Shown here: positions 1 through 61,072 of the stretch, piece by piece
How positions within the stretch are numbered: position 1 is the first letter of the stretch
Layout of the letters: each line of letters starts with the position of its first letter
Assembly: GCA_030841185.1 (NCBI GenBank)
Contig: JAVEDB010000181.1
Span: 1-61,072 of the forward strand
Direction: 5' to 3'
Length of the DNA: 61,072 nt
Source of the DNA: Actinomycetota bacterium
GTDB taxonomy: Bacteria; Actinomycetota; Actinomycetes; JACCUZ01
The notes under the pieces: generated by a model
The model's input: only the letters and a program-made list of their open reading frames with translations
Told to the model about the DNA's origin: nothing
The model's database searches: none
Translations under genes and position numbers: made by a program

Positions 1-465
1 GCGTTCTACCGGGACGTCCTCGGGTTCTCGCCCATCTCCTCGATGGCGGAGCTGCCCGGCGCCGCGTTCCTGCAGGCGCCCGGATCCACGAACGACCACG
101 ACCTCGGCCTGTTCGAGGTCGGTGCCGCAGCGGGACCGTCCCTGGCCGGCCGCGGGACCGTTGGCCTCTACCACCTCGCGTGGGAGGTCGACACCCTGAA
201 CGAGCTCGAGCGGGTGCGTGACTCGCTGGCCGCTGCCGGGGCGCTCGGTGGGTCGAGCGACCACGGGACCACCAAGAGCCTCTACGGCAAGGACCCGGAC
301 GGGCTCGAGTTCGAGATCGTCTGGCTGATCCCGGCCGACCTGCTCGACGACGCCGCGATCGAGGGCCGGTCGCGCATCGGCCGCCTCGACCTCGAGCGGG
401 AGAAGGCCCGGTTCGGCGCGGACACCCCCGGCGGCATCGGCATCTCCTCCCCCGCCCGGTCGTAA
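1..465 (+). CDS. VOC/glyoxalase-family protein (5' end cut by window edge)
   Basis: Frame-1 reading frame is open from nt 1 (AFYRDVLGFS...), with stop TAA at 463-465. The FYRDVLGF and HLAWEV motifs are typical of the glyoxalase/dioxygenase fold. Confidence 0.7.
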   Translation, partial: AFYRDVLGFSPISSMAELPGAAFLQAPGSTNDHDLGLFEVGAAAGPSLAGRGTVGLYHLAWEVDTLNELERVRDSLAAAGALGGSSDHGTTKSLYGKDPDGLEFEIVWLIPADLLDDAAIEGRSRIGRLDLEREKARFGADTPGGIGISSPARS

Positions 466-471
466 CAACCG

Positions 472-2478
472 CTAGGGCATGGCTGCAGACGAGGACGCGG
501 CGGTCGCGGAGGCCGCCGCGGCGGACGCACCCGTGGCCGACCCGGGAGTGACTCCCGGCGTCGCGAGCATCGGCACCTGCAGACACTCGTCCGGGATCCC
601 GAAGGCGTCGACGAGGACCTCGGCGTGCGGGCGAAGTCGCTTGCACAGCTCGTTGACGGCCTTCGTGATGGCCTTGGCCTGCCGGCCGGTGAACCGGCCG
701 TGCTCGAGGAACCAGGCCCGGTCGTCTTCGAGGTTGCTCAGCACGAAGAGGTCGCAGACCCGTTCCAGCAAGGCCTTGGAGGACGCCTCCTCGCAGCGGT
801 CGATCGCCGCGACGAACGCCTCGAGGACCACCCGGTCGACGTGCACCCGGGCCGCGAGCAGGAGGTGGTCCTGGGCGGCGTTGAACGCCTCGAACGGGTC
901 CGCCGATCCGGATCCCGCGCGCCGCAGCCGTCGCGCCAAGCCGTCGACGACATGCTTCTCGCGCCACTCGAAGAGCGAGAGCTGGTAGCCGCGGTCGTAG
1001 AGGTCGGCATCCTCGTCGCGGCCGGGAGCCGCGGCGACCAGTCGCTGGACCAACGCCCGCGCGGCGGTGCGCTCGATCACCGCTTCGACCACCTGGTCGG
1101 CGACGAACCGCACCGTGCCCAACGTGTCGAGCTCACCGAAGTGGTCGCGGTAGCGCGTCAGGAGACCCTTGGCCACGAGCTGCATGAGGACCGTGTTGTC
1201 GCCCTCGAACGTGGTGAACACGTCGCTGTCGGCCTTGAGCTGAGGGAGCAGGTTCTCCGAGAGGTACCCGGCGCCGCCGCAGGCCTCACGGCAGGCCTGG
1301 ATCGTCGCCGTCGCGTGCCACGTCGTCACCGCCTTGATCCCGGCAGCACGCGTCTCGAGCTCGCGCTGGGCATGGTCGTCGGCGGGACGCCCGATCGCGT
1401 CCTGCAGGGCAGCGACCATCTCGCCCTGTGCGAACAGCAGGGCATAACTCTTGGCCAACGCGGGCAGCAGCCGCCGCTGATGGGCGAGGTAGTCGAGCAC
1501 GATCACCTCTTCCTCCGCGCCCGGCGGGCGGAACTGGCGGCGGCGCCCGCCGTAGCGCACGGCCAGCGCGAGTGCGGCCCGCGCGGCCGCGCCGGCACCG
1601 CCGGAGACGCTGATGCGGCCCTGCACGAGGGTGCCCAGCATCGTGAAGAACCGCTTGTTCTCGTTCTCGATCGGACTCGTGTAGGTGCCGTCCGGCGCCA
1701 CGTCGCCGTAGCGGTTCAGCAATGCCTCGACCGGCACCCGGACGTCGGTGAAGGTGATCCGGCCGTTGTCCACCCCGTTGAGGCCGGCCTTGTGGCCGCA
1801 GTCCTCGATGTCAACGCCGTCGCACAGCTGGCCCTGCTCGTCGCGGATGGGCACGAGGAAGGCGTGTACGCCGTGCGAGGTGCCCTTCGTCACCAGCTGC
1901 GCGAACACCGCCGCCATCCGGCCGTCGCGAGCCGCGTTGCCGATGTAGTCCTTGCGCGACAGCTCATCCGGTGTCGTGAGGACGAAGCACTGCGACTCCT
2001 CGTCGTACGTCGCCGTCGTCCCGATCGCCTGGACGTCCGAGCCGTGGCCGGTCTCGGTCATCGCGAAGCAGCCCGGCAGCTCCAGCGACAGGATCGCCGG
2101 GAGGTAGCGCTCGTGGTGCCGCTCCGTACCGAGGTGCAGGACAGCGCCCCCGAACAGGCCCCACTGGACGCCGGCCTTCACCTGCAGTGAGAGGTCGGCG
2201 TAGGCGAGCATCTCGAACCCCGTCACCGAGCCACCGACGTCGCTCTTCCCGCCGTACCGCTCGGGATAGCCATGTCCGGCGTGACCGCTTTCCGCGAGCA
2301 CCCGCGCTTGCTGCAGCACCCGCTCCCGGTGCGCCTCCATGTCCAGCCCGACCACCGGACGGAAGTCGTCGCGCCGGAGGTAGCCACGGGTCCGTTCGCG
2401 CGCGTCGTGGAAGCGACCGTCCAGAGACCGCAACAGCGCGTCGCTGTCGATGGCGGCGGGGAGAGGGCGGATGCTCAT
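472..2478 (-). CDS. Acyl-CoA dehydrogenase/oxidase family protein (long ACOX-type, FadE5-like)
   Basis: 668-aa ORF. It carries CFAMTETGHGSD and a long C-terminal ACOX-like helical region. Its ATG (2478) overlaps the TetR stop by 4 nt. Confidence 0.85.
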   Translation of the reverse strand: MSIRPLPAAIDSDALLRSLDGRFHDARERTRGYLRRDDFRPVVGLDMEAHRERVLQQARVLAESGHAGHGYPERYGGKSDVGGSVTGFEMLAYADLSLQVKAGVQWGLFGGAVLHLGTERHHERYLPAILSLELPGCFAMTETGHGSDVQAIGTTATYDEESQCFVLTTPDELSRKDYIGNAARDGRMAAVFAQLVTKGTSHGVHAFLVPIRDEQGQLCDGVDIEDCGHKAGLNGVDNGRITFTDVRVPVEALLNRYGDVAPDGTYTSPIENENKRFFTMLGTLVQGRISVSGGAGAAARAALALAVRYGGRRRQFRPPGAEEEVIVLDYLAHQRRLLPALAKSYALLFAQGEMVAALQDAIGRPADDHAQRELETRAAGIKAVTTWHATATIQACREACGGAGYLSENLLPQLKADSDVFTTFEGDNTVLMQLVAKGLLTRYRDHFGELDTLGTVRFVADQVVEAVIERTAARALVQRLVAAAPGRDEDADLYDRGYQLSLFEWREKHVVDGLARRLRRAGSGSADPFEAFNAAQDHLLLAARVHVDRVVLEAFVAAIDRCEEASSKALLERVCDLFVLSNLEDDRAWFLEHGRFTGRQAKAITKAVNELCKRLRPHAEVLVDAFGIPDECLQVPMLATPGVTPGSATGASAAAASATAASSSAAMP

Positions 2479-3176
2479 GCGCGGCTCCTACCGGAAGCGG
2501 TGGGCTCGTCCGGACGGCTGGCGGACGCGACGATGCCGGCCAGCCCGCTCCAGGCGAGATCGGTGAGATGGTCACACAGGTCCCGACGGGTCATCGCAGA
2601 GGCATGGTCCAGCCAGTGGTCGGCGGCCGCACGCACCATGCCGACGATGCCGTGGCCCCAGGGGCCGGCCGGTGCGGTCGGCAGCCCCGCCTCCGCGAGC
2701 GCCGCGGCGATGAGCGTCGCGACGTGCTCACCCACCAGTGCGCTCAGACCGCGCACCGGGTCGGTGGCCTCGGCGGAGTCGGCGAGCGGGCGGTGCACGA
2801 CGAACCGGTAGAGCTCCGGGTCTGCCTCGATCACCCGCAGGTAGGCATCGATGGCGGCGGCCAGCCGGCGACGCGGGTCGGACTCCTCGCGCAGGGCGGC
2901 ACCGAGCTGGTCGATCAGATAGTCCGAGACCCGCGTGCACACGGCGAGGTAGAGCGCTCGGCGGTCGGCGAAGTAGCGGTAGACGGCCGCCTTGCTGGTG
3001 CCCGCGGCCGCCGCCACGTCGTCCATGCCGACGGCCGGGCCGTGTTCCCGGACGGCGGCGATCGCGGCGTCGACGAGCTGAACGGCCCGGGTGCGTCGGT
3101 GGCCTTCCCAGCGGGTACGCCGTCCATCGGGCACGACCGCGTCGGCGGCCGCCCCGCTCGTCGTACCGGACATCAT
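2475..3176 (-). CDS. TetR-family transcriptional regulator
   Basis: HTH region VDAAIAAVREHGPAVGMDDVAAAAGTSKAAVYRYFADRRALY. I placed the start at the ATGATG at 3176/3173 rather than the 3428 ORF start. It is divergent from the thiolase gene. Confidence 0.8.
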   Translation of the reverse strand: MMSGTTSGAAADAVVPDGRRTRWEGHRRTRAVQLVDAAIAAVREHGPAVGMDDVAAAAGTSKAAVYRYFADRRALYLAVCTRVSDYLIDQLGAALREESDPRRRLAAAIDAYLRVIEADPELYRFVVHRPLADSAEATDPVRGLSALVGEHVATLIAAALAEAGLPTAPAGPWGHGIVGMVRAAADHWLDHASAMTRRDLCDHLTDLAWSGLAGIVASASRPDEPTASGRSRA

Positions 3177-3177
3177 G

Positions 3178-3212
3178 GGACTGACGGTACCTGATACCGT
3201 GGGTACCAGTCC
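3178..3212. promoter_or_regulatory. Candidate TetR operator (nested palindrome) in the divergent intergenic region
   Basis: GGACTG-ACGGTA-cctga-TACCGT-gggtac-CAGTCC. The inner 6-bp arms are ACGGTA (3184-3189) and TACCGT (3195-3200). The outer arms are GGACTG and CAGTCC. It lies between the TetR start (3176) and the thiolase start (3240). Confidence 0.4.
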
Positions 3213-3239
3213 AACCCGACGCCCTTCCGGAGGAAAGTC

Positions 3240-4535
3240 ATGGCATCGACCGTCCGGCGGGCCGCCATCCTCGGCGGCAACCGCATCCCGTTCGCCCGCA
3301 CGAACGGGCCCTACGCCAGGGCGTCCAACCAGGACATGCTCACCGCCACCCTCGACGGCCTGGTGGCCCGCTTCGGGCTGCAGGGCGAACGGGTGGGTGA
3401 GGTCGCCGCGGGCGCGGTGCTCAAGCACAGCCGCGACTACAACCTGACCCGCGAGGCCGTGCTCGGCAGTGCGCTCTCGCCCTGGACGCCGGCGTACGAC
3501 GTCCAGCAGGCCTGCGGCACCGGGCTGGAGACCGCGATCCTCGTCGCCAACAAGATCGCGCTGCGCCAGCTGGAGTCCGGCGTCGCGGCCGGGGTCGACT
3601 CCGCGAGCGACGCCCCGATCGCCGTCGGCGAGGACCTGCGACAGGTCCTGCTGGAGCTCAACCGGGCCCGGTCACCCAAGGCCCGATTGGCCGCGCTCGC
3701 CCGGCTGCGGCCGAGCGCCCTGCGGCCCGAGATCCCGCGCAACGGCGAGCCCCGCACCGGGCTCTCGATGGGCGAGCACGCGGCCAGCACCGCCGTGCAG
3801 TGGCAGATCAGCCGCGAGGCGCAGGACGAGCTCACGATGGCGAGCCACCGACACCTCGCGGCGGCGTATGACAGCGGCTTCTTCGACGAGCTCGTCACGC
3901 CGTACCTCGGCCTGAGCCGCGACCAGAACCTGCGACCGGACTCGTCCATGGAGTCCCTGGCTCGGCTCAAGCCTGTCTTCGGCACCCGCCTCGGCGACGG
4001 CACGCAGGCAACGATGACCGCGGGAAACTCGACCCCGCTCTCGGACGGAGCGTCAGCCGTCCTGCTTGCGAGTGCCGACTGGGCCGCGCAGCACAACCTG
4101 CCGGTGCAGGCCTATCTGGTCGACGCCGAAACCGCGGCCGTCGACTACGTGCACGGTGAAGAAGGCCTGCTGATGGCGCCGGCCTACGCCGTACCGAGGC
4201 TGCTCGCGCGCAACGGGCTCGCGCTGCAGGACTTCGACTTCTACGAGATCCACGAGGCGTTCGCCTCCACCGTGCTCGCAACGCTCGCGGCCTGGGAGGA
4301 CCCCGAGTTCTGCAAGCAGCGACTCGGCCTCGACGGGCCGCTCGGTGCCATCGACCGCGACCGCCTCAACGTCAACGGCTCGTCGCTCGCCGCCGGTCAC
4401 CCGTTCGCGGCAACCGGCGGGCGCATCGTCGCCACCCTGGCGCGGCTGCTGAAGGAGAAGGGCAGCGGTCGCGGACTGATCTCGATCTGTGCCGCGGGTG
4501 GGCAAGGCGTCGTCGCGATCCTGGAGGCGGCGTGA
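3240..4535 (+). CDS. Acetyl-CoA C-acyltransferase (thiolase, FadA2-like)
   Basis: 431 aa. Thiolase motifs are QACGTG (active-site Cys region) and a C-terminal ICAAGGQG. SD GGAGG lies 6 nt upstream of the ATG. Confidence 0.9.
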   Translation: MASTVRRAAILGGNRIPFARTNGPYARASNQDMLTATLDGLVARFGLQGERVGEVAAGAVLKHSRDYNLTREAVLGSALSPWTPAYDVQQACGTGLETAILVANKIALRQLESGVAAGVDSASDAPIAVGEDLRQVLLELNRARSPKARLAALARLRPSALRPEIPRNGEPRTGLSMGEHAASTAVQWQISREAQDELTMASHRHLAAAYDSGFFDELVTPYLGLSRDQNLRPDSSMESLARLKPVFGTRLGDGTQATMTAGNSTPLSDGASAVLLASADWAAQHNLPVQAYLVDAETAAVDYVHGEEGLLMAPAYAVPRLLARNGLALQDFDFYEIHEAFASTVLATLAAWEDPEFCKQRLGLDGPLGAIDRDRLNVNGSSLAAGHPFAATGGRIVATLARLLKEKGSGRGLISICAAGGQGVVAILEAA

Positions 4536-5875
4536 GCGACCGCTACCGCGACCTGACCCTCTCGCCGGTCGGCCGGCGGGTCACCAAGACGCTGGGCCTG
4601 CCCCGGCCGGCAGTGCTCCGGCGCTACACGCCTGGAGAGCCGCTCTTGCCGGGGCCGGCCCTGCTGGCGTCGTCCGGGGGCGCCCTCGGTGAGGTGCTGG
4701 CCAGGACACTCGATGCCGCCGGTGTCGAGCTGCACGCCGCCGACGACGGCACCCGAGAGTTCGCGGCTCTGGTGTTCGACGCCACGGGTGTGGAGTCCGT
4801 AGCCGACCTTGCCGAACTGCACGCCACGTTGTCCCCGGCGCTGCGCCACCTCGGGCCGAGTGGTCGGCTGCTGGTGCTGAGCCGACCCGCCGGCACGGCG
4901 ACCTCGGCCGCGGTCGGCGCCGCCCGGCAGGCGCTGGACGGGCTGGTGCGTTCACTGGCCAAGGAGCTGCGGGCCGGGGGCACCGCGAACCTGGTCACGG
5001 TCGAGGAGGGCGCCGAGCAGGCACTGGAGTCGACGCTGCGGTTCTTCCTGTCCGGCCGCTCCGCGTTCGTGTCCGGCCAGGTCGTGGCAGTGACCACGGC
5101 AGACCGGGACCGGGCGGCGGCGCCTGAGGACTGGGACCGCCCGCTGACCGGCCGGGTGGCCGTGGTGACCGGTGCCGCCCAGGGCATCGGCGCCGCAATC
5201 GCGTCCTGCCTCTCCCGGGACGGAGCCCACGTGGTGTGCGCCGACCTGCCGGCACAGGGAGAGCGACTGGCCGGCGTCGCGAACCAGGTCGGTGGGACCG
5301 CACTGCAGGTGGACATCACGTCCGACCGCGCAGCCCAGCGCATCAGCGAGCACGCCGTCGGGCGGCACGGCCGTCTCGACATCGTCGTGCACAACGCGGG
5401 CATCACCCGGGACCGGTTGTTCGCGAACATGGACGACGCGACCTGGCGGTCGGTCCTCGCCGTGAACCTCGACGCGCAGCTGCGGATCAACGCCGGCCTG
5501 CTCGATGAGCACATCCTCGGCGCCGATTCGCGGATCATCGCCGCGTCGTCGACGAGCGGGATCGCGGGAAACCGGGGACAGGCGAACTACGCGGCGAGCA
5601 AGGCGGGCATCATCGGCATGGTGCGGACATCGGCGCCGGACCTGGCGGGAGTGGGCGGCACCATCAACGCGGTGGCGCCCGGCTTCATCGAGACGGAGAT
5701 GACGGCGGCCATGCCCTTCGCCGTACGCGAGGTCGCCCGGCGCATCAACAGCCTGAAGCAGGGCGGTCTGCCGGTGGACGTGGCCGAGACGATCTGCTGG
5801 CTGAGCCAGGCCGCCAGCGGTGGTCTCAACGGGCAGGTCGTCCGGGTCTGTGGTCAGAACCTCGTCGGCGCCTGA
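4532..5875 (+). CDS. Two-domain SDR, 3-oxoacyl-(ACP/CoA) reductase (FabG4-like)
   Basis: 447 aa. The C-terminal half has VTGAAQGIGAAI and YAASKAG (YxxxK), and the N-terminal half looks like a pseudo-SDR. The start overlaps the thiolase stop by 4 nt. Confidence 0.85.
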   Translation: MSDRYRDLTLSPVGRRVTKTLGLPRPAVLRRYTPGEPLLPGPALLASSGGALGEVLARTLDAAGVELHAADDGTREFAALVFDATGVESVADLAELHATLSPALRHLGPSGRLLVLSRPAGTATSAAVGAARQALDGLVRSLAKELRAGGTANLVTVEEGAEQALESTLRFFLSGRSAFVSGQVVAVTTADRDRAAAPEDWDRPLTGRVAVVTGAAQGIGAAIASCLSRDGAHVVCADLPAQGERLAGVANQVGGTALQVDITSDRAAQRISEHAVGRHGRLDIVVHNAGITRDRLFANMDDATWRSVLAVNLDAQLRINAGLLDEHILGADSRIIAASSTSGIAGNRGQANYAASKAGIIGMVRTSAPDLAGVGGTINAVAPGFIETEMTAAMPFAVREVARRINSLKQGGLPVDVAETICWLSQAASGGLNGQVVRVCGQNLVGA

Positions 5876-5885
5876 CGTGACCGGC

Positions 5886-6740
5886 ATGGCAGCCACGGAC
5901 GGCCTCGGGAGGCTCTACGCGCGCGCTCTGACGTCAGGTCTGCGTCGGCACCGCGACGGTAGATCGGAGGCACCTCCGACGCCGGTCAGCCGCGAGCTGA
6001 CTGTGGATGTCGACCGGCTCGCGGACTACAGCCGGGTGTGCGGTTATCGGCTCGGCTCGACGCTGCCGCCGACCTATCCGCACGTGCTCGCGTTCCCGCA
6101 GCAGCTCGCCCTGATGACAGACCCGGCGTTCCCGTTCGGCACCGCCGGCTTGGTGCACATCGGCAACGCGCTGACCGTGCACCGCCCGCTCCCCGTCGAC
6201 CGGTCCCTCGCCCTTACGGTCTCGGTCGGTCCGGTGTCCGCGCATCATCGTGGCGCCCAGGTCGAGCTGGTCACCGAGGTCCGGCAGGACGACACGATCG
6301 CGTGGGAGTCGACGAGCACCTACCTGTCCCGGGGCGCGTCCGCACCGGGAGGCGCAACGGTCGCCGGCAAGGAACCGGTCGACGGGCCCACGCCGCCTCC
6401 GATGCCCACTGCGACCTGGCGGGTGCCGGCCGACATCGGGCGCCGCTACGCCAAGGTCTCCGGTGACTTCAACCCGATCCACCTGCACCCGCTGACTGCG
6501 CGCGCGTTCGGCTTCCCGGGCGCGATCGCCCACGGCATGTGGGTCAAGGCACATGCGCTCGCGGCATTGGAGGGACGCCTGCCCGAGTCCTACCGCGTCG
6601 ACGTGGCGTTCCGGAAACCGCTGACCATCCCGGGGACGGTCCGGTTCAGCGCGGTTGCCGCGGACCGGGGCTGGGACCTCGGCGTCTGGCCCGGCTCGGG
6701 CGAGAGGGCGCACCTGCTGGGCACCGTTCGACCCACGTGA
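5886..6740 (+). CDS. MaoC-like (R)-specific enoyl-CoA hydratase/dehydratase (HtdX-like)
   Basis: Hot-dog/MaoC motif YAKVSGDFNPIHL...AIAHGM. I chose the ATG at 5886, in frame with the 5820 track ORF and just after the SDR stop. Confidence 0.8.
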   Translation: MAATDGLGRLYARALTSGLRRHRDGRSEAPPTPVSRELTVDVDRLADYSRVCGYRLGSTLPPTYPHVLAFPQQLALMTDPAFPFGTAGLVHIGNALTVHRPLPVDRSLALTVSVGPVSAHHRGAQVELVTEVRQDDTIAWESTSTYLSRGASAPGGATVAGKEPVDGPTPPPMPTATWRVPADIGRRYAKVSGDFNPIHLHPLTARAFGFPGAIAHGMWVKAHALAALEGRLPESYRVDVAFRKPLTIPGTVRFSAVAADRGWDLGVWPGSGERAHLLGTVRPT

Positions 6741-7933
6741 CCACTGCCGCCGTGGGGCCCGACAGACGGCCGCGCCTCAGCGGCGTCGACGCGACACGAG
6801 GCCTCGCACTGCTCGGGATGATGGCGGTCCACGTGCTCCCGGAACGCGACCCGGACGGCAGTGTCTCCACGTCGTACCTCATCGCGGCCGGACGCTCCGC
6901 CGCGACCTTCGCGGTGATGGCTGGTGTCGGGCTGGCACTGCTCACCGGAGGGACCCGCCCGCCTTCGGGGCGGCCCTGGGCGTCGGCGGGCGCGGGGCTC
7001 GCCGTACGAGCGCTGGCGATCGGTGCGATCGGTTTCGCGATCGGCTACGCCCACTCCGGGGTGGCGGTGATCCTGCCTTACTACGCCGTGCTGTTCCTGC
7101 TCGCCGTACCGCTGCTCCCCCTGCGGACCCGCACGCTCGCCGCCCTCGGACTGCTCATCGCCATCGTCGTGCCCGTGGTGAGCTTCCTCATCCGCGACGT
7201 GGACAAGCCGCCGTTCCTCGGGGCCAACCTGACGTTCGGCCACCTGCGCGACTCACCGGGGACCGTCCTCGAGGAGCTGGCGCTCACCGGCTACTACCCC
7301 GCGCTGGCGTGGACGGCCTACCTGTGCGCGGGGCTGGCGGCCGGTCGCCTCGACCTGCTCCGCAAGCGGGTGGCGCTCGGCCTGCTCGTCGGCGGGGCCA
7401 CCGTGGCGATCGTGGCCGCCGCCACGTCGTGGGGGCTGCTCGGCCCACTCGGCGGCCGCGACCAGCTGGCGGCGACGCTGAGCCGGCCACAGGACGTCGC
7501 AGCGATTGACCGGATGCTGGCCGAGGGGCAGTTCGGCAACGTGCCCAGGACGTCCTGGTGGTGGCTCGCCGTCGACTCCCCGCACGCGAGCACACCTCTG
7601 GACCTCCTGCACACCTCCGGGGTGGCCATCGCGCTGCTCGGCGCGATGCTGCTCCTCGCCCGCCAGACCTGGGGCCGGCGCGTGATGACGCCGGTCGCGG
7701 CGGCGGGCAGCATGACGTTGACGCTCTACACCGCACACGTCCTGCTGCTCGCCTCGGGCTGGCTCCCGGCCGACCCCGAGATCTCGTACGCCGTGCAGGT
7801 GGTGGCCGTCCTGGTGGCCGCGACGGTGTGGCGTCGGCTGCTGGGACGTGGACCGCTCGAGCGGGCCGTCGCCTCGCTCGCCGGCCGGGCGCGGGACGCG
7901 GTCCGCCAGGTAGGTTGGGTGGCGCCGGACTGA
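6737..7933 (+). CDS. DUF1624/DUF418-type membrane protein (putative acyltransferase family)
   Basis: RLSGVDATRGLALLGMMAVHVL followed by many TM segments. The GTG at 6737 overlaps the upstream stop (GTGA). Confidence 0.6.
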   Translation: MTTAAVGPDRRPRLSGVDATRGLALLGMMAVHVLPERDPDGSVSTSYLIAAGRSAATFAVMAGVGLALLTGGTRPPSGRPWASAGAGLAVRALAIGAIGFAIGYAHSGVAVILPYYAVLFLLAVPLLPLRTRTLAALGLLIAIVVPVVSFLIRDVDKPPFLGANLTFGHLRDSPGTVLEELALTGYYPALAWTAYLCAGLAAGRLDLLRKRVALGLLVGGATVAIVAAATSWGLLGPLGGRDQLAATLSRPQDVAAIDRMLAEGQFGNVPRTSWWWLAVDSPHASTPLDLLHTSGVAIALLGAMLLLARQTWGRRVMTPVAAAGSMTLTLYTAHVLLLASGWLPADPEISYAVQVVAVLVAATVWRRLLGRGPLERAVASLAGRARDAVRQVGWVAPD

Positions 7934-7967
7934 TCCCTCGGGCACGGCGGTCGACAAGGAGCCGGGT

Positions 7968-9209
7968 GTGACGAGCAGCGACGAGCAAGGCGTGCTCGCG
8001 GCACTCCGACTGCTGCTGCACGCCAGCAAGCACGCCCGGGCCGACGACCTGCCGGGCCTGACGAGCGAGGCCGCCGCGTTGATCGGGGCCCGGACCGCCG
8101 TGCTCTACGTCGTGGACTACGACCAGGTCCAGCTGATTCCGCTGCTCGACGCCGAGCCGGTCGCCGACCCGGTGACCTTGCAGATCCGCGGCCCGGTGCC
8201 CGTCGAAGGAACGCTGGGTGGCCGCTGCTTCTCGGAGATCGCGGTGCAGGTCACGACGGGGACCGGCGACGGTGAGGTGGGCTGCAGCGTGTGGGTGCCC
8301 GTGCTCGACGGCACCGACCGGCTCGGCGTACTCGAGCTGGTCTTCGACGAGCCGGTCGACCTGGAGTCAGGGTTGCAGGAGGACGTCACCCTGCTGGCCG
8401 GCCTGATCGCGGAGCTCATCATGACGCGCAAGGCGCTCGGCGACTACATCGAACGCACCCGGCGGCGGTTGCCCATGCTCCTCGAAGCCGAGCTGCAGTG
8501 GAACCTGCTGCCACCTCTGACGTTCGCGGCGCCGCAGGTCTCGATCGCGGGCGTGCTGATGCCCACGACCGAGGTCGCGGGGGACTCGTTCGACTACGCG
8601 GTCAACGGCGACGTCGCGCACCTGGCAATCGTCGATGCCATGGGCCACGGCCTGGAAGCCACCTTGATGTCGGCGGTCGCGATCGGTGCCCTGCGCAATG
8701 CGCGACGGTCCGGACTCGACCTCATGGACACGGTCCGCTCCATGAACAAGCACGTCGCCGCCCAGTTCGGCGAGTCGAAGTTCGTCACCGCGATCATCGG
8801 CGAGCTGGACACCAGGAAGGGCGTGTGGACCTGGGTCAACGCCGGGCATCCGGCCGCCCTGGTCGTGCGCGGCGGACGTGTCGTGAAGGTGCTCGACTCG
8901 TGCATCAACCCTCCGCTGGGGCTGCAGCAGGACCGTCCCGCGGTCGGTGACGAGCGGCTCGAGCGTGGCGACCGACTCCTGCTCTACACCGACGGCGTCA
9001 TCGAGGCGCGGGACGAGTCCGGGGAGTTCTTCGGCCGGCAGCGCCTCGTCGACTTCATCTCCCGCGAGTCCGCCTCCGGCCGGCCCGCCGCCGAGACGCT
9101 GCGCCGGTTGAACATCGCGATCCTCAGCCACCAGGACGGGCTGCTCCAGGACGACGCCACGACGCTCATGGTCGAGTGGTCCGGCGAGGACGCGCGCCGC
9201 ATCGGCTAG
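7968..9209 (+). CDS. PP2C/SpoIIE-family serine phosphatase with N-terminal GAF-like sensor
   Basis: GDSFDY...DAMGHG...LLLYTDGVIEA...DDATTLMVEW are PPM/SpoIIE signatures. Confidence 0.8.
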   Translation: MTSSDEQGVLAALRLLLHASKHARADDLPGLTSEAAALIGARTAVLYVVDYDQVQLIPLLDAEPVADPVTLQIRGPVPVEGTLGGRCFSEIAVQVTTGTGDGEVGCSVWVPVLDGTDRLGVLELVFDEPVDLESGLQEDVTLLAGLIAELIMTRKALGDYIERTRRRLPMLLEAELQWNLLPPLTFAAPQVSIAGVLMPTTEVAGDSFDYAVNGDVAHLAIVDAMGHGLEATLMSAVAIGALRNARRSGLDLMDTVRSMNKHVAAQFGESKFVTAIIGELDTRKGVWTWVNAGHPAALVVRGGRVVKVLDSCINPPLGLQQDRPAVGDERLERGDRLLLYTDGVIEARDESGEFFGRQRLVDFISRESASGRPAAETLRRLNIAILSHQDGLLQDDATTLMVEWSGEDARRIG

Positions 9210-9216
9210 CCGTCTC

Positions 9217-9996
9217 ATGCGTATCGCGACCTGGAACGTCAACTCGATAGCAGCCCGGTTGCCGAGGCTGCTCGACTGGCTCGACTCGACTCGACCCGAT
9301 GCTGTCTGCCTGCAGGAGACCAAGATCCCGGACGACACGTTCCCCCGGGCCGAGGTCGAGGAGCTGGGATACGAGGTGGCCGCGCACGGGGACGGTCGCT
9401 GGAACGGTGTCGCCGTCCTGTCCCGGGTCGGGTTGGCGGACGTCACCCGTGGCCTGGTCGCGGAACCCGGGTTCCCGCACCCCGAGGCACGCGCGGTCGG
9501 CGCGACCTGCTCCGGCGTACGCCTGTGGTCGGTCTACGTCCCCAACGGGCGCGAGCCAGGGCACGAGCACTACGCGTACAAGCTGGCCTGGCTCGCAGCG
9601 CTGCGCGACACGGTCTCAGTCGAGTCCCCGGAGTCGTTGCCGTACGCCGTGTGTGGTGACTTCAACGTCGCCCCGACCGACGATGACGTCTGGGACCCTG
9701 CCGTGTTCACGGCCGCGACGCACGTGACACCTCCCGAGCGCAACGCGCTCGCAGAGCTGCGCGACCTCGGTCTGCACGACGTGGTTCCGCGCCCGTTGAA
9801 GTACGACCGCCCGTTCACCTACTGGGACTACCGCGCCGGGATGTTCCATCGCAACCTCGGGATGCGCATCGACCTCGTCTATGCCAGCAAGCCGTTGGCC
9901 GACGCAGTGGCCGATGCCTACGTGGACCGGGAAGCTCGCAAGGGCAAGGGCCCGTCGGATCACGCTCCGGTGGTTGTCGACATCGACCTGCCCTAG
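9217..9996 (+). CDS. xthA: Exodeoxyribonuclease III
   Basis: MRIATWNVNSI...CLQETK...GDFNVAP...SDHAPVVVDI are classic EEP/ExoIII motifs. Confidence 0.9.
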   Translation: MRIATWNVNSIAARLPRLLDWLDSTRPDAVCLQETKIPDDTFPRAEVEELGYEVAAHGDGRWNGVAVLSRVGLADVTRGLVAEPGFPHPEARAVGATCSGVRLWSVYVPNGREPGHEHYAYKLAWLAALRDTVSVESPESLPYAVCGDFNVAPTDDDVWDPAVFTAATHVTPPERNALAELRDLGLHDVVPRPLKYDRPFTYWDYRAGMFHRNLGMRIDLVYASKPLADAVADAYVDREARKGKGPSDHAPVVVDIDLP

Positions 9997-10006
9997 CATC
10001 GAGACC

Positions 10007-10630
10007 GTGCTCGCAGCCGTCGCCGCGTTCACCGTGGCCGCTGCGCTGATCGTGCTGCTCCCCGGGCCGGACACGCTTGTCGTGGTCCGCAACCTCGTGC
10101 GCAACGGACGACGCACGGCGGCACTCACGGTCGTGGGTGTGCTCTCGGGCCTGTCCGTCTGGGTGGTGGCCGCCTCGCTCGGCCTGTCTGCCCTGCTCCG
10201 GGCCAGCCACGACGCCTACACCGTGGTCCGCCTGCTCGGGGCCTGCTACCTGCTGTGGTTGGGGATCCAGTCGCTGCGGTCCCGGACGGTGCCCCTGGAT
10301 CCACGGGTGGTCGAGACAACCTCGCGCCGGCGTGGCCTGCTGGGCGCGGGCTACGGCGCCGGACTGGCCACCGACCTGCTGAACCCCAAGGTGGGCGTCT
10401 TCTTCGTGTCCTTCCTGCCCGGGTTCGTCCCGCACGGGCACGACGTCGGCAGCACGTCGCTGGTGTTCGGCAGCATCTTCGTCGTCGAGACCGCGATCTA
10501 CTTCGCGATCCTGCTGGCCGTCGCGGGCCGGATAACCGGGTGGATGAGCAACCCAGCGATCCGGCGCCGCCTGGACCGGGCCACCGGCCTGGTGCTCGTC
10601 GGGTTCGGCCTGCGACTGGCCACTGAGTGA
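10007..10630 (+). CDS. LysE-family amino-acid exporter
   Basis: LLPGPDTLVVVRN and NPKVGVFFVSFLPGF motifs. A GTG at 10007 was chosen inside the 9881 track ORF, which overlaps xthA. Confidence 0.75.
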   Translation: MLAAVAAFTVAAALIVLLPGPDTLVVVRNLVRNGRRTAALTVVGVLSGLSVWVVAASLGLSALLRASHDAYTVVRLLGACYLLWLGIQSLRSRTVPLDPRVVETTSRRRGLLGAGYGAGLATDLLNPKVGVFFVSFLPGFVPHGHDVGSTSLVFGSIFVVETAIYFAILLAVAGRITGWMSNPAIRRRLDRATGLVLVGFGLRLATE

Positions 10631-10792
10631 GGCGCGAAACCTCCTGCTCACGCTCGCCGCTGCGCTCTCCGGGCGCGGCGTTCGGGTAAGGACATCGTCA
10701 GAACCGGTGCCCAGGTCCTATTCTCATGCGATGGTCCTCTTCCGGGTAGTGGCGCGCCCAGGTGTGCGCCAGCACGCCCGGGGGGACGCCAC

Positions 10793-11917
10793 GTGAGGCA
10801 GCAGCGACCCGGCATTCCGCGCACGGTCGGCGCCGCCGTGCCACCCACCGGGGTTGCGGCGGCCCGCGGCACCACCCGCCTGGTGAAGGTCGGCATCTCG
10901 CTCGCCGTCACCGTCACGCTGCTCATCGCCGTCCTGCCGAAGGCCGCGGGTGCCCCCTGGGCGGACATCACCGGGGTGCTGGGACAGCTGCCGCTGCTGG
11001 ACCTGGTCGGCCTGGCCGCGCTGTGGCTGCTCGGCCTCTACGCCTACACGTTCGTTCTCACCGGAGCGCTGCCCGGACTCACCCACCGGCGGGCCCTGAC
11101 GCTGAACCTCACCGGCAGCGCCGTGGCCAACCTCGTCCCCTTCGGCGGAGCCCTCGGCGTAGGCGTGAACTACTCGATGAGCCGCGGGTGGGGCTTCAGC
11201 AAGCAGGCGTTCGCCCTCTACACCCTGGTCTCCAACCTCTGGGTGATCCTCGCGAAGCTCAGCCTGCCCGCCCTCGCCATCGGCGTGCTGGTGCTCACGG
11301 ACAACGTCGCGCACCCGCGGCTCTCGGCGGCGGCGTTCGCGGCGATGTGCGTACTCATTGCTGTCGTCGCAACGGTCGTGGCCCTGCTCGCGAGCGAGCG
11401 GACGGCGGCCCGGCTGGGCAGAGCTGCCGAACGGCTCGCCGGCGCCGGGCTCCGGCTGGCGCGGCGCAGGAGAGCGGTGCACCTCGAGCAGGGCGCCGTC
11501 GCGATGCGCCGGGAGAGCATCAAGGTGCTCCGCGGGGCCTGGCCGCAGCTGTCGCTGGGGATGCTCACCTACTCCGCCCTGCAGGCGCTGCTGCTCTGGT
11601 CCTGTCTGCACCTGCTCGGGAGCACCCTGAGCCCCGCGCAGGTCTTCGCCGGCTACGCCTTGGAGCGCGTTCTCACCATGGTGATCGTGACGCCGGGCGG
11701 CGCCGGCCTCGTCGAGGTGGGCATGGCCGCTCTGCTGGTGGCCTTCGGCGGTGCGCCGGCCGTGACCGCCGCCGGGATCCTGCTCTACCGCGCCTTCACG
11801 TTCGGCATCGAGGTACCTATCGGTGGCACCGGACTACTGGTGTGGTTCTGGCGACGCAGACGGGAACGTCGCTGGACGCTGCCCGGTCCGGTCCGGGTGC
11901 TGGACGAGGCCGCCTGA
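10793..11917 (+). CDS. Lysylphosphatidylglycerol-synthase-TM-like ('flippase-like') integral membrane protein
   Basis: 374 aa and multi-TM. The LVKVGISLAVTV...LTGSAVANLVPFGGALG pattern is typical of the LPG_synthase_TM/UPF0104 family. Confidence 0.7.
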   Translation: MRQQRPGIPRTVGAAVPPTGVAAARGTTRLVKVGISLAVTVTLLIAVLPKAAGAPWADITGVLGQLPLLDLVGLAALWLLGLYAYTFVLTGALPGLTHRRALTLNLTGSAVANLVPFGGALGVGVNYSMSRGWGFSKQAFALYTLVSNLWVILAKLSLPALAIGVLVLTDNVAHPRLSAAAFAAMCVLIAVVATVVALLASERTAARLGRAAERLAGAGLRLARRRRAVHLEQGAVAMRRESIKVLRGAWPQLSLGMLTYSALQALLLWSCLHLLGSTLSPAQVFAGYALERVLTMVIVTPGGAGLVEVGMAALLVAFGGAPAVTAAGILLYRAFTFGIEVPIGGTGLLVWFWRRRRERRWTLPGPVRVLDEAA

Positions 11918-13089
11918 TGCGCATCGCGCACGTGACGGACTGCTACCTGCCCCGGCTTGGTGGCATCGAGATGCAGGTTCACGACCTCGCCGTCCGGCAA
12001 CGTCTCGCCGGGCACGACGTCGAGGTCATCACCGCGACCCAGCCGGACGACGGGGCCGCGGACCCCGCGTGGGTACGCCGAGTGCGCTCCGCCGTCGGCA
12101 ACCCCGCCGTACGCGCCGTGATCGCCGCGTCCAAGGCGCCGCAGACCTTGTCCGCACGCCGGCCCTTCGACGTGGTCCACGTCCACGCGTCCATCTGGTC
12201 ACCGCTCTCCACGGTCACCGCCATTGCCGCCACGCGGCACGGCATCCCGACGGTGTTGACGGTGCACTCGCTCTGGTCGGGGCTGGGCCCACTCCCCCGT
12301 GTCGCCGACACCACGATGCGGCTGCGGACCTGGCCGATGGCCTGGTCCGCCGTCAGCGAGGTCGCCGCCGTCCCGTTGCGCCAGATGCTCGGCCCCGACG
12401 TTCCCGTCTCCGTCCTGCCCAACGGCATCGACCCTGAGGCCTGGCGCGTCAACCCCACGCCGCGGGACAACGACGACGTGACGATCGCGAGCGTCATGCG
12501 ACTGGCCGCGCGCAAGCGACCCCTGCAGCTGTTGCGGATGCTGCGCGAGGTGCGCGACCAGGTGTCCGCCGACATCGGGATCCGCGCGGTCATCATCGGC
12601 GAGGGCCCCGAGCGGCGCACCCTCCAGCGATATGTGGCCCGCCACGGCATGGCCGGGTGGGTGAGTCTGCCGGGTCGACTGGAGCGCGGCGACATCCGCA
12701 CGGTGTTCGCGCAGTCCGACCTCTACGTCGCGCCCGCACGGCTCGAGTCGTTCGGCATCGCGGCGCTCGAGGCACGCTGCGCAGGTCTCCCGGTCGTCGC
12801 CACGGCCCGGGGAGGTGTCGGCGAGTTCGTCACCCACGGGCGTGAGGGGCTGCTCGCCGGGGACGACGGGGACATGGTGCGCGAGCTGGCCGCCCTGATC
12901 GGGTCGCGGTCCCTGCGCGCGGCGATCACCCGGCACAACCGCACGGTCCCGTCGCCGTTGAGCTGGGCAGAGACGCAGAACCGCGCGGACCAGCTGTACG
13001 ACGAGGCGATGGCCCTCGCGGGCGGCCGCCCGCGGAGCCGCGCCGGAGGGCGGGCGCAGACCCGGACGAAGGCCGAGGTGGCCGCGTGA
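11917..13089 (+). CDS. Glycosyltransferase family 4
   Basis: MRIAHVTDCYLPRLGGIEMQVHDL at the N-terminus and ESFGIAALEARCAGLPVVA (E-x7-E) at the C-terminus. The ATG shares 1 nt with the upstream TGA. The upstream part of the 775-aa track ORF is off-frame noise. Confidence 0.85.
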   Translation: MRIAHVTDCYLPRLGGIEMQVHDLAVRQRLAGHDVEVITATQPDDGAADPAWVRRVRSAVGNPAVRAVIAASKAPQTLSARRPFDVVHVHASIWSPLSTVTAIAATRHGIPTVLTVHSLWSGLGPLPRVADTTMRLRTWPMAWSAVSEVAAVPLRQMLGPDVPVSVLPNGIDPEAWRVNPTPRDNDDVTIASVMRLAARKRPLQLLRMLREVRDQVSADIGIRAVIIGEGPERRTLQRYVARHGMAGWVSLPGRLERGDIRTVFAQSDLYVAPARLESFGIAALEARCAGLPVVATARGGVGEFVTHGREGLLAGDDGDMVRELAALIGSRSLRAAITRHNRTVPSPLSWAETQNRADQLYDEAMALAGGRPRSRAGGRAQTRTKAEVAA

Positions 13090-13919
13090 GCACGCACGCC
13101 CCGGCGTACACCGTCGTGTCGTTCCACGCGCACCCCGATGACGAGGCCCTCCTCACATCGGGGTCGTTGGCGCGCGCGGCAGCGGAGGGCCACCGCGTCG
13201 TCCTCGTCGTCGCTACCGCCGGCGAGGCGGGCCTCGCGGCGACGACAGCGCGCGCGGGCGGCCTCGGGGAGCTGCGGATGGCTGAGCTGCGCCGCTCGGC
13301 CGCGGCGCTGGGTTGTGCCCGGGTGGCGCTGCTGGGCTACGACGACTCCGGGATGGCCGACATGGCGAGCTCGGCGGCCAACCGGTTCGCCGCCGCCGAC
13401 GTCGAGGAGGCAGCCCTGCGGCTGGCGGCCATCCTCGCCGAGGAGAGTGCCGACGTCCTCACCATCTACGACCCGGCCGGTGGCTACGGTCACCCCGACC
13501 ACGTGCAGGTGCACCGGGTGGGCGTGCGCGCCGCCGAGTTGGCAGGCACCCGTGTCGTCCTCGAGGCGACCGTCGACCGGACCCTGCTCAGGCGCGCCGC
13601 GCGCATCCTGCGCTGGTGTCGCACGCTGGTGCCGGGACTGGACGTGCCGCCCTTCACCGACGCGTACACCGCGCGGTGCGACCTCACGCACCGCATCGCG
13701 GTGCGCGACTACGCCGTCCAGAAGCGAGCGGCCATGGCGGCGCACGCGAGTCAGTCGAGTGCGGACGGTGGCGACCGGACGCTGGCGTTCTTCCTGCGCC
13801 TGCCGCGGCCGTTGTTCCGGCTAGCCTTCGGACATGAGTGGTACGTCGAGCGCGGCCGCCGACCCGGCGAGCGACCGCTGGACGACATGTTCGCGACGCT
13901 GACCGAGGCGGCCCGCTGA
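13086..13919 (+). CDS. PIG-L/LmbE-family N-acetylglucosaminyl deacetylase
   Basis: VVSFHAHPDDEAL...GYGHPDH motifs. The start GTG overlaps the GT4 stop (GTGA). Confidence 0.85.
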   Translation: MSTHAPAYTVVSFHAHPDDEALLTSGSLARAAAEGHRVVLVVATAGEAGLAATTARAGGLGELRMAELRRSAAALGCARVALLGYDDSGMADMASSAANRFAAADVEEAALRLAAILAEESADVLTIYDPAGGYGHPDHVQVHRVGVRAAELAGTRVVLEATVDRTLLRRAARILRWCRTLVPGLDVPPFTDAYTARCDLTHRIAVRDYAVQKRAAMAAHASQSSADGGDRTLAFFLRLPRPLFRLAFGHEWYVERGRRPGERPLDDMFATLTEAAR

Positions 13920-13920
13920 C

Positions 13921-14700
13921 ATGACGACCTTCGAACTGGAGAAGTACCTCCCGATCGGCGCGCGGGCGCGGAGCCGGCCGTTCATCCTGGGCGAGCTGTT
14001 CATCATCTCGATCCTGGTGTTCGTCTACGACCACATCCGCGACCTGGCCGACGCGCACCGGGCAGCCTCCATCGCCAGCGCCCGCTGGATCATGCAGGCC
14101 GAGCAGCAGCTGCACATCGACGTCGAGCTCCCGTCCAACCTCTGGTTGTCGGCCCACCACGAGCTGGCCGAGCTGTCCAGTTGGTACTACCAGGTGGCGC
14201 ACCTGACGGTGACGCTGCTCGTGCTGGCGTACTGCTACTGGCGACGGCCCGACACCTACCGGTCGGCGCGGAACGCCCTGGTCTCCATCAACGCCATCGG
14301 TCTGGTCATCTTCTGGCTGGTCCCGGTCGCCCCACCGCGGCTGCTGCCCGGCTACGGGTTCATCGACACGACGATCATGTCCGGCGTGGCCAACGCGGCG
14401 GGCTCAGCCGCCAACCCGTACGCCGCCATGCCCTCGCTCCACCTGGCCTGGGCCGCGTGGACCGCCGTCGTCGCGTGGCGGATGTTCCCCGGCATCTGGG
14501 CGCGAGTGGCCTGGGCGGCCTACCCGGTCCTGACGACACTCGTCGTGGTCGGGACGGGGAACCACTACCTGCTCGACGTCTTCGCGGGCGTCGCTGTCGC
14601 CGTCGTGGCCGCTCTCCTCACCGGGCTGATCCGGCCACGCCTGCGAGACAGCGAGAGGTCGCCGCAGGGCTTCCAGTTCGACGTCACCGGAGCCCGATAA
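13921..14700 (+). CDS. PAP2-superfamily membrane protein, AUR1/sphingomyelin-synthase-like (inositol-phosphotransferase type)
   Basis: The PSLH and NHYLLDV (HYxxDV) motifs sit in TM-flanked loops. The gene starts 1 nt after the PIG-L stop. Confidence 0.65.
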   Translation: MTTFELEKYLPIGARARSRPFILGELFIISILVFVYDHIRDLADAHRAASIASARWIMQAEQQLHIDVELPSNLWLSAHHELAELSSWYYQVAHLTVTLLVLAYCYWRRPDTYRSARNALVSINAIGLVIFWLVPVAPPRLLPGYGFIDTTIMSGVANAAGSAANPYAAMPSLHLAWAAWTAVVAWRMFPGIWARVAWAAYPVLTTLVVVGTGNHYLLDVFAGVAVAVVAALLTGLIRPRLRDSERSPQGFQFDVTGAR

Positions 14701-14701
14701 T

Positions 14702-15532
14702 CTACCGACGGCCGCTGTCGGCTGCGGACTGGAACAGGGTGGGACCGAGGTCGGCGGCGGGACGACCCGGGCTCCACAGGTAGCCCTGTCCGTAGCCACA
14801 TCCGTAGCCCTGCAGGGCGGCGAGCTGGCCCCGGGTCTCGATGCCCTCCGCGATGGTGAGGATGCCCAGGTCCTTGGCCAGGTCGATGATGCTGCGGACG
14901 ACCATGGCGTCGTCATCGCTGCCGCCGAGTCCCGAGACGAAGGAGCGGTCGATCTTGAGGGCGTCCACCGGGAAGCGGCTGAGGTCGTCCCATGTCGAGC
15001 CGCCGGTGCCGAAGTCATCCACGGCGACCTGGATGTTGAGCTCCTTGAGCTCGTTGACCACCCGCAGCGCCGCCTCGGGATCGTTCGTCAGAGCGCTCTC
15101 CGTCACCTCGACGCCGAGCATCGACGGATCGAGGCCGGACTGGGTCAGGGCATTCTGGACCGCCTCGACGAGCCCGGAGGCGGGCGCCATCTGGCGGGCG
15201 GAGACGTTGACCGACATGTGCAACTCATGCGCACCGGGATTCAGCTCCGCCCATGCGGCTGCCTGCCGGCAGGCCTCCAGCAGGACCCACGCTCCGATGT
15301 CCACGATGAGACCGCTGTGCTCGGCGACCGGGATGAACTCCGCCGGCGGGACCAGGCCGCGGGCCGGGTGCTGCCACCGGATCAGGGCTTCGACGCCGAC
15401 GACCTGCAGGGTGTCCAGGGACAGGATCGGCTGGTAGGCCAGCCGCAGCTGCCCGTCCGGGACCGCCGTCGCCAGGTCGGACAGCGGCGATGCCTCGGCC
15501 GCTGCCCCGCTGTTCCGCTCGTCGTCCGCCAT
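14702..15532 (-). CDS. Stand-alone EAL-domain protein (c-di-GMP phosphodiesterase)
   Basis: YQPI...GVEALIRW...DDFGTG...KIDRSF...EGIET...QGY motifs. Confidence 0.85.
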   Translation of the reverse strand: MADDERNSGAAAEASPLSDLATAVPDGQLRLAYQPILSLDTLQVVGVEALIRWQHPARGLVPPAEFIPVAEHSGLIVDIGAWVLLEACRQAAAWAELNPGAHELHMSVNVSARQMAPASGLVEAVQNALTQSGLDPSMLGVEVTESALTNDPEAALRVVNELKELNIQVAVDDFGTGGSTWDDLSRFPVDALKIDRSFVSGLGGSDDDAMVVRSIIDLAKDLGILTIAEGIETRGQLAALQGYGCGYGQGYLWSPGRPAADLGPTLFQSAADSGRR

Positions 15533-15667
15533 CTGCCTCCCATCGACATGCTCGGCGCGGATCTAGACCATTCGGTCAGACGTATCTCACCCTGACGAAA
15601 TCAGGGGGATCCGGGCGTCGGTGTGATTACGGTACGCCCTGCCGGCCCGAGGGCCGCTCATGACCCG

Positions 15668-16885
15668 CTACTCGCTGCGCAGGCTCGCGGCGAGCACCAC
15701 CCCGGCGACGACCTGGGAGGCCACGACCACTCCGACGAGCGCGGGGATGGAGTGCTCGTAAAGCAACCCGGCGAGGGCGCCGCCGAGCAGCGCGGCCGCC
15801 CCTTGGATGCCGGCGAACACGCCGTACGCCGTGGCCCGCTGCGGCGCCGCGACAAGGTCCGCGACGAGGGCCTTCACGGTCGAGTCCTGGACGCCCACCG
15901 CCGCGCCCCACACCAGCACGCCGACGACCACCACCCAGGCCTGGTGCCGGAACGCGAGGGCCGGCACCGCACTGACGAGCAGCGGCAGCGCGTAGAGGAC
16001 GCGCGCATGCCAACGGTCGTAGGCGTAACCGGTGGCGAGGGCGGCGAGGGCGGCGGCCGCCATCCCCGCGGCGTACACGACCGGGATGCCGGCCAGCCGG
16101 ACGAGGTGGGTCCGGGTGAGGTGGAAGGCGATGATCCCGAAGGTGACCAGGCCGGCCGAGGTGGCCCCCGAGGACAGCGCGAAGAGGAAGAAGGCCCGCG
16201 GGAGACCGGCGCCGACCACCGCCCGGACCACGCCCGCCTGCGGCGCCGGGACCGTCAGGTCGTGCACCGACGGGTCCGGCACCCGCATCCGCATCCAGGT
16301 CAGCAGCCCGATCGCCACCGCCCCGGGCACCGCGAGCACCGCCATCGCGGGCCAGATCACCCCCGTGACGGCGATGAGCGCGGCGACGCACAGAGGTCCG
16401 GCGAACGCGCCGATCTGGTCGAGCGCCTTGTGCACGGCGAACCCGCGGCCGCGGCCGACCGCCCCGGCGGCATGCGCGAGCAGCGCCGACTTCGACGGGC
16501 TGCGGACGGCCTTGCCCGCGCGCTCGGCGAGGATGAGGACGACGGCCAGCGTCAGCCCGGCCGCGCCGACGAACGGGGTCAGCGCGAGCAGCGGCACGCA
16601 CACGGCGGTGAGCCCGTAACCCACCAAGGTCAGCGACCAGTAGCGCCCGGTGCGGTCGGCCAGCGGGCCGAACACCAGCCGCAGGACCAGTGCTGCCGCC
16701 TCGCCGGCTCCGGTGACGAGGCCGACGACGAAGGCCGACGCGCCGAGAGAGGCCAGCAGCGGCCCGTAGATCGAGCGGGCGCCCTCATAGACCATGTCTC
16801 CGGCGAGGCTGACGACGCCGAACCCGACCACGACCCGCCACGGCGACCACCCCGCGACCGCGGTCGTGGACGGCGCCCTGGTCAC
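15668..16885 (-). CDS. MFS transporter
   Basis: 405 aa with about 12 TM segments. The start overlaps the M56 gene stop by 4 nt. Confidence 0.8.
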   Translation of the reverse strand: MTRAPSTTAVAGWSPWRVVVGFGVVSLAGDMVYEGARSIYGPLLASLGASAFVVGLVTGAGEAAALVLRLVFGPLADRTGRYWSLTLVGYGLTAVCVPLLALTPFVGAAGLTLAVVLILAERAGKAVRSPSKSALLAHAAGAVGRGRGFAVHKALDQIGAFAGPLCVAALIAVTGVIWPAMAVLAVPGAVAIGLLTWMRMRVPDPSVHDLTVPAPQAGVVRAVVGAGLPRAFFLFALSSGATSAGLVTFGIIAFHLTRTHLVRLAGIPVVYAAGMAAAALAALATGYAYDRWHARVLYALPLLVSAVPALAFRHQAWVVVVGVLVWGAAVGVQDSTVKALVADLVAAPQRATAYGVFAGIQGAAALLGGALAGLLYEHSIPALVGVVVASQVVAGVVLAASLRSE

Positions 16886-17844
16886 GTGCTCGAGGACGCG
16901 ACGGCGACGGCACTGACCGGGGGCGCGGGGCGGGCCTGCTCGAACAGGTGCTCCGCGTCACGCTGCGCCTCCACGCTCGCCGACACGGTGATGGCGACGA
17001 GGATCGCCAAGGGGAGCAGGGCCGCCGGCCGCCGGCGGGCCGGCGGCGCGAGCAGGGCCTGCACCCGGGCCACGGTCCCCGAGTCCGTGACGTCCAGCGC
17101 CAGCGTGCGCCACCCGCCGGACGGGTCCGGCGGCGAGTGCCGGCGTACGCCGACCCTGGCCAGGGCGTGCGCGACGACGGCGCGGTCGCCGGTGGTGAGC
17201 GCCGCCTCCTCGTCGGCCCATCGCTCGGTCGCGAACCGCACCGCGGGCACGACGGACCGCAGCAGCGGGTTGACCGCGACCGCCAGCTCGGTCGCCGCCC
17301 GGTAGCGATGGTGGTGATGGCGCAGGTGCGCGGCCTCATGAGCCAGCACCGCCCGGCGCTCGGCCGCGGGAAGCGCCGCGAGCAGCGACCGGGAGGCGAC
17401 GATGCGGCCGCGGGCGCCCGGCAGGGCGTAGACGTCGTCGGCGTCGTCGTCCAGGATGACCAGCTGGCCGGGTTCGCCGCCGAGGCGCAGGCAGAGCGCC
17501 CGGACCGCCAGGGTGGCGCGGCAGCGACGCAGCCCCACCCGAAGCCCGCGGGCGCCGAGCACGAGCACCGCGGCGCAGGCCAGGCCGGCGACGCCCTGGG
17601 GCACCGGGTCGAGCGCGGACAGCGAGGCCACCGACCATCGTCCGAGCTCGGCAACCGGGCGCAGCCGGCCGAGCAGGGTGAAGGCAAGCACACCGAGGAC
17701 GAAGCTCGTCGCGGCGCTGAGGACGACGGCGGCGGCGGTCAGGGCGCGGGTGGCTGTCGCGGGCGGCAGCACCCTGCTGATGGGATCGGCCGTCGCGCCG
17801 AGCAGCAGGGCCGCGAGCAGCGGGACGTAGACAGCCACTCCCAC
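16882..17844 (-). CDS. M56/M48-family (BlaR1-like) membrane metalloprotease without extracellular sensor domain
   Basis: HEAAHLRHHH (HExxH) follows four N-terminal TM helices. At only 320 aa there is no PBP/transpeptidase-like C-terminal domain. It lies immediately downstream of the BlaI-family gene. Confidence 0.8.
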   Translation of the reverse strand: MGVAVYVPLLAALLLGATADPISRVLPPATATRALTAAAVVLSAATSFVLGVLAFTLLGRLRPVAELGRWSVASLSALDPVPQGVAGLACAAVLVLGARGLRVGLRRCRATLAVRALCLRLGGEPGQLVILDDDADDVYALPGARGRIVASRSLLAALPAAERRAVLAHEAAHLRHHHHRYRAATELAVAVNPLLRSVVPAVRFATERWADEEAALTTGDRAVVAHALARVGVRRHSPPDPSGGWRTLALDVTDSGTVARVQALLAPPARRRPAALLPLAILVAITVSASVEAQRDAEHLFEQARPAPPVSAVAVASSST

Positions 17845-17846
17845 GG

Positions 17847-18215
17847 CTAGCGGGCCTGCTCTCGGCGCAGCAGGCGCCGCAGCACAGGTACGTCGGCCGG
17901 GTCGAGCTCGTCGAGAAAGCGCGCCAGGACCTGTTCACGGTCGGGCGCCGCGTCCAGACTGCGGCGCATCGCCCGGGCCTGGACCGACGAGCGGTCGGCG
18001 AGGGCATAGGTGAAGGTCCGGCCGCTGCTCTCCCGGGTGACGGCGCCCTTCTCGTGCAGGCGCGCGAGCGTCGTCATCACAGTCGTGTAGGCCAGGTGAC
18101 CCCCGAGTTGCCCGAGGACCTGCCGCGGTGTCATCGCCCCGGCGGCGAGGCTGGCCAGGACCTCGTTCTCCAGCGCACCGCGGTCGCGCCGCGTCGCCTC
18201 CCCGTCCGCCGGCAC
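17847..18215 (-). CDS. BlaI/MecI/CopY-family transcriptional repressor
   Basis: Winged-helix region LENEVLASL...TPRQVLGQL...YTTVMTTLARLHEKGAV. GTG at 18215 is preceded by GGAGG-N4. The longer track ORF would run through the operator box. Confidence 0.8.
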   Translation of the reverse strand: MPADGEATRRDRGALENEVLASLAAGAMTPRQVLGQLGGHLAYTTVMTTLARLHEKGAVTRESSGRTFTYALADRSSVQARAMRRSLDAAPDREQVLARFLDELDPADVPVLRRLLRREQAR

Positions 18216-18227
18216 CGCACCTCCAGG

Positions 18228-18251
18228 TCTACTACTAGGATGATAGTAGTG
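18228..18251. promoter_or_regulatory. Palindromic operator box TCTACTACT-N6-ATAGTAGTG (copy 1)
   Basis: Inverted ACTACT/AGTAGT half-sites, 13 nt upstream of the BlaI-family start and upstream of the divergent DedA gene. The 9+9 nt half-sites recur exactly at 44968-44991. Confidence 0.6.
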
Positions 18252-18370
18252 ATGTTCTTGTCGTCTGTCCTTGTCGCAGGCAAGTGTCGCAGCCCAGGCG
18301 ACATACCGGTTCCCGAGGAGACGCACATGTCGAACAGGCGCCACCGACGAGGCAACGGAGCCGGTCCGGG

Positions 18371-18976
18371 ATGAGCAGCCTCGTCGACAATCTCCTCAAC
18401 GTCCCGCCGGCAGTGGCCTACGCGATCATCGCCGCGCTGGTGTTCGCGGAGGCAGCCTTCTTCGTCGGGTTCGTGCTGCCCGGGGAGACCGCCGTCATCC
18501 TCGGCGGGGTGCTGGCCAGCTCCGGGCACATCTCCCTCACCTGGCTGCTCATCCTCGTCGTCGTGGCCGCGATCGTGGGGGACACGGTCGGCTACGAGGT
18601 CGGCAAGCATGTCGGCCCACGTGTGATGCAGTCCCGATTGCTCCGCCGGCACAGCCGACGCCTCGACGGCGCCCGGGAAAGTCTCCGGCGTCGCGGCGGC
18701 CTGGCGGTCTTCCTCGGCCGCTTCACCGCGTTCCTGCGGGCGGTGATGCCCGCACTGGCCGGGCTGAGCGGGATGCCGTACCTCCGCTTCCTCGCCTGGA
18801 ACGCTGCCGGTGGCCTCGTCTGGGGAGTGGGGGTCACGCTGCTGGGCTTCTTCGCCGGCGCCTCGTACAAGACGGTCGAGAAGGCCGTAGGGCGCACCAG
18901 CGCCGCGTTCCTCGTCGTACTCGTTCTTGGTGCGATCTTCGTCTGGCATCGCCGTCGGCGAAAGGCGCGCGGCTAG
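18371..18976 (+). CDS. DedA-family membrane protein
   Basis: FAEAAFFVGFVLPGETAVILGG...GRFTAFLRAVMP is typical of DedA/SNARE-associated proteins. I chose the ATG at 18371. An in-frame GTG at 18284 is an alternative start. Confidence 0.8.
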   Translation: MSSLVDNLLNVPPAVAYAIIAALVFAEAAFFVGFVLPGETAVILGGVLASSGHISLTWLLILVVVAAIVGDTVGYEVGKHVGPRVMQSRLLRRHSRRLDGARESLRRRGGLAVFLGRFTAFLRAVMPALAGLSGMPYLRFLAWNAAGGLVWGVGVTLLGFFAGASYKTVEKAVGRTSAAFLVVLVLGAIFVWHRRRRKARG

Positions 18977-19012
18977 CATCAGCGGACCGTTTCGCGTCCG
19001 GGAGGCAGCAGC

Positions 19013-19774
19013 GTGGACAAGGTCGTGGGCAGCGCCACCGAGGCCGTGGCGGACATCGCCGACGGGGCGACGCTCGCCGTGGGGGGATTCGGGCTGTGCG
19101 GGGTTCCCGTCGAGCTGATCAAGGCGGTGCACAACTCCGGTGCGGCCGCGCTGAAGGTGATCAGCAACAACTGCGGGGTCGACGACTGGGGCCTCGGCAT
19201 CCTGCTGCTCGACGGCCGGATCGCGCGGATGACCTCGTCGTACGTTGGTGAGAACAAGGAGTTCGCCCGCCAGTTCCTCTCGGGTGAGCTCGAGGTCGAG
19301 CTGACACCGCAGGGGACGCTCGCCGAGCGGCTGCGGGCCGGCGGCGTCGGGATCCCCGCGTTCTATACCGCGACCGGTGTGGGCACGCAGGTGGCCGACG
19401 GCGGCCTGCCCTGGCGCTACCGCACGGACGGCTCGGTGAGCCTGTCCTCCCCGCGCAAGGAGACGCGCGAGGTCGACGGCCGCACCTACGTGCTCGAGGA
19501 GGCGATCACCGCCGACTTCGGCTTGGTCCGGGCGTGGAAGGGCGACCGGCACGGGAACCTGGTGTTCCGGGAGAGCGCGCGCAACTTCAACCCGCTGTGC
19601 GCGATGGCCGGGAGGATCACGATCGCCGAGGTCGAGCACCTCGTCGACCCCGGTGAGATCACGCCCGAGGAGGTCCACACCCCCGGCATCTTCGTGCAGC
19701 GCGTGGTCGAGCTCGGCCCGGACGCCGAGAAGCGCATCGAGCGACGCACCGTCCGTCCGCGTAAGGAGGCCTGA
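19013..19774 (+). CDS. scoA: 3-oxoacid CoA-transferase subunit A
   Basis: [16 protein letters not shown]...SNNCG...[16 protein letters not shown] motifs. Confidence 0.9.
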
Positions 19775-19776
19775 TC

Positions 19777-20442
19777 GTGGCGCTGACCCGGGAGCAGATG
19801 GCAGCCCGTGCCGCGGCGGAGCTCGAGGACGGCCAGTACGTCAACCTCGGCATCGGGTTGCCCACCCTCGTTCCCAACTATCTCGCCGACGGGGTCGAGG
19901 TGGTGCTGCAGAGCGAGAACGGCATCCTCGGGGTCGGTCCCTACCCGTTCGAGGGTGAGGAGGACCCGGATCTCATCAACGCCGGCAAGGAGACGGTCAC
20001 CCTGCTGCGCGGCGCCTCGTTCTTCGACTCCGCGATGTCGTTCGGGATGATCCGCGGCGGCCACATCGACGTCGCGATCCTCGGCGCGATGCAGGTGGCC
20101 GCCTCGGGCGACCTCGCCAACTGGATGATCCCCGGAAAGATGGTCAAGGGCATGGGCGGCGCCATGGACCTCGTCCACGGCGCGAAACGCGTCGTCGTGG
20201 TCATGGAGCACGTGGCCAAGGACGGCACGCACAAGGTCGTCGACGAGTGCTCGCTCCCGCTCACCGGCCAGGGCGTGGTCAACCGGATCATCACGGATCT
20301 CGCCGTGCTCGACGTCACTCCCGACGGGCTGCTCCTTCGCGAGCTCGCACCAGGCGTGACTGTCGAGGAGGTGCAGGCTCAGTCGGGGGCACCGCTGCGC
20401 ACTGAAGGCGAGCCGGAGACCATCGTCGTCGACGCCGTCTGA
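19777..20442 (+). CDS. scoB: 3-oxoacid CoA-transferase subunit B
   Basis: [12 protein letters not shown]...SENG (catalytic Glu region)...GMGGAMDLV motifs. Confidence 0.9.
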
Positions 20443-20502
20443 CCGGCGCGGAATCAGGCAAATCGTCCGGTTCTCGACTCCTGCGGTTGCTAGCCTGACG
20501 AG

Positions 20503-22347
20503 ATGTACCGCCGTTTCCTGCTCGTCGGCGCGCTGCTGGCCGGCGCCCTGCTCGGCGCGGCCGCCCCGGCCGCCGGCGCGACCGAGAGCTGGATGTGGCC
20601 GTCCTCGGGCACCCTCACGGTCTATGGCCACGGCTACGGGCACGGCCACGGGATGTCGCAGTGGGGCGCCTACGGCGCTGCAACCAGTGGCAAGACGTAC
20701 CAGCAGATCGTCGCGTTCTACTACAAAGGCACGACACTCGGCACCGTCATCGACCCGAGCCTGCGGGTCCTGGTCTCGGCCGACACGGACAACGCGACGC
20801 AGGTCGCGCCCGCGTCCGGCCTGACCGCACACACGGCCGATGGCTCGGTCGTGCTGCCCGCGTCCGTCGCGGGCAGCACCGTCACCAGCTGGCGCGCCGT
20901 CCGCAACACCGGCGGCCTCGTTGTGCAGTACCTGGTCGGGACGACGTGGAGGGCGTACGCGGTCGGGGGCAAGGCTACGCACACGGGTGAGGTCTCGTTC
21001 TCGGCGACCGGCAACACGGTGCGCCTCGTGCTCGGCTCGACCTACCGGGCCTATCGCGGCACCGTGGTGGCGGTGCCCACCAGCACGTCGCCGACGGTGC
21101 GTACCGTCATCGGCACGTCGATGACCGACTACCTGAAGTCGGTCGTGCCCTCGGAGATGCCGTCGTCGTGGGCCTCGCCGGCACTGGAGACGCAAGCGGT
21201 TGCGGCGCGCACCTACGCGAGCTATCAGCGAGCGCACAAGCCCAGCGGCCGGTACTACGACACGTGCGACAGCACGAGCTGCCAGGTATTCAAGGGCGCG
21301 GCCGACTACACCGCCGGCGGCTCGCTGATCACCAACCACGAGGCGACCAGCTCGAGCACGGCCGTGACGACGACCGCTAACCGCGTCGTCCTCTACTCCG
21401 GTGCCCTCGCCTTCACCCAGTTCAGTGCATCCAACGGCGGCTGGGCAGCGGCCGGCTCGGTGCCCTACCTGGCGGCGTTCCCGGACCCGTACGACGGGGT
21501 GCACGCGAGCACCGCCCACTCGTGGACCGACACCATCACCGCCGCATCGCTGCAGGCGGCGTACCCGAGCATCGGCACCTTGCGCTCGGTGAGCCTCAGC
21601 CGCGACGGTCACGGCGAGTGGGGCGGCCGGGTGACCAGCATCACTCTTACCGGCACCTCGGGCTCGGTGACCGTGAGCGGCGAGTCGCTGCGCAGCCCGG
21701 CCGGACTGAAGAGCAGCTGGTGGGCGCCGGCCAGCACCGGCTGGGCGCGCTACAACCTGCTGGTCGGCCCGGGCGACTGGAACGGCGACGGCCGGGTGGA
21801 CCTGTTCGGGCGTACATCTGACGGCAGGCTGTGGTTCGCCGCGGGACTCACCGGAGGCACCGGACCGCCGACGCTCGCGGGGGCCGGTTGGGACATCTTC
21901 AGCGCGATCCTCGGACCGGGCGACTTGACCGGCGACGGCCACCCGGACGTCCTCGCCCGGCTCTCGACGGGCCAGCTTCGGGTCTACCCCGGCAACGGGA
22001 CCGGTGGGTTCCTCCCGGCCAACCAGTTCGGCGCCGGCTGGCAGACGTTCACCGCGATGGTCGGCCCCGGCGACCTGACCGGCGACGGGAAGCCGGACCT
22101 GCTGGTCCGCACCAGCACCGGATCCTTGCGGGTCTACCCGGGCATCGGCAACAGTGTCGGCAGCTTCGGCACGCCCATCGAGTTCGGCGCCGGCTGGCAG
22201 ACGTACAACGCCCTGGTCGGGCCCGGTGACTGGGACGGCGACGGGAAAGCGGACCTGCTCGCCCGGACGAGCGACGGGAGTCTGTGGTTGTACCCCGGGG
22301 CCGGAACCGGGGGTTTCCGCTCTCGCGTCCAGATCGGCTCGGGCTGA
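20503..22347 (+). CDS. Secreted SpoIID/LytB-domain protein with C-terminal FG-GAP/VCBS-like repeats
   Basis: A signal peptide, then GHGYGHGHGMSQWGAYG and the SpoIID core (QAVAARTYA...CDSTSCQVF), followed by four ~50-aa GPGD(W/L)xGDGxxDL repeats. Confidence 0.8.
   Translation: MYRRFLLVGALLAGALLGAAAPAAGATESWMWPSSGTLTVYGHGYGHGHGMSQWGAYGAATSGKTYQQIVAFYYKGTTLGTVIDPSLRVLVSADTDNATQVAPASGLTAHTADGSVVLPASVAGSTVTSWRAVRNTGGLVVQYLVGTTWRAYAVGGKATHTGEVSFSATGNTVRLVLGSTYRAYRGTVVAVPTSTSPTVRTVIGTSMTDYLKSVVPSEMPSSWASPALETQAVAARTYASYQRAHKPSGRYYDTCDSTSCQVFKGAADYTAGGSLITNHEATSSSTAVTTTANRVVLYSGALAFTQFSASNGGWAAAGSVPYLAAFPDPYDGVHASTAHSWTDTITAASLQAAYPSIGTLRSVSLSRDGHGEWGGRVTSITLTGTSGSVTVSGESLRSPAGLKSSWWAPASTGWARYNLLVGPGDWNGDGRVDLFGRTSDGRLWFAAGLTGGTGPPTLAGAGWDIFSAILGPGDLTGDGHPDVLARLSTGQLRVYPGNGTGGFLPANQFGAGWQTFTAMVGPGDLTGDGKPDLLVRTSTGSLRVYPGIGNSVGSFGTPIEFGAGWQTYNALVGPGDWDGDGKADLLARTSDGSLWLYPGAGTGGFRSRVQIGSG
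21766..22344 (+). repeat. Four tandem protein-level FG-GAP-like repeats inside the SpoIID-domain gene
   Basis: GPGD starts at 21766, 21913, 22063 and 22219, giving periods of 147, 150 and 156 nt. Each unit reads GPGDxxGDGxxDLxxRxxxGxLxxYPG...GAGW. Confidence 0.8.
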
Positions 22348-22404
22348 CCGCGGCGCATCGTCGCCGCTGCGGCGAGGGCGGTCGGGGCGCTGATGACGCG
22401 CCGG

Positions 22405-22410
22405 TACTAT
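22405..22410 (+). promoter_or_regulatory. Possible -10 hexamer (TACTAT) giving a leaderless transcript for the downstream membrane protein
   Basis: The TAnnnT hexamer ends 7 nt before the ATG at 22418, and no SD lies between them. This is inference only. Confidence 0.25.
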
Positions 22411-22417
22411 TCTCGGA

Positions 22418-24790
22418 ATGAGCACCGTCGTCGCCGATCCCGCTGATCCAGCAAAGAGTACGAAGTTTGGACTCTCGCGCGAGCGGCCGACTGCGGATTT
22501 GGTACTCGACTTCCTGCCAGCAATAGTCACGGTCCTTCTCGTCGTGACGGCGCTGCTCGCGACCCACACTCCCCCAAGCGCAGTTCTGCGATACGCCGCC
22601 TACCTCGTGTTCGCCGTTCTGCTACCGGGGACGCTGGTGCATCGTGCCCTTCGCGGCCGATCCCCGATGCTGCTGACTGATCTGGCGCTGGGCGGTGCCA
22701 CCGGCCTCGCACTCGAGCTCGCCGCCTGGGCGATCTTCACTTCCCTGCATGCGCAAGCCTTCCTGTGGATCTGGCCGCTTCTCGTAGTCATCCCATTCGT
22801 GGCTGTGCCGGCGCTGAGAAGGCACTGGAACGACCGTCCAGCCGTGACGGAGCGGAGTCGCCTCACGTCCTGGCTGGTGGCCGGCGCCTTCCTGTACTTC
22901 ACCCTTGGCCTCGCCGTCGGGTCCATGCGGACGACGGGATTGCCCCCGCACGCCAACCTGTACTACGAGGACATCTACTGGCACCTCTCGATCGCGGAAG
23001 AGTTGACGCGTCAGGTGCCACCCGAGGTGCCCCAGATGGCCGGGCACACCCTGCACTATCACTGGTTCTCGAACGCTCACATGGCGGCGTCGCATCTGGT
23101 GAGCGGCGTGAACCTTCCCGTCATCATGCTTCGCCTGTGGCTCTTGCCCGTCGTGGCAATCATTCTCGGTCTGGTCGTCGCGGTGGCACGGAAGGCGACC
23201 GGGTTAGCGTGGACTGGAGCTGTCGCATGCATCATCGTTGTTGCACCAGCGTTGCTCATGCCGTGGAGATGGTTTCACCCGTACAACTCCGCGGCGCTTG
23301 TCGAGGGAAGTCCCTCGCAAGTATTCGGCTTGGTCTTTCTGCTGCTGGCTTGCCACGTGCTCCTCGACCTCGTCAGAGGACGCAGCGTGCGATGGGGATG
23401 GGTCGTTCTCTTTCTTGCCGCAGCTGCGGCGCCCGGAAGCAAGCCCTCCGTGCTGCCAGTGTTGCTCGGCGGCCTAGGCGTGGTGGTTGTCTTCGATCTG
23501 TTCCGCCGGCAGCCGATCCGGGCGCCCATCGGCGCGATCCTGCTGATCGGGGCATCTGTACTCATCAGTAGCCCGCTCACGGCCCAGAGTGCCGCCGGCT
23601 CCAGCCTCAAGGTGTTCGGTCTTCTCACGTTTGAAAAGCCGTGGAACGCTTTCATCAAAGTCCACAAGCTCCCGGGAACGGGCGATGGCCGGTTCATTTA
23701 CGACGCGCACAAGCCGGGCGCCCTCGCACTCGCGCTGATACTCGTGGCAGCCCTGCTCCTCCAGTACGCATGGGTCCTGGCCGGCCTGACGCTCGTCGGA
23801 CGACGAACCCGTCGGGACCCTGCGGTCTGGCTTCTGAGCGGCTGCGTTGTCGCCGGCTTGGCCGCGATGCTTGTCGTAGACCATCCTGGCGCCTCTGAGG
23901 TCTACTTCGCCAAGACAGTCACTCCGCTCGCTGCGATCCTTGCAGCCTGGGGTCTGGCCGCCGCCTTTCCCGCAATCACGACTGGTCCCTCACGAGTACG
24001 CCTCGCCCTCGGGCTAGCCGCCGGCGTTGCGGTGGGAGCGATCTGCGCGGTGTTGAGCAGCAAAAGCGCCCCACGACCAACCGGACCTAGCGATTATCCG
24101 CATGCCCTGCTGGCGCCCTTCGCCATCATGCTCGTCGTCGCCGTCGTCGTCGCCGTCGCCGGCGCCGCCGGGTTCCTGCTGCGGCGGAGACTTCCGGACG
24201 GCTCGCTGAGGATCTTCGGGGCCGCCGCCATCGCGGCTCTGCTGGCCGTGTTCTTGGTGCAGACACCGTTCCACACCGCGCAATCCGTTCGAGCCGCCAC
24301 GCGCGGCACGTCGGCGGCTCCCAAGCCCTGGGGGGTGACCGCTCAGGAAGCGGCCGCCACCGCCTGGCTTGCCCGACACGCAAGCTCAGATGATGTGGTT
24401 GCGACGAATGTCCACTGCAAGTTCAAGGTCACCAGACGAAACTGCGACGCCCGCGCGTTCTGGGTGTCGGCGCTCGGTGCCCATCGCGTGCTGATCGAGG
24501 GCTGGGCGTACACGGAGGAAGCGCTCCAACGCCAGGGCCTCAACGGTCGAGGCTTCGTCACCCAGCCCTTCTACGACCCCAAGCTGTTCGCGGCCAACGA
24601 AGGAGCCTTCACGGATCCAACCCCGGCCGGGTTAGCGGAGCTTCGGGACAAGCACGGCGTCCGGTGGCTCTTCGCTGACCGCGCGGCCGGTCCCGTCTCA
24701 CCACGCCTGGAACAAGTGGCCCGACTTCGGTTCAGTAACGCTGATGTGAAGATCTTCGAGCTTCCGGGCCCAAGCGCTGCGACCACCTAG
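22418..24790 (+). CDS. Large polytopic membrane protein, GT-C-like glycosyltransferase candidate (paralog 1)
   Basis: 790 aa with more than 12 TM segments. A loop motif reads YYEDIYWHL..AEEL...LHYHWFSNAHMAA. The C-terminal soluble domain carries N.HC...CD.R.F...AL...VL.EGW. Both motifs are shared with 29753-32173. Confidence 0.55.
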   Translation: MSTVVADPADPAKSTKFGLSRERPTADLVLDFLPAIVTVLLVVTALLATHTPPSAVLRYAAYLVFAVLLPGTLVHRALRGRSPMLLTDLALGGATGLALELAAWAIFTSLHAQAFLWIWPLLVVIPFVAVPALRRHWNDRPAVTERSRLTSWLVAGAFLYFTLGLAVGSMRTTGLPPHANLYYEDIYWHLSIAEELTRQVPPEVPQMAGHTLHYHWFSNAHMAASHLVSGVNLPVIMLRLWLLPVVAIILGLVVAVARKATGLAWTGAVACIIVVAPALLMPWRWFHPYNSAALVEGSPSQVFGLVFLLLACHVLLDLVRGRSVRWGWVVLFLAAAAAPGSKPSVLPVLLGGLGVVVVFDLFRRQPIRAPIGAILLIGASVLISSPLTAQSAAGSSLKVFGLLTFEKPWNAFIKVHKLPGTGDGRFIYDAHKPGALALALILVAALLLQYAWVLAGLTLVGRRTRRDPAVWLLSGCVVAGLAAMLVVDHPGASEVYFAKTVTPLAAILAAWGLAAAFPAITTGPSRVRLALGLAAGVAVGAICAVLSSKSAPRPTGPSDYPHALLAPFAIMLVVAVVVAVAGAAGFLLRRRLPDGSLRIFGAAAIAALLAVFLVQTPFHTAQSVRAATRGTSAAPKPWGVTAQEAAATAWLARHASSDDVVATNVHCKFKVTRRNCDARAFWVSALGAHRVLIEGWAYTEEALQRQGLNGRGFVTQPFYDPKLFAANEGAFTDPTPAGLAELRDKHGVRWLFADRAAGPVSPRLEQVARLRFSNADVKIFELPGPSAATT

Positions 24791-24793
24791 GCC

Positions 24794-26437
24794 GTGAATC
24801 GGACACGCGTCGTGCTCCAGGCCCGCCTCAGTTCCTCTCGCCTGCCTGGCAAGGCACTGCTGCCCCTGGGTGGTATGCCGATCGTCGAGCTCATCGCCCG
24901 TCGAGCCGGCCGGACGGGATATGAGGTGGTCGTCGCCACCAGCGAGGAGACCGACGACGACCCGTTGGCAGTCACGGTTGCACAAGCCGGGCTCGGCGTC
25001 GTACGTGGTTCGCTCGACGACGTCCTGGGCCGCTTCGCCACCGCAACCGCGGATCTCGCCCCCTCGGACATCGTGGTGCGGCTCACTGGCGACAACCCGT
25101 TCGTTGACGCAGACCTGATCGCGGAGCTCGTTGGGGGTCTGGAGAGTTCCGACCACGCATACGCTCGCATCGACATCGACAAGGTTCCCTATGGCCTCGG
25201 TGCAGAGGCTTTCCGTGTGTCGGCCCTCAGACTCGCCGCGGAGCGAGCCACGTCGTCCTCAGACCGGGAACACGTGACGCCCTGGCTGCGACGGGAGCTC
25301 GGGGAGAGCGCCGTCGTGCCCGGGGAGACGCCTAGTGGATCGCAGGCCCTGCGGTGCACGATTGATGTCCTGACCGACTACCACCGCGCATTCGCCGTAT
25401 TCGCCGAGGTGAACAACGTCGTCAGCGTTCGGTGGCCCACGCTGGTCGGCGTGCTCCAGCGCCTGGACGGAGGTATGGACGCCGTTCCCACACGAGACAC
25501 CTCGGAGCTGCGCCAGTCCGTTCTCGTCCTTGGCACGGCACAGCTTGGGATGCACTACGGCGTGGCCAACATTGACGGCCAGCCCGCTGACGCGCGGGTT
25601 CGCAGAATGCTTCAAGCAGCTGTCAACACGGGCATCACTCATGCCGACACCGCGCGGGCCTACGGCAGCAGCGAAGCAACCCTGCGGAGGTGCCTCGAAC
25701 CAGCCCTGACGAGGCGACTGGGATTCGTGACGAAAGTAGCGCCACTCACCGAGTCGGTCGCGCGCGACAAGGACCTCGTCACGCTCTTCGTCGAGGCGAG
25801 CGCTGAGCGCAGTTTCGCCGAGCTTGGCCAGCGCCGGGTCGATGCCCTCCTGCTCCACAGGGCGGCTGATGCGACGGCCGCAGACTCTGCCGCCTGGCGG
25901 CGATTGCTCGAGTACCGGCGGGAGGGCGCGGTCGCACGCATCGGCGTCTCGGTTCAGAACCCGGCCGAGTTGGCGGCTGCTCTCGAGCTGGACGGCCTCG
26001 GCTATGTGCAACTGCCCTTCAACGTGCTCGACCGCCGCTGGGTCGACAACGACGAAGCGGTCGCGGCAGACCTCCTCCAGGAACGTCAAGACGTCCTGGT
26101 CTCGGTGCGGAGCCTCTATCTCCAGGGAGTGCTGACGGGCGCCGGGCCCGCCCCACGCGGCATCCCCGTGGATGTCGCGAAGACCCGACTCACCCTCGCC
26201 ACGCTCGCCGCCGAGTTGAGCCGTGACTCCATTGCCGATCTCTGCATGGCTTATGTGCTCGCCCACCCCTGGGTAACATCGGTTGTCGTCGGCGCCGAGA
26301 CTGAGGCACAAGTACTCGAGAACGCGCGGCTGGCAGCCCGCACTCCGTTGTCGGCTGAGCAGTGCCGCGAACTCCGCAGGAGGCTCCCCGCCGGCGCAGA
26401 GGACCTCATCAACCCGAGCCGATGGGCACTGTCATGA
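24794..26437 (+). CDS. pseF: Fusion: acylneuraminate/pseudaminate cytidylyltransferase-like (PseF/SpsF-type) N-domain plus aldo/keto reductase C-domain
   Basis: The N-terminus VVLQARLSSSRLPGKALLPLGGMPIVE...RLTGDNPF matches the CTP_transf_3/SpsF type. From about residue 235, LVLGTAQLGMHYG...DTARAYGSSE...LLLHR matches AKR. Both lie in one 547-aa ORF. Confidence 0.65.
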   Translation: MNRTRVVLQARLSSSRLPGKALLPLGGMPIVELIARRAGRTGYEVVVATSEETDDDPLAVTVAQAGLGVVRGSLDDVLGRFATATADLAPSDIVVRLTGDNPFVDADLIAELVGGLESSDHAYARIDIDKVPYGLGAEAFRVSALRLAAERATSSSDREHVTPWLRRELGESAVVPGETPSGSQALRCTIDVLTDYHRAFAVFAEVNNVVSVRWPTLVGVLQRLDGGMDAVPTRDTSELRQSVLVLGTAQLGMHYGVANIDGQPADARVRRMLQAAVNTGITHADTARAYGSSEATLRRCLEPALTRRLGFVTKVAPLTESVARDKDLVTLFVEASAERSFAELGQRRVDALLLHRAADATAADSAAWRRLLEYRREGAVARIGVSVQNPAELAAALELDGLGYVQLPFNVLDRRWVDNDEAVAADLLQERQDVLVSVRSLYLQGVLTGAGPAPRGIPVDVAKTRLTLATLAAELSRDSIADLCMAYVLAHPWVTSVVVGAETEAQVLENARLAARTPLSAEQCRELRRRLPAGAEDLINPSRWALS

Positions 26438-27216
26438 CGACCCTGTTCGACCTCTCGGGACGGGTAGCAGTCGTGACCGGAGCGGCAGGCCACCTTGGTC
26501 GCTCCACCGCAGAAGCCCTCGCCGGCGCGGGGGCCACCGTCTGGCTGGTGGGCCGGCAGGCCCACCGGCTCGAGGAACTCGCGGAGAACCTCACCCAGTC
26601 GGGTGCGACTGCGATTGCCCAGCGGGCCGACGTGCTCGAGGACTCGGACGTTCGCTCGCTGGTCGACGCGGTAGCGAGCGCCTCGGGACGCCTCGACATC
26701 CTGGTCAACAATGCGCACATCGGCCGCGGCGGCACCCTCGCGACCAGCAAGGTCGCCGACTTTGCCGAGGCCGCCGAGCTGGCACTAGCCGCACCGACTC
26801 GGCTGATCAACGCCTTTCGAGACCTCCTCGCCGCCGCAGTGCCGACTGGTTCGCCATCAGTCATCAACGTGACGTCGATGTACGGCCTGGTGAGTCCCGA
26901 CCCCCGTCTGTACGAGCGGTCCGAGCAGGTAAGCCCGCCGTACTACGGAGCGGTGAAGGCCGGCCTCCTTCAGCTCACCCGCTATGCCGCGGTAGAACTG
27001 GCTCCTCTCGGCATCCGGGTCAACTCCCTGACCCCAGGTCCGTTCCCGGCCAGTGCCGGGCCCGATTTCGAGCGCCGGCTAGGCGACCGGGTGCCTCTCG
27101 GACGAGTGGGCCGTGCCGAGGAGATCCAGACGGCCATCCTCTTTCTCGCCTCCCCGTCGTCGTCTTTCGTCACCGGTAGCGAGGTCCGCGTTGACGGCGG
27201 CTGGACAGCATGGTGA
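26434..27216 (+). CDS. SDR-family oxidoreductase
   Basis: GRVAVVTGAAGHLG (the first Gly of the Rossmann motif), NNAH and YYGAVKAG (YxxxK). The ATG overlaps the upstream TGA (ATGA). Confidence 0.85.
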   Translation: MTTLFDLSGRVAVVTGAAGHLGRSTAEALAGAGATVWLVGRQAHRLEELAENLTQSGATAIAQRADVLEDSDVRSLVDAVASASGRLDILVNNAHIGRGGTLATSKVADFAEAAELALAAPTRLINAFRDLLAAAVPTGSPSVINVTSMYGLVSPDPRLYERSEQVSPPYYGAVKAGLLQLTRYAAVELAPLGIRVNSLTPGPFPASAGPDFERRLGDRVPLGRVGRAEEIQTAILFLASPSSSFVTGSEVRVDGGWTAW

Positions 27217-27298
27217 TGTGGCGCACCGAGCGGCGCAGAGGGGTCGCTATCATGACGGAGGCAGCCCTCAAGGGTCGACGTGCTCATTTCCCAGGTGA

Positions 27299-28243
27299 TT
27301 GACCTTGCATCACGCGAATCACTTCTACGGTCACGCGCACATTCTCGCGCGCTATGCCGGGCTTGCCGAGGTACCGCGGATCTGGGGCTATCTCCAGCAC
27401 GGATGGAACGTCCACGACGGCTTCGCTGTCGGAACGCTTTTCGCCCCAGGGTTTCCCAAATATGTCTGGTCAGACGCACCGCGGCGGCGGGGTTGGGCTG
27501 CTGGTCTCCGCAATTACGTCGTCGTCGGGTCTCCGTGGGCCTATCTGCTGGAGCTCGAGAAGCAACGCGAGTGGGAGGAGTCGAACCCACCTCGTGAGGG
27601 GACCATCGTCTACCCCTTCCACGGCTGGGAGCAACAGAACATCCTCGGCGACCACGACCGCTACGTCGACCAGATCAAGGCCACCGAGGACGGGCCGGTA
27701 ACCATCTGCCTCTACTGGAACGAGTACCGCGTCCCTGAGGTTCGCCGATCGTACGAGAAGGCCGGCTTCCGTGTTATCTCGCACGGTTATCGTGGCTATC
27801 TGTGGAAGGGCACGGACATCGACTTTCTCAGTCGCCAGCTTGTGGAGTTGCGGCGGCACCGTCGAGTTGTGTCCAACCGACTTACGACGGCGATCTTCTA
27901 CGGCGCATCCGTCGGCGCTGAGGTAGGCGTCTACGGTGACCCCATGGTCATCGAAGCGGAGCGGATGGTCTTCGGCGGCTACGCCCGTCTGAAGCGGCTC
28001 TGGCCGGAACTGCACCAGGTGCATGTGCCGCAGGAGGTGGCCAGCGAGGTCGCCCGGATCGAACTCGGTTCTGATCTCTTGCTGAGTCCGACCGAGCTCA
28101 TCCAGGCGTTCGGTTGGGAGCACGCCAGGCGGCAACGGCGCCTGGCCGTGGACAAGCGGCCTCTCGCGACGGAAGGTGACCTCGCTCACGACGATGACAC
28201 AGTCGATGACCCGGTCGACGCCGACAGCATGCCGATCGCCTAA
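27299..28243 (+). CDS. Hypothetical protein (no family recognised)
   Basis: 314-aa ORF in the island with good coding appearance. Only TTG starts (27299 or 27305) are available after the in-frame TGA at 27296, and there is no clear SD. The C-terminal tail is acidic. Confidence 0.55.
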   Translation: MTLHHANHFYGHAHILARYAGLAEVPRIWGYLQHGWNVHDGFAVGTLFAPGFPKYVWSDAPRRRGWAAGLRNYVVVGSPWAYLLELEKQREWEESNPPREGTIVYPFHGWEQQNILGDHDRYVDQIKATEDGPVTICLYWNEYRVPEVRRSYEKAGFRVISHGYRGYLWKGTDIDFLSRQLVELRRHRRVVSNRLTTAIFYGASVGAEVGVYGDPMVIEAERMVFGGYARLKRLWPELHQVHVPQEVASEVARIELGSDLLLSPTELIQAFGWEHARRQRRLAVDKRPLATEGDLAHDDDTVDDPVDADSMPIA

Positions 28244-28261
28244 CCGAAGGAGGGGAACAAC

Positions 28262-28948
28262 CTGTCCGACGAGACCTCGCGGCTGCGCGACGTCGACCCC
28301 GCGGCCCCAGGCGGGACGTATGTTCCCGGCTACTTCGAGACCCGACTATCGCCCAGTGGCAGCCGAACGAAGGTATGGCAGCACCTCTGCATCTACCTGC
28401 AGCGTTGGATCGTCGCCGATGCCGAAGTGCTCGAACTCGGGGCTGGCTGGTGCGATTTCTCCAACCACGTCCGTGCTCGCAGGGTCGTGGCGATGGACAT
28501 CGATGCCACTGTGGTGCAAGCAGCGGCCCCGCACGTAACGCCGGTCGTCGGTGACTGCACGGACCTCAGCAGGTTCGACGCAGCGAGTTTTGACGTCGTT
28601 TTCGCATCCAATCTTCTCGAGCACCTCGAACGGCCAATGGCCTCGCGGCTGCTCGCAGAGGCTCATCGTGTGCTGCGCCCGGACGGCCTGTTGATCCTCC
28701 TGCAACCGAACTTCCGCCTGAATCCGAAGCGCTACTTCGACGACTTCACCCACGTCGCGATCTATACCGACAAGTCGTTGAGCGACTTCCTCACGGCCGA
28801 AGGCTGGACGGTACGCCAGGTCATGCCCCGCTTCCTTCCCCTGACGCTGAAGTCGAAGGCGTCACGTCTGACTTTTGTCGTGCCCTGGTACCTACGCTCC
28901 CCGATCAAGCCGCTCGCCGGGCAGATGCTGGTGGTTGCATCGCGCTGA
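28262..28948 (+). CDS. Class I SAM-dependent methyltransferase (probable non-canonical CTG start)
   Basis: Motif I VLELGAGWCDF, then DVVFASNLLEHL and RVLRPDGLLIL. The first ATG/GTG/TTG (28427) falls exactly at motif I, yet the frame is open and protein-like from 28244. SD GGAGG at 28249-28253 lies 8 nt before the CTG at 28262. Confidence 0.6.
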   Translation: MSDETSRLRDVDPAAPGGTYVPGYFETRLSPSGSRTKVWQHLCIYLQRWIVADAEVLELGAGWCDFSNHVRARRVVAMDIDATVVQAAAPHVTPVVGDCTDLSRFDAASFDVVFASNLLEHLERPMASRLLAEAHRVLRPDGLLILLQPNFRLNPKRYFDDFTHVAIYTDKSLSDFLTAEGWTVRQVMPRFLPLTLKSKASRLTFVVPWYLRSPIKPLAGQMLVVASR

Positions 28949-28989
28949 CACGCAGCGCGTGGTCCCTCAATTCGACGAGTGGGAGGTAG

Positions 28990-29733
28990 TTGATCGTGTG
29001 GAAGGGCCAAACGGTGTCCGTAGTCCTGCCCACCTACAACGAGAAGGACAGCATCGCTGCCACCATTCGTGGTTTCGCGGAGTTGGGTGTGGTCGACGAC
29101 ATTCTCGTCGTGAACAACAACGCTGCCGAGGGCACCTCGCAAGAGGTGGCAACGACGACTGCTCGCGAGGTGGTCGAGACACGGCAGGGCTACGGGGCAG
29201 CCATCCGGCGTGGCCTGAGCGAGGTTGACACCGATCTCGTATGCGTGTGTGAGCCGGACGGCACTTTTAACCCCGAAGACCTGCTCAAGCTGTTGTCCTT
29301 CACGTCGGAGTGCGACTTCGTCGTTGGTTCGCGCACGGTGTCCAACTTCATCTGGGACGGCGCCAACATGGGCTGGTTCCTGCAATGGGGCAACTGGGCC
29401 GTCGCGAAGATGATCGAAGTGCTCTTCAACACCTCCTACCTCAGCGACGTCGGCTGCACCTTCCGGGTCGTTTCGAGGGAGCGCGCCGCCGACATCCTTC
29501 AGCGGTCCACCCTCGACGGCTCCGCCTACGGGCTCGAAATGCTGATGCTCGCAGTCATTCGGCACGCCAAGATTGTGCAGATTCCGGTGAACTACCACCC
29601 CCGTGTCGGCGAGTCCTCAGTCACCGGCGACTTCGGCAAGACCATCTCTCTGGGTCTAGAGATGATGCGTTTGATCCTCAAGATGCGACTGAGGAGTACG
29701 ACGCTGATCCGAGACCCCAGGCTCGTCCGCTAG
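28990..29733 (+). CDS. GT2 polyprenyl-phosphate glycosyltransferase (GtrB/Dpm1-like)
   Basis: VSVVLPTYNEKDSI...VVNNNAAEGT...EPDG motifs. TTG at 28990 follows GGGAGG, and GTG at 28996 is an alternative start. Confidence 0.8.
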   Translation: MIVWKGQTVSVVLPTYNEKDSIAATIRGFAELGVVDDILVVNNNAAEGTSQEVATTTAREVVETRQGYGAAIRRGLSEVDTDLVCVCEPDGTFNPEDLLKLLSFTSECDFVVGSRTVSNFIWDGANMGWFLQWGNWAVAKMIEVLFNTSYLSDVGCTFRVVSRERAADILQRSTLDGSAYGLEMLMLAVIRHAKIVQIPVNYHPRVGESSVTGDFGKTISLGLEMMRLILKMRLRSTTLIRDPRLVR

Positions 29734-29752
29734 ACCCAATGAGTCGTAGCCA

Positions 29753-32173
29753 CTAGCTGTGGGTGTCTGCCAGCGCATACACATCAGCCCAATGAGAGTG
29801 GAACACGCGTCGGGCGTAGGGCTCGAGTGAGGGGGCGTGCGGGCGCGTGTTGTCGACGTAGACCCAGGTGACCCCGAGGTTGCGCAGACTTTGCCACGCG
29901 CTCCAGCTCGGGCTCGCGATGAAACCATCATTGAGCGCGAGAAGCTCGGGCTTCCAGTAGTCCACAGTGATCGAGTCCCGGCCGTGAGGCCCCAACTCCG
30001 CCGACCGCGGCGTCGCGGTCCACCCCTCCAACAGAACCTGACGCTCCGTCAAGGCGGCGGCAATGAAGCGCCTGCTGTCGCAGTGATGAGGAGCCGACGG
30101 GGTCGAGCAATGGCGGTTGGACATCACCATGTCGTCCACACCGGAGTGATCTCGGATCCACCGGGCCGCCCTGATGTGGTCGTTCGACAGTGCAAAGGGC
30201 GTGGCCGGAGTCACCACGCGTGATGGCGGGACGAGCGGATGGTCAAGGCTCCCTGTCGCCAGGGCGAGCAGACCGAGAGCGGAAACGGTCGCTGTGACCG
30301 CCGCGGCCAACCTCGGGCTGCGCCTCCACACCAGCAGGGCTCCCATGGTCACGATGGTGATGATCAACGCGGCAACCAGGGCCAAGGAGGCGCGATGGGA
30401 CCCACCGCGGACGGATTCCAGCTGCGCAACCACCACGACCGTGATACCACCTGCGCAGACGGTCGCGGCGAGCGTCGCCGGCAGCATCGCGGGGTGCCGA
30501 GTCACCAGAAGACTTCCGATACCTGCTGCGACCAAGACGGCTGCCGCGACGAGGAGCAGACCGACGGCGTGAGACATCCCGCCCGCCGGATCGAGATCGC
30601 CCAGGAGGAACGTGGGAAGCAAGGCCATGACGGGTCCCGCGACCGCCCCGATCCCGGACGCCCACCAAAACGGCGAGCCAAGGCGGTCGGCCATCGCGGC
30701 GAACCCGAGAGCGGAGGCCAGAGCAAGCAGGGGGCCGGCGCTGAGTGCGAAGTAACCCTGACTCGAGCCTGGGTGGTCGAACACCACCACAGCAGCCGCA
30801 CCAGCCAGCCCCGCGCCCAGCAGAAGCCACGTCAGCGGGTCCCGGCGGCCATCGCGGGTTCCGACGAGTCCGACCACCCCGGCTCCGCGGGCCAGCACCA
30901 TAGCGAGAGTGACGACGGCCGCGAAGGATGCAGTCAGAGGGCCGTCGATGCCGCCTATCCAGTGGGCCGCCCCCGTCGCACGGGCTGCTCCTCGGAGGTC
31001 GATGTGCAGGCCGGCCTCGGAGCCGCGGAAGACCGCCACCACGTCGAACACGAGACACACCGCGACGATCACGAGATCGGTCGCCAGTCCTCGCGCCCTC
31101 GATGACCGATCCATGATCATCGCGGCGCCGAGCGCAAGAGCCAGGCCGGCAACCACCAGCGGCACGGTGGACCCCTTGAGCCCTCCGGCGGCCACTGTCA
31201 GCGCGGGGAGCACGATTCGTCCCCAGCCGGGCATCTCCCCGCGCCAGCGCATAGCCAGAACGACAACCGTGGCAATCAGCACGGGCGCAGCGAGTCCGAG
31301 GCTCGGCGAGAACGGCGTGATCGGGTAGCCCGGCGTCGCCTTGTGAAAGACGTTGAGCTGGCCACCCATCATCGTCAACAAGGCGGCGACCGGTCCGGCC
31401 CACAGCGTGACACTGAGCCGCAGGGCCGCCGTAGCGACGGACAGAGCCACCACGACTGGCATGATCACCGGCGTGAAACGGGTGAGCGTCTCGTCCAGAC
31501 CGGCACCGGACACGACCGAGACCTGCGCCATCCACGCGTGGCTGAACCAGTGGTAGCCGAGCGCCTCACTCGCGACCCAGGGAAACCGCTCAGGCCCCCG
31601 GTGCGCGAGCTCGGCCATCAACGCTAGATGCAGGTACGTGTCGTTGTGTGGCGCACGGAACCCCGTGGTCCAGGTGAGCGGAACTGCCCGGAAGTAGTCC
31701 CGGAGCGGCAGGACAGCGGCCATCGAGCACGCAGAGACCGCGGGAGCCCACCAGGGAGGCAGCGGGACGGTGCTCGCCGACAGGATGCGAGCCCGACTCA
31801 CGGGCGAACAGAGCAACGCGGCAGCGATCGCCAGGCCGATCCCCGCCGACAGCCATGGCAACCGGGTCAACCCTGCCACCGTCTGCGCTGCCACCGCCAG
31901 GACAGTTCCCAGCGCGAAACCCATCGCAACGTCCTCCAACCACCACCCTCGGGGGGGACGTACGGCCCGCCAAACCAGCACGCCGGGCAGCAGCTGCGTA
32001 AGCAGGACTGCAAGCACTGCGCGGCTGGCGCTTGCCATCGGCAAGCCGGCCCGGTGGCCATAGATGAGGAAGCCCAGAGCCACGATCGCCGGGGACCAGG
32101 CGGCCAGGCTGCTGAGGGCGGGGAGACCGCTGGGCAAGTGCCGAGACGCCGCCGCCCGCAGCCCCGCACGCAA
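29753..32173 (-). CDS. Large polytopic membrane protein, GT-C-like glycosyltransferase candidate (paralog 2)
   Basis: 806 aa. HNDTYLHL..AELAHR...LGYHWFSHAWMAQ and a C-terminal N.HC...CDSRRF...VLLEGW parallel the motifs in 22418-24790. Confidence 0.55.
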   Translation of the reverse strand: MRAGLRAAASRHLPSGLPALSSLAAWSPAIVALGFLIYGHRAGLPMASASRAVLAVLLTQLLPGVLVWRAVRPPRGWWLEDVAMGFALGTVLAVAAQTVAGLTRLPWLSAGIGLAIAAALLCSPVSRARILSASTVPLPPWWAPAVSACSMAAVLPLRDYFRAVPLTWTTGFRAPHNDTYLHLALMAELAHRGPERFPWVASEALGYHWFSHAWMAQVSVVSGAGLDETLTRFTPVIMPVVVALSVATAALRLSVTLWAGPVAALLTMMGGQLNVFHKATPGYPITPFSPSLGLAAPVLIATVVVLAMRWRGEMPGWGRIVLPALTVAAGGLKGSTVPLVVAGLALALGAAMIMDRSSRARGLATDLVIVAVCLVFDVVAVFRGSEAGLHIDLRGAARATGAAHWIGGIDGPLTASFAAVVTLAMVLARGAGVVGLVGTRDGRRDPLTWLLLGAGLAGAAAVVVFDHPGSSQGYFALSAGPLLALASALGFAAMADRLGSPFWWASGIGAVAGPVMALLPTFLLGDLDPAGGMSHAVGLLLVAAAVLVAAGIGSLLVTRHPAMLPATLAATVCAGGITVVVVAQLESVRGGSHRASLALVAALIITIVTMGALLVWRRSPRLAAAVTATVSALGLLALATGSLDHPLVPPSRVVTPATPFALSNDHIRAARWIRDHSGVDDMVMSNRHCSTPSAPHHCDSRRFIAAALTERQVLLEGWTATPRSAELGPHGRDSITVDYWKPELLALNDGFIASPSWSAWQSLRNLGVTWVYVDNTRPHAPSLEPYARRVFHSHWADVYALADTHS

Positions 32174-32175
32174 GG

Positions 32176-32685
32176 TCAGGAGGCCTTCGCGAGGCTCTCA
32201 GTGACCGTCAGAGGGGTCCCTGCATTCACATCGATCACCGGTTGGCTGAACACGTGCGTGCGGTAGGTCCAGAACCGGAAAGCCGTCCCGAGTACGAGCC
32301 CTACGACGTTGGCCGAGATGTTGTCCGCCAACGGTGACTTGAATCCCAGCACATAGTGGGAGAATCCCAAGCAACCAAGGGCGATCGCCGTCCCGATCGC
32401 GCACATCGCAACGAAGAGGACGAACTCGCGGTGGGCGGCTGAGCGACGGCGGTGACGGAACGTCCAATAACGGTTTCCGAGCCAGGACACGACGGTAGCC
32501 AGCGCTGCGGAGATGACCTTCGCCGCAAGAGGCCAGTCGTACAGGGGCCCGTGGCCGCTTTCGAAGCGCAGCAGGTTGAAGCCGCCCACGTCGACGACGA
32601 GCGCCATCAGACCGACGACCCCGAACTTGCTGAACTCGGGGATCAGCCGGCGGAATCGGCGGCTCAGCGAATCGAAAGTGATCAA
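32176..32685 (-). CDS. GtrA-family membrane protein (polyprenyl-phosphate-sugar flippase-like)
   Basis: 169 aa with 4 TM segments. KFGVVGLMALVVDVGGFNLL...WTFR are GtrA signatures. The start is a TTG at 32685. Confidence 0.8.
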   Translation of the reverse strand: MITFDSLSRRFRRLIPEFSKFGVVGLMALVVDVGGFNLLRFESGHGPLYDWPLAAKVISAALATVVSWLGNRYWTFRHRRRSAAHREFVLFVAMCAIGTAIALGCLGFSHYVLGFKSPLADNISANVVGLVLGTAFRFWTYRTHVFSQPVIDVNAGTPLTVTESLAKAS

Positions 32686-32743
32686 GGGTACGCGGTCCTA
32701 TACATGCTCGGAGAAGGGTTTAGTACCCAACGACTGCAGCAGT

Positions 32744-33814
32744 CTACCGTCCGCGGGGACTCGGATCCGACAGGCGCAGCAGGGCGTCCGCCACGCGTTC
32801 GCGCCCTCGACCGTCAACACGCGACCGGCCCCGGTCCGACAGTTCCAGGCGTGCAGTCGGATCGACCGCGAGGCGCCCGAGAACGCGTGTCGCCTCGTCC
32901 CTCGCGGCCTCGTCCTGCTCGAGCTCGGACAGCCGCCCCAGTGGCGCAGCCAGGTCCTCGGCTGCGAGCTGGGCGTAGCCGACCTCCTGGTTGTCGCTGA
33001 CGCAGACCACGGCGGTCGCGGCGCCGAGACACAGGAGCTCCCAGACCGAGGTCCCGGCCGCGCTGATCACCAGGTCGGACTGGGTGACCAGGGCCGGCAG
33101 GTCATCGACTGGAGGGGTTACCGCGAGCTCCTGGCCGGGACCTAGAGGGAGCGATCGCAGCGTCTCGGCCGCGCCGGGTCGACCGGCGACAACGGTCACG
33201 GTCATCGCAGCACCCGTCGACAGCAGTAGCGGCACGATCCGCACCGCGGCGTCGTGCGAGTCCGTCCCCCCGAAGACCGCGAGCACTCGGAGCCGGTCCG
33301 CGGCAGGCTCGGGCGCCGAGGGGAGCAGCGCCCGGCGGGACCGCACGACGTCACGGAGGAGGACGAAATCCAGGCCGGCGAGGACTGTCGCTTCCGGTGC
33401 TGCAGCGCCGGGGCGCTCCGCTCCGAGATTCTGGTCGACGTACACATCGGCCTCCTGCGCTGCGCCGAACGGCCCGTCGAGAAGGGCCACTACGACGACT
33501 CCGCGTGCCCGCAGGGCAGCGCCGCTGTTCGGGTCGAGGTCGTAGCCGTCGAGGACGACTGCCGAGAGCCCGAGCGCGGTGACCATGTCGGCCAGGGCTT
33601 CGGAGTCGTTTCTGACCGGAACGGCGCGCAGGGACCTGGCCACGAGCTGCCGCGCCGCCCACGGCAGCGTCTCGAGGTCCCCGAGGAAGACGACGCCGAC
33701 GCCACGGGAGACCAGTTCCTCCGACAGCGCGATGCAGCGAACGAGGTGTCCCACTCCCGTGCGGGCGACGGCATCGCAGCGGAAGCCCACTACGGGCGCC
33801 CCATCAGGCGTCAC
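32744..33814 (-). CDS. pseG: UDP-2,4-diacetamido-2,4,6-trideoxy-beta-L-altropyranose hydrolase (PseG/SpsG-like)
   Basis: FRCDAVARTGVGHLVRCIALSEEL in a GT-B-like body, set among pse genes. GTG start with GGAGG-N4. Confidence 0.7.
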   Translation of the reverse strand: MTPDGAPVVGFRCDAVARTGVGHLVRCIALSEELVSRGVGVVFLGDLETLPWAARQLVARSLRAVPVRNDSEALADMVTALGLSAVVLDGYDLDPNSGAALRARGVVVVALLDGPFGAAQEADVYVDQNLGAERPGAAAPEATVLAGLDFVLLRDVVRSRRALLPSAPEPAADRLRVLAVFGGTDSHDAAVRIVPLLLSTGAAMTVTVVAGRPGAAETLRSLPLGPGQELAVTPPVDDLPALVTQSDLVISAAGTSVWELLCLGAATAVVCVSDNQEVGYAQLAAEDLAAPLGRLSELEQDEAARDEATRVLGRLAVDPTARLELSDRGRSRVDGRGRERVADALLRLSDPSPRGR

Positions 33815-33962
33815 GGATCCTCCGTCGAGAAGGCGAGAGCGCGGGCAGCCGCCGTCTCGAAGGGCGGCACGGACCGGCTATTCTAGCGCCGCAACAGAGC
33901 CGGACCGGGCGGGCCAGCAGCCACGGCTGGCTGCCCTGACCTCGACAACAGCGGAGTGATCG

Positions 33963-34946
33963 GTGACCATCCTCAACGAGTCGTCCCTCCTGGTCACTGG
34001 TGCGACAGGTTCGTTCGGCAAGGCCTTCATCCGCTACGCCCTGGACAACCTCGACCCGGCACGCCTGGTCATTTTTTCCCGCGACGAGCTCAAGCAGTAC
34101 GAGGTCCGTGCCCTCTTCGGTGACGACAAGAGGCTGCGTTGGTTCATCGGCGATGTCCGTGACCGCGATCGCCTGACCCGGGCCATGCACGGCGTCGATT
34201 ACGTGATCCACGCCGCAGCCCTGAAGCAGGTCGACACCGCCGAGTACAACCCGTTCGAGTACGTCCAGACCAACATCCTGGGATCGCAGCACGTCGTCGA
34301 GGCCGCTATCGACGCCGGGGTACGCAAGGTCGTGGCACTGTCGACCGACAAGGCGTCCAGCCCGATCAACCTGTACGGCGCGACGAAACTCGCCTCCGAC
34401 AAACTGTTCATCTCGGCCAACCACTACGCGGCTGGCCACAACAGCCGTTTCTCCGTCGTGCGCTACGGAAACGTGATGGGCAGTCGCGGCTCGGTCATCC
34501 CCTTCTTCCAGAAGCTGGCGGCCGAGGGCAAGCCGCTCCCGATCACCGACAGCCGCATGACGAGGTTTTGGATCACGCTCCCCCAAGCGGTCGAGTTCGT
34601 CGTCAACTCCTTCGACATGATGGAAGGCGGCGAGCTCTACGTCCCGCGCATCCCGAGCATGCGGGTCACCGACCTGGCGCAAGCAGTTGCTCCCGGCTCC
34701 CCCACGTTCGACATCGGCATCCGACCCGGCGAGAAGTTGCACGAGGAAATGATCTCCCGCGACGATGGACGTCGCACGTTGCGGCTCGCGGACCGCTTTG
34801 TTGTGATGCCCGCAGTGGCGGGCTGGGGCTACACGCCGCCGAGTACGGGCGAACCGGTCCCTGAGGGCTTCGCCTTCCAGTCGGACACGAATGACATGTG
34901 GCTCACGGTCGATGACCTCCGGCAGATGATTGCCGACTTCACGTGA
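33963..34946 (+). CDS. pseB: UDP-N-acetylglucosamine 4,6-dehydratase (inverting), PseB/FlaA1-type
   Basis: LLVTGATGSFGKAF...STDKA..P.NLYGATKL...RYGNVMGSRGSVIP is diagnostic of the PseB/CapD short form. Confidence 0.85.
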   Translation: MTILNESSLLVTGATGSFGKAFIRYALDNLDPARLVIFSRDELKQYEVRALFGDDKRLRWFIGDVRDRDRLTRAMHGVDYVIHAAALKQVDTAEYNPFEYVQTNILGSQHVVEAAIDAGVRKVVALSTDKASSPINLYGATKLASDKLFISANHYAAGHNSRFSVVRYGNVMGSRGSVIPFFQKLAAEGKPLPITDSRMTRFWITLPQAVEFVVNSFDMMEGGELYVPRIPSMRVTDLAQAVAPGSPTFDIGIRPGEKLHEEMISRDDGRRTLRLADRFVVMPAVAGWGYTPPSTGEPVPEGFAFQSDTNDMWLTVDDLRQMIADFT

Positions 34947-36079
34947 GTGCCCTGCTCCCGTACGGCCGCCAGTCGATCAGCGAGGGTGACATCGATGCGG
35001 TAGCCGCCGTCCTACGGGGCGACTGGCTGACCACGGGCCCGGCGGTTGCGGAGTTCGAGCAGGCGCTGGTCAACTTCACCGGCGCAGCGACCTGCGTCTC
35101 GGTGACCAGCGGAACGGCCGCACTGCACGTGGCCTACGCCGCCGCCGGGATCGGCCCGGGGGACGAGGTCGTCACCACACCGCTCACGTTCGCCGCCACG
35201 GCCTCGTGCGCGATCCTGCTCGGCGCCACCGTGGTGTTCGCCGACGTCGAGGAGGACACCGGCAACCTCGACGCTCAGGCGGCCGAGAGTGCCGTGACGA
35301 GTCGCACGAAGGTGGTGGCGGCGGTGGACTTCGCCGGCCATCCCGCCGAGATGGATGCGCTGCGCAAGGTGGCCGACGGCGCAGGTGCCCTGCTCATCGA
35401 GGACGCCGCGCACTCCATCGGCTCGCTCTACCACGACCGCAAGGTCGGCACGCTCGCCGACCTGACGACGTTCTCCTTCTTCCCCACGAAGAACATGACA
35501 ACCGGGGAGGGTGGGGCGGTGGCCGCCGTGGACCCCGTCCTGGGACAGCGGGCCGCGCGGTTCCACAACCACGGACTGGTGCGCGACCGCGCCGAGCAGC
35601 GCTACCCGGACGAGGGACCGTGGCACCAAGAGGTCCACGAGGTCGGTCTCAACTACCGGCTCCCCGACGTCCTGTGCGTGCTCGGCACCAGCCAGCTCGC
35701 GCGCATCGACGCCTTCAAGGCCCGCCGGCGCGAGATCTCCAGGCGGTACGACGAGGAGCTGGCCGACCTCGACGGCGTGCGGGTGCCGGCGCGCCGTCCC
35801 TACGTCGACCCGATGTGGCATCTCTATCCGCTGCGCGTGCTCGGCGGGCGCCGCCGCGAGGTGTTCGACAAGCTGCGGGCCGCGGGCATCGGCGTACAGG
35901 TCAACTACATCCCCGTCTACTGGCACCCCGCGTTCGAGGACATGGGCTACCGCCGCGGCATGTGCCCGCGGGCAGAGGCTTACTACCTCGAGGAGATCTC
36001 GCTGCCGATGTTCGTGGACCTCACCGAGGACGACCAGTCGAGAGTCATCGACGCCGTGCGCCGAGCCCTGGCCGGGTAA
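34943..36079 (+). CDS. pseC: DegT/DnrJ/EryC1-family aminotransferase (PseC-type)
   Basis: LPYGRQSI...GDWLTTGP...FSFFPTKNMTTGEGG (PLP-Lys region). The start overlaps the pseB stop by 4 nt. Confidence 0.8.
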   Translation: MSALLPYGRQSISEGDIDAVAAVLRGDWLTTGPAVAEFEQALVNFTGAATCVSVTSGTAALHVAYAAAGIGPGDEVVTTPLTFAATASCAILLGATVVFADVEEDTGNLDAQAAESAVTSRTKVVAAVDFAGHPAEMDALRKVADGAGALLIEDAAHSIGSLYHDRKVGTLADLTTFSFFPTKNMTTGEGGAVAAVDPVLGQRAARFHNHGLVRDRAEQRYPDEGPWHQEVHEVGLNYRLPDVLCVLGTSQLARIDAFKARRREISRRYDEELADLDGVRVPARRPYVDPMWHLYPLRVLGGRRREVFDKLRAAGIGVQVNYIPVYWHPAFEDMGYRRGMCPRAEAYYLEEISLPMFVDLTEDDQSRVIDAVRRALAG

Positions 36080-36096
36080 GACGCGGCGAGCCCGCT

Positions 36097-37176
36097 CTAG
36101 ATGAGGTCCCACGTCAGGGGTGTGCCCCGCCCGGCGTCCCGGCGGAAAACCCGGCCCGCGACGAGGTCGAAGGCGTCCGGCGAGAGGCCGCCTGCCGGCC
36201 GGATCGCCCGGACGTTCGTCGCGGTCACCACGTCCCCAGCGCGAACGTCTTCGACGACGAAGAGAGAGCGGCGGAACCGCAGCCCCTCGGTCTCGGACTC
36301 AGTGGCACCGATGCGGGGGCTACCGAGGGCTCGCCACGCGACTTCCGACTCGCGCACCAGGGTGGCGAGCTCAGCGGGGTCCAGGGAGAACGCCGAGTCG
36401 ACGCCACCGTCGTCGCGCGCCAGCGTCAGATGCTTCTCGATGACCGAGGCGCCCAGCGCGACTGCTGCGATGGCCGCACCGATGCCCATCGTGTGGTCGG
36501 AGAGCCCGACGACTGTGTCGAACGTGTCGGCGAGGACAGGGATGCCCCGCAGGTTGGAGTCCTCGGGTTCGGCCGGGTAGTCCGCCGTGCAGGAGAGCAC
36601 GACGATCTGATCGTTACCAGCTCCGCGGGCCGCGGCAACAGCGGCGTCGATCTCGCCCACCGACGCCATGCCCGTCGAGATGATGACCGGCTTCCCGGTT
36701 GCCGCAGCGAGGCGTATGAGTGGCAGGTCGACGATCTCCGAGGACGCGATCTTGTAGCAGGGCACGTCGAGGTCTTCGAGGAACGTGACCGCGGTGGCGT
36801 CGAACGGGCTTGAAAAGGCGAGCATGCCAAGCTCGCGAGCGAGCTCGAAGATCGGTTTGTGCCAGTCCCAGGGAGTGTGCGCCCGCTCGTAGAGGTCGTA
36901 CAGCCTGTCGCCGCCCCACAGCTCGTGACCCGACGAGATGCGGAACGCCGGCGCGTCCGCGTCGATCGTCATGGTGTCGGCGGTGTAGGTCTGCAGCTTG
37001 ATGGCATGCGCCCCGGCCTCGGCGGCGGCCCGCACGATGGCGAGCGCAGTGTCCAGTTCGCCGTTGTGGTTGCCTGACATCTCGGCGATGACGAACGGCG
37101 GGTGGTCGGCTCCGACGGCGATGCCGCCGATGCGTACGCTGCGGTGCGCTCGTGCACCATCGCTCGACTGCATCAC
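36097..37176 (-). CDS. pseI: Pseudaminic acid synthase (NeuB-family with C-terminal SAF domain)
   Basis: PFVIAEMSGNHNG...AIKLQTY...KIASSEI...IISTGMA...DHT motifs, plus a SAF-like tail. Confidence 0.85.
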   Translation of the reverse strand: MMQSSDGARAHRSVRIGGIAVGADHPPFVIAEMSGNHNGELDTALAIVRAAAEAGAHAIKLQTYTADTMTIDADAPAFRISSGHELWGGDRLYDLYERAHTPWDWHKPIFELARELGMLAFSSPFDATAVTFLEDLDVPCYKIASSEIVDLPLIRLAAATGKPVIISTGMASVGEIDAAVAAARGAGNDQIVVLSCTADYPAEPEDSNLRGIPVLADTFDTVVGLSDHTMGIGAAIAAVALGASVIEKHLTLARDDGGVDSAFSLDPAELATLVRESEVAWRALGSPRIGATESETEGLRFRRSLFVVEDVRAGDVVTATNVRAIRPAGGLSPDAFDLVAGRVFRRDAGRGTPLTWDLI

Positions 37177-37700
37177 GTGTCCTTTCTCTGGCTACGGACC
37201 CGCCGGAACTCCGTCGCGTCCAGTCGCGTGTGCACGACCTCGACGTGTTCGCCGTCGACCACCCGGGTGTCCGAGCCGGTCTCCGTGAACCGGTGCCGGA
37301 GGTTCATGTTGCGAACAGCTTGGTTGGATGCAAGCACCTCGCCCTCCAGCACCTCCAGTCCCAGCTCGTCGAACGCGAACCGGACTGCCTCACGCTCGAT
37401 CGCCACCCAGACCGGAAGCAGCTCACCGCGTTCGGTGAGCCCGTCGATGTCCAGATAGAAGCCCCACCAGGCGGACCGGGCATCGGCGTCGATATCGAAG
37501 AATGTGACGACTCCGGACGGCACGTCCTTGCGCTCGTACACGAGCACCTTGCGGGTGCTGTCCTGCTGGACGGCTTCCCACCATCGGGCGTGCTCGTCGG
37601 CGGAGATGACGTGGCGGGTGAGGCTCGCCGCGCGCACGTCAGGGTGGTTGCGCCAGCGGAGAATGCTCTCCCGATCGCTGTCTGTCGCAGGGCGGAGCAC
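37173..37700 (-). CDS. pseH: GNAT N-acetyltransferase (PseH-type)
   Basis: LRPATDSDRESILRWRNHPDVR...H..WW. GTG at 37700 is preceded by GGAGG-N4, and a TTG at 37751 is the alternative start. The gene overlaps the pseI start by 4 nt. Confidence 0.7.
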   Translation of the reverse strand: MLRPATDSDRESILRWRNHPDVRAASLTRHVISADEHARWWEAVQQDSTRKVLVYERKDVPSGVVTFFDIDADARSAWWGFYLDIDGLTERGELLPVWVAIEREAVRFAFDELGLEVLEGEVLASNQAVRNMNLRHRFTETGSDTRVVDGEHVEVVHTRLDATEFRRVRSQRKDT

Positions 37701-37838
37701 GCTTCCTCCGTAGGCACGACGAGTGCGGGAAACACGTCGGATTGCGAGCAAGCGCGCGGCTGCGCAGGGTCCGACAGGGGGTGGTGACGTCGGCCCCTAG
37801 GCTACACTCACCGATGCCCTTTCCCCCCGCGAGGCAGG

Positions 37839-38093
37839 ATGATGAGCGCGCTCAGCAGAGACCAGGTTCGGGCCTTGATGGGTGACGTGCTCGCAGCTCA
37901 AGGCAAGGAGATGCCGTCCGAGGACGGAGCTTCGCTTCGCGAGATCGGGTTTCGGTCGCTCGACTTCTCCGAGCTCGCGCTCCGCGTCGAGGACGAGTAC
38001 GGCGGGGAACTGAACTTCGACGCCCCCGGCCTGCGCCAGATCGAGACCGTCGGCGACGTGCTCGACTTCCTCGAGCAGCTCCAGACGGCGTGA
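37839..38093 (+). CDS. Acyl/peptidyl carrier protein
   Basis: 84 aa and acidic. IGFRSLDFSELALRVE contains a carrier-protein Ser site in a helix-II-like context. Confidence 0.7.
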   Translation: MMSALSRDQVRALMGDVLAAQGKEMPSEDGASLREIGFRSLDFSELALRVEDEYGGELNFDAPGLRQIETVGDVLDFLEQLQTA

Positions 38094-39322
38094 CCGAGCC
38101 CGCCCTGTCCGACGCCCGCCCACTTCCGGTCGGGGCCGCCAACACCCTGGTGGCCCGTGGCTTCCGCGGCAGCTGGGCCGAGCTTCCCGACGTCCCACTG
38201 CCGCCCGTCGCTGCCGCACTCGTCGCCGACAACCTCGGTGCCGCGGCGGCAGTGTGGCAGCACGCGCGCACACCGCACGAGACACTTGTCGTCGCCGCCG
38301 CGCGAGTGGATGACGACATGGCCGATGCCCTCCGGCACGACGGCTTCGCCCTCGTGCGCGGCGAGCAGGTGGAGCCGCCCGACCCCCCTCGCTCCGCCGA
38401 AGCCGGTCGCGTCTGGCTGCTGACGAGCGGAAGCACCGGCCGGCCGAAGCGGGTCGCACACACCCTCGCCAGCCTGACGACGGTGGCGGGCGACCAGCCG
38501 CCGCGCCGGTGGCTCTGCCCCTACACCCCGGGCACCTACGCCTGGTGGCAGGTGGTCACTCTCTCGCTCGCCCACCCCCGGCAAGAGATCGTCTTCGTCG
38601 AGGGGAACGAGCTCGACGGGTGGCCCGAGCTGGCTCTGGCCGAAGGGGTGACCGCCGCATCCGGGACACCGACGTTCTGGCGCCAGGCGCTGTGGCGGTC
38701 CGGCGCAACCGTGAGCCGGCTGGCGCTCGAGCAGATCACCCTCGGCGGTGAGCCGGTCGACCAGGCGATCCTCGACCAGTTGCGCGCGTTGTTCCCGGAC
38801 GCGCGTATCTCGTGGATCTACGCGTCCAGCGAGGCCGGAGCCTCCATCGCCGTGCACGACGGGCGAGCAGGCTTCCCGGCAGGATGGCTGGACCGCGTCC
38901 TGCCGGGTCGACCGGGCCTGTCCGTCGACAACAATGAGCTGCTGATCGCCTCGCCCTGGAGCGCCGACGGCATGGCTGGGGTGATCCGGACCGGCGACCG
39001 GGTGGAGGTGCACGCTGACCGCGTCCTCATCACCGGCCGGGTCGCCTCGGACGAGATCAACGTCGGGGGCTCGAAGGCTTCGGCCGCAGAGGTCCGGCGG
39101 ATCCTGCTCGACCATCCAGACGTCGTCTGGGCCCAGGTGGGTGGCCGCAAGGCGCCCATCGTGGGCAACGTGGTGACGGCCGATGTCGTCGTCTCCGCAC
39201 CCGTGACTGAGCAGGAGCTCACGGCGTGGTCCGCGCAGCGCCTGCCCGACTACGCGGTCCCACGGCGGCTGCGCTTCCTGGACGCCATCCCGATCAAGGA
39301 GACGCTGAAGAGTGACGTCTGA
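38090..39322 (+). CDS. ANL-superfamily adenylate-forming ligase (compact, 410 aa)
   Basis: LLTSGSTGRPKRV (core A3), YASSEAG, and TGD...GRVASDEINVGGSK (A7/A8). GTG overlaps the carrier-protein stop. Confidence 0.8.
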   Translation: MTEPALSDARPLPVGAANTLVARGFRGSWAELPDVPLPPVAAALVADNLGAAAAVWQHARTPHETLVVAAARVDDDMADALRHDGFALVRGEQVEPPDPPRSAEAGRVWLLTSGSTGRPKRVAHTLASLTTVAGDQPPRRWLCPYTPGTYAWWQVVTLSLAHPRQEIVFVEGNELDGWPELALAEGVTAASGTPTFWRQALWRSGATVSRLALEQITLGGEPVDQAILDQLRALFPDARISWIYASSEAGASIAVHDGRAGFPAGWLDRVLPGRPGLSVDNNELLIASPWSADGMAGVIRTGDRVEVHADRVLITGRVASDEINVGGSKASAAEVRRILLDHPDVVWAQVGGRKAPIVGNVVTADVVVSAPVTEQELTAWSAQRLPDYAVPRRLRFLDAIPIKETLKSDV

Positions 39323-40064
39323 CGCCTCCGGGCCCATCCCCCCCGCGACCTGCGTGCTCGTGTCCGGCGGTTCCCGCGGGCTGGGCCTCGCCATCGTCAC
39401 CGATGCACTCGCCCGGGGCGCCAAGGTCGCGACGTTCGCACGAACCGTCACCCCGGAGCTCGAGAAGCTCGCGGCCGAGCACCCCGACGACGTGCACGTC
39501 GGCTCGGTCGACGTCACCGATGCGGGCGCCGTCGCCACCTTCGTGCGCGAAGCAGCGGCACATCTCGGCCCTATCGACGCGCTGGTCAACAACGCCGCGG
39601 TGGGTCAGGACAGCCTGCACATCCACACCTCGCCGGAGCGCATCGCCGACATCGTCACGACCAACCTCACCGCACCGCTGCTGCTCACCCGGGCGGTGCT
39701 GCGCCACATCATGGCCAAGGGCTCCCGCGGCAGGGTCGTGATGGTGACTTCGGTCTGCGCGCAGCGGGGATACTCCGGTCTGGTCGCCTACGCGGCAACC
39801 AAGGGTGGCCTCGAGGCGGCGGCCCGCACGCTGGCACGCGAGATGCACGGCCGGGTGTACGTCAACTGCGTGGCCCCTGGCTTCTTCGCCTCGGAGATGT
39901 CCTCCGTGCTGGGCACCTCGGAACTGGACACCATCACGCGACGCACGCCGTCGGGTCGGCTGGTGGAGCCCGAGAACATCGTGCCGGTCGTACGGACCCT
40001 GCTCTTCGAGGACACGAACATCAACGGTCAGGTGCTCACCGTGGACGGCGGCTCGAGCATCTGA
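39312..40064 (+). CDS. SDR-family ketoreductase (FabG-like)
   Basis: VLVSGGSRGLGLAI, NNAAVG, and S...YAATKGG (YxxxK). The start overlaps the ligase gene end by 11 nt. Confidence 0.85.
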   Translation: MTSDASGPIPPATCVLVSGGSRGLGLAIVTDALARGAKVATFARTVTPELEKLAAEHPDDVHVGSVDVTDAGAVATFVREAAAHLGPIDALVNNAAVGQDSLHIHTSPERIADIVTTNLTAPLLLTRAVLRHIMAKGSRGRVVMVTSVCAQRGYSGLVAYAATKGGLEAAARTLAREMHGRVYVNCVAPGFFASEMSSVLGTSELDTITRRTPSGRLVEPENIVPVVRTLLFEDTNINGQVLTVDGGSSI

Positions 40065-40510
40065 TGGGGCCAGACGCCCTCGTGGACTACGTCCTGCGCC
40101 AAACCGAGATCTCGGTGACCGACGCGACTGACACAACGAGACGGGTCTCCCCTGCCCGCAGCTACCTCGGCGACGGTCGCTGCGTCAGCTGGTGGCCGAA
40201 GCGCCCAGTCGGCGTCCGGGTCGCCGTCGACGCGGAGATCGTCGGAGTTCCCGTTCCCCCCGCGCTACGCCGACGTTTCGGTGTGACCGACCCGGCGTTG
40301 TTCTGGCCAACGTGGACCGCCGTCGAGGTTTCCTGCAAACTGCGGGACGTCCCGGTCCTTCAGTGGCTCGCCACCCACGGACTACAGCCGGACCCGACGA
40401 TCGCCACCCGCACCGTCCGGCTCGGGGACGCCGTGGTCTGCCTCGGAGCGCTCAGCTCTCTTCCTCTAGCCGGTGCGCCAGCCGCCGGACGAGGAGCTTC
40501 GCGCGGGTGA
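40064..40510 (+). CDS. Small divergent 4'-phosphopantetheinyl-transferase-like protein
   Basis: 148 aa. VAVDAE (D-x-E) and WTAVEVSCK (W-x3-E-x3-K) have the same spacing as the PPTase P2 and P3 motifs. The ATG shares 1 nt with the SDR TGA. Confidence 0.4.
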   Translation: MGPDALVDYVLRQTEISVTDATDTTRRVSPARSYLGDGRCVSWWPKRPVGVRVAVDAEIVGVPVPPALRRRFGVTDPALFWPTWTAVEVSCKLRDVPVLQWLATHGLQPDPTIATRTVRLGDAVVCLGALSSLPLAGAPAAGRGASRG

Positions 40511-42395
40511 TGTAGCCCGCGGGGATGGCCGACAGGGCCACTCGACGCGCTCCCTGGACGAGGGCACGCACCGGCCACGTGAAGAACCGCCCGATCCGGA
40601 AGCTCATCGAGCCGGTGATGGAGGACACCTGCTTCTCCAGGGTCCCCACCCGGCGGTCGCGGGCCCGCAGCGTTGCCTCCAGCCATTCCACCTGGGCGTC
40701 TCGCTCGTTCAGCGCCTGAGCCATCCGCCAGCTGGCGGCAAGAGCCTCCCGGTAACCGCGGGACGGACCAGCGGTGGCGACGAGCTGGGACCGGCCACGC
40801 TCGAGATTCAGCGAATAGGCCATGGACTCGTTGACAGCGTCACCGCCACCGATGACCACCTCGAGCTCGGCCTCCGCGCGGGCGACCTGGTCGGCGTACT
40901 GCCCGGACCAGGCGATGCCTGTCATCGATAGCAGCGTCTGGGTCAGCTCGTCGGGGCTGATGACGGCCGCCCACGGGTGCTCGCCGCCGGAGCGGAGCAG
41001 CCGGCGGGCGAAGTCACGCAGGCCACGGACCAGCAGGACCTCGCCGGTCATCGGGGCGGTGAACTGCCAGGTCCGGTCGAAGCAGACGAGGCTGTCCTCA
41101 CCAACGATCACGTTCGACGGCACCGCGAAGAAGCGGGAGGCCGAATCGTCGCCGACCCAACCCTTCTCGTCGAGCAGCCAATCGGCGTAGCGCTGGACGA
41201 GATGCCGGATGCGTGCGATGTCGCCTGAGGCACACGCTCGCCGGAGCAAGGCTTCCAAGGTGAAGTCCCCCGGCGGAGGGGCCGGGTCGATGCGGTTGAA
41301 GTCGCGCACGACATTGCGCTCGCGCATCTCCGTGGCAACCGAGGTCGGGTGCACCTCTCGCGCCCACTCGCCGTCCCGGCGCTCGATCGTCGTGAGGACG
41401 CGCCACTCCGGTCGGCCCGAGTCACCGGTGGCAATCAGCGCCGGGAGCTCCGGCTGTGCGTCGTCGGCCTCCGCGGCCGCAGCCGCCGAGGAGTGCCGGG
41501 CGATGACCAGCCAGGCGGGAGCGAGCTCGACCGCCAGTCCGCTCTGGAAGATGCGGAGAGCGAGGTCGTAGGGATCGAGGAGTGACGGTTGATCGGCGAA
41601 GTGCTCCATCTCCTCCTGCGCGGCGAGCGCCGCCGCCGAGGCCCGTACAGCCGGGTCGTTGACCGCGTCTCGAGCGACGAGCATCGACAGTGACTCGGCA
41701 GCGGGGAAGGCTGCGTAGACCGACTCCGCCTCGAGGTCGGCCGCGACCAGGGCGTCGCGCAGCTCGCTGTAGTAGAGCGGCCGGTCGTCGAACCCCGGTG
41801 CCCCGCGGTACCACTTGTCGTCGGCGTCGTACAGGTCGCGAACCTCGAGCCGGAAGAGACGGTCGAAGCCGAGGTCGTTCGCCACGGTCGCGAACAGGGT
41901 GCCCTCCGGGGAGAGCCATTTCGACAGCCGCCGCAGGACCTCCTGGTGGGACAGACCGTCCGAGTCGGGCGAGAGCAGGGTCTCCGGGCCGTCGAGAGAG
42001 ACCACGAGGTCGTAGTTGTGCTCCGGCTCGAAACGGTCGAGCGCGCCGCAGTAGATCGTCACGCCCGGCCGCAGCTGACTCAGCGTCGAGAGCTGGCGGG
42101 CGTCCGGCAGCCCACGGAGGAGCACGTCGATCTTGGCTTCCCCAGGCAGCCCCTGGATCACATCGGTGGCACGGGGGCCGAGGACGAGAACGCGGCCGGC
42201 GGAACACCCGTTGCGGACGGCCTCCCTGAGCAGGTAGGTGGCTGCGCCGGAGGAGGAACCGCGGGCCAGGTCGGACCACAGGAGCATCTCGCCACCGACG
42301 AGCCGGGCCCCCGAGACACGGTCCACCTGGTGGGTGCTCAACGTCTGTCCTTCCGCCTGTGGCCGATGCATGTCCCGGCCTGTTCGCTGCGTCAC
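40452..42395 (-). CDS. Large protein with N-terminal class I methyltransferase-like domain and C-terminal coiled-coil/amphipathic tail
   Basis: 647 aa. GRVLVLGPRATD...DLVVSLDG...LSPEGTLF suggests a Rossmann-type MTase, and the C-terminus is rich in heptad-like helices. Its 3' end overlaps 40064-40510 by 59 nt, convergently. Confidence 0.5.
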   Translation of the reverse strand: MTQRTGRDMHRPQAEGQTLSTHQVDRVSGARLVGGEMLLWSDLARGSSSGAATYLLREAVRNGCSAGRVLVLGPRATDVIQGLPGEAKIDVLLRGLPDARQLSTLSQLRPGVTIYCGALDRFEPEHNYDLVVSLDGPETLLSPDSDGLSHQEVLRRLSKWLSPEGTLFATVANDLGFDRLFRLEVRDLYDADDKWYRGAPGFDDRPLYYSELRDALVAADLEAESVYAAFPAAESLSMLVARDAVNDPAVRASAAALAAQEEMEHFADQPSLLDPYDLALRIFQSGLAVELAPAWLVIARHSSAAAAAEADDAQPELPALIATGDSGRPEWRVLTTIERRDGEWAREVHPTSVATEMRERNVVRDFNRIDPAPPPGDFTLEALLRRACASGDIARIRHLVQRYADWLLDEKGWVGDDSASRFFAVPSNVIVGEDSLVCFDRTWQFTAPMTGEVLLVRGLRDFARRLLRSGGEHPWAAVISPDELTQTLLSMTGIAWSGQYADQVARAEAELEVVIGGGDAVNESMAYSLNLERGRSQLVATAGPSRGYREALAASWRMAQALNERDAQVEWLEATLRARDRRVGTLEKQVSSITGSMSFRIGRFFTWPVRALVQGARRVALSAIPAGYITRAKLLVRRLAHRLEEES

Positions 42396-42492
42396 ATGCT
42401 AAGGGACCGGGGGGCCTGAGCCGGTCACGGGACGGTCGCCTGGCTGCCGTAGGTTCATCGGCGGACCAGTGCCCCCCGCGTGAGGAGACCAC

Positions 42493-43365
42493 GTGAAGAT
42501 CGCCGTCCATCTGCCCCGGTTCACCTACCCGGGTGGTCCCCCGACGTTGGCGCAGGATCTGGCCCGGATCGCGGCCGCGGCCGAAACCGCCGGAGTGAGC
42601 CGTCTCAGCGTCATGGACCATGTGTGGCAGATCGGTCCGCATGGTCCTGTCGAGCAGGAGATGCTCGAGGCCTACACGACCCTCGGTTTCCTCGCCGCGC
42701 ACACGTCGCGTGTCGAGTTGCTGACGCTGGTCACCGGGGTGACGTACCGCGACCCGGGCTTGCTGACGAAGATGGTGAGCACCCTGGACGTGCTGTCCGA
42801 TGGCCGAGCGATGCTCGGCATCGGTGCCGCGTGGAACGAGGAGGAGTCGCGCGGCCTCGGCTTGTTCTTCCCGCCGACCGCCGAGCGGTTCGAACGGCTC
42901 GAGGAGACGCTGCAGATCGCCCTGCAGATGTGGTCGGGCGAGGAGGGCCCGTACGACGGGAAGCACTACCGACTGAGCCGAACCCTCAACTCCCCACAGC
43001 CGTTGAGAAAGCCCCATCCCCCGATCCTGATCGGCGGTGGCGGGGAGAAGAAGACCCTGCTGCTCGTCGCTCGGTATGCCCAGGCGTGCAACCTCTTCAG
43101 CGGCCCCGAGCTCGCGCACAAGCTCGACGTGTTGCGCGAGCACTGTGAACGCGAGGGCCGTGACTACGACGAGATCGAGAAGACCGTGGTCCTGCCGTTC
43201 GACGTCGGTCGCGACGGTGAGCGGGTCGGGCAGACCCTGAACGACCTGCGCGGGCTGGCCGATCTCGGCGTACACGTGGCACACGGCCGGGTGGAGAACG
43301 TGCAGGACATCCGGCCGCTCGAGATCCTTGGCGAAAAGGTGGTGCCCGTCGTGGCGGACTGGTGA
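42493..43365 (+). CDS. LLM-class (luciferase-like) F420-dependent oxidoreductase
   Basis: SVMDHV...YTTLGFLAAHT...LGIGAAWNEEE...PPILIGGGGEKKTL motifs. Confidence 0.8.
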   Translation: MKIAVHLPRFTYPGGPPTLAQDLARIAAAAETAGVSRLSVMDHVWQIGPHGPVEQEMLEAYTTLGFLAAHTSRVELLTLVTGVTYRDPGLLTKMVSTLDVLSDGRAMLGIGAAWNEEESRGLGLFFPPTAERFERLEETLQIALQMWSGEEGPYDGKHYRLSRTLNSPQPLRKPHPPILIGGGGEKKTLLLVARYAQACNLFSGPELAHKLDVLREHCEREGRDYDEIEKTVVLPFDVGRDGERVGQTLNDLRGLADLGVHVAHGRVENVQDIRPLEILGEKVVPVVADW

Positions 43366-43498
43366 CCCGACCGGGCGTGACCGTTGTGCCGTTCGTTCAG
43401 TGTTCACCCAGGTGTCGCCCGTCGGATGACCAGCCGCGCCGGAGCTTGCCTAGCGTCGGTGCCGTTCGCGTCTCGGCGGACTCCTAGGGAGGACATAG

Positions 43499-44893
43499 AT
43501 GTCGATCTTCACCAAGCGTCGACTTGCGGTGGTCGCGGCGGTCAGCGCCGCAGTCGTGTCCGCGGGCACTTGCCCGGCGCTCGCCGCCGCCGGAGGAACC
43601 ACCGGACCGAGCAGCAGCGACGCGCCGTACCTCGTGCGTCACGTCCCGGGCGTCACCCTCACCAGTCTGCTCACCGCAGGCGACTCGGTGGGCGGCTACC
43701 GGATGGCGGGTACGCCGGACGGCCTGGGTGCCTTCGACAACGGCGACGGGACCTTCACGGTCCTGATGAACCACGAGTTCACCGCCGCGTCGAGCGTGCC
43801 TCGGTCGCACGGCAACACGGGAGGTTCGTTCGTCTCACGCTGGGTCATCGACAAGACGACCCTGCGGGTCCTCTCCGGTCGTGACCAGATCACGAACCTC
43901 ATCCTTGCCAGCCCGACCGGCTCCAAGGACCTCAACCGGTTGTGCTCGGCGGACCTGCCTGCCCTCAGCGCGTTCTACAACCCGGCCACGGGTCTCGGCT
44001 ACAACGGCCGGATCTTCATGGACGGTGAGGAGAGTGCGCCGACAGGTCGTGCCTTCGGCCATGTCGTCTCGACCGGGGACAGTTACGAGCTCTCGGCGCT
44101 CGGCCTGGCGGGCTGGGAGAACCTCCTGGCGAACCCGGCCACCGGTGACCGCACCGTGGTGGTCGGCCAGAGCGACGGCGGGAGCCAGAACGTATACGTC
44201 TACGCGGGCACCAAGCAGAGCACCGGTACGCCGGTCGAGAAGGCCGGCCTGACCAACGGCGTACGGAAGGCCATCACGGTCACCGGCCACCTGACGGAGA
44301 GCGGCGCCGTCGACTTCCCGAGCACCGCCCAGCCGTTCACGCTGACGGACTCCGGCACGGCGTTCGACCGTCCCGAGGACGGCGCCTGGGACCCCAGCCA
44401 CCCGAACGACTACTACTTCGTGACCACGGCCAGCATGAGCAAGCACAGCCGACTGTGGCGGGCCAGTTTCGTCGACGCCAGCCAGCCCGAGCTCGGCGGC
44501 ACCATCACCAAGGTGCTCGAAGGACCCACTGACGACAGCCCCAGCTCGGTCGGACCGAAGATGATGGACAACATCACCGTCACGAACCGCGGCCAGATCG
44601 TCATCCTGGAGGACCCGGGCGACAACGCCTACCTCGCGGGCGTCTACCAGTACGACATCGCCAGCGGCACGGCCCGGCGGATCGCGGACCACGACCCGCA
44701 GCGGTTCACGCCGGGTGGTGCGTACTTCGACACCATCGACGAGGAGTCCTCGGGAGTCATCCCGGCGCCGTTCCTCGGCGAGGGGAAGTTCCTGTTCGAC
44801 GACCAGAACCACACCAAGGTCGCCGACCCGGCGATCGTCGAGAAGGGGCAGCTGCTCCTGCTGACCGTCCCGCCAGGGCAGCCGTTGAGCTAG
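43499..44893 (+). CDS. Secreted PhoX/DUF839-like protein (possible Tat signal)
   Basis: The N-terminus TKRRLAVVAA...ALA looks like a signal peptide. PDGLGAFDNGDGTFTVLMNHE and DRPEDGAWDP...DNITV...ILEDPG resemble the PhoX-type beta-propeller phosphatase family. Confidence 0.5.
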   Translation: MSIFTKRRLAVVAAVSAAVVSAGTCPALAAAGGTTGPSSSDAPYLVRHVPGVTLTSLLTAGDSVGGYRMAGTPDGLGAFDNGDGTFTVLMNHEFTAASSVPRSHGNTGGSFVSRWVIDKTTLRVLSGRDQITNLILASPTGSKDLNRLCSADLPALSAFYNPATGLGYNGRIFMDGEESAPTGRAFGHVVSTGDSYELSALGLAGWENLLANPATGDRTVVVGQSDGGSQNVYVYAGTKQSTGTPVEKAGLTNGVRKAITVTGHLTESGAVDFPSTAQPFTLTDSGTAFDRPEDGAWDPSHPNDYYFVTTASMSKHSRLWRASFVDASQPELGGTITKVLEGPTDDSPSSVGPKMMDNITVTNRGQIVILEDPGDNAYLAGVYQYDIASGTARRIADHDPQRFTPGGAYFDTIDEESSGVIPAPFLGEGKFLFDDQNHTKVADPAIVEKGQLLLLTVPPGQPLS

Positions 44894-44899
44894 CCAGCA

Positions 44900-44940
44900 G
44901 CAACGAGGGGTGGGTGCCGAGCGCACCCACCCCTCGTTGC
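44900..44940 (+). terminator. Intrinsic-terminator-like hairpin (18-bp perfect stem, 5-nt loop)
   Basis: GCAACGAGGGGTGGGTGC (44900-44917) pairs with GCACCCACCCCTCGTTGC (44923-44940) around the loop CGAGC. It starts 7 nt after the TAG stop. There is no U-tract, which is common in high-GC actinobacteria. Confidence 0.65.
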
Positions 44941-44967
44941 GTGCTCAGGTTGTCCCCGACGGAGCCG

Positions 44968-44991
44968 TCTACTACTGTCCCGATAGTAGTG
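44968..44991. promoter_or_regulatory. Palindromic operator box TCTACTACT-N6-ATAGTAGTG (copy 2)
   Basis: Both 9-nt half-sites and the spacing match 18228-18251 exactly. It lies 25 nt upstream of the uppP ATG, between the terminator and the SD (GAGGAG). Confidence 0.6.
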
Positions 44992-45016
44992 CCTACCGAC
45001 TGAGGAGCTCTCTCCC

Positions 45017-45964
45017 ATGGATCCGATCACGTACACGCAGGCTGTGGTGATCGGCATCCTGCAGGGCGTCACCGAGCTGTTCCCCATCTCCAGCCTCGGG
45101 CACGCGGTGCTCGTCCCCGCGTGGATCGGCGGCAGCTGGTCAGACCTGGTCACGCAGTACGGCGTGGAGGACAGCGCAAAGGCGCCGTACCTGGCGTTCA
45201 TCGTCGCCCTGCACGTGGCGACCGCGATCGCCCTCCTGGTGTTCTACTGGCGCGACTGGGTCGCGATCATCGGGGCCTTCTTCCGCACATTGCGCACCCG
45301 CAAGGTCGAGACGTCCACCGAGCGGCTCGCGTGGCTCATCGTCATCGCGACGCTCCCGGTGGGCATCACCGGGCTGGCTCTCGAACACGTGTTCCGGGTG
45401 CTCTTCGCCAAGCCGCTGGCAGCGAGCATCTTCCTCACGATCAACGGGCTCATCCTGCTTGCGGGGGAACGGCTGCGGCGACGCGCGGACGCGCGCGCCG
45501 AGGTCCACGAGAGCGTCGGCGCGGGTTCTCCCGATGCGCAAGACGAGGCGGTCCACCACCCCGGGTACGACGGCGCCAGCCGCCGACTGGAGACGCTGAG
45601 CTACCGGGAGGCGGCCATCATCGGAGTGTTCCAGACCTTTGCGCTGCTCGCCGGGATCTCCCGCTCGGGCATCACGATGGTGGGTGGGCTGGTGCGCGGC
45701 CTCAGCCATGAGGACGCCGCCAAGTTCTCCTTCCTGCTGGCGACCCCGGTGATCTTCGCCGCCGGTGTGCTCAAGATCCCCTCGCTGCTCGGGCCGGCAG
45801 GAGACAAGATCCACGGCCAGGTGGTGGTCGGGGCGATCGTGGCCGGGCTCGCCGCCTACGCCAGCGTTCGGTTCCTCACCCGCTACTTCACGACCCGCAC
45901 CTTGACCCCGTTCGCGATCTACTGCCTCGTCGCCGGTGTCGCCTCGCTCGTAAAGTTCGCGTAA
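45017..45964 (+). CDS. uppP: Undecaprenyl-diphosphate phosphatase (BacA/UppP), with an internal hydrophilic insertion
   Basis: GILQGVTELFPISSLGH and GISRSGITM are the two signature motifs. The ~45-aa charged segment (RRRADARAEVHES...) between the two halves is longer than I expect for this family. Confidence 0.9.
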   Translation: MDPITYTQAVVIGILQGVTELFPISSLGHAVLVPAWIGGSWSDLVTQYGVEDSAKAPYLAFIVALHVATAIALLVFYWRDWVAIIGAFFRTLRTRKVETSTERLAWLIVIATLPVGITGLALEHVFRVLFAKPLAASIFLTINGLILLAGERLRRRADARAEVHESVGAGSPDAQDEAVHHPGYDGASRRLETLSYREAAIIGVFQTFALLAGISRSGITMVGGLVRGLSHEDAAKFSFLLATPVIFAAGVLKIPSLLGPAGDKIHGQVVVGAIVAGLAAYASVRFLTRYFTTRTLTPFAIYCLVAGVASLVKFA

Positions 45965-45989
45965 CAGGACCTGCCTCCAGGAGGAACCC

Positions 45990-46919
45990 ATGGCTCGTGC
46001 TCTGACCATCTCTGCCCGTGGCGAGTCCCCCACCGTCACCGAGACCCCGTCGCCGGAACCGGGCCCCGGCCAGGTGCGTGTTGCTGTGCAGGCCGCGTCG
46101 GTGAACGGCATCGATGCGTACGTCGCAGCTGGGTACGTCTGGGACTCGATGCCGCACCGGTTCCCGGTGGTCCTCGGCCGTGACTTCGCCGGAACCGTCG
46201 AGGCCGTGGGCACCGACGTCACCAGCGTGCGCGTCGGTGACCTGGTGGCCGGAGTCGTCACCGGAATGGACCTCTACCTGGGCGTGATCGCGGAGCACGT
46301 GGTGGTCGACGAGGACGGTGTCGTGGCCGTACCCGACGGTGTGACGGCGGTGCAGGCCGCCGCTCTCGGGCTTGCCGGGGTCTCGGCGCGTGACATGGTC
46401 GACTCGCTCTCCCTGACAACCGACGACGTCGTTCTCGTCTCCGGCGCCACCGGCGGGGTCGGCGCCCTCGCGGTGCAGCTGGCTGCCGCGACCGGTGCGA
46501 CGGTGCTGGCCACGGCCCGGCCCGACGCGACGGAGTTCGTCCGCGGTCTCGGCGCGCACACTGTCGTCGACCACACCGAGGACCTGGCAGCGGCCGTCGC
46601 CGCGGCGGCGCCGGACGGCGTGACCGCCGTGGCGCACGCCGCCGGGGACGCCGCCGCCCTGGCGAAGACCCTGCGGCCAGGGGGACGGCTCGCATCCCTG
46701 CTGGGTGCCACCGCGGAGCAGGTCGGCCGCGACGACATCACCGTCACCCCCGTGGGCGCCCAGTTCACACCCGAGAAGCTACGGGCCTTGCTGGACGCGG
46801 TGGCAGCCGGTCAGCTGCGGGTGCCGGTCGGGCAGACCTTCTCACTAGAAGAGGCGACACAGGCCCTCGGTGCGTTCGGCGAACCGAAGCAGGGCAAGCT
46901 GGTCATCACTCTCGACTGA
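45990..46919 (+). CDS. MDR-family NAD(P)H:quinone-type oxidoreductase
   Basis: GQVRVAVQAASVNGID...VLVSGATGGVGALAVQLA...GKLVITL motifs. Confidence 0.8.
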   Translation: MARALTISARGESPTVTETPSPEPGPGQVRVAVQAASVNGIDAYVAAGYVWDSMPHRFPVVLGRDFAGTVEAVGTDVTSVRVGDLVAGVVTGMDLYLGVIAEHVVVDEDGVVAVPDGVTAVQAAALGLAGVSARDMVDSLSLTTDDVVLVSGATGGVGALAVQLAAATGATVLATARPDATEFVRGLGAHTVVDHTEDLAAAVAAAAPDGVTAVAHAAGDAAALAKTLRPGGRLASLLGATAEQVGRDDITVTPVGAQFTPEKLRALLDAVAAGQLRVPVGQTFSLEEATQALGAFGEPKQGKLVITLD

Positions 46920-46932
46920 CGGCTCGGGAGAG

Positions 46933-47961
46933 CTAGACGACGATGCTCGGTTCGTCCGGCGCGGACAGACTCAGCAGAGCTCCGGCGACGGCGGGTGATG
47001 CGGCGACTCTCGCCTCGAGGGCCCGCAGCCGGACCGCAACATGTGACTCGGTGTCGTCCCCGGTGAGGTCGACGTCACCGATGACCGACACCATGCGCGG
47101 CCCGACGATCTCCAACCTCAGGTAGGTGACCCGGGCCACGTCGGGGTCCGCAAGAAGCGCCCGGAGGGCCGCCGAGCGGACGCGGGGATCGGTCTGCTCG
47201 CCGACCAGGAACCGCCGGTTGCGGTTCAGCAGGATGACTGCCACGACGGCCAGCAGCAGCCCGACGAGGATCGACCCCGCCGCATCGGGGACCGTGGACC
47301 CGGTGAGCTGGTGGCCGGCCAGGCCGGCGGCGGCGATGACCAGTCCGATCAGTGCCGCCGAGTCCTCGGCGAAGACCGCACGAACCGTGGGGTCGGAGGT
47401 CGCCAGGACGTGCTCGAGGAAGTCCCGGTCGAGTGATCGTGCCTCACCCCTGACCTGCCGTGCCGACTGCAGCAGCGAGATGCCTTCGAGGACGAAGGCG
47501 AGGATCAGCACGGCATAGCCCACGCCGAAGCTGCCGGCGGGCTCCGGTTTGAGCAGCTCCTGCACGCCGTGCGTGACGGATACCGCGGCGCCGGCGGTGA
47601 GCAGGCCCATGGCTGCGAACAGGGACCAGACGTAGGCCTCCCGTCCGTGACCGAGCGGGTGCGCCTCGTCCGCAGGCAGGCTCGACCGACGAATGGCGAC
47701 GAGGAGGAAGACCTCGTTCCCGGCGTCGGCCCAGGAATGCGCTGCCTCGGCCAGGATGGACGGGGACCCGGTCACCGCGGCCGCAACGGACTTCGCCGCA
47801 GCCACGAGCGCGTTGGCGACGAGGGCGACGACCACCGTCCTGACCGTCTCGGAGCCGCTGTCCGAGCCGGGCGCCTGGGTGAACAGGTCGAAGGGGCTTC
47901 CGGCGGTCTTGTCGGCGACATCGGGCTTCGGTAGGGGTTCCCCGTGCCGTTCGCCGGTCAT
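46933..47961 (-). CDS. Cation diffusion facilitator (CDF) transporter
   Basis: SILAEAAHSWADAGNE...six TM segments...a C-terminal cytosolic domain. The ATG at 47961 lies 4 nt after the upstream gene stop. The 48063 track start would overlap that gene. Confidence 0.8.
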   Translation of the reverse strand: MTGERHGEPLPKPDVADKTAGSPFDLFTQAPGSDSGSETVRTVVVALVANALVAAAKSVAAAVTGSPSILAEAAHSWADAGNEVFLLVAIRRSSLPADEAHPLGHGREAYVWSLFAAMGLLTAGAAVSVTHGVQELLKPEPAGSFGVGYAVLILAFVLEGISLLQSARQVRGEARSLDRDFLEHVLATSDPTVRAVFAEDSAALIGLVIAAAGLAGHQLTGSTVPDAAGSILVGLLLAVVAVILLNRNRRFLVGEQTDPRVRSAALRALLADPDVARVTYLRLEIVGPRMVSVIGDVDLTGDDTESHVAVRLRALEARVAASPAVAGALLSLSAPDEPSIVV

Positions 47962-47965
47962 GTCG

Positions 47966-48604
47966 TCAGCGGGGGTCGGGCCGGTCGACGTTCCAGTGCC
48001 GCGCGACGGTGGCCAGCCAGCTGCCGTCCTCGCGGGGCTGAAGGGAAAACCGGCTGATGACACGCTGGCTGCCCTGGTGGTCGCCGTACATCAGATCGAT
48101 CATGATCCGCACGCGGTCGGTGATCAGAGTCCGAACATCGTCGAACTCGGGTGCAGCAGGATCGCGCAGCGCTCCCTGCCAGAAGCCGACATCGCCGGCC
48201 GCGATGTAGAGATCACGGGTGAGCCGGTGGAAGCCGTCCAGGGCCGGCCGTTGGACCTGGCCGAGATCGCGTGACATCTCGACGCGCCAACCGTGCAGCA
48301 CCCCGATGCCGTTTCCCACGTTGCGGAGGGACATCGTGAGGTAGATCGCGCCATCCGCAACCTCCGCCGTGCCGGAGCCTCCCGGAGTCAGCACGAAGTG
48401 CTCGTCGGCGAACCCCACCTTGACCGGAGGATCCTCGGGCCGCGACGGCATGATGAGCGGACGGATGTTGGCCAGCAGCGACTGCTCGGCCACCCGAGCA
48501 GCCCGGTTGCCGGAACGCACCGACGCGAAAGTCGCCATCGCAAGAACCAGCGTGCCTCCTGCCGTCGCGAGGGAGGAGATGGTCACCCAGTCGGCCACGC
48601 GCAC
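47966..48604 (-). CDS. Hypothetical membrane-anchored protein
   Basis: One N-terminal TM segment (WVTISSLATAGGTLVLAMATFA) and a ~170-aa domain with no family I recognise. Possible starts are GTG at 48604 or 48598. The longer track ORF is unlikely. Confidence 0.5.
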   Translation of the reverse strand: MRVADWVTISSLATAGGTLVLAMATFASVRSGNRAARVAEQSLLANIRPLIMPSRPEDPPVKVGFADEHFVLTPGGSGTAEVADGAIYLTMSLRNVGNGIGVLHGWRVEMSRDLGQVQRPALDGFHRLTRDLYIAAGDVGFWQGALRDPAAPEFDDVRTLITDRVRIMIDLMYGDHQGSQRVISRFSLQPREDGSWLATVARHWNVDRPDPR

Positions 48605-48655
48605 ACGATACGGCGTACGGCTAGATTTGGGCCAAGTGCTTCCGGAGGTGCGGAC

Positions 48656-48868
48656 GTGGGCTTTATCAAGGGCTTCGGCCAGTTCTGGTACGACTTCATC
48701 ATCGGCGACGACTGGAAGATCGCGGCCGCCGTGGTCAGCGTGCTTCTGGTGGGCGTCGTGTGCGTGAAGAGCGGTCTCGCGGACGCCACCTTCCTGGCTC
48801 CGCTGCTCGCAGTCGGCGTGGGGTTCGCCTTCGTCGTCGCCCTTCTCGTCGACGTCCGCAAGAACTGA
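48656..48868 (+). CDS. Small (70 aa) two-TM membrane protein
   Basis: GTG at 48656, 7 nt after GGAGG (48644-48648). Sequence GFIKGFGQFWYDFIIGDDWKIAAAVV... It is the first gene of the downstream same-strand run. Confidence 0.5.
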   Translation: MGFIKGFGQFWYDFIIGDDWKIAAAVVSVLLVGVVCVKSGLADATFLAPLLAVGVGFAFVVALLVDVRKN

Positions 48869-48875
48869 GGACCTG

Positions 48876-49679
48876 ATGCAGACGAGCCTCTGGGCACTGG
48901 CCGCGTCGACGTTCTTTGCCGCGATCGTCGAGATGGTCGAAGCCCTCACAATCGTGATGGCGATGGGCATGACCCGCAGCTGGCGTTCGACGCTGATCGG
49001 GGTGGCAGCGGCGATCGCCGCGTTGGTGGTCTTCACCGCGGCGGCCGGGTACGCGCTCGCGACCTGGTTGCCACAGGCTGCGCTGCAGCTCACGATCGGG
49101 ACGCTGCTGCTGATCTTCGGGCTTCAGTGGTTGCGCAAGGCGATCCTGCGGTCATCCGGGCGCAAGGCGCTGCACGACGAGGACCTGATCTACGCCGAGG
49201 AAGTCGAGGCGGCGCGCGCGGCCGGCGAGCCGACCAGGGCCGGGCTCGACTGGTTCTCCTTCGTGGTGAGCTTCAAGGGCGTGTTCCTCGAAGGTGTCGA
49301 GGTCGTCTTCATCGTCATCACGTTCGGTCTCACGGCCAACAACGTCCCCGTCGCCGCCGGGGGTGCGGTCGCGGGCGGAGCCCTTGTGCTTATCGTGGGC
49401 ATCTTCTCCCGCGGGCCGCTGTCACGGGTGCCGGAGAACACCCTGAAGTACGGCGTGGGCTTGCTGCTGTCCGCTTTCGGAACCTTCTGGGCCATCGAGG
49501 GCCTTGGCTTCCTGCGCAGCGGCCGGGAGAGCCTGAGCTGGCCGGGCGCAGACCTGTCGATCCTGTTCCTCGTCGTCGGCTGGTTCGTGCTGTCCCGGGT
49601 CATGGTCGCGTACTTCCGGGTGCCCAAGAAGACTCAGTCGCCGCAGACTCCTGACAGTCGCGTGCTGTCACGTGAATGA
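48876..49679 (+). CDS. Polytopic membrane protein with internal duplication (COG4280/UPF0016-like)
   Basis: 267 aa. Acidic-in-TM motifs are repeated (IVEMVEALTIV and FLEGVEVVFIV). Its end overlaps the next gene start by 8 nt. Confidence 0.55.
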   Translation: MQTSLWALAASTFFAAIVEMVEALTIVMAMGMTRSWRSTLIGVAAAIAALVVFTAAAGYALATWLPQAALQLTIGTLLLIFGLQWLRKAILRSSGRKALHDEDLIYAEEVEAARAAGEPTRAGLDWFSFVVSFKGVFLEGVEVVFIVITFGLTANNVPVAAGGAVAGGALVLIVGIFSRGPLSRVPENTLKYGVGLLLSAFGTFWAIEGLGFLRSGRESLSWPGADLSILFLVVGWFVLSRVMVAYFRVPKKTQSPQTPDSRVLSRE

Positions 49680-50646
49680 GCGCGCCTTCTGGCTGCGCGA
49701 GCCAGGTCTGGGCGAGATAAGACCGGTCTCGCTGCCGGAGCCAGGGCCTACAGATGTCCTCGTACGCACCCTGCGAACCGGTGTGAGTCGCGGCACCGAG
49801 ACGCTCGTGTTCCGTGGCGGCGTCCCCGCGAGCCAGTACGCCGCCATGCGCGCACCGTTCCAGGAAGGGGACTTCCCGGGGCCGGTGAAGTACGGCTACC
49901 TCAATGTCGGCGTCGTGGAGCACGGCCCGCCGGAGCTGACCGGTCGCACCGTCTTCTGCCTCTACCCGCATCAGACCGCGTACGTCGTACCTGCGGACGC
50001 CGTGACGGTGGTGCCCGAGCAGGTGCCACCCACGCGTGCAGTGCTTGCCGGAACCGTCGAGACCGCGGTCAACACCCTGTGGGACGCCGCACCGCTGCTC
50101 GGTGACCGCATCGCCGTCGTGGGCGCCGGCATGGTCGGGTGTTGCGTCGCCCGGCTTCTCGCCCGGTTCCCCGCGGCGCGCGTCACCCTCGTCGATGTCG
50201 ACGCCAGCCGGGCCGACGTCGCGGCCGCTCTCGGTGTGGGCTTCGCCACTCCCGACGACGCCGTCGGCGGCTGTGACCTCGTCGTACACACCAGCGCGAC
50301 CTCCGCCGGCCTCCAGTGCTCCCTGGACCTACTCGGCTCCGAGGGTGAGGTCATCGAGCTCAGCTGGTACGGCGACGCCGAGACCCGGCTGTCACTCGGG
50401 GGCTCGTTCCACTCCGGCCGCCTCAGCATCCGGGCCAGTCAGGTCGGCATGGTGTCCCCCGCCCGCCGCGGCCGGCGCAGCCCGGCCGACCGGACGGCGC
50501 TCGCGCTGGAGCTCCTCCGCGACCCCGCCTTCGACGCGCTGCTCAGCGGCTCATCGCGCTTCGACGAGTTGCCCGACGTCATGGCCCGGCTGGCGGACGG
50601 GAACCTGCCGGGGCTGTGCCACACCATCACCTACGACGAAGGGTAG
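49672..50646 (+). CDS. MDR-superfamily dehydrogenase lacking obvious catalytic-zinc ligands (BchC/sorbitol-DH-like)
   Basis: [15 protein letters not shown] stands where GxCxxDxH is expected. The Rossmann motif reads [14 protein letters not shown]. Confidence 0.7.
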
Positions 50647-50650
50647 GTCC

Positions 50651-51049
50651 GTGTTCAGCGTCACGGTCCGCGAACACATGATGATCGCGCACAGCTTCCG
50701 CGGGGAGGTGTTCGGACCCGCGCAGCGACTGCACGGCGCGACGTACGTCGTGGACGCGACGTTCCGGCGCGCAGCCCTCGACGAGGACAACCTCGTGGTC
50801 GACATCGGGCGAGCCACCGATGAACTGCACGCCGTCCTCGCAGAGCTGAGCTACCGCAACCTCGACGACGAGGACGCCTTCACCGGGATGAACACGTCGA
50901 CCGAGGCGCTGGCCCAGGTGGTCGCGGACCGGCTTGCCGACCGCGTACACGCCGGCGCTCTCGGCGACGGGGCCCGCGGGCTCGAGGGGATCGCCGTGAC
51001 CCTGCACGAGTCACACATCGCCTGGGCGAGCTACGAGCGGCCGTTGTGA
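50651..51049 (+). CDS. 6-pyruvoyl-tetrahydropterin synthase/QueD-fold protein with degenerate active site
   Basis: 132 aa. MIAHSF...[13 protein letters not shown] parallels the family pattern AAHRL...C-x3-HGH. Here the Cys and the second His of HGH are both Ala. Confidence 0.6.
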
Positions 51050-52080
51050 CGGTGGTGCACGTCGTGGTGCCCGACGGCGTCGACGACCCGACGCAACCGA
51101 GCGGCGGGAACGCCTACGACCGGCAGGTCTGCCGGGGCCTTGCCTCCACCGGCTGGTCGGTGGTCCAGCATCCGGTGCCCGGCTCCTGGCCCCGGCCCGG
51201 TCCGGCCGCGAGCGAGCAGCTGGCCGGCGTGATCGCAGGAATCCCCGACGGCGCTGTCGTGCTGGTCGACGGCCTGGTCGCCTCGCCGTCCCCGCAGGTG
51301 CTCGTGCCGGAGGCGAAGCGGCTGCGCCTAGTCATCCTGGTGCACATGCCACTTGGTGGGCCGGCCGAGCACGCGGTGCTGTCCGCGGCGGCAGCGGTCG
51401 TCACGACCAGCACGTGGACCCGGCGCCGGTTGCTCGACGACTACGCCCTCTGCCCCAACAGCGTCCACGTCGCCGAACCTGGCGTCGAGTCGGCCGACCT
51501 GGCGGAGAGTACGCCGGCCGGTGGCCGGCTGCTGTGTGTCGCAGCAGTGACGCCGGTCAAGGGACACGATGTACTGGTCGCCGCGCTGGCCACGGTCGCG
51601 GACCTCTCCTGGCGCTGCACGTGTGTGGGCAGCCTGGACCGTGACCCGCGCTTCGCCAAGCGGGTGCGCCGGGAAGCCATGGAGAAAGGCGTCGGTGACC
51701 GGGTGCACTTTCCGGGCGCGCGTACGGGCGCCGACCTGGACGCGTCGTACGCCGGCGCGGACCTGCTCGTCCTCGCGTCGCGCGCCGAGACTTACGGCAT
51801 GGTCGTCACCGAGGCGCTGGCCCGCGGGCTCCCGGTTGTCGCCACCGACGTCGGCGGGTTGCCGGAGGCGCTGGGCCGCGGTGCCGCCGGACATCGGCCA
51901 GGGGTCCTGGTCCCGCCCGACGACCCGGTCGCGTTCGGTGCCACGCTGCGCGACTGGCTGGTCGACGGCGATCTGCGGGCGCGGCTGCGTCTGACTGCGC
52001 GGGAGCGGCGTGCAGCACTGGCGGACTGGCCGGCCTGCACCTCCGCGATCGCGGAGGTGCTGGCGGCGGCCGGCCGATGA
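51046..52080 (+). CDS. Glycosyltransferase family 4
   Basis: The C-terminus [24 protein letters not shown] (E-x7-E) is set in a GT-B layout. GTG overlaps the upstream TGA. Confidence 0.8.
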
Positions 52081-52901
52081 GCCTCGAGTCCGTCCGGGTC
52101 AGCCCGCAGTGGCTGGCGCTTCGGGAGTCGGCCGACGCTGCGGCGCGGTCGAGCGAGCTCGTCGGACAGCTCCCGAGCCTCCTGCCTTCCCGTGGCGGCG
52201 TGGTGATCCACGACCTCGGCTGCGGCACCGCGGGGATGGCTCGCTGGCTCGCCCCGCAACTGCCCGGCCCGCAGCACTGGGTCCTGTACGACCGGGACAC
52301 CGAGCTGCTCGCCGTCGCCGCCGCGTCCCTCCCGCGCGTTGCCGCCGACGGGACCGCGGTCACCGGCGAGACTCGCCGCCACGACGTCACCCGGCTCGGC
52401 GCGGATGAGCTGGCCGGGGCCTCCCTGGTGACCGTCTCGGCGCTGCTGGACATGCTGACGGCGGACGAGGTGGATCGGCTCGTCACGACATGTGCGGGCG
52501 CCGGCTGCCCGGCGCTGATCACCGGCTCGGTCATCGGCCGTGTCGAGCTGCGCCCGGACGACTCTCTCGACAACCTCGTCATGGATGCCTTCAACGACCA
52601 CCAGCGCCGCGCGACCGGCGGCCCACGACTGCTCGGACCGGACGCGGTGGACGCTGCGGTGGCCGCGTTCACCCGGCTCGGGTCTGACGTGGTCGTCCGG
52701 CCCAGCCCGTGGCGCCTCGGCGCTGCCGACGCCGCGCTGACGGCGGAGTGGTTCACCGGCTGGGTAACCGCAGCGGTCGAGCAGCGGCCGGAGCTGGCGG
52801 GCGCGCTGGCGGGCTACGGGCAACGGCGCCTGGCCGACGCGGCTGCCGGCCGGCTGAAGGTCGTGGTGCAGCACCAGGATCTGCTGATCCTCCCGCGGTG
52901 A
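52077..52901 (+). CDS. Class I SAM-dependent methyltransferase
   Basis: VIHDLGCGTAGMARWL (motif I) and LVTVSALLDML. ATG overlaps the GT4 stop (ATGA). Confidence 0.75.
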   Translation: MSLESVRVSPQWLALRESADAAARSSELVGQLPSLLPSRGGVVIHDLGCGTAGMARWLAPQLPGPQHWVLYDRDTELLAVAAASLPRVAADGTAVTGETRRHDVTRLGADELAGASLVTVSALLDMLTADEVDRLVTTCAGAGCPALITGSVIGRVELRPDDSLDNLVMDAFNDHQRRATGGPRLLGPDAVDAAVAAFTRLGSDVVVRPSPWRLGAADAALTAEWFTGWVTAAVEQRPELAGALAGYGQRRLADAAAGRLKVVVQHQDLLILPR

Positions 52902-54001
52902 TCTCCGGGGAGCCAGTGAACCCGACGCGCGGGAGATACGTGTCCCCTGGGGAGCGGCTCGGCGCGGGTGAGGGCGGGCGCGACGCTCGCGCAGGCACCG
53001 ACGAGGAATCGAGCGCCAGGTTGAGCCGCACATCGTGGGCGCGGCTGCTGGGGTCGGCCGGAGTCCTCTCCGTGCTTGTCTGGCGGTTGGGCACCGGTCC
53101 CTTCCTCGACGGCGTGCGCACCGTCGGCTGGCGGTCGCTGGCGGCAGCGTCCGTCATCGCGGCGGTGACCACGGTGTGCTGCGCCTGGCGCTGGCAGACC
53201 GTCGTACGCGGTCTGGGTGTCGACCTGCCGTTCGGCGCTGCGGTCTCCGCCTACTACCGGTCGTTGTTCCTCAACGCGGTGCTGCCCGGCGGCGTGGTGG
53301 GCGACGTGCATCGTGGAGTGCGGCACGGCCACGACGTCGGGGACCTCGGCCGCGGGCTGCGAGCCGTCGCCTGGGAACGCACCGCGGGCCAGGTCGTGCA
53401 GGTCGTGCTGACGATGGTGGTCCTGCTCACGTTCCCGTCACCGGTGCGCGCGTCGATGCCGGTGGTCGCAGCTGTCGTCGTGGTGCTCGCACTCTGCATC
53501 CCCCCGCTGGTGCGGCTTCTGCCCGAAGGTGAGGAGTTGCTCCTGGCCAGGGCCTGGCGCGCGGCTCGCTCCGATGTCCGCGACGGTCTGCTCGTACGCC
53601 GGGCATGGCCGCGCGTCGTGCTCGCCTCGCTTGTCGCCGGCGCTGGCTATGCAGGCACCTTCCTGATCGCTGCACGGACGGCCGGCGTCACGGCCTCGTT
53701 CGCCCGCCTGGTGCCGTTGGCGCTGCTCGTGCTGCTGGGGGCGACGCTGCCGAGCCTCGCCGGCTGGGGTCCACGGGAGGGTATGGCGGCCTGGGCGTTC
53801 GCAGCGGCCGGGCTGGGCGAGGCCCAAGGAGTGGCCACCGCCGTGGTCTACGGCGTGCTGGCGGTCGTCTCGAGCCTGCCCGGAGCCGTCGTGCTGGTCG
53901 TGGGCTGGCTGCGCCAGCGGACGCGACGAGGCCAGCCGGCGGCTCGGAGGGAGTTGCGTGTGTCGGTGGCTGCCGGGCGGGAAGGGTGTGGCGGTGACTG
54001 A
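52898..54001 (+). CDS. Lysylphosphatidylglycerol-synthase-TM-like ('flippase-like') membrane protein (second copy in window)
   Basis: WRWQTVVRGLG...YYRSLFLNAVLPGGVVGDVHR is typical of the family. GTG at 52898 overlaps the MTase stop (GTGA), and GTG at 52916 is the alternative start. Confidence 0.7.
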   Translation: MISGEPVNPTRGRYVSPGERLGAGEGGRDARAGTDEESSARLSRTSWARLLGSAGVLSVLVWRLGTGPFLDGVRTVGWRSLAAASVIAAVTTVCCAWRWQTVVRGLGVDLPFGAAVSAYYRSLFLNAVLPGGVVGDVHRGVRHGHDVGDLGRGLRAVAWERTAGQVVQVVLTMVVLLTFPSPVRASMPVVAAVVVVLALCIPPLVRLLPEGEELLLARAWRAARSDVRDGLLVRRAWPRVVLASLVAGAGYAGTFLIAARTAGVTASFARLVPLALLVLLGATLPSLAGWGPREGMAAWAFAAAGLGEAQGVATAVVYGVLAVVSSLPGAVVLVVGWLRQRTRRGQPAARRELRVSVAAGREGCGGD

Positions 54002-54686
54002 GCGGCCGTACACCCTCCTGAGCTGCGGCATGTCGATCGACGGGTACCTCGACAACGCGACGGAGGAACGGCTGGCGCTGTCCAACGAGGCCGACTTCGA
54101 GCGGGTGGACGCCGTACGCGCGGACTGTGACGCGATCATGGTGGGCGCCGCGACCGTCCGGAAGGACAACCCGCGGCTGCTGGTGCGCTCGGCCGCGCTT
54201 CGGGACCACCGGGTCGCCCGCGGGCTGGGCCCGTCTCCCACGAGGGTGACGGTGACCGGAAGCGCCCGGCTCGACGCGGGTGCGAACTTCTTCACTCTCG
54301 GTGACACCGAGAAGCTGGTCTACTGCTCGACCGCGACGGTGGCCGAGGCTCGCTCCCGGCTGGGGGCGGTGGCCACCGTGATCGACGGCGGCCGGCCGGT
54401 GGACATGCGCTGGGTCAGCGAGGATCTCGGGGCGCGCGGAGTGCGGCGACTGATGGTCGAGGGCGGCAGCACGGTGCACACGCAGTTCCTGACCGCAGAC
54501 CTCGCCGACGAGCTGCAGCTGGTCGTCGCGCCGTTCTTCGTGGGGGACTCGCGGGCCCGCCGGTTCGTCAGCGACGGCCGGTTCCCCTGGAACCCCGACC
54601 GGCGCGCCACTCTCGCGGCGGTGCACCAGATCGGTGACGTGGTCCTGCTCCGCTATGCCCTGTCGACACGGTTCAACACGGACTGA
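53994..54686 (+). CDS. Stand-alone RibD C-terminal-domain (DHFR-fold) reductase
   Basis: YTLLSCGMSIDGYLD...IMVGAATVRKDNPRL...RLMVEGGSTVHTQFL. No cytidine-deaminase-type domain is attached. The start overlaps the upstream gene end by 8 nt. Confidence 0.8.
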   Translation: MTERPYTLLSCGMSIDGYLDNATEERLALSNEADFERVDAVRADCDAIMVGAATVRKDNPRLLVRSAALRDHRVARGLGPSPTRVTVTGSARLDAGANFFTLGDTEKLVYCSTATVAEARSRLGAVATVIDGGRPVDMRWVSEDLGARGVRRLMVEGGSTVHTQFLTADLADELQLVVAPFFVGDSRARRFVSDGRFPWNPDRRATLAAVHQIGDVVLLRYALSTRFNTD

Positions 54687-54699
54687 CAGAGGAGAACCC

Positions 54700-55359
54700 A
54701 TGCCGCGAAACGTTCCCACCGCGACCATCCGCACCCAGGTGACGGTGCCGTTGCGCTTTGCCGATGGTTACGCCACGGACGCCCGGGTCTTCAGCTTCGA
54801 GGGACTCGTCGACGGCCGGGAGAACCTGGCGTTCGGCCTCGGCGACTGGGCGGGGACGTTCACCCCGGACGACCAGCGGGGCGCAGTGCCGCTCGTCCGG
54901 CCACACAGCGAGTGCCTCACCGGCGACGTCTTCGGCAGCCAGCGCTGTGACTGCGGTCCGCAACTGCGCGAGGCCGTGGAGCGGATCGCTGACTCCGGCG
55001 GGTTCCTGCTGTACCTGCGGCAGGAGGGGCGTGGCATCGGCCTCTACGCCAAGCTCGACGCCTACGCGCTGCAGGACGACGGCCTCGACACGTACCAGGC
55101 CAACCTCGCGCTCGGCCACGCCGAGGACGAGCGCAACTACCTCGTCGCGGCGCAGATGCTGCACGCCCTGGGTCTGTCGCGGGTGGCCCTGCTGAGCAAC
55201 AACCCGGACAAGGCCAAGCAGCTAGACCGGCTGGGGGTGACCGTCACTGAACGGGTGCCGACGGGTGTGTACCTATCCGCGGTCAACGCGAGGTACCTGG
55301 CTGCCAAGGTCCGGCACGGCGCGCACACCCTCGACCTGCCGATCGCCGGTCTGCCATGA
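54700..55359 (+). CDS. GTP cyclohydrolase II (stand-alone, RibA-type)
   Basis: VRPHSECLTGDVFGSQRCDCG (Zn site), YLRQEGRGIGL, AYALQD and LLSNNPDK. SD GAGGAG lies 5 nt upstream of the ATG. Confidence 0.9.
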   Translation: MPRNVPTATIRTQVTVPLRFADGYATDARVFSFEGLVDGRENLAFGLGDWAGTFTPDDQRGAVPLVRPHSECLTGDVFGSQRCDCGPQLREAVERIADSGGFLLYLRQEGRGIGLYAKLDAYALQDDGLDTYQANLALGHAEDERNYLVAAQMLHALGLSRVALLSNNPDKAKQLDRLGVTVTERVPTGVYLSAVNARYLAAKVRHGAHTLDLPIAGLP

Positions 55360-55386
55360 ATGGGGTTGCGTGGTTTCATCTCTGCC

Positions 55387-57714
55387 TCAGCCGAACGCGC
55401 TGAGGAAGCGATCGCGGAAGGAGCTCATCGGCCAGACCGGTGCGTGCGGGTCGGGATGCAGGCCGTCCTGCCAGCCCCACGAGGAGATCCGGTCCATGAC
55501 CCGCTTGTCGCGCGCGATGATCGTGATCGGCACGTCGTGGCTGGCGTTCTCACCGGTCACGACCGTCGCGGGTTGGTGGTCGCCGACGAGGATGAGCACG
55601 AGGTTGTCCGCGGCGTACCGCTGCATGAACGAGATCAGGGTGCTCATCGTGTACGCGATCGACTGTCCGTAGGCCGCCCGGACCGCGGGCGGATTGGTGT
55701 ACAGGGCGTACTGCGACACCTTCAGGGTGGCCATGGGGGCGAAGATCGAACCGTCGCCGAGCTGTGTCCAGTCGATCATGTTCGGGATGCGCGTCCACGG
55801 CGCGTGCGACGAGACCAGGTCGATCTCTGCCATGACGGGCGGGTGGCGGGGGGCCAGCTCGAGGCGGTTGAAGGCTGACATGACGTACTGGTCGGGCATG
55901 GCGGCGTAGGAGAACGTCGGACCGTGGTACCCGACGTTGCGCCGGTCATAGAGCTTGTCGTAGTGGTAGAAGGACGTTCCCTCTGGCCAGGTCCGGTTGT
56001 CCGACGGCATGTCGGCTACCGTCCGCCAGCCCGCACGCCGGAAGGCCTCGCTGAGGGTCAATCGGTCCGTGTTGACGAGCTGGCTGTAGCGGCGCTGGGT
56101 GTCGACCCGAAGCCCGGACTGAAGGGTGGCGTGCGCGAGCCAGCTGAGGCCGCCGAACGTCGGGGAGGTCAGAAATGCGCTGCGGGAGGCGAAGCCGGCG
56201 GCTCGCAGTTGCTTGGTCCCCGCGTCGAGGGTCGCAGCCACCGGTGGCGAGACCGCCGGGCCCTGGACGGCCACCCGCCCGTAGCTCTCGACGAAGGCCA
56301 GGATGACGTCCTTGCCGCGTAGACCGGTCAGCAGCCGGTCGCCGCTGGTGCCGTCGAAGCGGTCGCGAGCGATCTCGGAAGCGAACGTCGCGCGGTCCGG
56401 CAATCCGGTTCGGACTGCCTGCTGCTGCTCGTAGACGAGCCTGGAGGCACTCGTGGAGGCGATGGGCAAACCGGGCTCGATCTGCGCGCCGAGCACCGCA
56501 CAGAGCACCCACGCGACGCCCAGCGCCGTGACGGTGCGCAGCGAGGACGTGCGATGGCGCGCCGCGAGCCGGGCGAGGCGGAGCACCGACAGCGTCGTCA
56601 GGGCGAGTACCGCGACGCCGAGCAGGGCCACGCCGATGAGTGCGAGGGTCGCGGTCGCCCCACCGACCGACAGCCGCAACGTCTCGACTCCGATCCCGGC
56701 GTAGTCCAGGTCAACCACCGGATTGAACGGGCGGTCGAAGGTCGCGAAGAAGCCGACGTCGAGGACCTTCACCAGGAGCAGCAGACCGAGAGCCGGCCCG
56801 ACGATCCAGGCCATGAAGCGTTGCGCCGTGGCGGACAGGACAGCGGCCAGGGCGACGAGGACACCCTCGATCGGGATCCGAACGAATGCGCCGGGGGTGA
56901 GGCTGCTCAGCTGGTTCGGCCCGACAAGGGCGACCCACACCAGAAGGCCGGCCAGGACCGTGGTCGTCGCGGCCGTCACACTGCGAAGCCGTCGCCGCCC
57001 AGGCGACGTCACCAGGCCGAGCGCGTCGTGCCTCCGGCGCCACAGCCACCACACGCTGCGACCGAACGACTCCATGAGAAGCGCGAGGGACGCGACGAGC
57101 GCGACCTGCATCCAGCTGCGCGGGACGACGTCCGCCGCGGCGACCGTCAAGGTGATGCCCTGGATCGCCGCGACGACCTTGCCCCAGTAGCGCGCCGGCA
57201 GCGGGCGGCGCAGCCAGGGCAACAGCCGACCGGCCACGACGAACGCATAGCGGGCCGCTCCGATCGTCAGCACCCACCAGGCGCCCGACGAGGCGACGTA
57301 ACCGCTGAGGACGAGGATCAGGAAGGAGTCGACCTCCGCGTCGAAACGCGCCCCGAGGGGCGACGTGGTGGCCGTCCGCCGCGCCACCCAGCCGTCGATC
57401 GCGTCCAGGACCAACGCGACAGCGGCGAGGCCGACGAGGACCGGCACCGAGGCGGCCCCCCGGAAGGTGTCCGCGACGAGGGCCGCCACCGCTCCGACGA
57501 GGGTCGCCCGGGCGATCGTTACCCGGTTGGCCGGTCCGAACCCGCGGGCGCGCGAACGCACCAACCCGCGGGCGATTCCTGCGTTCGCGACCACGCCACA
57601 GGCGAGGCCGACCGCCCAGCCGGCGGCACCCAGGCCCACGGTCACGGCGAGTACGGCGAGAAGCGCCAGCTGGGCGAGCAGGCCGACAGCGGCGCCGCGT
57701 TGAACAGATGCCAA
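55387..57714 (-). CDS. Fusion: CDP-alcohol phosphatidyltransferase (N) plus polytopic linker plus sulfatase/LtaS-like phosphotransferase domain (C)
   Basis: DAIDGWVARRTATTSPLGARFDAEVD matches D-x2-DG-x2-AR...G-x3-D-x3-D. The C-terminal half (ILAFVESYG...LTSPTFGGLSW...VGDHQP) resembles the alkaline-phosphatase superfamily. TTG start with GGAGG-N4. Confidence 0.7.
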   Translation of the reverse strand: MASVQRGAAVGLLAQLALLAVLAVTVGLGAAGWAVGLACGVVANAGIARGLVRSRARGFGPANRVTIARATLVGAVAALVADTFRGAASVPVLVGLAAVALVLDAIDGWVARRTATTSPLGARFDAEVDSFLILVLSGYVASSGAWWVLTIGAARYAFVVAGRLLPWLRRPLPARYWGKVVAAIQGITLTVAAADVVPRSWMQVALVASLALLMESFGRSVWWLWRRRHDALGLVTSPGRRRLRSVTAATTTVLAGLLVWVALVGPNQLSSLTPGAFVRIPIEGVLVALAAVLSATAQRFMAWIVGPALGLLLLVKVLDVGFFATFDRPFNPVVDLDYAGIGVETLRLSVGGATATLALIGVALLGVAVLALTTLSVLRLARLAARHRTSSLRTVTALGVAWVLCAVLGAQIEPGLPIASTSASRLVYEQQQAVRTGLPDRATFASEIARDRFDGTSGDRLLTGLRGKDVILAFVESYGRVAVQGPAVSPPVAATLDAGTKQLRAAGFASRSAFLTSPTFGGLSWLAHATLQSGLRVDTQRRYSQLVNTDRLTLSEAFRRAGWRTVADMPSDNRTWPEGTSFYHYDKLYDRRNVGYHGPTFSYAAMPDQYVMSAFNRLELAPRHPPVMAEIDLVSSHAPWTRIPNMIDWTQLGDGSIFAPMATLKVSQYALYTNPPAVRAAYGQSIAYTMSTLISFMQRYAADNLVLILVGDHQPATVVTGENASHDVPITIIARDKRVMDRISSWGWQDGLHPDPHAPVWPMSSFRDRFLSAFG

Positions 57715-57786
57715 CGAGCCTCCGTGTCTCCGGTTAGAGCAGGGGTTCTACAGCCGTGAACACGACACGTGCGGGAGTTTCGTTCA

Positions 57787-58569
57787 ATGAAGCAGTATGA
57801 GCGGCCCGCCTTTGTCGAGGCTCTCCAGTCGGCCCGCCTCTCGGCGTACGCCGCCGGGGAGTTCGTCGGCCAGGAGAGCTTTATGCGCGCGAGTGAGATC
57901 CTGGCGCTCGCCGTACAGGCGGGTGTCGGGCCGGAGACGTCCGTGCTGGACCTGTGTTGCGGCGTGGCCGGGCCGGGGCGGTTCATCACGGAGGCGCTGG
58001 GTTGTACGTATCTGGGCGTGGATTCCAGCCCCAGCGCCATCGGCATCGCGCGCGACCGTGCCGGCGACCTTGCCTGTCGCTTCGCGGTCTCGCAGGTCCC
58101 TCCGGTCCCACCCGGCCCGTTCGATGTCGTCCTGATGCTGGAGACCATGCTCGCCTTCCCCGACAAGGCGACATTGTTCCGCGAGATAGCAACGGCGCTA
58201 CCGACGGGCGGCCGCTTCGCGTTCACGCTTGAGGAGGGTCCGCCGTTGACCGCGGCGGAACGTGCGCGCATGCCCGACGCCGACACGGTGTGGCTCGTTC
58301 CGCTGCCGGAGATCTTCGCCAGCCTGGAGCGAGCAGGGATGCGGCTGCTCTGGCACGACGAGTGCAGTCAGTCCCACCTGGCCGTGGTCGATTCGCTGCT
58401 GGGAGCGTTGGCAGCCGATGCGACCGACATCACCGCTCGCCTCGGACCCCGCGCCCTCGACGAGCTGTTGAGAGCTCACCGACTCTGGAGCGACTGGCTG
58501 CGGAGCGGCCGGGTTCGCAAGTTCGCGGTGGTGGCGGAGAAGACCGGATCCCTCGCGACCAACTCGTGA
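57787..58569 (+). CDS. Class I SAM-dependent methyltransferase
   Basis: VLDLCCGVAGPGRF (motif I) and FDVVLMLETM. I chose the ATG at 57787, and GTG at 57769 is the alternative start. Confidence 0.75.
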   Translation: MKQYERPAFVEALQSARLSAYAAGEFVGQESFMRASEILALAVQAGVGPETSVLDLCCGVAGPGRFITEALGCTYLGVDSSPSAIGIARDRAGDLACRFAVSQVPPVPPGPFDVVLMLETMLAFPDKATLFREIATALPTGGRFAFTLEEGPPLTAAERARMPDADTVWLVPLPEIFASLERAGMRLLWHDECSQSHLAVVDSLLGALAADATDITARLGPRALDELLRAHRLWSDWLRSGRVRKFAVVAEKTGSLATNS

Positions 58570-58578
58570 CAGATCGGC

Positions 58579-60600
58579 ATGATTCAGGCACGATGCGGGG
58601 CAGGAGGTTCCGCCGTGCCCTCGATCGCCCGCCGCACCGTTCCACTTCTCGGCCTCAGCGCCGTCACCGCCGTGCTTGCCGTCAGCGCCGCGCTGGTCGT
58701 CCCCGTCTCGGCCGCGGGGAGTCAGGCAGCCGCCGCCACTGCCCCGACCGCGCAGGTGTGGATCACCACGCCGGACGGGACCCAGCGCCTCGCTCCCGCG
58801 ACCGGCGCTACCTTCCACCGGGGGGGCTCGGACCGGCTGACGATCACGGTCGACCCGACCCGGCGCTACCAGACGATGCGCGGTTTCGGCGCCTCGATCA
58901 CCGACTCCTCCGCCGTGGTCCTGTCCCGGCTGCGGGCGGCGAACCGGGACGCCGCGATGGCCGACCTGTTCAGCCCGCGCAGCGGAGACGCGCTGTCAGT
59001 GCTGCGCCAGCCGATGGGCGCGTCTGACTTCGTGGCCGGCGAGTTCTACACATACGACGACGTACCGGCCGGCAAGACCGACTACGCGATGCATAACTTC
59101 ACCGTCGCGCACGACCGGGTGCGCATCCTGCCGCTGCTGCGCCAGGCACTCGCCCTCAACCCCGACCTCACCGTGGTGGCCACACCGTGGAGCCCGCCGG
59201 CGTGGATGAAGACGAACGGTTCTCTGATCGGGGGCCGGCTGATCGACGACCCGGCCATCTACCGTGCGTACGCTCAATATTTCGTGATGTTCGTGCAGGC
59301 CTACCAGCAGGCCGGCGTCCCCGTGCATGCCGTGACGTTGCAGAACGAGCCGCAGAACCGTCACCCGAGTGCTTACCCCGGCACCGATCTGCCGGCGTGG
59401 CAGGAGACGAAGCTCGCCGCCGCGGTGGGAGCGGCCTTCGACGCGGCCGGCCTCGGCACAACGATCCTCGGCTACGACCACAACTGGTCCGAGCACCCGG
59501 GCGACATCGCCTCGACGCCACCTGGCGAGGACCCGGAGACCGACTACCCCTACCGGCTGCTGCGCTCCCCCGAGGCACAGCGGTTCGACGGCATCGCCTA
59601 CCACTGCTACAGCGGTGACCCGTCCGACATGACGAAGCTGCACGACGCCTTCCCGGGGACCGAGATCTGGTTCACCGAGTGCTCCGGCTCGCACGGCCTC
59701 TCCGACCCGCCGGCGCAGGTGTTCTCCGACACCCTGAAATGGCACGCCCGCAACCTGGTACTGGGTGTCACCCGCAACTGGTCGTCGACCGTCGTCAACT
59801 GGAACCTCGCGCTCGATCCGAGCGGTGGTCCGCACAACGGCGGCTGCGACTCCTGCACCGGCGTCGTCACGGTCGGACCCAGCCAGACCGTCACGCGCAA
59901 CGCGGAGTACTACACCCTCGGGCACCTCGCGCGCTTCGTGCGCCCCGGCGCGCAGCGCATCGCCAGCACGTCGTTCGGTACGACGGGCTGGAACGGCGCC
60001 ATGATGGACACGGCGTTCCGCAACCCCGACGGCACCATTGTGCTCGTCGCACACAACGAGAACGATGCCCCCGCGAGCTTCGCCGTCGCGCAGGCCGGGT
60101 CGTCGTTCGGTTACACATTGCCCGGCGGCGCGCTCGCAACGTTCGTCTGGCCGTCGTCGACGGCTCTGGACGACGGGCACCGACTGCTCGACCTGCACGG
60201 CGCGACGGCCTCCGCGTCCGAGGGCGCCGACGCCGGCAACGCCATCGACGATGATGCGGTCACCCGGTGGACGACCGGCGCCGCCCAACACCCGGGCCAG
60301 ACCCTCACGGTCGACCTGGGTACGACGCGCCAGGTCGGCCGCGTCGCGCTCGACACCGGGGCGATCACGGAGGCCGCCGTCAACTGGGGCCCCGGGCAGC
60401 CGTCCGGCGACTACCCCCGCGGCGTCGCCCTGTCGACCAGCACCGACGGCGTCCACTGGACGCGGGCGACAACGGCGGCTGGCTCCGGCCAGCTGACGGT
60501 GCTCGACTTCCGTAGTGCTGCTACGCGCTATTTGCGTATTGAGCAGACGGCCACCGCCGCGTCCTGGTGGTCGGTCGCCGACCTTCGCGTCTACACCTGA
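58579..60600 (+). CDS. Secreted GH30-family glycosidase (glucosylceramidase/beta-1,6-glucanase type) with C-terminal F5/8-type-C (CBM32-like) domain
   Basis: A signal peptide, then GFGASITDSSA, a PWSPPAWMK...LQNEP (acid/base Glu) region and FTECS. The tail reads NAIDDDAVTRWTTG...LRIEQT...WWSVADLRVY. Confidence 0.8.
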   Translation: MIQARCGAGGSAVPSIARRTVPLLGLSAVTAVLAVSAALVVPVSAAGSQAAAATAPTAQVWITTPDGTQRLAPATGATFHRGGSDRLTITVDPTRRYQTMRGFGASITDSSAVVLSRLRAANRDAAMADLFSPRSGDALSVLRQPMGASDFVAGEFYTYDDVPAGKTDYAMHNFTVAHDRVRILPLLRQALALNPDLTVVATPWSPPAWMKTNGSLIGGRLIDDPAIYRAYAQYFVMFVQAYQQAGVPVHAVTLQNEPQNRHPSAYPGTDLPAWQETKLAAAVGAAFDAAGLGTTILGYDHNWSEHPGDIASTPPGEDPETDYPYRLLRSPEAQRFDGIAYHCYSGDPSDMTKLHDAFPGTEIWFTECSGSHGLSDPPAQVFSDTLKWHARNLVLGVTRNWSSTVVNWNLALDPSGGPHNGGCDSCTGVVTVGPSQTVTRNAEYYTLGHLARFVRPGAQRIASTSFGTTGWNGAMMDTAFRNPDGTIVLVAHNENDAPASFAVAQAGSSFGYTLPGGALATFVWPSSTALDDGHRLLDLHGATASASEGADAGNAIDDDAVTRWTTGAAQHPGQTLTVDLGTTRQVGRVALDTGAITEAAVNWGPGQPSGDYPRGVALSTSTDGVHWTRATTAAGSGQLTVLDFRSAATRYLRIEQTATAASWWSVADLRVYT

Positions 60601-60623
60601 CCCCCTGAGCAAGGAGCGTTGTC

Positions 60624-61072
60624 GTGACCCGACATGTCCCCCGTCGTCGTGTGCTGCTCGCCCTCGTCGCGGTCGGCGCGACCGTGTCCGGCCTCGTTGC
60701 GCCGGCCGCCGTCTCGGCACTGTCCGCCGCGCCCGCGGCGGCCGCCGACCACGTGCTGCCCTACCAGGACCCTCGCCAGCCGATCGCGACGCGGGTCAGT
60801 GACTTGCTCAGCCGGATGTCGACGGCCGAGAAGATCGGCCAGATGACCCAGACCGAGCGGTACCAGGTGTTCGACGACCCGTCGCCGATCACGACGTACG
60901 GGCTCGGCTCGATCCTGTCCGGTGGCGGCTCGACCCCGGCCACCAACGCACCGGCCGCCTGGGCCGACATGATCGACCGCTTCCAGGCCGCCGCGCTCAA
61001 GACCCGGCTGGGCATCCCGCTGCTCTACGGGATCGACTCGGTGCACGGCGACGGCAATCTGTACGGCGCCAC
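60624..61072 (+). CDS. GH3-family beta-glucosidase (3' end beyond window)
   Basis: This ORF is absent from the track because it has no stop inside the window. GTG at 60624 lies 7 nt after AAGGAG. A signal peptide is followed by MSTAEKIGQMTQ...GLGSILSGGGS...IPLLYGIDSVHG. Confidence 0.8.
   Translation, partial: MTRHVPRRRVLLALVAVGATVSGLVAPAAVSALSAAPAAAADHVLPYQDPRQPIATRVSDLLSRMSTAEKIGQMTQTERYQVFDDPSPITTYGLGSILSGGGSTPATNAPAAWADMIDRFQAAALKTRLGIPLLYGIDSVHGDGNLYGA

Follow-up and report, generated by a model that had tools for sequence, protein, structure and literature searches.

Two palindromes with identical arms in the window (the whole stretch of 61,072 nucleotides that was analysed) are best understood as operators for a BlaI-type repressor that controls its own blaI-M48-MFS operon, the divergent dedA gene and uppP, with the repression being relieved by the co-encoded membrane protease upon an envelope signal. 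We put the probability of this reading at roughly 80%. Moreover, a comparison of related loci indicates that the predicted BlaI-protease system appears to control genes for undecaprenyl phosphate recycling in many actinobacteria. In the literature searched, BlaI-type regulators were linked to uppP, bacA, dedA or undecaprenyl only by incidental co-mentions.

A pattern search of the 61 kb retrieved TCTACTACT-N6-ATAGTAGTG exactly twice, as TCTACTACTAGGATGATAGTAGTG at positions 18228-18251 (site 1) and as TCTACTACTGTCCCGATAGTAGTG at 44968-44991 (site 2), both being exact matches on the plus strand at the places given by an earlier, sequence-only reading of this DNA. That reading had also considered the repeat to exceed chance, and this was borne out: 100 dinucleotide-preserving shuffles of the window yielded no match (chance expectation 0), and no further match to the 24-nt site was found in the 61 kb when up to three mismatches were allowed. 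The arms agree between the copies at 18 of 18 positions, the spacer differs at five of its seven positions (N7 register), and the flanks and spacers of the two sites are unrelated to each other. The half-sites had been read as ACTACT and AGTAGT; the inverted palindrome was confirmed but its register had to be revised. Across about 90 related loci the family register is 6/7-N7-6/7, or TACTAY-N7-RTAGTA, with CTACTAC-N7-GTAGTAG as the optimum. The reading ACTACT-N8-AGTAGT is possible because the arms have a periodicity of 3 nt, yet it was dropped in favour of 6-N7-6, since two relatives (L085, L087) carry perfect 7-N7-7 palindromes and this is the register into which every orthologous site falls. 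The comparative data thus give TACTAC-N7-ATAGTA as the conserved register in the window, with cores at 18230-18248 and 44970-44988. Operator 1 deviates from the family consensus by a single mismatch. The features of the locus are collected in Table 1.

Table 1. Features of the repressor locus and of the second palindromic site (positions in the window; promoters read by hand)
Feature	Position	Strand	Remarks
MFS transporter, 405 aa, operon gene 3	15668..16885	-	PF07690; GTG overlaps protease stop (GTGA)
Membrane Zn-metalloprotease, 320 aa, M48/M56 type	16882..17844	-	HEAAH (H169, E170, H173), E207
blaI-like repressor, 122 aa	17847..18215	-	GTG 18215-18213; SD GGAGG 18224-18220
Operator 1 (predicted)	18229..18249		CTACTAC-TAGGATG-ATAGTAG; common to divergent blaI operon and dedA
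Putative blaI promoter	18243..18271	-	-35 AGGACA 18271-18266; 17 nt; -10 TACTAT 18248-18243
15-codon leader ORF	18327..18374	+	MSNRRHRRGNGAGPG, then stop; SD GAGGAG 18315-18320; TGA overlaps dedA ATG (ATGA)
dedA, 201 aa, DedA/VTT family	18371..18976	+	PF09335; divergent from blaI
Hairpin, perfect 18-bp, GC-rich	44900..44940	+	after upstream gene; 100% complementary, 5-nt loop
Putative uppP promoter	44950..44978	+	-35 TTGTCC 44950-44955; 17 nt; -10 TACTGT 44973-44978
Operator 2 (predicted)	44969..44989		CTACTAC-TGTCCCG-ATAGTAG; uppP ATG 27 nt downstream
uppP/bacA, undecaprenyl-diphosphate phosphatase, 315 aa	45017..45964	+	SD GAGGAG 45002-45007

The 24-nt site 1 is separated by 12 nt from the start codon of the repressor gene and by 3 nt from its Shine-Dalgarno sequence, which it abuts and does not overlap as had been thought. 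More probably, the overlap is with the -10 element and the start point of blaI transcription, judging from a putative promoter of which the -10 hexamer coincides with the operator arm distal to blaI; the form TAC(T/G)AT has been kept at this arm in four relatives (L001, L003, L006, L084). At site 2, 25 nt lie between the 24-nt site and the start codon of uppP/bacA, a gene that the sequence-only reading had left unnamed, and the putative -10 element of this gene likewise falls inside the operator. Scans for E. coli-type consensus promoters and terminators returned nothing at either site.

The strongest support for an operator function comes from comparative genomics. Unless stated otherwise, the counts given below refer to a set of 80 blaI loci from named Actinomycetota. 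At least 42 of these have the palindrome 24-190 nt upstream of the orthologous repressor gene, most commonly at -24 to -45 (-33 in the window). Allowing at most one mismatch, the core occurs 46 times in the 19.8 kb upstream of blaI versus 15 times in 820 kb elsewhere (0.018 per kb), which amounts to an approximately 127-fold enrichment for the 250 nt preceding blaI relative to the rest of the loci; 200 shuffles gave no such match. The position of operator 1 relative to blaI is the same as in the orthologues and has been kept across orders of Actinomycetota. Repressors with 50-80% identity have the same palindrome upstream regardless of the neighbouring genes (L001, L003, L006, L084, L085, L087, L089). 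A palindromic TAC...GTA operator in the promoter region of the repressor's own gene, as is characteristic of the BlaI family, is therefore predicted by the comparison, and the earlier proposal of a dimer site that is autoregulatory and common to the divergent DedA gene receives strong support from it.

The genomic context of the orthologous genes revealed a recurrent linkage to the protease and to carrier-recycling genes. The protease gene directly follows blaI in 78 of the 80 loci, and 46 loci have carrier genes nearby (UppP 25, DedA 26, PAP2 phosphatase 16). In 37 loci such a gene is the immediately divergent neighbour, being UppP in 16, PAP2 in 14 and DedA in 7. Operators located away from blaI precede uppP (L113, L156), pap2 (L122) and dedA (L147, L160). 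When the search was centred on uppP, blaI was adjacent in 13 of 64 metagenomic loci, 12 of which had the operator as well; in one clade of these, uppP-MFS is divergent from blaI-M48. MFS genes homologous to the third gene of the operon adjoin blaI or uppP in five loci (L001, L024, L090, L127, L129). In the remaining 34 blaI loci none of the three carrier genes lies within range, and other neighbours of the operator or of blaI encode DUF347, DUF6069, UPF0014, an ABC ATPase and LPG_synthase_TM.

The repressor itself matches PF03965 (Penicillinase_R) with 66.5 bits (gathering cut-off 22.6) over profile positions 2-114 of 115, covering the winged-helix DNA-binding domain and the C-terminal dimerisation region. 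Its best solved relative is BlaI of M. tuberculosis (2G9W; E=1.5e-3 with the single sequence, 5e-13 with a profile), and the profile also retrieved BlaI of B. licheniformis (1P6R) at 1.8e-3. The scissile bond of BlaI and MecI is the Asn-Phe bond N101-F102 in the C-terminal domain. F100 of the window repressor, which is invariant in the family, lines up with the Phe of the MecI sequence '...LVLNF' when profiles are aligned, although the alignment is weak (E=0.087); the residue preceding the conserved Phe is Arg in the window repressor and His in M. tuberculosis BlaI.

The protease gene begins 2 nt past the blaI stop codon, and its product has the HExxH motif and the downstream Glu ligand that mark the BlaR1/MecR1 proteases encoded straight after their repressors. 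Of the Pfam families it matches PF01435 (M48; E=7e-10) only and not M56 (PF05569); several homologues match both and are named M56 by NCBI, others M48. The residues H169, E170, H173 and E207 are invariant across 54 homologues, and a conserved extracytoplasmic loop of 24 residues contains near-invariant G-x-W-S and P-x-P motifs. The AF2 model (pLDDT 92.6) has four long TM helices, and in it the chain stops about 17 residues past the last one (273-303). No match to the penicillin-binding sensor domain (PF00905) was found in the 320 residues. The top fold matches in the PDB are the BlaR1 structures of S. aureus 8EXS, 8EXQ and 8EXP, with a probability of 0.93 but otherwise weak values (E=0.3, TM=0.32), and a sequence search of the PDB returned only a spurious His-tag-like match (AcrF3). 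According to the model, the protease thus has a BlaR1-like topology that is devoid of an extracellular sensor domain. [quoted passage not shown] Control by proteolysis would not be universal, as the protease is absent from some relatives (L001, L006/L007).

On the side of uppP, the annotation is firm (PF02673, E=3.8e-72; equivalog NF001395, 477 bits with a cut-off of 394). The hairpin that precedes operator 2 is terminator-like, lacks a T tract and is predicted to set uppP apart as a transcription unit of its own. Operators are found upstream of uppP in other genomes too. Nevertheless, the operator is missing upstream of the closest metagenomic orthologues of the gene (76-79% identity; L012-L015). 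Its membership of the regulon is thus plastic, and the idea that the operator always precedes uppP was dropped. The product of dedA displays, by inspection, the hallmark residues of COG0586-type members (PMC9881974). The acidic ones of the first re-entrant helix and the basic pair of the second were read from the translation as FAEA...LPGE and GRFTAFLRAVMPALAG. Its scores on the NCBIfam DedA/UptA models stay below the equivalog cut-offs, in the case of UptA by a wide margin (54 and 53 bits versus 250 and 300).

Taken together, the data suggest the following course of events. The dimeric repressor would occupy site 1 and occlude the -10 element and the start of its own blaI-M48-MFS operon, resulting in autoregulation, and the same occupancy would block the divergent dedA promoter, while occupancy of site 2 would block the uppP promoter. 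By analogy to BlaI/BlaR1, the co-transcribed membrane Zn-metalloprotease may inactivate the repressor by proteolysis. The trigger would be a signal from the membrane or cell envelope, most plausibly a disturbed pool of the polyprenyl-(pyro)phosphate carrier, and derepression would provide more dephosphorylation of the carrier (by UppP, and by PAP2 in relatives) and more re-flipping (by DedA).

Several other explanations for the palindromes were considered. In principle, they could represent an RNA element, i.e. a 5'-UTR hairpin through which uppP, dedA or blaI would be controlled at the level of translation, stability or attenuation, considering that both sites are near ribosome-binding sites and that in predicted folds the arms can form a stem of 7-8 bp. 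However, the fold energies are no better than those of shuffled sequences (z = -0.65, -0.39 and +0.67). Moreover, in an alignment of 70 unique sites a conservation of 84-100% is seen at the arm positions and does not extend to the spacer, and the deviations per core pair are compensated in 0-3 cases versus uncompensated in 1-28, contrary to what covariation within a stem would produce. The palindrome also serves genes on both strands, its presence is tied to that of the repressor gene and, should the putative -10 elements be correct, the transcripts would not include the whole site. An RNA element is thus very improbable, and even less credit can be given to a dispersed repeat of the REP or MITE kind, or to chance or a recent duplication devoid of regulatory function. 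Two copies 27 kb apart with identical arms could suggest copying, and the sequence-only reading had named a dispersed repeat as the outcome that would speak against its proposal. Yet the window contains just these two copies, also when relaxed patterns and flexible spacing are used, and their flanks and spacers are unrelated. In the 820 kb of related loci away from the blaI upstream region, the few core matches include several that precede uppP, pap2 or dedA, and the place relative to blaI is kept across the loci. The many copies at unrelated positions and the conserved flanks that characterize REP and MITE elements were encountered neither in the window nor in the related loci. Because the arm changes are uncompensated and the RNA folds unremarkable, the palindrome is, on the comparative evidence, a predicted protein-binding DNA site and neither of these two.

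If so, the protein in question might still be another transcription factor, or the repressor might be a CopY-like metal sensor of which the linkage to carrier genes is incidental. PF03965 indeed includes copper repressors, TIGR02698 gives a faint match, and genes for ZIP and FTR1-type transporters adjoin two stray sites (L114, L136). Against another factor stands the co-occurrence of the operator with the repressor gene in dozens of genomes, whichever genes flank them. The CopY/CopR copper repressors share with the window the PF03965 family and TAC/GTA cores in a palindromic operator, the published cop box being TACANNTGTA (PMC7253601). In contrast, the window operator has N7 between 6-nt arms, a spacing unlike that of the cop box, and the partner is a membrane protease; genes for a copper ATPase or chaperone are absent. 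The repressor contains no cysteine in its 122 residues (translation and alignment), and hence no CxCx4CxC metal site, and it scores 21.8 on TIGR02698, far below the cut-off of 121.95. The label 'CopY-type' given in the sequence-only reading was dropped on these grounds, together with metal sensing of that type, and we hold this class of explanations to be improbable.

A more serious alternative accepts the operator and the repressor but attributes to them a general response, in envelope or lipid remodelling or in drug efflux, with no signal specific to the carrier. Such a response would accommodate the 34 loci that lack the carrier genes, the MFS transporter within the operon, and the extra operators before the genes for DUF347, DUF6069, UPF0014, the ABC ATPase, LPG_synthase_TM and large unannotated membrane proteins. 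In addition, the sensor-less BlaIR systems of mycobacteria and C. difficile have other outputs (PMC13492132). On the other hand, the 37 divergent carrier genes in 80 loci are far above the share of about 1% that was estimated, and not computed, for a fixed small gene set; UppP, DedA and PAP2 recur at extra operators; and both regulated units outside the operon in the window are carrier-recycling genes. We regard a general response as possible but rather unlikely. Somewhat more doubtful still is the specific proposal that the sensor-less protease itself reads the polyprenyl-phosphate carrier pool in the membrane and then cleaves the repressor, as a dedicated homeostatic feedback. The candidate signal would be a build-up of C55-PP or C55-P in the outer leaflet, sensed via the TM helices and the 24-residue loop.

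The predicted repressor-protease circuit resembles BlaI/BlaR1 and MecI/MecR1 of S. aureus and B. licheniformis, in which an autoregulated winged-helix repressor of PF03965 acts within a divergent promoter region on a palindrome that has TAC/GTA half-site cores, and a membrane Zn-metalloprotease with the HExxH domain between TM helices is co-transcribed directly downstream. It differs from them in the sequence of the operator (TACTAY-N7-RTAGTA), in the protease, which lacks the penicillin-binding sensor and belongs to M48 rather than M56 in Pfam, in the presumed cleavage site, where the conserved Phe is preceded by Arg instead of Asn, and in the targets, predicted to be uppP, dedA and pap2, with no beta-lactamase or PBP2a among them. 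Closer in taxonomic terms is the BlaI/BlaR system of M. tuberculosis (Rv1846c/Rv1845c) with its orthologue in M. abscessus, which is actinobacterial, includes the closest solved repressor and has a protease partner without a beta-lactam-binding domain (PMC13492132). Still, single-sequence comparison places M. tuberculosis BlaI no nearer to the window repressor than a distant paralogue, and the targets reported for the mycobacterial proteins are blaC, ATP-synthase-linked and cell-division genes (PMC12565901; PMC13492132) and not genes of carrier recycling. CenIR of C. difficile likewise combines a repressor with a membrane metalloprotease that has no transpeptidase sensor, belongs to a large class of 'BlaR-like' proteins without an identifiable C-terminal domain, and has a cell-envelope regulon composed of an exported protein, Cwp6 and Ldt1 (PMC13492132). 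It stems from another phylum and its regulon lacks UppP, DedA and PAP2, whereas the outputs in the window point to a specific pathway. With respect to the inducing signal, none of the cell-wall drugs tested elicited a response from the sensor-less CenIR (PMC13492132), and a bacA homologue of S. coelicolor was unresponsive to bacitracin, vancomycin and moenomycin (PMC3123327). A sensor-less system of the BlaI/BlaR type is therefore known in kind, and it is the operator and the predicted regulon that appear to be new.

Regulation of carrier recycling is known mainly from ECF sigma factors of Firmicutes. In B. subtilis, bcrC and uptA are controlled by sigma-M and sigma-X, and in Enterococcus the bcrABD genes are controlled by BcrR. 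The common element with the window is an inducible UPP phosphatase and/or UndP flippase that serves as a defence against envelope stress or bacitracin. The Firmicutes are a different phylum, though, and employ ECF sigma factors or a membrane-bound activator of the XRE type, whereas the window encodes a presumably cleavable BlaI-type repressor with its protease. That DedA proteins are undecaprenyl-phosphate flippases was realised as late as 2022-2023. For one large subfamily in actinobacteria, the locus now provides an assignment that can be tested, as it connects the operator TACTAY-N7-RTAGTA to a coherent predicted regulon of UppP, PAP2, DedA and an MFS transporter, and the system is present in cultured hosts, including Modestobacter, Blastococcus, Frankia and Pedococcus. 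Confirmation would reveal a new way of regulating intrinsic resistance to carrier-targeting antibiotics such as bacitracin, amphomycin and friulimicin, help to find out what a BlaR without a sensor domain responds to, and nominate membrane proteins of unknown function as factors of the carrier cycle. Should the sensing of the carrier pool prove true, a feedback circuit for the recycling of the lipid carrier would be widespread in Actinomycetota, and the operator could serve as a genomic probe for new recycling factors; the candidates it brings forward are the MFS transporter of the operon, DUF347, DUF6069, UPF0014 and the large unannotated membrane proteins at extra operators.

The dedA gene is divergent from blaI in L001, L087, L090 and many of the named-genome loci, and there are relatives in which the arrangement is blaI <-> pap2-dedA. 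The short leader ORF that overlaps the dedA start in the window probably remains from a pap2 gene that was deleted, judging from its position: in L001 a frameshifted pap2 stub is found at the same place.

The palindromic sites are non-random and conserved, occur at the promoters of orthologous repressor genes and are recurrently linked to uppP, pap2 and dedA, the genes connected to recycling of the carrier undecaprenyl phosphate. Within the window (70% G+C), TCTACTACT-N6-ATAGTAGTG is found in exactly two copies, both on the forward strand, and a search allowing up to 3 mismatches gave no further copies there. The sequence-only reading that both arms recur exactly, with the same spacing, 27 kb apart was thus confirmed: no match arose in 100 dinucleotide-preserving shuffles of the window. 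The arms of the two sites are the same, whereas their internal bases and flanks show no relation, as would be expected if selection acted on the arms but not if a block had been copied. Both sites are single; the window has no tandem array.

A related palindrome is also present just upstream of the repressor orthologues in a set of related loci from metagenomes and genomes (L-numbers), namely L001 and L084 (80% identity each), L003 (73%), L006 (64%), L085, L087 and the cultured Modestobacter L089, and is a perfect CTACTAC-N7-GTAGTAG in L085 and L087. All these sites can only be aligned as 6/7-N7-6/7. The register proposed from the sequence alone, ACTACT-N8-AGTAGT, was therefore abandoned as an alternative reading that arises from the 3-nt periodicity of the arms. 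The consensus of 70 unique sites is gtcg-TACTAY-N7-RTAGTA-gac, and is fully matched by both window sites (TACTAC-N7-ATAGTA). Among these 70 sites conservation reaches 84-100% at the arm positions but does not extend to the spacer, and deviations from the dyad are almost never compensated (0-3 compensated versus 1-28 uncompensated per core pair). RNA folds of the site regions were no more stable than those of shuffles. Conserved arms, uncompensated changes and shuffle-like folds together bear the signature of what is most probably a protein-binding DNA site and not an RNA stem.

Many loci without a strict N7 site have the same half-sites at N5, N6 or N8. CTACTAC-N5/N6-GTAGTAG adjoins uppP in Solirubrobacterales (L137, L138, L141, L142, L146, L149, L150), TACGAT-N8-GTAGTA is found in Microbispora, Microtetraspora and Krasilnikovia (L132, L162, L170), and TTCTAC-N6-GTAGTA lies upstream of uppP on contigs without blaI (L011, L022, L064/L075). 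It appears that the repressor and the spacing of its operator have evolved together. Overlapping tandem arrays of up to three sites with 17-nt phasing, in which the right arm GTCGTA runs into the next left arm (GTCGTACTAC), were seen upstream of blaI in L098, L099, L109, L123, L124, L126, L129 and L145, and suggest cooperative binding of several dimers.

A search of a genome collection, with an alignment of nine verified repressor orthologues as query, yielded 80 loci from named Actinomycetota, among them Nocardioidaceae and other Propionibacteriales, Modestobacter, Blastococcus, Dermatophilaceae, Pedococcus, Jatrophihabitans, Streptosporangiaceae, Frankia and Solirubrobacterales. The operator core (N7, at most 1 mismatch) was counted 46 times within 250 nt upstream of blaI (19.8 kb in total; 42 of the 80 loci) versus 15 times in the other 820 kb, an enrichment of about 127-fold, and 200 shuffles of the upstream regions contained none. 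The distance from core to start codon has its mode at 24-45 nt and is 33 nt in the window. Nine sites form another cluster just past the protease gene.

Operator 1 is located inside a 155-nt intergenic region between divergent genes, and on the repressor side (minus strand) a gap of 3 nt separates it from GGAGG (18224-18220), beyond which comes the GTG start. On the other side, the TGA of a short leader ORF overlaps the dedA ATG (ATGA). Since in relatives an intact pap2 occupies this position (blaI <-> pap2-dedA) and in L001 a frameshifted pap2 stub does, the leader appears to be what is left of the beginning of a PAP2 phosphatase gene that was deleted, and may still couple dedA translation. 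The window DedA was provisionally placed in the UndP-flippase subfamily, on hallmark residues only. At operator 2, the uppP product scores above the NCBIfam equivalog cut-off for undecaprenyl-diphosphate phosphatase (477 versus 394 bits). Right behind the stop codon of the gene before uppP comes the hairpin, which resembles an intrinsic terminator of actinobacterial style. Since it separates that gene from uppP, the uppP promoter would have to lie in the 76 nt containing the operator.

Features of the window, and operators before membrane-protein genes in related loci
Feature	Position	Strand	Details
LPG_synthase_TM cluster	10793-14700		coordinates by size correspondence with L090 6335-10242
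EAL-domain gene (c-di-GMP phosphodiesterase)	14702-15532		stand-alone; convergent with end of blaI-M48-MFS operon
MFS transporter	15668-16885	-	405 aa; GTG overlaps protease stop codon
Protease, membrane Zn-metalloprotease	16882-17844	-	320 aa; PF01435/M48, HEAAH; starts 2 nt past repressor stop codon
Repressor (blaI-like)	GTG 18215	-	122 aa; PF03965 'penicillinase repressor'
Operator 1	18228-18251	+
Leader ORF MSNRRHRRGNGAGPG (then stop)	18327-18374	+	15 codons; strong SD, 18315-18320
DedA/VTT protein	18371-18976	+	201 aa; 121 nt beyond operator 1
Gene immediately upstream of uppP	43499-44893		464 aa; signal-peptide-like N-terminus; no Pfam match at E<=1e-3
Inverted repeat/hairpin	44900-44940		perfect 18-bp, GC-rich, 5-nt loop, without T tract
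Operator 2	44968-44991	+
UppP/BacA	ATG 45017		25 nt downstream of operator 2
Operators before DUF347, DUF6069, UPF0014 genes	L118 7440-7910 and 7790-8767; L126 7450-8259; L119 and L134 (about +2335); L131; L129 5637-6575; L024 about 1521		just past protease gene or slightly farther along

The genomic context of the 80 loci revealed a recurrent association with the carrier genes. The protease follows blaI in 78 of them, and UppP (25 loci), DedA (26) or a PAP2 phosphatase (16) is encoded within a few kb in 46; the remaining 34 have none of the three nearby. The gene immediately divergent from blaI encodes UppP in 16 loci, PAP2 in 14 and DedA in 7. PAP2 enzymes of the BcrC/PgpB type constitute the other class of C55-PP phosphatases. 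A common gene order is blaI-protease <operator> pap2-dedA, and PAP2-DedA fusions have been taken as evidence for an UndP role of COG0586 DedAs (PMC9881974). Starting independently from UppP, blaI was found within 2.5 kb in 13 of 64 usable metagenomic uppP loci, 12 of which also have the operator. L024 is arranged as M48-blaI <operators> uppP-MFS, its MFS being homologous to that of the window's operon. Operators remote from blaI precede uppP (L113, L156), pap2 (L122) and dedA (L147, L160), as well as genes for an ABC ATPase, LPG_synthase_TM and two large unannotated membrane proteins, and the uncharacterised DUF347, DUF6069 and UPF0014 (FetB-like permease) proteins are recurrent candidate regulon members. 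The four gene families that would be operator-controlled in the window are thus linked elsewhere by adjacency and operators, which provides independent support for the predicted regulon. Its membership is plastic, given that the closest uppP orthologues have no operator and 34 loci have none of the three carrier genes nearby.

The closest solved relative of the repressor is BlaI of M. tuberculosis (2G9W; E=1.5e-3 with the single sequence, 5e-13 with a profile), followed by weaker profile matches to B. licheniformis BlaI, MecI and S. aureus BlaI. The suggestion that it might be of CopY type, a metal sensor, was rejected because the protein contains no cysteine and falls well short of the CopY equivalog cut-off. 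In a weak alignment, the family-invariant F100 coincides with the Phe in the 'LNF' segment of MecI, at which BlaI and MecI undergo cleavage.

Residues H169, E170, H173 and E207 of the protease are invariant among homologues. Its AlphaFold model is confident (pLDDT 92.6, pTM 0.88) and starts with two N-terminal TM helices, joined to a third long helix by a loop of 24 residues in which G68, W70, S71, P80 and P82 are near-invariant, then has a protease domain built of beta-sheet and helices and a last TM helix with only some 17 residues following. As modelled, this is the BlaR1 arrangement minus the penicillin-binding domain outside the cell. A fold search of the PDB ranked S. aureus BlaR1 chains first, although as weak matches (probability 0.93, E=0.3, TM=0.32). 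The Pfam family is M48; some homologues match M56 too and are named M56 by NCBI. Some close relatives have repressor and operator without an adjacent protease: in L001 (10001-11722) an MFS gene directly follows blaI, and in L006/L007 (10001-10384) blaI stands alone, adjoined by an IS4 transposase in L007. These cases indicate that the protease partner can be lost or encoded elsewhere.

The pair shares the architecture of BlaI/BlaR1, but the sensor domain that defines canonical BlaR1 was looked for in the window protease and not found, and no beta-lactamase is among the targets. On these grounds the system most probably works like a BlaIR pair without being a beta-lactam sensor of the canonical sort. 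Its place is among the sensor-less BlaIR-like systems, recently shown to form the majority of the family and to have unknown signals (PMC13492132). The outputs of the characterised examples, BlaIR of M. tuberculosis and M. abscessus and CenIR of C. difficile, differ from those of the window system. Full-text literature searches of incomplete coverage returned no paper that connects a BlaI-type regulator with uppP/bacA, dedA or undecaprenyl-phosphate recycling, which is absence of evidence only. The BlaI/BlaR1 kind of architecture is known; new here are the operator consensus, the predicted regulon and its wide distribution in Actinomycetota.

We infer with high confidence that a dimer of the repressor recognises TACTAY-N7-RTAGTA and that it represses dedA and uppP as well as its own operon. 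Binding would cover both the -10 element and the start of transcription (+1), since putative, hand-read -10 elements coincide with the operator: on the blaI strand the blaI-distal arm reads TACTAT, which fits a TAnnnT -10 hexamer and is preceded by AGGACA at a distance of 17 nt, and uppP has TTGTCC-N17-TACTGT. Consensus promoter scans of the blaI/dedA and uppP regions found nothing. With moderate confidence, the protease would inactivate the repressor on a membrane-derived signal, by analogy with BlaR1 and BlaI. Much more tentatively, this signal might reflect stress on the carrier pool, e.g. C55-PP accumulation or carrier-sequestering antibiotics. Caution is called for, considering that bacitracin, vancomycin and moenomycin all failed to induce S. 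coelicolor bacA (PMC3123327), that CenIR did not respond to any drug tested (PMC13492132) and that a few relatives lack the protease.

The operon MFS has faint similarity only to known subfamilies, including the lipid-linked-disaccharide flippase LtaA (E=1e-3, well under the cut-off), and its homologues accompany blaI or uppP in L001, L024, L127 and L129. Besides the EAL-domain gene of the window, EAL/GGDEF genes occur near the system in Modestobacter (L089). A few kb from the window repressor lies a four-gene cluster, LPG_synthase_TM - GT4 glycosyltransferase - PIG-L deacetylase - PAP2_3, which is also near the repressor in L001, L003, L006, L087 and L090. Operator-like sites precede LPG_synthase_TM in L093 (+4972) and L159 (-3057), not in the window, and the cluster may represent a glycolipid pathway that has a loose connection to the system.

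Follow-up and report, generated by a model that had tools for sequence, protein, structure and literature searches.

A 25-bp palindrome directly in front of uppP is probably the operator of a BlaI-family repressor encoded 27 kb away, and the two would belong to a protease-relieved circuit acting on carrier-lipid recycling. As read from the sequence, the linkage of this box with a repressor, a protease and several target genes points to a previously undescribed proteolytic switch for cell-wall carrier-lipid recycling. The sequence of the box, its non-random occurrence, the identities of the genes and the conserved co-localisation of box, repressor, protease and targets across genomes were computed directly. 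Peptidoglycan and other polymers of the envelope depend on undecaprenyl phosphate as their limiting carrier, and the DedA/UptA flippases were recognised only in 2022-23. The way in which bacteria sense and adjust the recycling of this lipid is, to our knowledge, understood for a few Firmicutes only.

The window, meaning the whole stretch of DNA that was analysed, is a metagenomic contig of 61,072 nucleotides, and the box and uppP copies described for this organism are those of the contig. The features around the second copy of the box are as follows.

44900-44940 (+): terminator-like hairpin at the end of the upstream gene (43499-44893), with perfect 18-nt arms and a 5-nt loop
44950-44978 (+): candidate uppP promoter, TTGTCC (44950-55), 17-nt spacer, TACTGT (44973-78), read by eye
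44967-44991 (no strand): box 2, putative BlaI-type operator, GTCTACTACT-gtccc-GATAGTAGTG, core TACTAC-N7-aTAGTA
45002-45007 (+): Shine-Dalgarno sequence GAGGAG of uppP, read from the sequence
45017-45964 (+): uppP, BacA family undecaprenyl-diphosphate phosphatase, 315 aa (NF001395, PF02673)
45990-46919 (+): zinc-type alcohol dehydrogenase / quinone oxidoreductase with its own Shine-Dalgarno sequence

By its sequence, the gene at 45017-45964 is a true uppP with a predicted phosphatase activity, matching the NCBIfam equivalog NF001395 over its full length with 477 bits (cutoff 394) and the Pfam BacA family PF02673 with 243.5 bits (3.8e-72). Both this identity and the presence of a second box in front of the gene agree with the original prediction, which had also placed the box correctly between the hairpin and the Shine-Dalgarno sequence and ATG of uppP. 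Box 2 is composed of GTCTACTACT (44967-44976), the spacer GTCCC (44977-44981) and GATAGTAGTG (44982-44991), and stands 10 nt from the GAGGAG and 25 nt from the ATG. The hairpin (arms 44900-44917 and 44923-44940) begins 7 nt beyond the point where the upstream open reading frame stops and, judged by its fold of -45.4 kcal/mol (z = -8.65), is a predicted terminator-like structure isolating uppP from upstream transcription. It has no T-tract, for which reason the intrinsic-terminator scan, which called nothing at either box site, passed over it. A known riboswitch or leader RNA in the uppP leader was considered and rejected, the Rfam scan returning only sub-threshold matches caused by the hairpin. 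The candidate -10 hexamer TACTGT falls within box 2; as a strict sigma-70 scan found no consensus promoter at either box site, the promoter was assigned by eye and its overlap with the box is to be read as putative. The original prediction that box 2 is placed to control uppP alone may be too narrow, since the zinc-type alcohol dehydrogenase gene begins after a gap of 25 nt that holds no hairpin or terminator, and from this spacing uppP and the dehydrogenase gene may share a transcript. In line with the original claim, a scan of the neighbouring genes revealed no beta-lactamase domain.

The first copy of the box lies at the repressor locus, between two divergent transcription units.

15668-16885 (-): MFS transporter, 405 aa, third gene of the repressor operon (PF07690, MFS_1)
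16882-17844 (-): sensor-less BlaR-like membrane zinc metalloprotease, 320 aa (PF01435)
17847-18215 (-): BlaI/MecI-family repressor, 122 aa (PF03965)
18227-18251 (no strand): box 1, GTCTACTACT-aggat-GATAGTAGTG
18371-18976 (+): DedA-family (COG0586-type) membrane protein, divergent from the repressor (PF09335, VTT, 67.5 bits)

The 25-bp palindrome GTCTACTACT-N5-GATAGTAGTG occurs exactly twice in the window. The pattern CTACTA-N9-TAGTAG has two zero-mismatch matches (18229-18249 and 44969-44989) with no further match when one mismatch is allowed, and a mean of 0.00 copies was obtained in 100 dinucleotide-preserving shuffles of the window. Boxes 1 and 2 are identical in all 10+10 half-site bases and unrelated in spacer and flanks, a confinement that fits selection on the half-sites better than the recent copying of a longer stretch. 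Both sites share one geometry, in which the box is followed within 2-10 nt by a Shine-Dalgarno sequence and then by a start codon; box 1 is 2 nt from the Shine-Dalgarno sequence of the repressor (CCTCC, 18220-24) and 11 nt before its GTG start (18215). As box 1 lies 119 nt upstream of the dedA ATG, its control of dedA is less certain. Two further samples from this population (L094, L095) have an identical junction of box 2 and uppP.

The repressor was recognised by PF03965 (Penicillinase_R) with 66.5 bits against a threshold of 22.6 (3.3e-18) over residues 13-117 of 122, which upholds its designation as BlaI-type in the original prediction; no ligand-binding domain beyond PF03965 was detectable with Pfam. 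Its 122 residues include no cysteine, and so no CxC motif, which argues against a CopY-type metal sensor; a CopY/TcrY identity was also rejected on the TIGR02698 score (21.8 bits, cutoff 121.95). The best, and only, sequence match in the PDB was 2g9w (E = 1.5e-3), deposited under the molecule name "conserved hypothetical protein", which we take to be M. tuberculosis BlaI Rv1846c. Aligned by eye, and only as a lead towards a possible cleavage site in the C-terminal dimerisation helix, the repressor motif LAR-F-LDEL matches LVH-F-VER of 2g9w and presumably is also in register with the N-F cleavage site of the S. aureus protein. In all 14 related genomes or populations that were examined, an equivalent box precedes the repressor orthologue, those of L090 and L092 being two-mismatch variants, and a palindrome in this position is consistent with putative autoregulation.

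The second gene of the operon, whose start and stop lie at most 2 nt from the neighbouring genes, had been described as an M56 protease. In Pfam it passes the cutoff for M48 (PF01435, 39.4 bits, threshold 20.3, residues 133-213 only) but stays below that for M56 (PF05569, 17.5 bits, threshold 31, E = 0.0025), whereas orthologous proteases in L002, L101 and L105 do match PF05569 (the last two flagged as weak) and some homologues carry the NCBI name "M56 family". The H169-E170-x-x-H173 motif and the block E207-R208-W209-A210-D211-E212 are invariant, H169, E170, H173, E207 and E212 being unchanged across 40 homologues. The AlphaFold2 (AF2) model (pLDDT 91.9) has helices at 4-25, 28-58 and 83-121, a beta-sheet with the HExxH helix, and a further helix at 273-303, which are presumably TM1-3 before and TM4 after the protease domain; in both alignment and model, the HExxH zinc site and the downstream Glu fall in a predicted cytoplasmic domain flanked by TM3 and TM4. 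Only 17 residues follow the last helix before the C-terminus at residue 320, and no extracellular penicillin-binding (class D beta-lactamase-like) sensor domain was found in it with Pfam. Foldseek comparison of the model with the S. aureus BlaR1 structures 8exq, 8exs, 8exp and 8exr gave weak matches (E = 0.36-1.6, TM = 0.3-0.42). The top match was the M48 protease BepA (E = 0.2), and the matches of highest rank and probability, none at E <= 0.001, were M48, M56 or related minimal zinc metalloproteases; phmmer against PDB sequences gave no meaningful match. In the loop between TM2 and TM3, A65, G68 and W70 are invariant and S71, P80 and P82 are at least 90% conserved.

The MFS gene, whose start overlaps the protease stop codon, is confirmed by PF07690 as the transporter originally predicted in the repressor operon, and its orthologues follow uppP in L016 and blaI in L088. 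The product of the divergent dedA gene had been likened to undecaprenyl-phosphate translocases, and this likeness holds at family level only: membership of PF09335 is clear, while the UptA models NF052604 (54.5 bits against 250) and NF052605 (53.2 against 300) stay below their equivalog cutoffs, so that orthology with UptA of Bacillus or Staphylococcus is rejected. At the tips of the re-entrant helices, the acidic and arginine pairs described for YghB (E39, D51, R130 and R136; PMC10127716) are both retained: E39, R130 and R136 are invariant in an alignment with E. coli YghB, in which all six actinobacterial proteins have Glu in place of D51. For COG0586 DedA proteins a role as UndP flippases has been proposed (PMC10127716), and a flippase function of the window DedA is predicted from its family and from the dedA-uppP operons in L001, L014, L015 and L101. 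A small open reading frame preceding dedA has no clear counterpart in L088, L099 or L015. All three putative targets of the box encode membrane proteins, of which UppP acts in the C55-P cycle.

In order to follow the box into relatives, as the original prediction had proposed for uppP and dedA orthologues, one set of loci was collected around UppP homologues and a second set around homologues of the repressor or protease. The result was positive, though patchy. In at least 12 distinct actinobacterial genomes or metagenomic populations, a BlaI-like gene, usually with the protease, divergently adjoins a gene of the C55-P cycle (uppP, uppP-dedA, dedA-uppP, uppP-MFS, dedA or a PAP2 phosphatase), and the shared intergenic region of every such divergent pair contains a TACTAC-N7-GTAGTA box.

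L001: protease and blaI to the left of the box, uppP then dedA to the right
L002/L003 (Kribbella MAG), L006 and L037: protease and blaI, box, uppP
L015: protease and blaI, box, dedA then uppP
L016: protease and blaI, box, uppP then MFS
L063/L084: blaI, box, uppP
L088 and L099: dedA divergent, box between
L101: uppP-dedA divergent, with separate boxes at uppP and at blaI
L097: PAP2 phosphatase divergent, best NCBIfam matches SepP and YbjG-type undecaprenyl-diphosphatases
L104 (cultured Modestobacter excelsi, GCA_005930495): uppP divergent, box between, blaI followed by the protease and UPF0014 genes

The surroundings of UppP homologues, 550 kb in 55 loci (L001-L003 and 52 from a genome scan), contained boxes with at most one mismatch only in blaI-carrying loci, with seven matches in six loci (five genomes, L002 and L003 being the same in sequence) against an expectation estimated from base composition at about 0.1. 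Look-ups from the repressor or protease side showed a divergent C55-P-cycle gene with a box between in five of eight cases. The PAP2-type enzyme that takes the place of a BacA-type UppP in the same position suggests that a function, and not a gene lineage, is being regulated. The window is the complementary case, as its uppP is 27 kb from the repressor yet has its own box, an argument for a role of the box at uppP beyond the autoregulation of blaI; the private uppP box of L101 mirrors this arrangement. Repressor and protease genes are adjacent, with overlapping or abutting frames, in the window and in 11 of the 14 related genomes or populations examined, the repressor standing without an adjacent protease in L088/L089 and L092, with the box present in L088.

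The link is not universal among relatives. All of L004-L013 except L006, with UppP 65-79% identical, are without repressor and box, as are all Nocardia, mycobacterial and Kutzneria UppP loci examined, and L014 has a dedA and uppP operon without blaI. A UPF0014 permease, a GT87 glycosyltransferase and a teichoic-acid-like operon were each met with a box on one or two occasions, and roughly 25 boxes were collected overall. Box-like sites are present at the LPG_synthase_TM-GT4-PIG-L-PAP2_3 operon in L090 and L092, and none was found upstream of the neighbouring copy of that operon in the window. A metagenome scan with an 18-base pattern gave 32 matches, only three of which were relevant (L063, L084, L087); the other 29, on low-GC contigs (29-51% GC) with no related genes, were set aside as chance, and the scan yielded no further regulon members for the window organism.

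The circuit that we propose is an in silico inference as regards binding by the repressor, the repression itself, its relief by proteolysis and the kind of signal, and it would work as follows. A repressor dimer on box 2 would cover the -10 region of the uppP promoter together with the transcription start, keeping uppP low and perhaps affecting the downstream alcohol dehydrogenase gene too, while box 1 would mediate autoregulation of the repressor-protease-MFS operon and probably also regulate the divergent dedA. Derepression would be expected once the co-transcribed four-TM zinc metalloprotease inactivates the repressor; this protease has the N-terminal architecture of BlaR1 without the extracellular penicillin-binding domain. 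A cue from the membrane or envelope would be the inducer. The result would be increased dephosphorylation of C55-PP by UppP, or by the PAP2 enzyme in some relatives, and increased flipping of C55-P by DedA, together with the MFS transporter, which in combination would enlarge the supply of recycled carrier lipid. A literature search, mostly of sources other than subscription journals, found no published link of BlaI/BlaR with uppP, BacA, DedA or undecaprenyl.

A bolder extension, which we regard as rather unlikely, is that sensor-less BlaR-type proteases, which are widespread in Actinomycetota and include M. tuberculosis BlaR, directly sense the undecaprenyl-phosphate cycle and form a homeostatic loop with the BlaI-type repressor. 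Such a protease might detect a build-up of outer-leaflet C55-PP or a shortage of C55-P, possibly via the extracytoplasmic TM2-TM3 loop, and the loop would tune C55-PP dephosphorylation, C55-P flipping and carrier-lipid consumers (GT87, teichoic-acid-like operons). The beta-lactam-sensing BlaR1 of Firmicutes would then be a derived form with an acquired penicillin-binding domain.

The same circuit could instead serve inducible resistance, a possible reading that we do not favour, in which the protease detects a carrier-lipid-targeting antibiotic (bacitracin-like, amphomycin-like, lantibiotic or ramoplanin types) or its damage, and UppP/PAP2, DedA and the MFS transporter are resistance determinants. 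Overexpression of UppP/BacA is a classic route to bacitracin resistance, the module includes an MFS transporter, and its spread is patchy and accessory-like, with integrases or an IS element alongside in L097/L098 and L093; antagonism of DedA proteins by antibiotics, and the abundance of COG0586 paralogues in Actinobacteria, have also been discussed (PMC10127716). Against this, module-free relatives have an orthologue (65-80% identity) of the regulated UppP, which is therefore not an obviously extra paralogue, the protease has no extracellular ligand-binding domain, and neither a biosynthetic gene cluster nor an ABC-type bacitracin transporter adjoins the module in the examined loci.

It is improbable that the repressor binds the boxes and is freed by a ligand or other non-proteolytic signal, the metalloprotease being employed elsewhere, for example in membrane-protein quality control like other M48 enzymes. 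The M48 score, the structural match to BepA and the loci with a repressor and no adjacent protease would suit such a division of labour, but the adjacency of the two genes in most genomes examined, the PF05569 matches of some orthologues and a repressor with neither cysteines nor a ligand-binding domain speak for a proteolytic partnership, as does the order of TM1-3, protease domain and TM4, which is that of the N-terminal half of BlaR1 (AF2 model; PMC9834060). We give very little credence to box 2 being a non-functional relic of an ancestral blaI|uppP locus, a chance palindrome, or a promoter or terminator part. The blaI|uppP arrangement is common in relatives, so that a rearrangement did occur in the lineage of the window, but 20 of 20 half-site bases have stayed identical between the boxes where spacer and flanks have fully diverged, about 0 copies are expected by chance, the box-uppP junction recurs in two other samples and the uppP of L101 likewise has its own box. 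That the box might be a mere part of the terminator, a possibility raised with the original prediction, is countered by its position outside the hairpin, and no Rfam family was matched.

Read as a protease-relieved operator circuit, these data point to a compact and conserved arrangement in Actinomycetota, in which a BlaI/BlaR-type proteolytic switch is combined with UppP/PAP2, DedA and MFS proteins. The large class of sensor-less BlaR proteins, including the M. tuberculosis example, would gain a candidate physiological role, a DedA subfamily working with UppP would gain independent genomic support, and the uncharacterised MFS transporter and UPF0014 permease become candidate players in the carrier-lipid cycle. 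Cultured carriers of the circuit, Modestobacter excelsi and Streptosporangium subroseum (GCA_040681955), make direct testing possible.

Inducible carrier-lipid recycling is the physiological output that the proposed circuit shares with two envelope-stress systems of Firmicutes, the B. subtilis sigma-M regulon, which includes bcrC and uptA/yngC and so provides an inducible C55-PP phosphatase and a DedA-family UndP flippase, and Enterococcus faecalis BcrR-bcrABD, which provides an inducible C55-PP phosphatase. The first is controlled by an ECF sigma factor and a cognate anti-sigma factor, the second by a membrane-bound one-component regulator, whereas here a BlaI-type repressor would act with a membrane protease. 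BlaI_0696 and BlaI_1845 of C. thermocellum, studied by DAP-seq, are likewise autoregulated BlaI-family repressors with tiny regulons of BlaR1-like and cell-wall-related or unknown genes and no beta-lactamase, but their operators (inverted 6-mers about 5 nt apart, GTCTAT-N5-...) have another half-site and their targets are different, with no link to uppP or DedA reported there (PMC8457756).

M. tuberculosis BlaI/BlaR, likewise actinobacterial, also has a protease (BlaR, Rv1845c) without an extracellular sensor domain, whose signal is unknown (PMC5473688), and its BlaI provides the PDB match of the window repressor, although the sequence similarity is weak (E = 1.5e-3). The regulon of BlaI (Rv1846c), as summarised in a later paper, reaches past beta-lactamase to ATP synthase and cytochrome bd (PMC5473688, citing Sala 2009); as described there it has blaC among its members, with neither uppP nor DedA reported, and for M. 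tuberculosis uppP the link is limited to co-induction with blaI-blaR under amoxicillin-clavulanate (PMC5473688). In BlaI-BlaR1 and MecI-MecR1 of S. aureus and B. licheniformis, the repressor sits on inverted repeats that overlap promoters, including its own, it is co-transcribed with a membrane protease, and induction comes about when the repressor is lost by proteolysis (PMC9834060, PMC7253601, PMC5473688). The window system resembles them in its PF03965 winged-helix repressor and in its polytopic zinc metalloprotease with the domain between TM3 and TM4. It differs in its operator, TACTAC-N7-GTAGTA instead of TACA/TGTA, in a protease that falls short of the M56 cutoff and ends 17 residues after TM4 without a penicillin-binding sensor, and in its predicted targets, which are uppP/PAP2, dedA and MFS genes where theirs are a beta-lactamase or PBP2a.

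A second BlaI-type box does precede uppP, as the original prediction held. With its two half-sites separated by a spacer (gtccc), box 2 lies between a strong hairpin and the Shine-Dalgarno sequence (SD) of uppP.

43499-44893, plus strand, 464-aa open reading frame directly 5' of the hairpin, without a Pfam or NCBIfam match
44891-44893, plus strand, TAG stop codon of this reading frame
44900-44917 and 44923-44940, 18-nt arms of a perfect hairpin
44950-44955, TTGTCC, 3' of the hairpin
44967-44976, first half-site of box 2, GTCTACTACT
44982-44991, second half-site of box 2, GATAGTAGTG
45002-45007, uppP SD, GAGGAG, 3' of box 2
45017, ATG of uppP

The motif CTACTA-N9-TAGTAG has two zero-mismatch matches in the 61-kb window and no other site at one mismatch, compared to a mean of 0.00 in 100 dinucleotide-preserving shuffles, showing that the box pair is real and far beyond chance. 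Box 2 and box 1 (18227-18251) are identical at 20 of 20 half-site positions, with different spacers (aggat in box 1) and unrelated flanks, and a scan of the window for TACTAC-N7-GTAGTA allowing up to three mismatches yielded no further site. The hairpin has a folding energy of -45.4 kcal/mol (z = -8.65 against shuffles). The 464-aa reading frame also adjoins uppP in L094, a contig from another sample. The box may not control uppP alone; a zinc-ADH gene follows 25 nt after uppP with no terminator between.

The remaining genes under consideration surround box 1, with the exception of uppP itself.

15668-16885, minus strand, MFS transporter, 405 aa (MFS_1)
16882-17844, minus strand, membrane zinc protease, 320 aa (PF01435, M48, passes; PF05569, M56, fails)
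17847-18215, minus strand, repressor, 122 aa (PF03965, 3.3e-18)
18220-18224, repressor SD, CCTCC on the plus strand, 2 nt from box 1
18371-18976, plus strand, DedA/VTT protein (PF09335)
45017-45964, uppP (NCBIfam NF001395 undecaprenyl-diphosphate phosphatase equivalog, 477 bits against a cutoff of 394; Pfam BacA)

The repressor, protease and MFS reading frames abut or overlap, box 1 is 11 nt from the repressor start, and dedA and the repressor gene are divergently transcribed. The repressor's only PDB sequence match is 2g9w (E = 1.5e-3), which we take to be M. tuberculosis BlaI. An identity as CopY was rejected, as the score is far below the CopY equivalog cutoff and the protein has no cysteines. 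COG0586-type DedA proteins have been proposed to act as undecaprenyl phosphate flippases (PMC10127716). Of the YghB residues E39, D51, R130 and R136, the window DedA retains all but D51, which is E here. It scores below the UptA equivalog cutoffs and is not a UptA orthologue at that level. Immediately upstream, a 15-codon reading frame (18327-18374, plus strand, MSNRRHRRGNGAGPG) with a strong SD (GAGGAG) overlaps the dedA start codon through ATGA; either a translationally coupled leader or chance in GC-rich DNA may explain it. An Arg-rich upstream reading frame ends beside dedA in locus L015, and no clear equivalent was found in L088 or L099.

The protease, originally called M56, is an M48 protein by Pfam (39.4 bits) and only M56-like (17.5 bits, cutoff 31). 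Residues H169, E170 and H173 and the block E207-R208-W209-A210-D211-E212 do not vary across 40 aligned homologues. In the AlphaFold model (pLDDT 91.9), three long helices at the N terminus precede a beta-sheet and the HExxH helix, and a last long helix (273-303) has only 17 residues after it; this predicted layout is that of the BlaR1 N-terminal half without the sensor domain. M. tuberculosis BlaR also lacks a sensor domain (PMC5473688). The top-ranked, top-probability Foldseek matches were M48, M56 and related minimal zinc metalloproteases, including BepA, S. aureus BlaR1, Ste24 and selecase, all with weak scores (E = 0.2-1.6). Outside the protease domain, conservation concentrates in the predicted TM2-TM3 loop (A65, G68 and W70 invariant; S71, P80 and P82 at least 90% conserved); this loop is a plausible sensing surface.

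Two UppP homologues among the closest, at about 80% identity, were looked up first: blaI-protease diverges from uppP-dedA in L001, an Actinomycetia MAG, and blaI-M56/M48 diverges from uppP in L002, a Kribbella MAG, with the intergenic boxes CTACTATCGAAGTAGTAGTAC and CTACTACACGATTAATAGTAG, respectively. A scan of GTDB species representatives yielded 52 UppP loci, which were searched by tblastn with five window proteins. Here blaI and protease divergently adjoin uppP (L006, L037), dedA-uppP (L015) or uppP-MFS (L016), and L014 carries a dedA-uppP operon without blaI. Across 550 kb (the 52 loci and L001-L003), the box at up to one mismatch gave seven matches in six loci, every one blaI-bearing, compared to about 0.1 expected by our own estimate from base composition; loci without blaI contained none. 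The L037 box has an 8-nt spacer. Neither repressor nor box was found at the UppP loci of Nocardia, Mycobacteroides, Mycolicibacterium, Kutzneria and others, or in several MAGs with 65-76% identical UppP, and the module is therefore patchy.

The arrangements below come from eight look-ups that started from homologues of the repressor or the protease (43-80% identity).

L088/89, dedA and blaI-MFS diverging from one box
L099/100, dedA and blaI-protease diverging from two boxes
L101/102, uppP-dedA and blaI-protease diverging from three boxes
L097/98, PAP2 phosphatase and blaI-protease diverging from a perfect box
L104, Modestobacter excelsi, uppP and blaI-protease-UPF0014 diverging from one box; DedA gene 2 kb away
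L090/91, box variant before blaI-protease
L092/93, blaI only
L105, Streptosporangium subroseum, perfect box before blaI-protease

The consensus operator is yTACTAy-N7-rTAGTAs. The best NCBIfam matches of the L097/98 PAP2 protein are SepP and YbjG-type undecaprenyl-diphosphatases, both below cutoff; a PAP2-type enzyme in place of the BacA-type UppP suggests that the regulated function is dephosphorylation of undecaprenyl pyrophosphate (C55-PP). The co-occurrence of the box upstream of uppP and dedA orthologues in relatives was found, patchily, in blaI-bearing loci. The proposed uppP/dedA/protease/MFS regulon is seen as co-localisation in relatives; its distribution is patchy and accessory, and other genomes add further envelope genes to it.

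Searching a metagenome collection for an exact 18-base form of the box gave 32 matches. Of these, 29 fell in low-GC contigs (29-51% GC) without related genes, as chance predicts, and all three from contigs with 61% GC or more adjoin a blaI homologue, with the box between blaI and uppP in L063 and L084. In L087 (61% GC, phylum unassigned), the same 23-bp operator sequence (1941-1963) precedes, by 10 nt, a BlaI gene whose partner is a long, 542-aa BlaR-like protein, in whose C-terminal domain no penicillin-binding domain was recognised. This site suggests that the operator type also occurs outside the uppP-linked subfamily.

It could be argued that in the divergent loci the box serves only blaI autoregulation, with uppP a bystander. 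In the window, however, dedA occupies the divergent position beside blaI, and uppP lies 27 kb away behind the strong hairpin, yet has its own perfect box; L101 has separate boxes for uppP and blaI. These arrangements argue that the box travels with its putative target genes. Contigs from other samples reproduce both the box-uppP junction (L094, L095) and the dedA/blaI-protease-MFS junction (L096).

With uppP as a target, the proposed switch would act at the promoter. At both window sites the SD follows the box by 2-10 nt, so transcription would start within or just upstream of it. By eye, a candidate uppP promoter (TTGTCC-N17-TACTGT) has its -10 inside the box; a strict consensus promoter scan of both sites found nothing. 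A bound repressor dimer would occlude the promoter, and induction would proceed through protease-dependent inactivation of the repressor, a step that, with its signal, we infer by analogy with BlaI/BlaR1 and M. tuberculosis BlaI/BlaR.

Additional boxed targets occur in one or two genomes each. In L016, a perfect box (1281-1301) lies 66 nt upstream of an uncharacterised UPF0014/FetB-like permease gene, itself located downstream of the protease, and in Modestobacter excelsi UPF0014 directly follows the protease in the same operon (L104 7030-7812), which suggests a recurrent regulon member. Boxes also lie 5 nt upstream of a GT87 glycosyltransferase gene (L101 10915-10933) and about 100 nt upstream of a teichoic-acid-like operon of IspD/SDR and two Glyphos_transf genes (L105 7229-7247). 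GT87 is a polyprenyl-phosphate-sugar-dependent family. If these two boxes are real, the regulon reaches pathways that consume the carrier lipid. More tentatively, a membrane-lipid or glycolipid operon may be a target in L090 and L092, where TCTACTACGAAGTTGGTAATAGA and TCTACTCCACGACGGGTAATAGA, which resemble the box, precede it by 180-320 nt; its window copy has no box upstream.

10793-14700, plus strand, four-gene membrane-lipid or glycolipid operon
about 10793-11917, plus strand, LPG_synthase_TM
about 11914-13089, plus strand, GT4
13086-13919, plus strand, PIG-L
13921-14700, plus strand, PAP2_3

An EAL-domain gene separates this operon from the MFS stop (15668) that closes the repressor operon about 1 kb away, and the operon is also near a blaI homologue in L088, L090/91, L092 and L099. 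In L093, otherwise syntenic with L092, an IS4-family transposase (10549-11772) directly downstream of the blaI homologue replaces the PIG-L/GT4/LPG_synthase cluster, and in L097/L098 integrase and resolvase genes lie just beyond the protease; the module borders appear rearrangement-prone. Located 1.5-3.5 kb downstream of dedA are two further cell-envelope genes, for a 614-aa protein with a SpoIID domain (lytic transglycosylase regulator) and four FG-GAP repeats (20503-22347, plus strand) and a 790-aa polytopic membrane protein without a Pfam match (22418-24790, plus strand).

Finally, sigma-M and BcrR, which are unrelated regulators, control the same carrier-lipid output in Firmicutes. A full-text literature search, with most subscription journals outside its reach, yielded no paper linking BlaI/BlaR with uppP, BacA, DedA or undecaprenyl phosphate. 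A BlaI-family regulon without a beta-lactamase has already been described in C. thermocellum (PMC8457756), and M. tuberculosis has a wider BlaI regulon extending beyond beta-lactamase (PMC5473688). A role apart from beta-lactamase is therefore not new in itself, and of the proposed new physiological role for the family it is the putative carrier-lipid output that is new. The system combines this conserved output and a putative membrane signal with a known switch architecture.

Follow-up and report, generated by a model that had tools for sequence, protein, structure and literature searches.

A PTPS-IV gene cluster of Actinomycetota combines GTP cyclohydrolase II and a stand-alone RibD_C reductase with glycosyltransferase and membrane genes

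Introduction

What would a bacterium make with a GTP cyclohydrolase II (GCH II) and a stand-alone RibD_C reductase that are encoded among a glycosyltransferase, methyltransferases, and membrane proteins? The question is raised by a 61,072-nucleotide stretch of DNA from an Actinomycetota bacterium, which was analyzed as a whole and is called the window here. A preliminary description had drawn a nine-gene operon in it, taken the cluster to be novel, and proposed a GTP-derived head group that is handled at the membrane. We compared the window with related loci, and we ask which genes belong together, whether the cluster is new, and what it may produce.

Results

Layout and boundaries of the cluster

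All nine plus-strand open reading frames of the preliminary description are present (g0 to g8 in Table 1), and every one of its domain assignments was borne out by Pfam. The start/stop overlaps were likewise confirmed: g1/g2 and g6/g7 overlap by 8 nt (49672/49679 and 53994/54001), g3/g4 and g5/g6 have a common GTGA (51046/51049 and 52898/52901), and g4/g5 a common ATGA (52077/52080), with a 4-nt gap between the g2 stop at 50646 and the g3 GTG at 50651. GCH II begins 13 nt past the g7 stop with its own SD, the start at 54700 being preceded by GAGGAG.

Table 1. Genes of the cluster and its flanks in the window
Gene	Coordinates	Strand	Feature
g0	48656..48868	+	70-aa ORF with two hydrophobic segments (hydropathy)
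g1	48876..49679	+	267-aa polytopic membrane protein, weakly GDT1/OFeT-like
g2	49672..50646	+	324-aa zinc-less MDR-type NAD(P) dehydrogenase; core member
g3	50651..51049	+	132-aa PTPS-IV T-fold protein; orthologue of S. coelicolor SCO6650 (PDB 3D7J)
g4	51046..52080	+	GT4 retaining glycosyltransferase; core member
g5 (MT1)	52077..52901	+	SAM-dependent methyltransferase
g6	52898..54001	+	Flippase-like LPG_synthase_TM membrane protein
g7	53994..54686	+	Stand-alone RibD_C reductase, archaeal/fungal type
g8	54700..55359	+	Canonical-type GTP cyclohydrolase II
g9	55387..57714	-	775-aa fusion protein, convergent with the operon; core member
MT2	57769..58569	+	Second SAM methyltransferase, divergent from g9

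As had been supposed, the genes belong to a single conserved unit, and their neighborhood is maintained across related loci. The order dehydrogenase, PTPS-IV, GT4, methyltransferase, LPG_synthase_TM is preserved in nearly all of 80 such loci, an arrangement far beyond chance. Among the 66 loci with enough flank, the dehydrogenase is found in 65 (63 to 85% identity, always directly upstream of PTPS-IV), GT4 in 64, the LPG_synthase_TM protein in 63, the methyltransferase in 58 (50 to 68% identity for g5), the CDP-alcohol phosphatidyltransferase (CDP-OH) in 58, and GCH II in 53, while every further gene family is limited to at most 14 of 81 loci. RibD_C lacks a nearby GCH II in 13 loci, so the link between these two genes is looser than that within the core.

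The boundaries of the nine-gene operon, by contrast, did not hold. Neither g0 nor g1 has a counterpart in any of the 80 related loci. g0, without a match in Pfam or NCBIfam and with no support beyond being an open reading frame, is probably outside the conserved system. g1 scores 26 bits for GDT1 (cut-off 27) and 23 bits for OFeT_1 in Pfam; it is a lineage-specific passenger despite its overlap with g2, and in the close relatives L081 to L083 the dehydrogenase is preceded by different genes. Two genes beyond the operon as first drawn belong to the cluster instead. One is g9, whose CDP-OH counterpart is usually no more than about 1.3 kb away from the dehydrogenase. In L081 to L083, the g9 homologue, an acyltransferase, LPG_synthase_TM, RibD_C, and GCH II make up one co-directional operon, which together with the 58 of 66 loci strengthens the membrane link proposed earlier. 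The other is MT2, a conserved accessory member of window-type clusters that matches Methyltransf_25/11/23/12/31 in Pfam, has copies with 61 to 75% identity in 19 related loci, and adjoins the g9 homologue in L081 to L083.

A known cluster in two forms

The window almost certainly carries an SCO6650-type actinobacterial cluster and not a riboflavin operon. This identification is based on g3, which is 76% identical to 3D7J (SCO6650) over its full length and has the FGPAQ signature of PTPS-IV. The cluster, a "type A" form built around the PTPS-IV protein, is orthologous to SCO6649-SCO6655 and the adjacent CDP-alcohol transferase. It is thus already known to science, as a variant of a previously noticed cluster that hundreds of actinobacterial species possess. 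The PTPS-IV subfamily was described, with its GCH II/RibD_C gene neighborhood, in PMC5445326. The earlier claim of novelty stands only in that no characterized pathway with this gene composition was found in the literature searched. Relatives of g3 occur in at least 594 species-level genomes that span Actinomycetes, Thermoleophilia, and Gaiellales. What is new here is the division of the clusters into two forms by GCH II type and reductase type, together with the fold and predicted extracellular location of the domain at the C terminus of the CDP-alcohol transferase.

S. coelicolor and the window have orthologous dehydrogenase, PTPS-IV, GT4, methyltransferase, and LPG_synthase_TM genes in identical order, and Streptomyces loci also possess the CDP-OH transferase, divergently upstream. 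The GCH II paralogue SCO6655 is of a Met type, whereas g8 has Tyr at the RibA Tyr105 switch position in an alignment across loci; the diamino product is therefore expected in the window, and not FAPy, which Spoonamore and colleagues reportedly found in 2006 to be the product of the Streptomyces-type enzyme. g8 otherwise scores 182 bits for GTP_cyclohydro2 (Pfam) and 246 bits for NF001591, the RibA model, against a cut-off of 148, and its zinc-binding Cys triad (C-x10-C-x-C) and AYALQ motif are intact. Tyr-type GCH II and Ser-type RibD_C (see below) were found together in 22 of 24 loci, but Met-type, SCO6655-like GCH II with Ser-type RibD_C in none of 30. In Streptomyces loci the Ser-type reductase is absent or replaced by a gene of the Gln type, about 30% identical and on the other strand. 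The S. coelicolor cluster further differs in that the window has a second methyltransferase and a CDP-OH enzyme fused to a five-TM LtaS-like domain.

The reductase g7 resembles those of the early steps of archaeal and fungal riboflavin and F420 synthesis (ArfC/MjaRED, Rib7), where reduction precedes deamination, in standing alone without a deaminase domain. It scores 134 bits for RibD_C (Pfam), and its closest solved relatives are the archaeal DAROPP reductases 5XUX and 6P8C, with which it has a non-Lys specificity residue in common; its TIGR01508 score is 134 bits, under the cut-off of 186. At the specificity site (EcRibD K152, BsRibG K151), AROPP-specific bacterial enzymes have Lys (PMC3631187), archaeal reductases Asn, and fungal ones Thr, whereas g7 and all 38 orthologues have Ser. 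The predicted substrate of g7 is 2,5-diamino-6-ribosylamino-pyrimidinone 5'-phosphate. Unlike in the archaeal/fungal route, the reductase gene is embedded among glycosyltransferase and lipid genes, and no deaminase, DHBP synthase (RibB), lumazine synthase (RibH), or riboflavin synthase (RibE) domain was detected in the region with Pfam and NCBIfam, nor any FMN riboswitch or other Rfam match at E < 0.1. These absences and the Ser in place of the bacterial Lys uphold the view that this is not a riboflavin operon.

Soluble enzymes

The dehydrogenase g2 possesses a Rossmann motif (GAGMVG) but no GHE and shows weak similarity to BchC, Tdh, and polyol dehydrogenases. g3 (PTPS, 79.7 bits in Pfam) was rightly called degenerate: relative to true PTPS, HGH has become HGA, the catalytic Asp-His Ser-Tyr, and the catalytic Cys Ala. 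It has the PTPS fold and retains the Glu/Thr pterin anchor (ST.E) of GCH I/PTPS/QueD chemistry, but the zinc triad is incomplete (the third ligand His is missing). The cluster has no GCH I, and a standard pterin or queuosine route is thus set aside, as had been proposed. g4 scores 100 bits for Glycos_transf_1 (Pfam) and has an E-x7-E motif; its nearest solved relatives, sucrose-phosphate synthase Tll1590, MshA, and PimA, have fructose-6-phosphate or inositol phosphate for their acceptors. g5 is a weak Methyltransf_25 match (24.7 bits, Pfam) with DLGCGTAG in its translation.

Membrane proteins

g6 scores 102 bits for PF03706 and 27.8 bits for the TIGR00374 flippase-like domain, and no aminoacyl-PG synthase domain was found in it. 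Its start at 52898 is not secure, since the first ~45 residues are unconserved in homologues and in-frame GTG/TTG codons follow downstream. g9 consists of a CDP-alcohol phosphatidyltransferase (residues ~60 to 210), five TM helices (246 to 410), and an LtaS/EptC/GacH-like domain of the alkaline phosphatase superfamily (~420 to 775). The first part scores 53 bits for PF01066 (CDP-OH_P_transf) with a perfect D..DG..AR..8..G...D...D motif, and its best NCBIfam matches are archaetidylinositol-phosphate synthase and PgsA. Apart from the window, 16 of 83 scanned loci encode the CDP-OH and LtaS-like parts as a single ORF. The AF2 model of the C-terminal domain (pLDDT 83.8) has LtaP, LtaS, EptC, GacH, and BcsG as best Foldseek matches (E 1e-10 to 1e-7; TM-scores ~0.5). 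The window's own domain reached no Pfam match, although 18 of 32 homologues match PF00884; across 121 homologues, E57, T100, D293, and H294 never vary and S98 hardly does. A crude positive-inside topology predicts that this domain lies outside the cell.

Discussion

We tentatively favor a two-module pathway in which soluble enzymes would act before a membrane module: a GTP-derived ribityl-diaminopyrimidine phosphate would be remodelled, glycosylated, and methylated, then linked to a phospholipid and flipped for transfer to an acceptor outside the cell. The data show which genes are present and conserved together, their intact catalytic motifs, the fusions, the fold, and the residues at the specificity site. 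We infer the substrates, products, order of steps, and final location, as well as the reduction, glycosylation, and methylation put forward in the preliminary description; past the first two steps, the chemistry is drawn by analogy. Tyr-type GCH II would open GTP to 2,5-diamino-6-ribosylamino-4(3H)-pyrimidinone 5'-phosphate, and Ser-type RibD_C would reduce this to the ribitylamino form without deamination, giving a polyol phosphate that bears a 2-amino-4-oxopyrimidine. The zinc-less dehydrogenase and the zinc-less PTPS-IV, with its pterin/guanine-anchoring Glu, may then remodel the ribitylamino product. Our preferred version, C2' oxidation and ring closure to a pterin resembling 7,8-dihydroneopterin phosphate, is itself doubtful. 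GCH I performs the same pterin-forming chemistry in a single active site, with ring closure as its last step, and to reduce and then reoxidize would be chemically roundabout; the proposed substrate also differs from that of known T-fold enzymes in being a GCH II-derived monophosphate.

The MshA/SPS-like GT4 would next attach a sugar, and one or two SAM methyltransferases would methylate. The CDP-OH domain could use CDP-diacylglycerol to make the phosphorylated polyol a phospholipid head group, in the way that PgsA treats glycerol-3-phosphate and PIP synthase treats inositol phosphate. Mycothiol and PIP chemistry in actinobacteria likewise decorates or lipidates a polyol phosphate, with an MshA-related GT4 and CDP-OH family matches that use phosphorylated polyols, but the window proteins score well short of the equivalog cut-offs (MshA, 73 against 462 bits; PgsA, 24 against 109), and the proposed polyol is a ribityl-aminopyrimidine or pterin side chain and not inositol. 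The usual acceptors of CDP-alcohol transferases are primary or inositol hydroxyls, and we know of no precedent for a bulky pyrimidine or pterin polyol. The flippase-like protein would carry the lipid to the outer leaflet, where the fused LtaS-like domain might polymerize the phospho-head group or hand it to an acceptor outside the cytoplasm. This recalls lipoteichoic acid synthesis (PgsA, flipping, LtaS/LtaP/GacH/EptC/BcsG), in that a CDP-OH transferase, a flippase-like protein, and a five-TM LtaS-fold domain are encoded together, and the structural neighbors of g9 all take a phospho-alcohol off a phospholipid and transfer it to an acceptor on the outside. It differs in that transferase and LtaS-like domain form a single polypeptide, no similarity to LtaS can be detected at the sequence level, and the proposed donor head group is GTP derived and not glycerol phosphate or ethanolamine phosphate. 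The lipid-head-group model is further weakened by the loose link of GCH II to RibD_C, by the modest TM-scores of the LtaS-like domain and its lack of a Pfam match in the window, and because the two cluster forms may differ in end product: the Streptomyces type has neither a Ser-type reductase nor an LtaS-like domain and reportedly makes FAPy in place of the diamino compound.

That the Streptomyces form has no LtaS-like domain would fit a soluble product, such as a glycoside of a pterin or diaminopyrimidine or a compound resembling a cofactor, which the membrane genes would export or beside which they would serve a separate lipid function. The soluble sugar or polyol phosphates used by the relatives of GT4 and the pterin anchor kept in PTPS-IV agree with this, and cyanobacteria make pteridine glycosides with GT4-type pteridine glycosyltransferases. 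We nevertheless think it unlikely, since CDP-OH turns up in as many loci as the methyltransferase and in more than GCH II, the membrane genes are in one operon with RibD_C/GCH II in L081 to L083, and LPG_synthase_TM lies between the methyltransferase and RibD_C with stop/start overlaps, if the g6 start at 52898 is right. An archaeal-style supply of 5-amino-6-ribitylaminouracil for F420/FO, flavins, or a decorated derivative, with PTPS-IV for instance as the missing deaminase, appears quite improbable. The reductase is of the archaeal type, the named isolates among the loci are Actinomycetota, and F420 production is common in that phylum; however, F420 reportedly can be made heterologously with FbiC/A/B/D-type genes alone, gene families outside the cluster, those for F420 included, recur in at most 14 of 81 neighborhoods, no F420-biosynthesis domain was found among the Pfam-scanned neighbors, and PTPS-IV lacks the metal site expected of a hydrolytic deaminase. 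GT4, the methyltransferases, the CDP-OH transferase, the flippase-like protein, and the LtaS-like domain would also be left unexplained. PMC5041015 does claim a link of PTPS-IV to F420 synthesis, a remark that speaks against the lipid-head-group model, but the link was given there as unpublished and is still so in the literature searched.

It is very improbable that GCH II and RibD_C are spare riboflavin genes beside an unrelated glycolipid or envelope cluster, even though g8 looks fully canonical and RibD_C occurs without a nearby GCH II in some loci. The Tyr and the Met class of GCH II each accompany the cluster in several orders and classes, the reductase has Ser where bacterial riboflavin reductases have Lys in all 38 orthologues, the rest of the riboflavin pathway and its riboswitch are missing from the region, and a 2026 review describes SCO6655 activity as unrelated to flavin biosynthesis. 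A specialized-metabolite cluster, such as one for a toxoflavin-like GTP-derived antibiotic or pigment, can be given hardly any credence. Toxoflavin-type clusters also combine GCH II with methyltransferases, and SCO6655, like a gene numbered SCO6652, is upregulated late in growth or in stationary phase, but ToxC/ToxD-like, NRPS, PKS, or resistance genes do not recur in the neighborhoods, and the spread of the cluster, with PTPS-IV 75 to 92% identical across its species, argues for a conserved physiological role. Should the favored lipid-head-group pathway be true, the cluster would turn ring-opened GTP into the sugar-decorated head group of a membrane lipid or cell-surface molecule.

Gene content of the cluster

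Nine plus-strand ORFs, g0 to g8, are arranged head to tail at 48656-55359 of the window (G+C ~70%), followed by the convergent gene g9 and by MT2, which adjoins g9 and is divergent from it (see the table). The start/stop overlaps quoted in the preliminary description proved exact when the ORF coordinates were re-read, and every one of its domain calls was upheld by Pfam and NCBIfam. GCH II starts 13 nt past the end of g7, with GAGGAG in front. Motifs are intact where they are known, namely the Zn-binding Cys triad and Tyr of GCH II, E-x7-E of the GT4 glycosyltransferase, the Rossmann GAGMVG of the dehydrogenase (DH), and the CDP-alcohol transferase signature. Because the first ~45 residues of g6 lack conservation, its start codon is uncertain. 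A scan for promoters and terminators found none, a result of little weight at this G+C content. Nominally, a long minus-strand ORF matching no family extends over g0 and into the start of g1. The stretch of it that looks conserved opens with a hydrophobic segment near residue 163, so the true gene is likely to end at about 48610, clear of g0 and g1.

Features of the window and of related loci, with recurrence among the 66 related loci that had enough flank
Feature	Position	Strand	Assignment	Loci (of 66)
Glycan set	22397-37191		Nonulosonic-acid-type surface glycan genes	
UppP	45017-45964	+	Undecaprenyl-diphosphatase (BacA/UppP)	
CDF	46933-48063	-	Cation-diffusion facilitator	
Long ORF	47966-49093	-		
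g0	48656-48868	+	ORF	0
g1	48876-49679	+	ORF	0
g2	49672-50646	+	Rossmann/MDR dehydrogenase (DH)	65
g3	50651-51049	+	PTPS	
g4	51046-52080	+	GT4	64
g5	52077-52901	+	Weak SAM methyltransferase (MT)	58
g6	52898-54001	+	LPG_synthase_TM (LPG_TM)	63
g7	53994-54686	+	RibD_C	33 (orthologue)
g8	54700-55359	+	GCH II	53
g9	55387-57714	-	CDP-OH_P_transf, 775 aa	58 (CDP-OH domain); 29 (5-TM and sulfatase-like part)
MT2	57769-58569	+	Second SAM methyltransferase (Pfam)	
L002	~14000		GCH II	
L080 (Streptomyces)	~14800-15480		GCH II, Met type	
L080 (Streptomyces)	15477-16490	+	Ornithine cyclodeaminase/mu-crystallin family	
L081-L083	14598-15749	-	Acyl_transf_3 membrane acyltransferase	
L066	1996-4600		DH, PTPS-IV, GT4, fused CDP-OH/LtaS-like gene	
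L062	10001-10396		Second PTPS-IV copy	

The window proteins were searched against 80 fetched loci, and recurrence was counted in the 66 with enough flank. The preliminary description had proposed looking for genomes in which stand-alone GCH II, RibD_C, PTPS-like, GT4, and LPG_TM genes co-occur, and such co-occurrence was found. Its nine-gene unit stands as far as g2 to g8, which recur in related loci, but g0 and g1, with counterparts in 0 of the 80 loci, were rejected as cluster members, and g9 and MT2 had been left out. MT2, which lies beyond the stretch first described, has copies 61 to 75% identical in 19 related loci and is on that ground likely to be a cluster member. The CDP-OH gene is mostly divergent and ~1.1 to 1.3 kb upstream of DH, or otherwise 5 to 8 kb downstream. 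In three close relatives (L081 to L083), two convergent operons are formed, DH-PTPS-GT4-MT facing GCH II-RibD_C-LPG_TM-acyltransferase-g9 homologue. The CDP-OH and LtaS-like parts are a single ORF in 16 of 83 scanned loci, window not counted; other apparent fusions (GT4-MT, DH-PTPS, MT-LPG_TM, and GT4-LPG_TM) were seen once or twice each and may be assembly artefacts. Judged by the recurrence counts, fusions, and shared layouts, the real unit comprises g2 to g8, g9, and MT2, and g0 and g1 are local passengers although g1 overlaps g2.

All-against-all ORF clustering by single linkage lumped the cluster genes with their antisense shadows; outside this one component, no further family turned up in more than 14 of 81 neighbourhoods. 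Two further genes were noticed in related loci. An accessory Acyl_transf_3 gene, which the window lacks, lies between LPG_TM and the g9 homologue in L081 to L083; including ~9 further loci, it is found in about a dozen loci of the window's own cluster form, termed type A below (L006, L011, L015, L018, L034, L035, and L048 among them). In a Streptomyces locus (L080), the last bases of a Met-type GCH II gene are shared with a gene of the ornithine cyclodeaminase/mu-crystallin family, and a related ORF family occurs in ~10 loci, nine of which are from Streptomyces.

The PTPS-IV protein

Over its full length (residues 1 to 132, E = 2.7e-64, 76% identity), the g3 protein aligns with PDB 3D7J, an entry titled “Uncharacterized protein SCO6650.” It carries FGPAQ at residue 21, and a motif scan found none of the PTPS-I, -II, and -III motifs (CxxxHGH, CxxxxxHGH, ExxHGH). 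FGPAQ is the PTPS-IV signature in COG0720 (PMC5445326), and the same genome-neighbourhood study linked 561 PTPS-IV sequences to PF00925 and PF01872 neighbours; both neighbours, GCH II and RibD_C, are present in the window's gene string and recur in related loci. By these signatures g3 is assigned to the SCO6650-like PTPS-IV subfamily of COG0720. Aligned with the true PTPS structures 2G64 and 3I2B, g3 has lost the third Zn-ligand His (HGH to HGA), the catalytic Cys (to Ala), and the Asp-His pair (to Ser-Tyr), while the ST.E pterin anchor is retained. On account of these losses the protein was correctly described as degenerate from the outset; it nonetheless belongs to a named family. It scores under the cut-offs of the QueD and 6PTHBS models, and a catalytically competent PTPS/QueD was rejected given the incomplete Zn His triad and the missing Cys and Asp-His.

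The best 120 database matches to g3 are 71 to 92% identical, mostly 84 to 92%, and PTPS-IV relatives are encoded in at least 594 species-level genomes, with named sources including Streptomyces, Micromonospora, Amycolatopsis, Actinomadura, Sciscionella, Nocardioidaceae, Solirubrobacterales, Gaiellales, and Thermoleophilia. One metagenome-assembled genome labelled “Candidatus Binataceae” (L066), a bin assigned outside Actinomycetota, holds four cluster genes, which could reflect transfer or mis-binning. A second contig of Streptomyces tendae (L062) encodes another PTPS-IV, 78% identical, with no other cluster genes within 10 kb; the full cluster of the same strain is at L042, and the extra copy may be an orphan paralogue.

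GCH II, the RibD_C reductase, and two forms of the cluster

The g8 protein has the hallmarks of canonical RibA: C-x10-C-x-C and AYALQ motifs, Tyr at the E. coli Tyr105 position (Tyr122 in g8), and an NF001591 score of 246 bits against a cut-off of 148. SCO6655 of S. coelicolor, which Spoonamore et al. in 2006 and a second Spoonamore paper are said to have assayed in vitro, reportedly halts the reaction at the formylated product FAPy by virtue of Met120, which we take to be the switch position corresponding to Tyr105 of E. coli RibA. A FAPy-forming enzyme of this type was rejected for g8, which has Tyr122, not Met, at the switch.

When the cluster-linked GCH II proteins were aligned with E. coli RibA and read at the Tyr105 position, two classes emerged. 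The Tyr class counts 26 aligned sequences, including those of the window and of E. coli RibA, and its cluster-linked members are mostly 73 to 84% identical to g8; the Met class comprises 30 loci of Streptomyces, Amycolatopsis, and Actinacidiphila, with proteins 45 to 56% identical to g8. Among L001 to L080, two loci have Leu at the switch and one has His. A RibD_C orthologue (62 to 80% identical) accompanies Tyr-type GCH II in 22 of 24 loci and Met-type GCH II in 0 of 30, about half of the latter having instead a RibD_C-like gene, ~30% identical, on the opposite strand. The LtaS-like module of g9 mostly accompanies the Tyr/RibD_C form. With its Tyr-type GCH II, Ser-type RibD_C orthologue, and LtaS-like module, the window is classed on sequence as a type A variant, distinct from the studied type B cluster of S. 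coelicolor with its Met-type SCO6655. A 2026 review goes only so far as to credit the third RibA copy of S. coelicolor with “a completely new function unrelated to flavin biosynthesis.”

The stand-alone RibD_C protein g7 finds its closest solved relatives among archaeal 2,5-diamino-6-ribosylamino-pyrimidinone 5′-phosphate reductases (5XUX, E = 2e-31; 6P8C; 2AZN), bacterial RibD proteins scoring far below these in the PDB search. In bacteria, a Lys (K152 of EcRibD, K151 of BsRibG) gives selectivity for the deaminated substrate, and its place is taken by Thr in fungi and by Asn in archaea (PMC3631187). The same site is Ser10 in g7, Ser in all 38 orthologues, and Gln in the distant Streptomyces-type homologues. 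Thus, g7 likely belongs to the archaeal/fungal-type DAROPP-reductase family, with that activity predicted, short of proof because it misses the TIGR01508 cut-off (134 versus 186 bits). An archaeal-like, Ser-type reductase next to a canonical GCH II supports the earlier idea that the non-deaminated GCH II product would be reduced to the ribityl form. A bacterial riboflavin operon was rejected, as the preliminary description had argued: Pfam and NCBIfam detect no deaminase, RibB (DHBP synthase), RibH, or RibE domain among the ten proteins of 48656-57714, no FMN riboswitch (RFN) or other significant Rfam match occurs in 44000-61072, and the reductase has Ser, not Lys.

The membrane module

The CDP-alcohol signature D(x)2DG(x)2AR(x)8G(x)3D(x)3D is perfect in g9 (DAIDGWVARRTATTSPLGARFDAEVD at residue 104), and PF01066 scores 53 bits against a cut-off of 22; by this signature the N-terminal part is a member of the CDP-alcohol phosphatidyltransferase family, with predicted activity. 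Five hydrophobic helices follow (246-410), and by the positive-inside count, a crude method, the last 365 residues are predicted to be extracytoplasmic. Searching this C-terminal domain against the PDB, by sequence and by profile, gave no match, and the window's own domain had no Pfam match. Its homologues are mostly stand-alone proteins of ~530 to 600 aa, two of them named “sulfatase” by NCBI; 18 of 32 match PF00884 (best E = 9e-7) and 6 of 32 weakly match phosphoglycerol transferase I (E = 0.04).

An AF2 model built from 32 sequences reached pLDDT 40 and was discarded, while 121 sequences gave pLDDT 83.8. In Foldseek the latter aligned best with structures of LtaP, LtaS, EptC, GacH, BcsG, and an alkaline-phosphatase-superfamily protein of Vibrio (E = 1e-10 to 1e-7, TM about 0.5), with sulfatases ranking lower; the top entries were 4UOP, 2W5Q, 4UOO, 6A82, 6DGM, and 6PCZ. 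LtaP, LtaS, EptC, GacH, and BcsG all use membrane phospholipids as donors of a phospho-alcohol head group for acceptors outside the cell. E57, T100, D293, and H294 are invariant in the 121 homologues and S98 nearly so, residues that by motif may correspond to the metal-binding Glu and Asp-His and the Thr/Ser nucleophile of LtaS. The modeled domain thus has an LtaS-type fold predicted to lie outside the cell, and g9 shares the LtaS/EptA/GacH-type layout of five TM helices followed by a predicted extracytoplasmic alkaline-phosphatase-superfamily domain. The g6 protein matches PF03706 only (residues 47 to 328 of 367) and resembles just the flippase half of MprF; MprF itself was rejected in view of the missing C-terminal aminoacyl-PG synthase domain. 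Lipid synthesis, flipping, and head-group transfer outside the cell would be covered by proteins that are encoded together and in part fused, a coherent “make, flip, transfer” logic.

Other genes in the window

Just upstream of the cluster lie an undecaprenyl-diphosphatase gene, whose one weak match in related loci (28% identity, L067) is no clear counterpart, and a cation-diffusion-facilitator gene with no counterpart in those loci. Farther upstream, a segment of lower GC (0.63 to 0.69 versus ~0.70 to 0.74) encodes the surface glycan set, which includes a PseB-like dehydratase, a DegT aminotransferase, NeuB, a GT2, a methyltransferase, an SDR, and a cytidylyltransferase fused to an aldo-keto reductase.

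A proposed pathway and its alternatives

From the gene content and residue patterns, which are what the analysis demonstrates, we infer the following chemistry as the likeliest mechanism. GCH II would turn GTP into diamino-ribosylamino-pyrimidinone phosphate, which RibD_C and NADPH would reduce to the ribityl form. The zinc-less DH and PTPS-IV would remodel this compound, GT4 and one or two methyltransferases would decorate it, and the CDP-OH transferase would join it to CDP-diacylglycerol; LPG_TM would then flip the lipid, and the LtaS-like domain would transfer the head group. The acceptor is fructose-6-phosphate, inositol phosphate, or phosphatidylinositol in the nearest solved relatives of GT4, and the best family matches of the CDP-OH domain act on inositol phosphate or glycerol phosphate, so a phosphorylated polyol appears to be the natural substrate type for both enzymes, a type to which the ribityl 5′-phosphate compound belongs. 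With low confidence, we suggest that DH and PTPS-IV would oxidize the ribityl C2′ and then close the ring with the 5-amino group to a 7,8-dihydroneopterin-phosphate-like pterin. The GCH I reaction passes through the same Amadori intermediate and closes its ring in the same way, and such a step would suit a protein of PTPS fold whose pterin anchor is intact. Weak points of the mechanism are the roundabout of a reduction followed by re-oxidation and the lack of the reductase in type B clusters.

It is tempting to propose, as a tentative reading only, that Actinomycetota (Actinomycetes, Thermoleophilia, and Gaiellales) widely make an undescribed envelope molecule, a phospholipid whose glycosylated, methylated pterin or ribityl-diaminopyrimidine head group would derive from GTP via GCH II. 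Type A would in addition make a teichoic-acid-like decoration transferred from that phospholipid, and the pterin ring, if formed, would arise by a “split GCH I” running from GCH II through the archaeal-type reductase and the zinc-less MDR dehydrogenase to PTPS-IV. Less probable than the proposed pathway is a soluble pterin or pyrimidine glycoside, for which the membrane genes would serve export or a separate role. Supply of an F420 or flavin precursor, to which an unpublished remark in PMC5041015 ties PTPS-IV, seems unlikely, as it would leave most cluster genes unexplained and families from outside the cluster reach at most 14 of the 81 neighbourhoods. We consider it quite improbable that spare riboflavin genes happen to stand beside an unrelated cluster, and a specialised metabolite is the reading to which we give least credence. 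In S. coelicolor expression data, a gene numbered SCO6652 and SCO6655 rise in late or stationary phase, which fits several of these rival readings.

Significance of the cluster

The association of PTPS-IV with GCH II and RibD_C genes (PMC5445326) and one orthologue structure, 3D7J, are already published. The literature searched yielded no characterised pathway of this composition, assigned product, or listing of the full gene set. New here are the corrected gene set with the CDP-OH/LtaS-like gene and MT2, the Tyr/Ser versus Met dichotomy of the cluster, and, from modeling, the LtaS-type fold and predicted outside location of the domain fused in g9; the chemistry behind the cluster could well be new too. 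To our knowledge, the role of SCO6650 and SCO6655, studied in 2006 to 2008, has stayed open since.

PTPS-IV is a named paralogue family without a published function. The proposed soluble, GTP-derived chemistry is now tied to three membrane components (CDP-alcohol transferase, flippase-like protein, and LtaS-like module), and two natural variants can be compared, in which GCH II is either of Tyr type and paired with a Ser-type reductase or of Met type. If the lipid head-group model is true, the first riboflavin intermediate would have a new fate, and a very common soil-bacterial lineage would possess an unrecognised nucleotide-derived lipid or wall component, with a bearing on envelope biology, chemotaxonomy, and possibly antibiotic targets.
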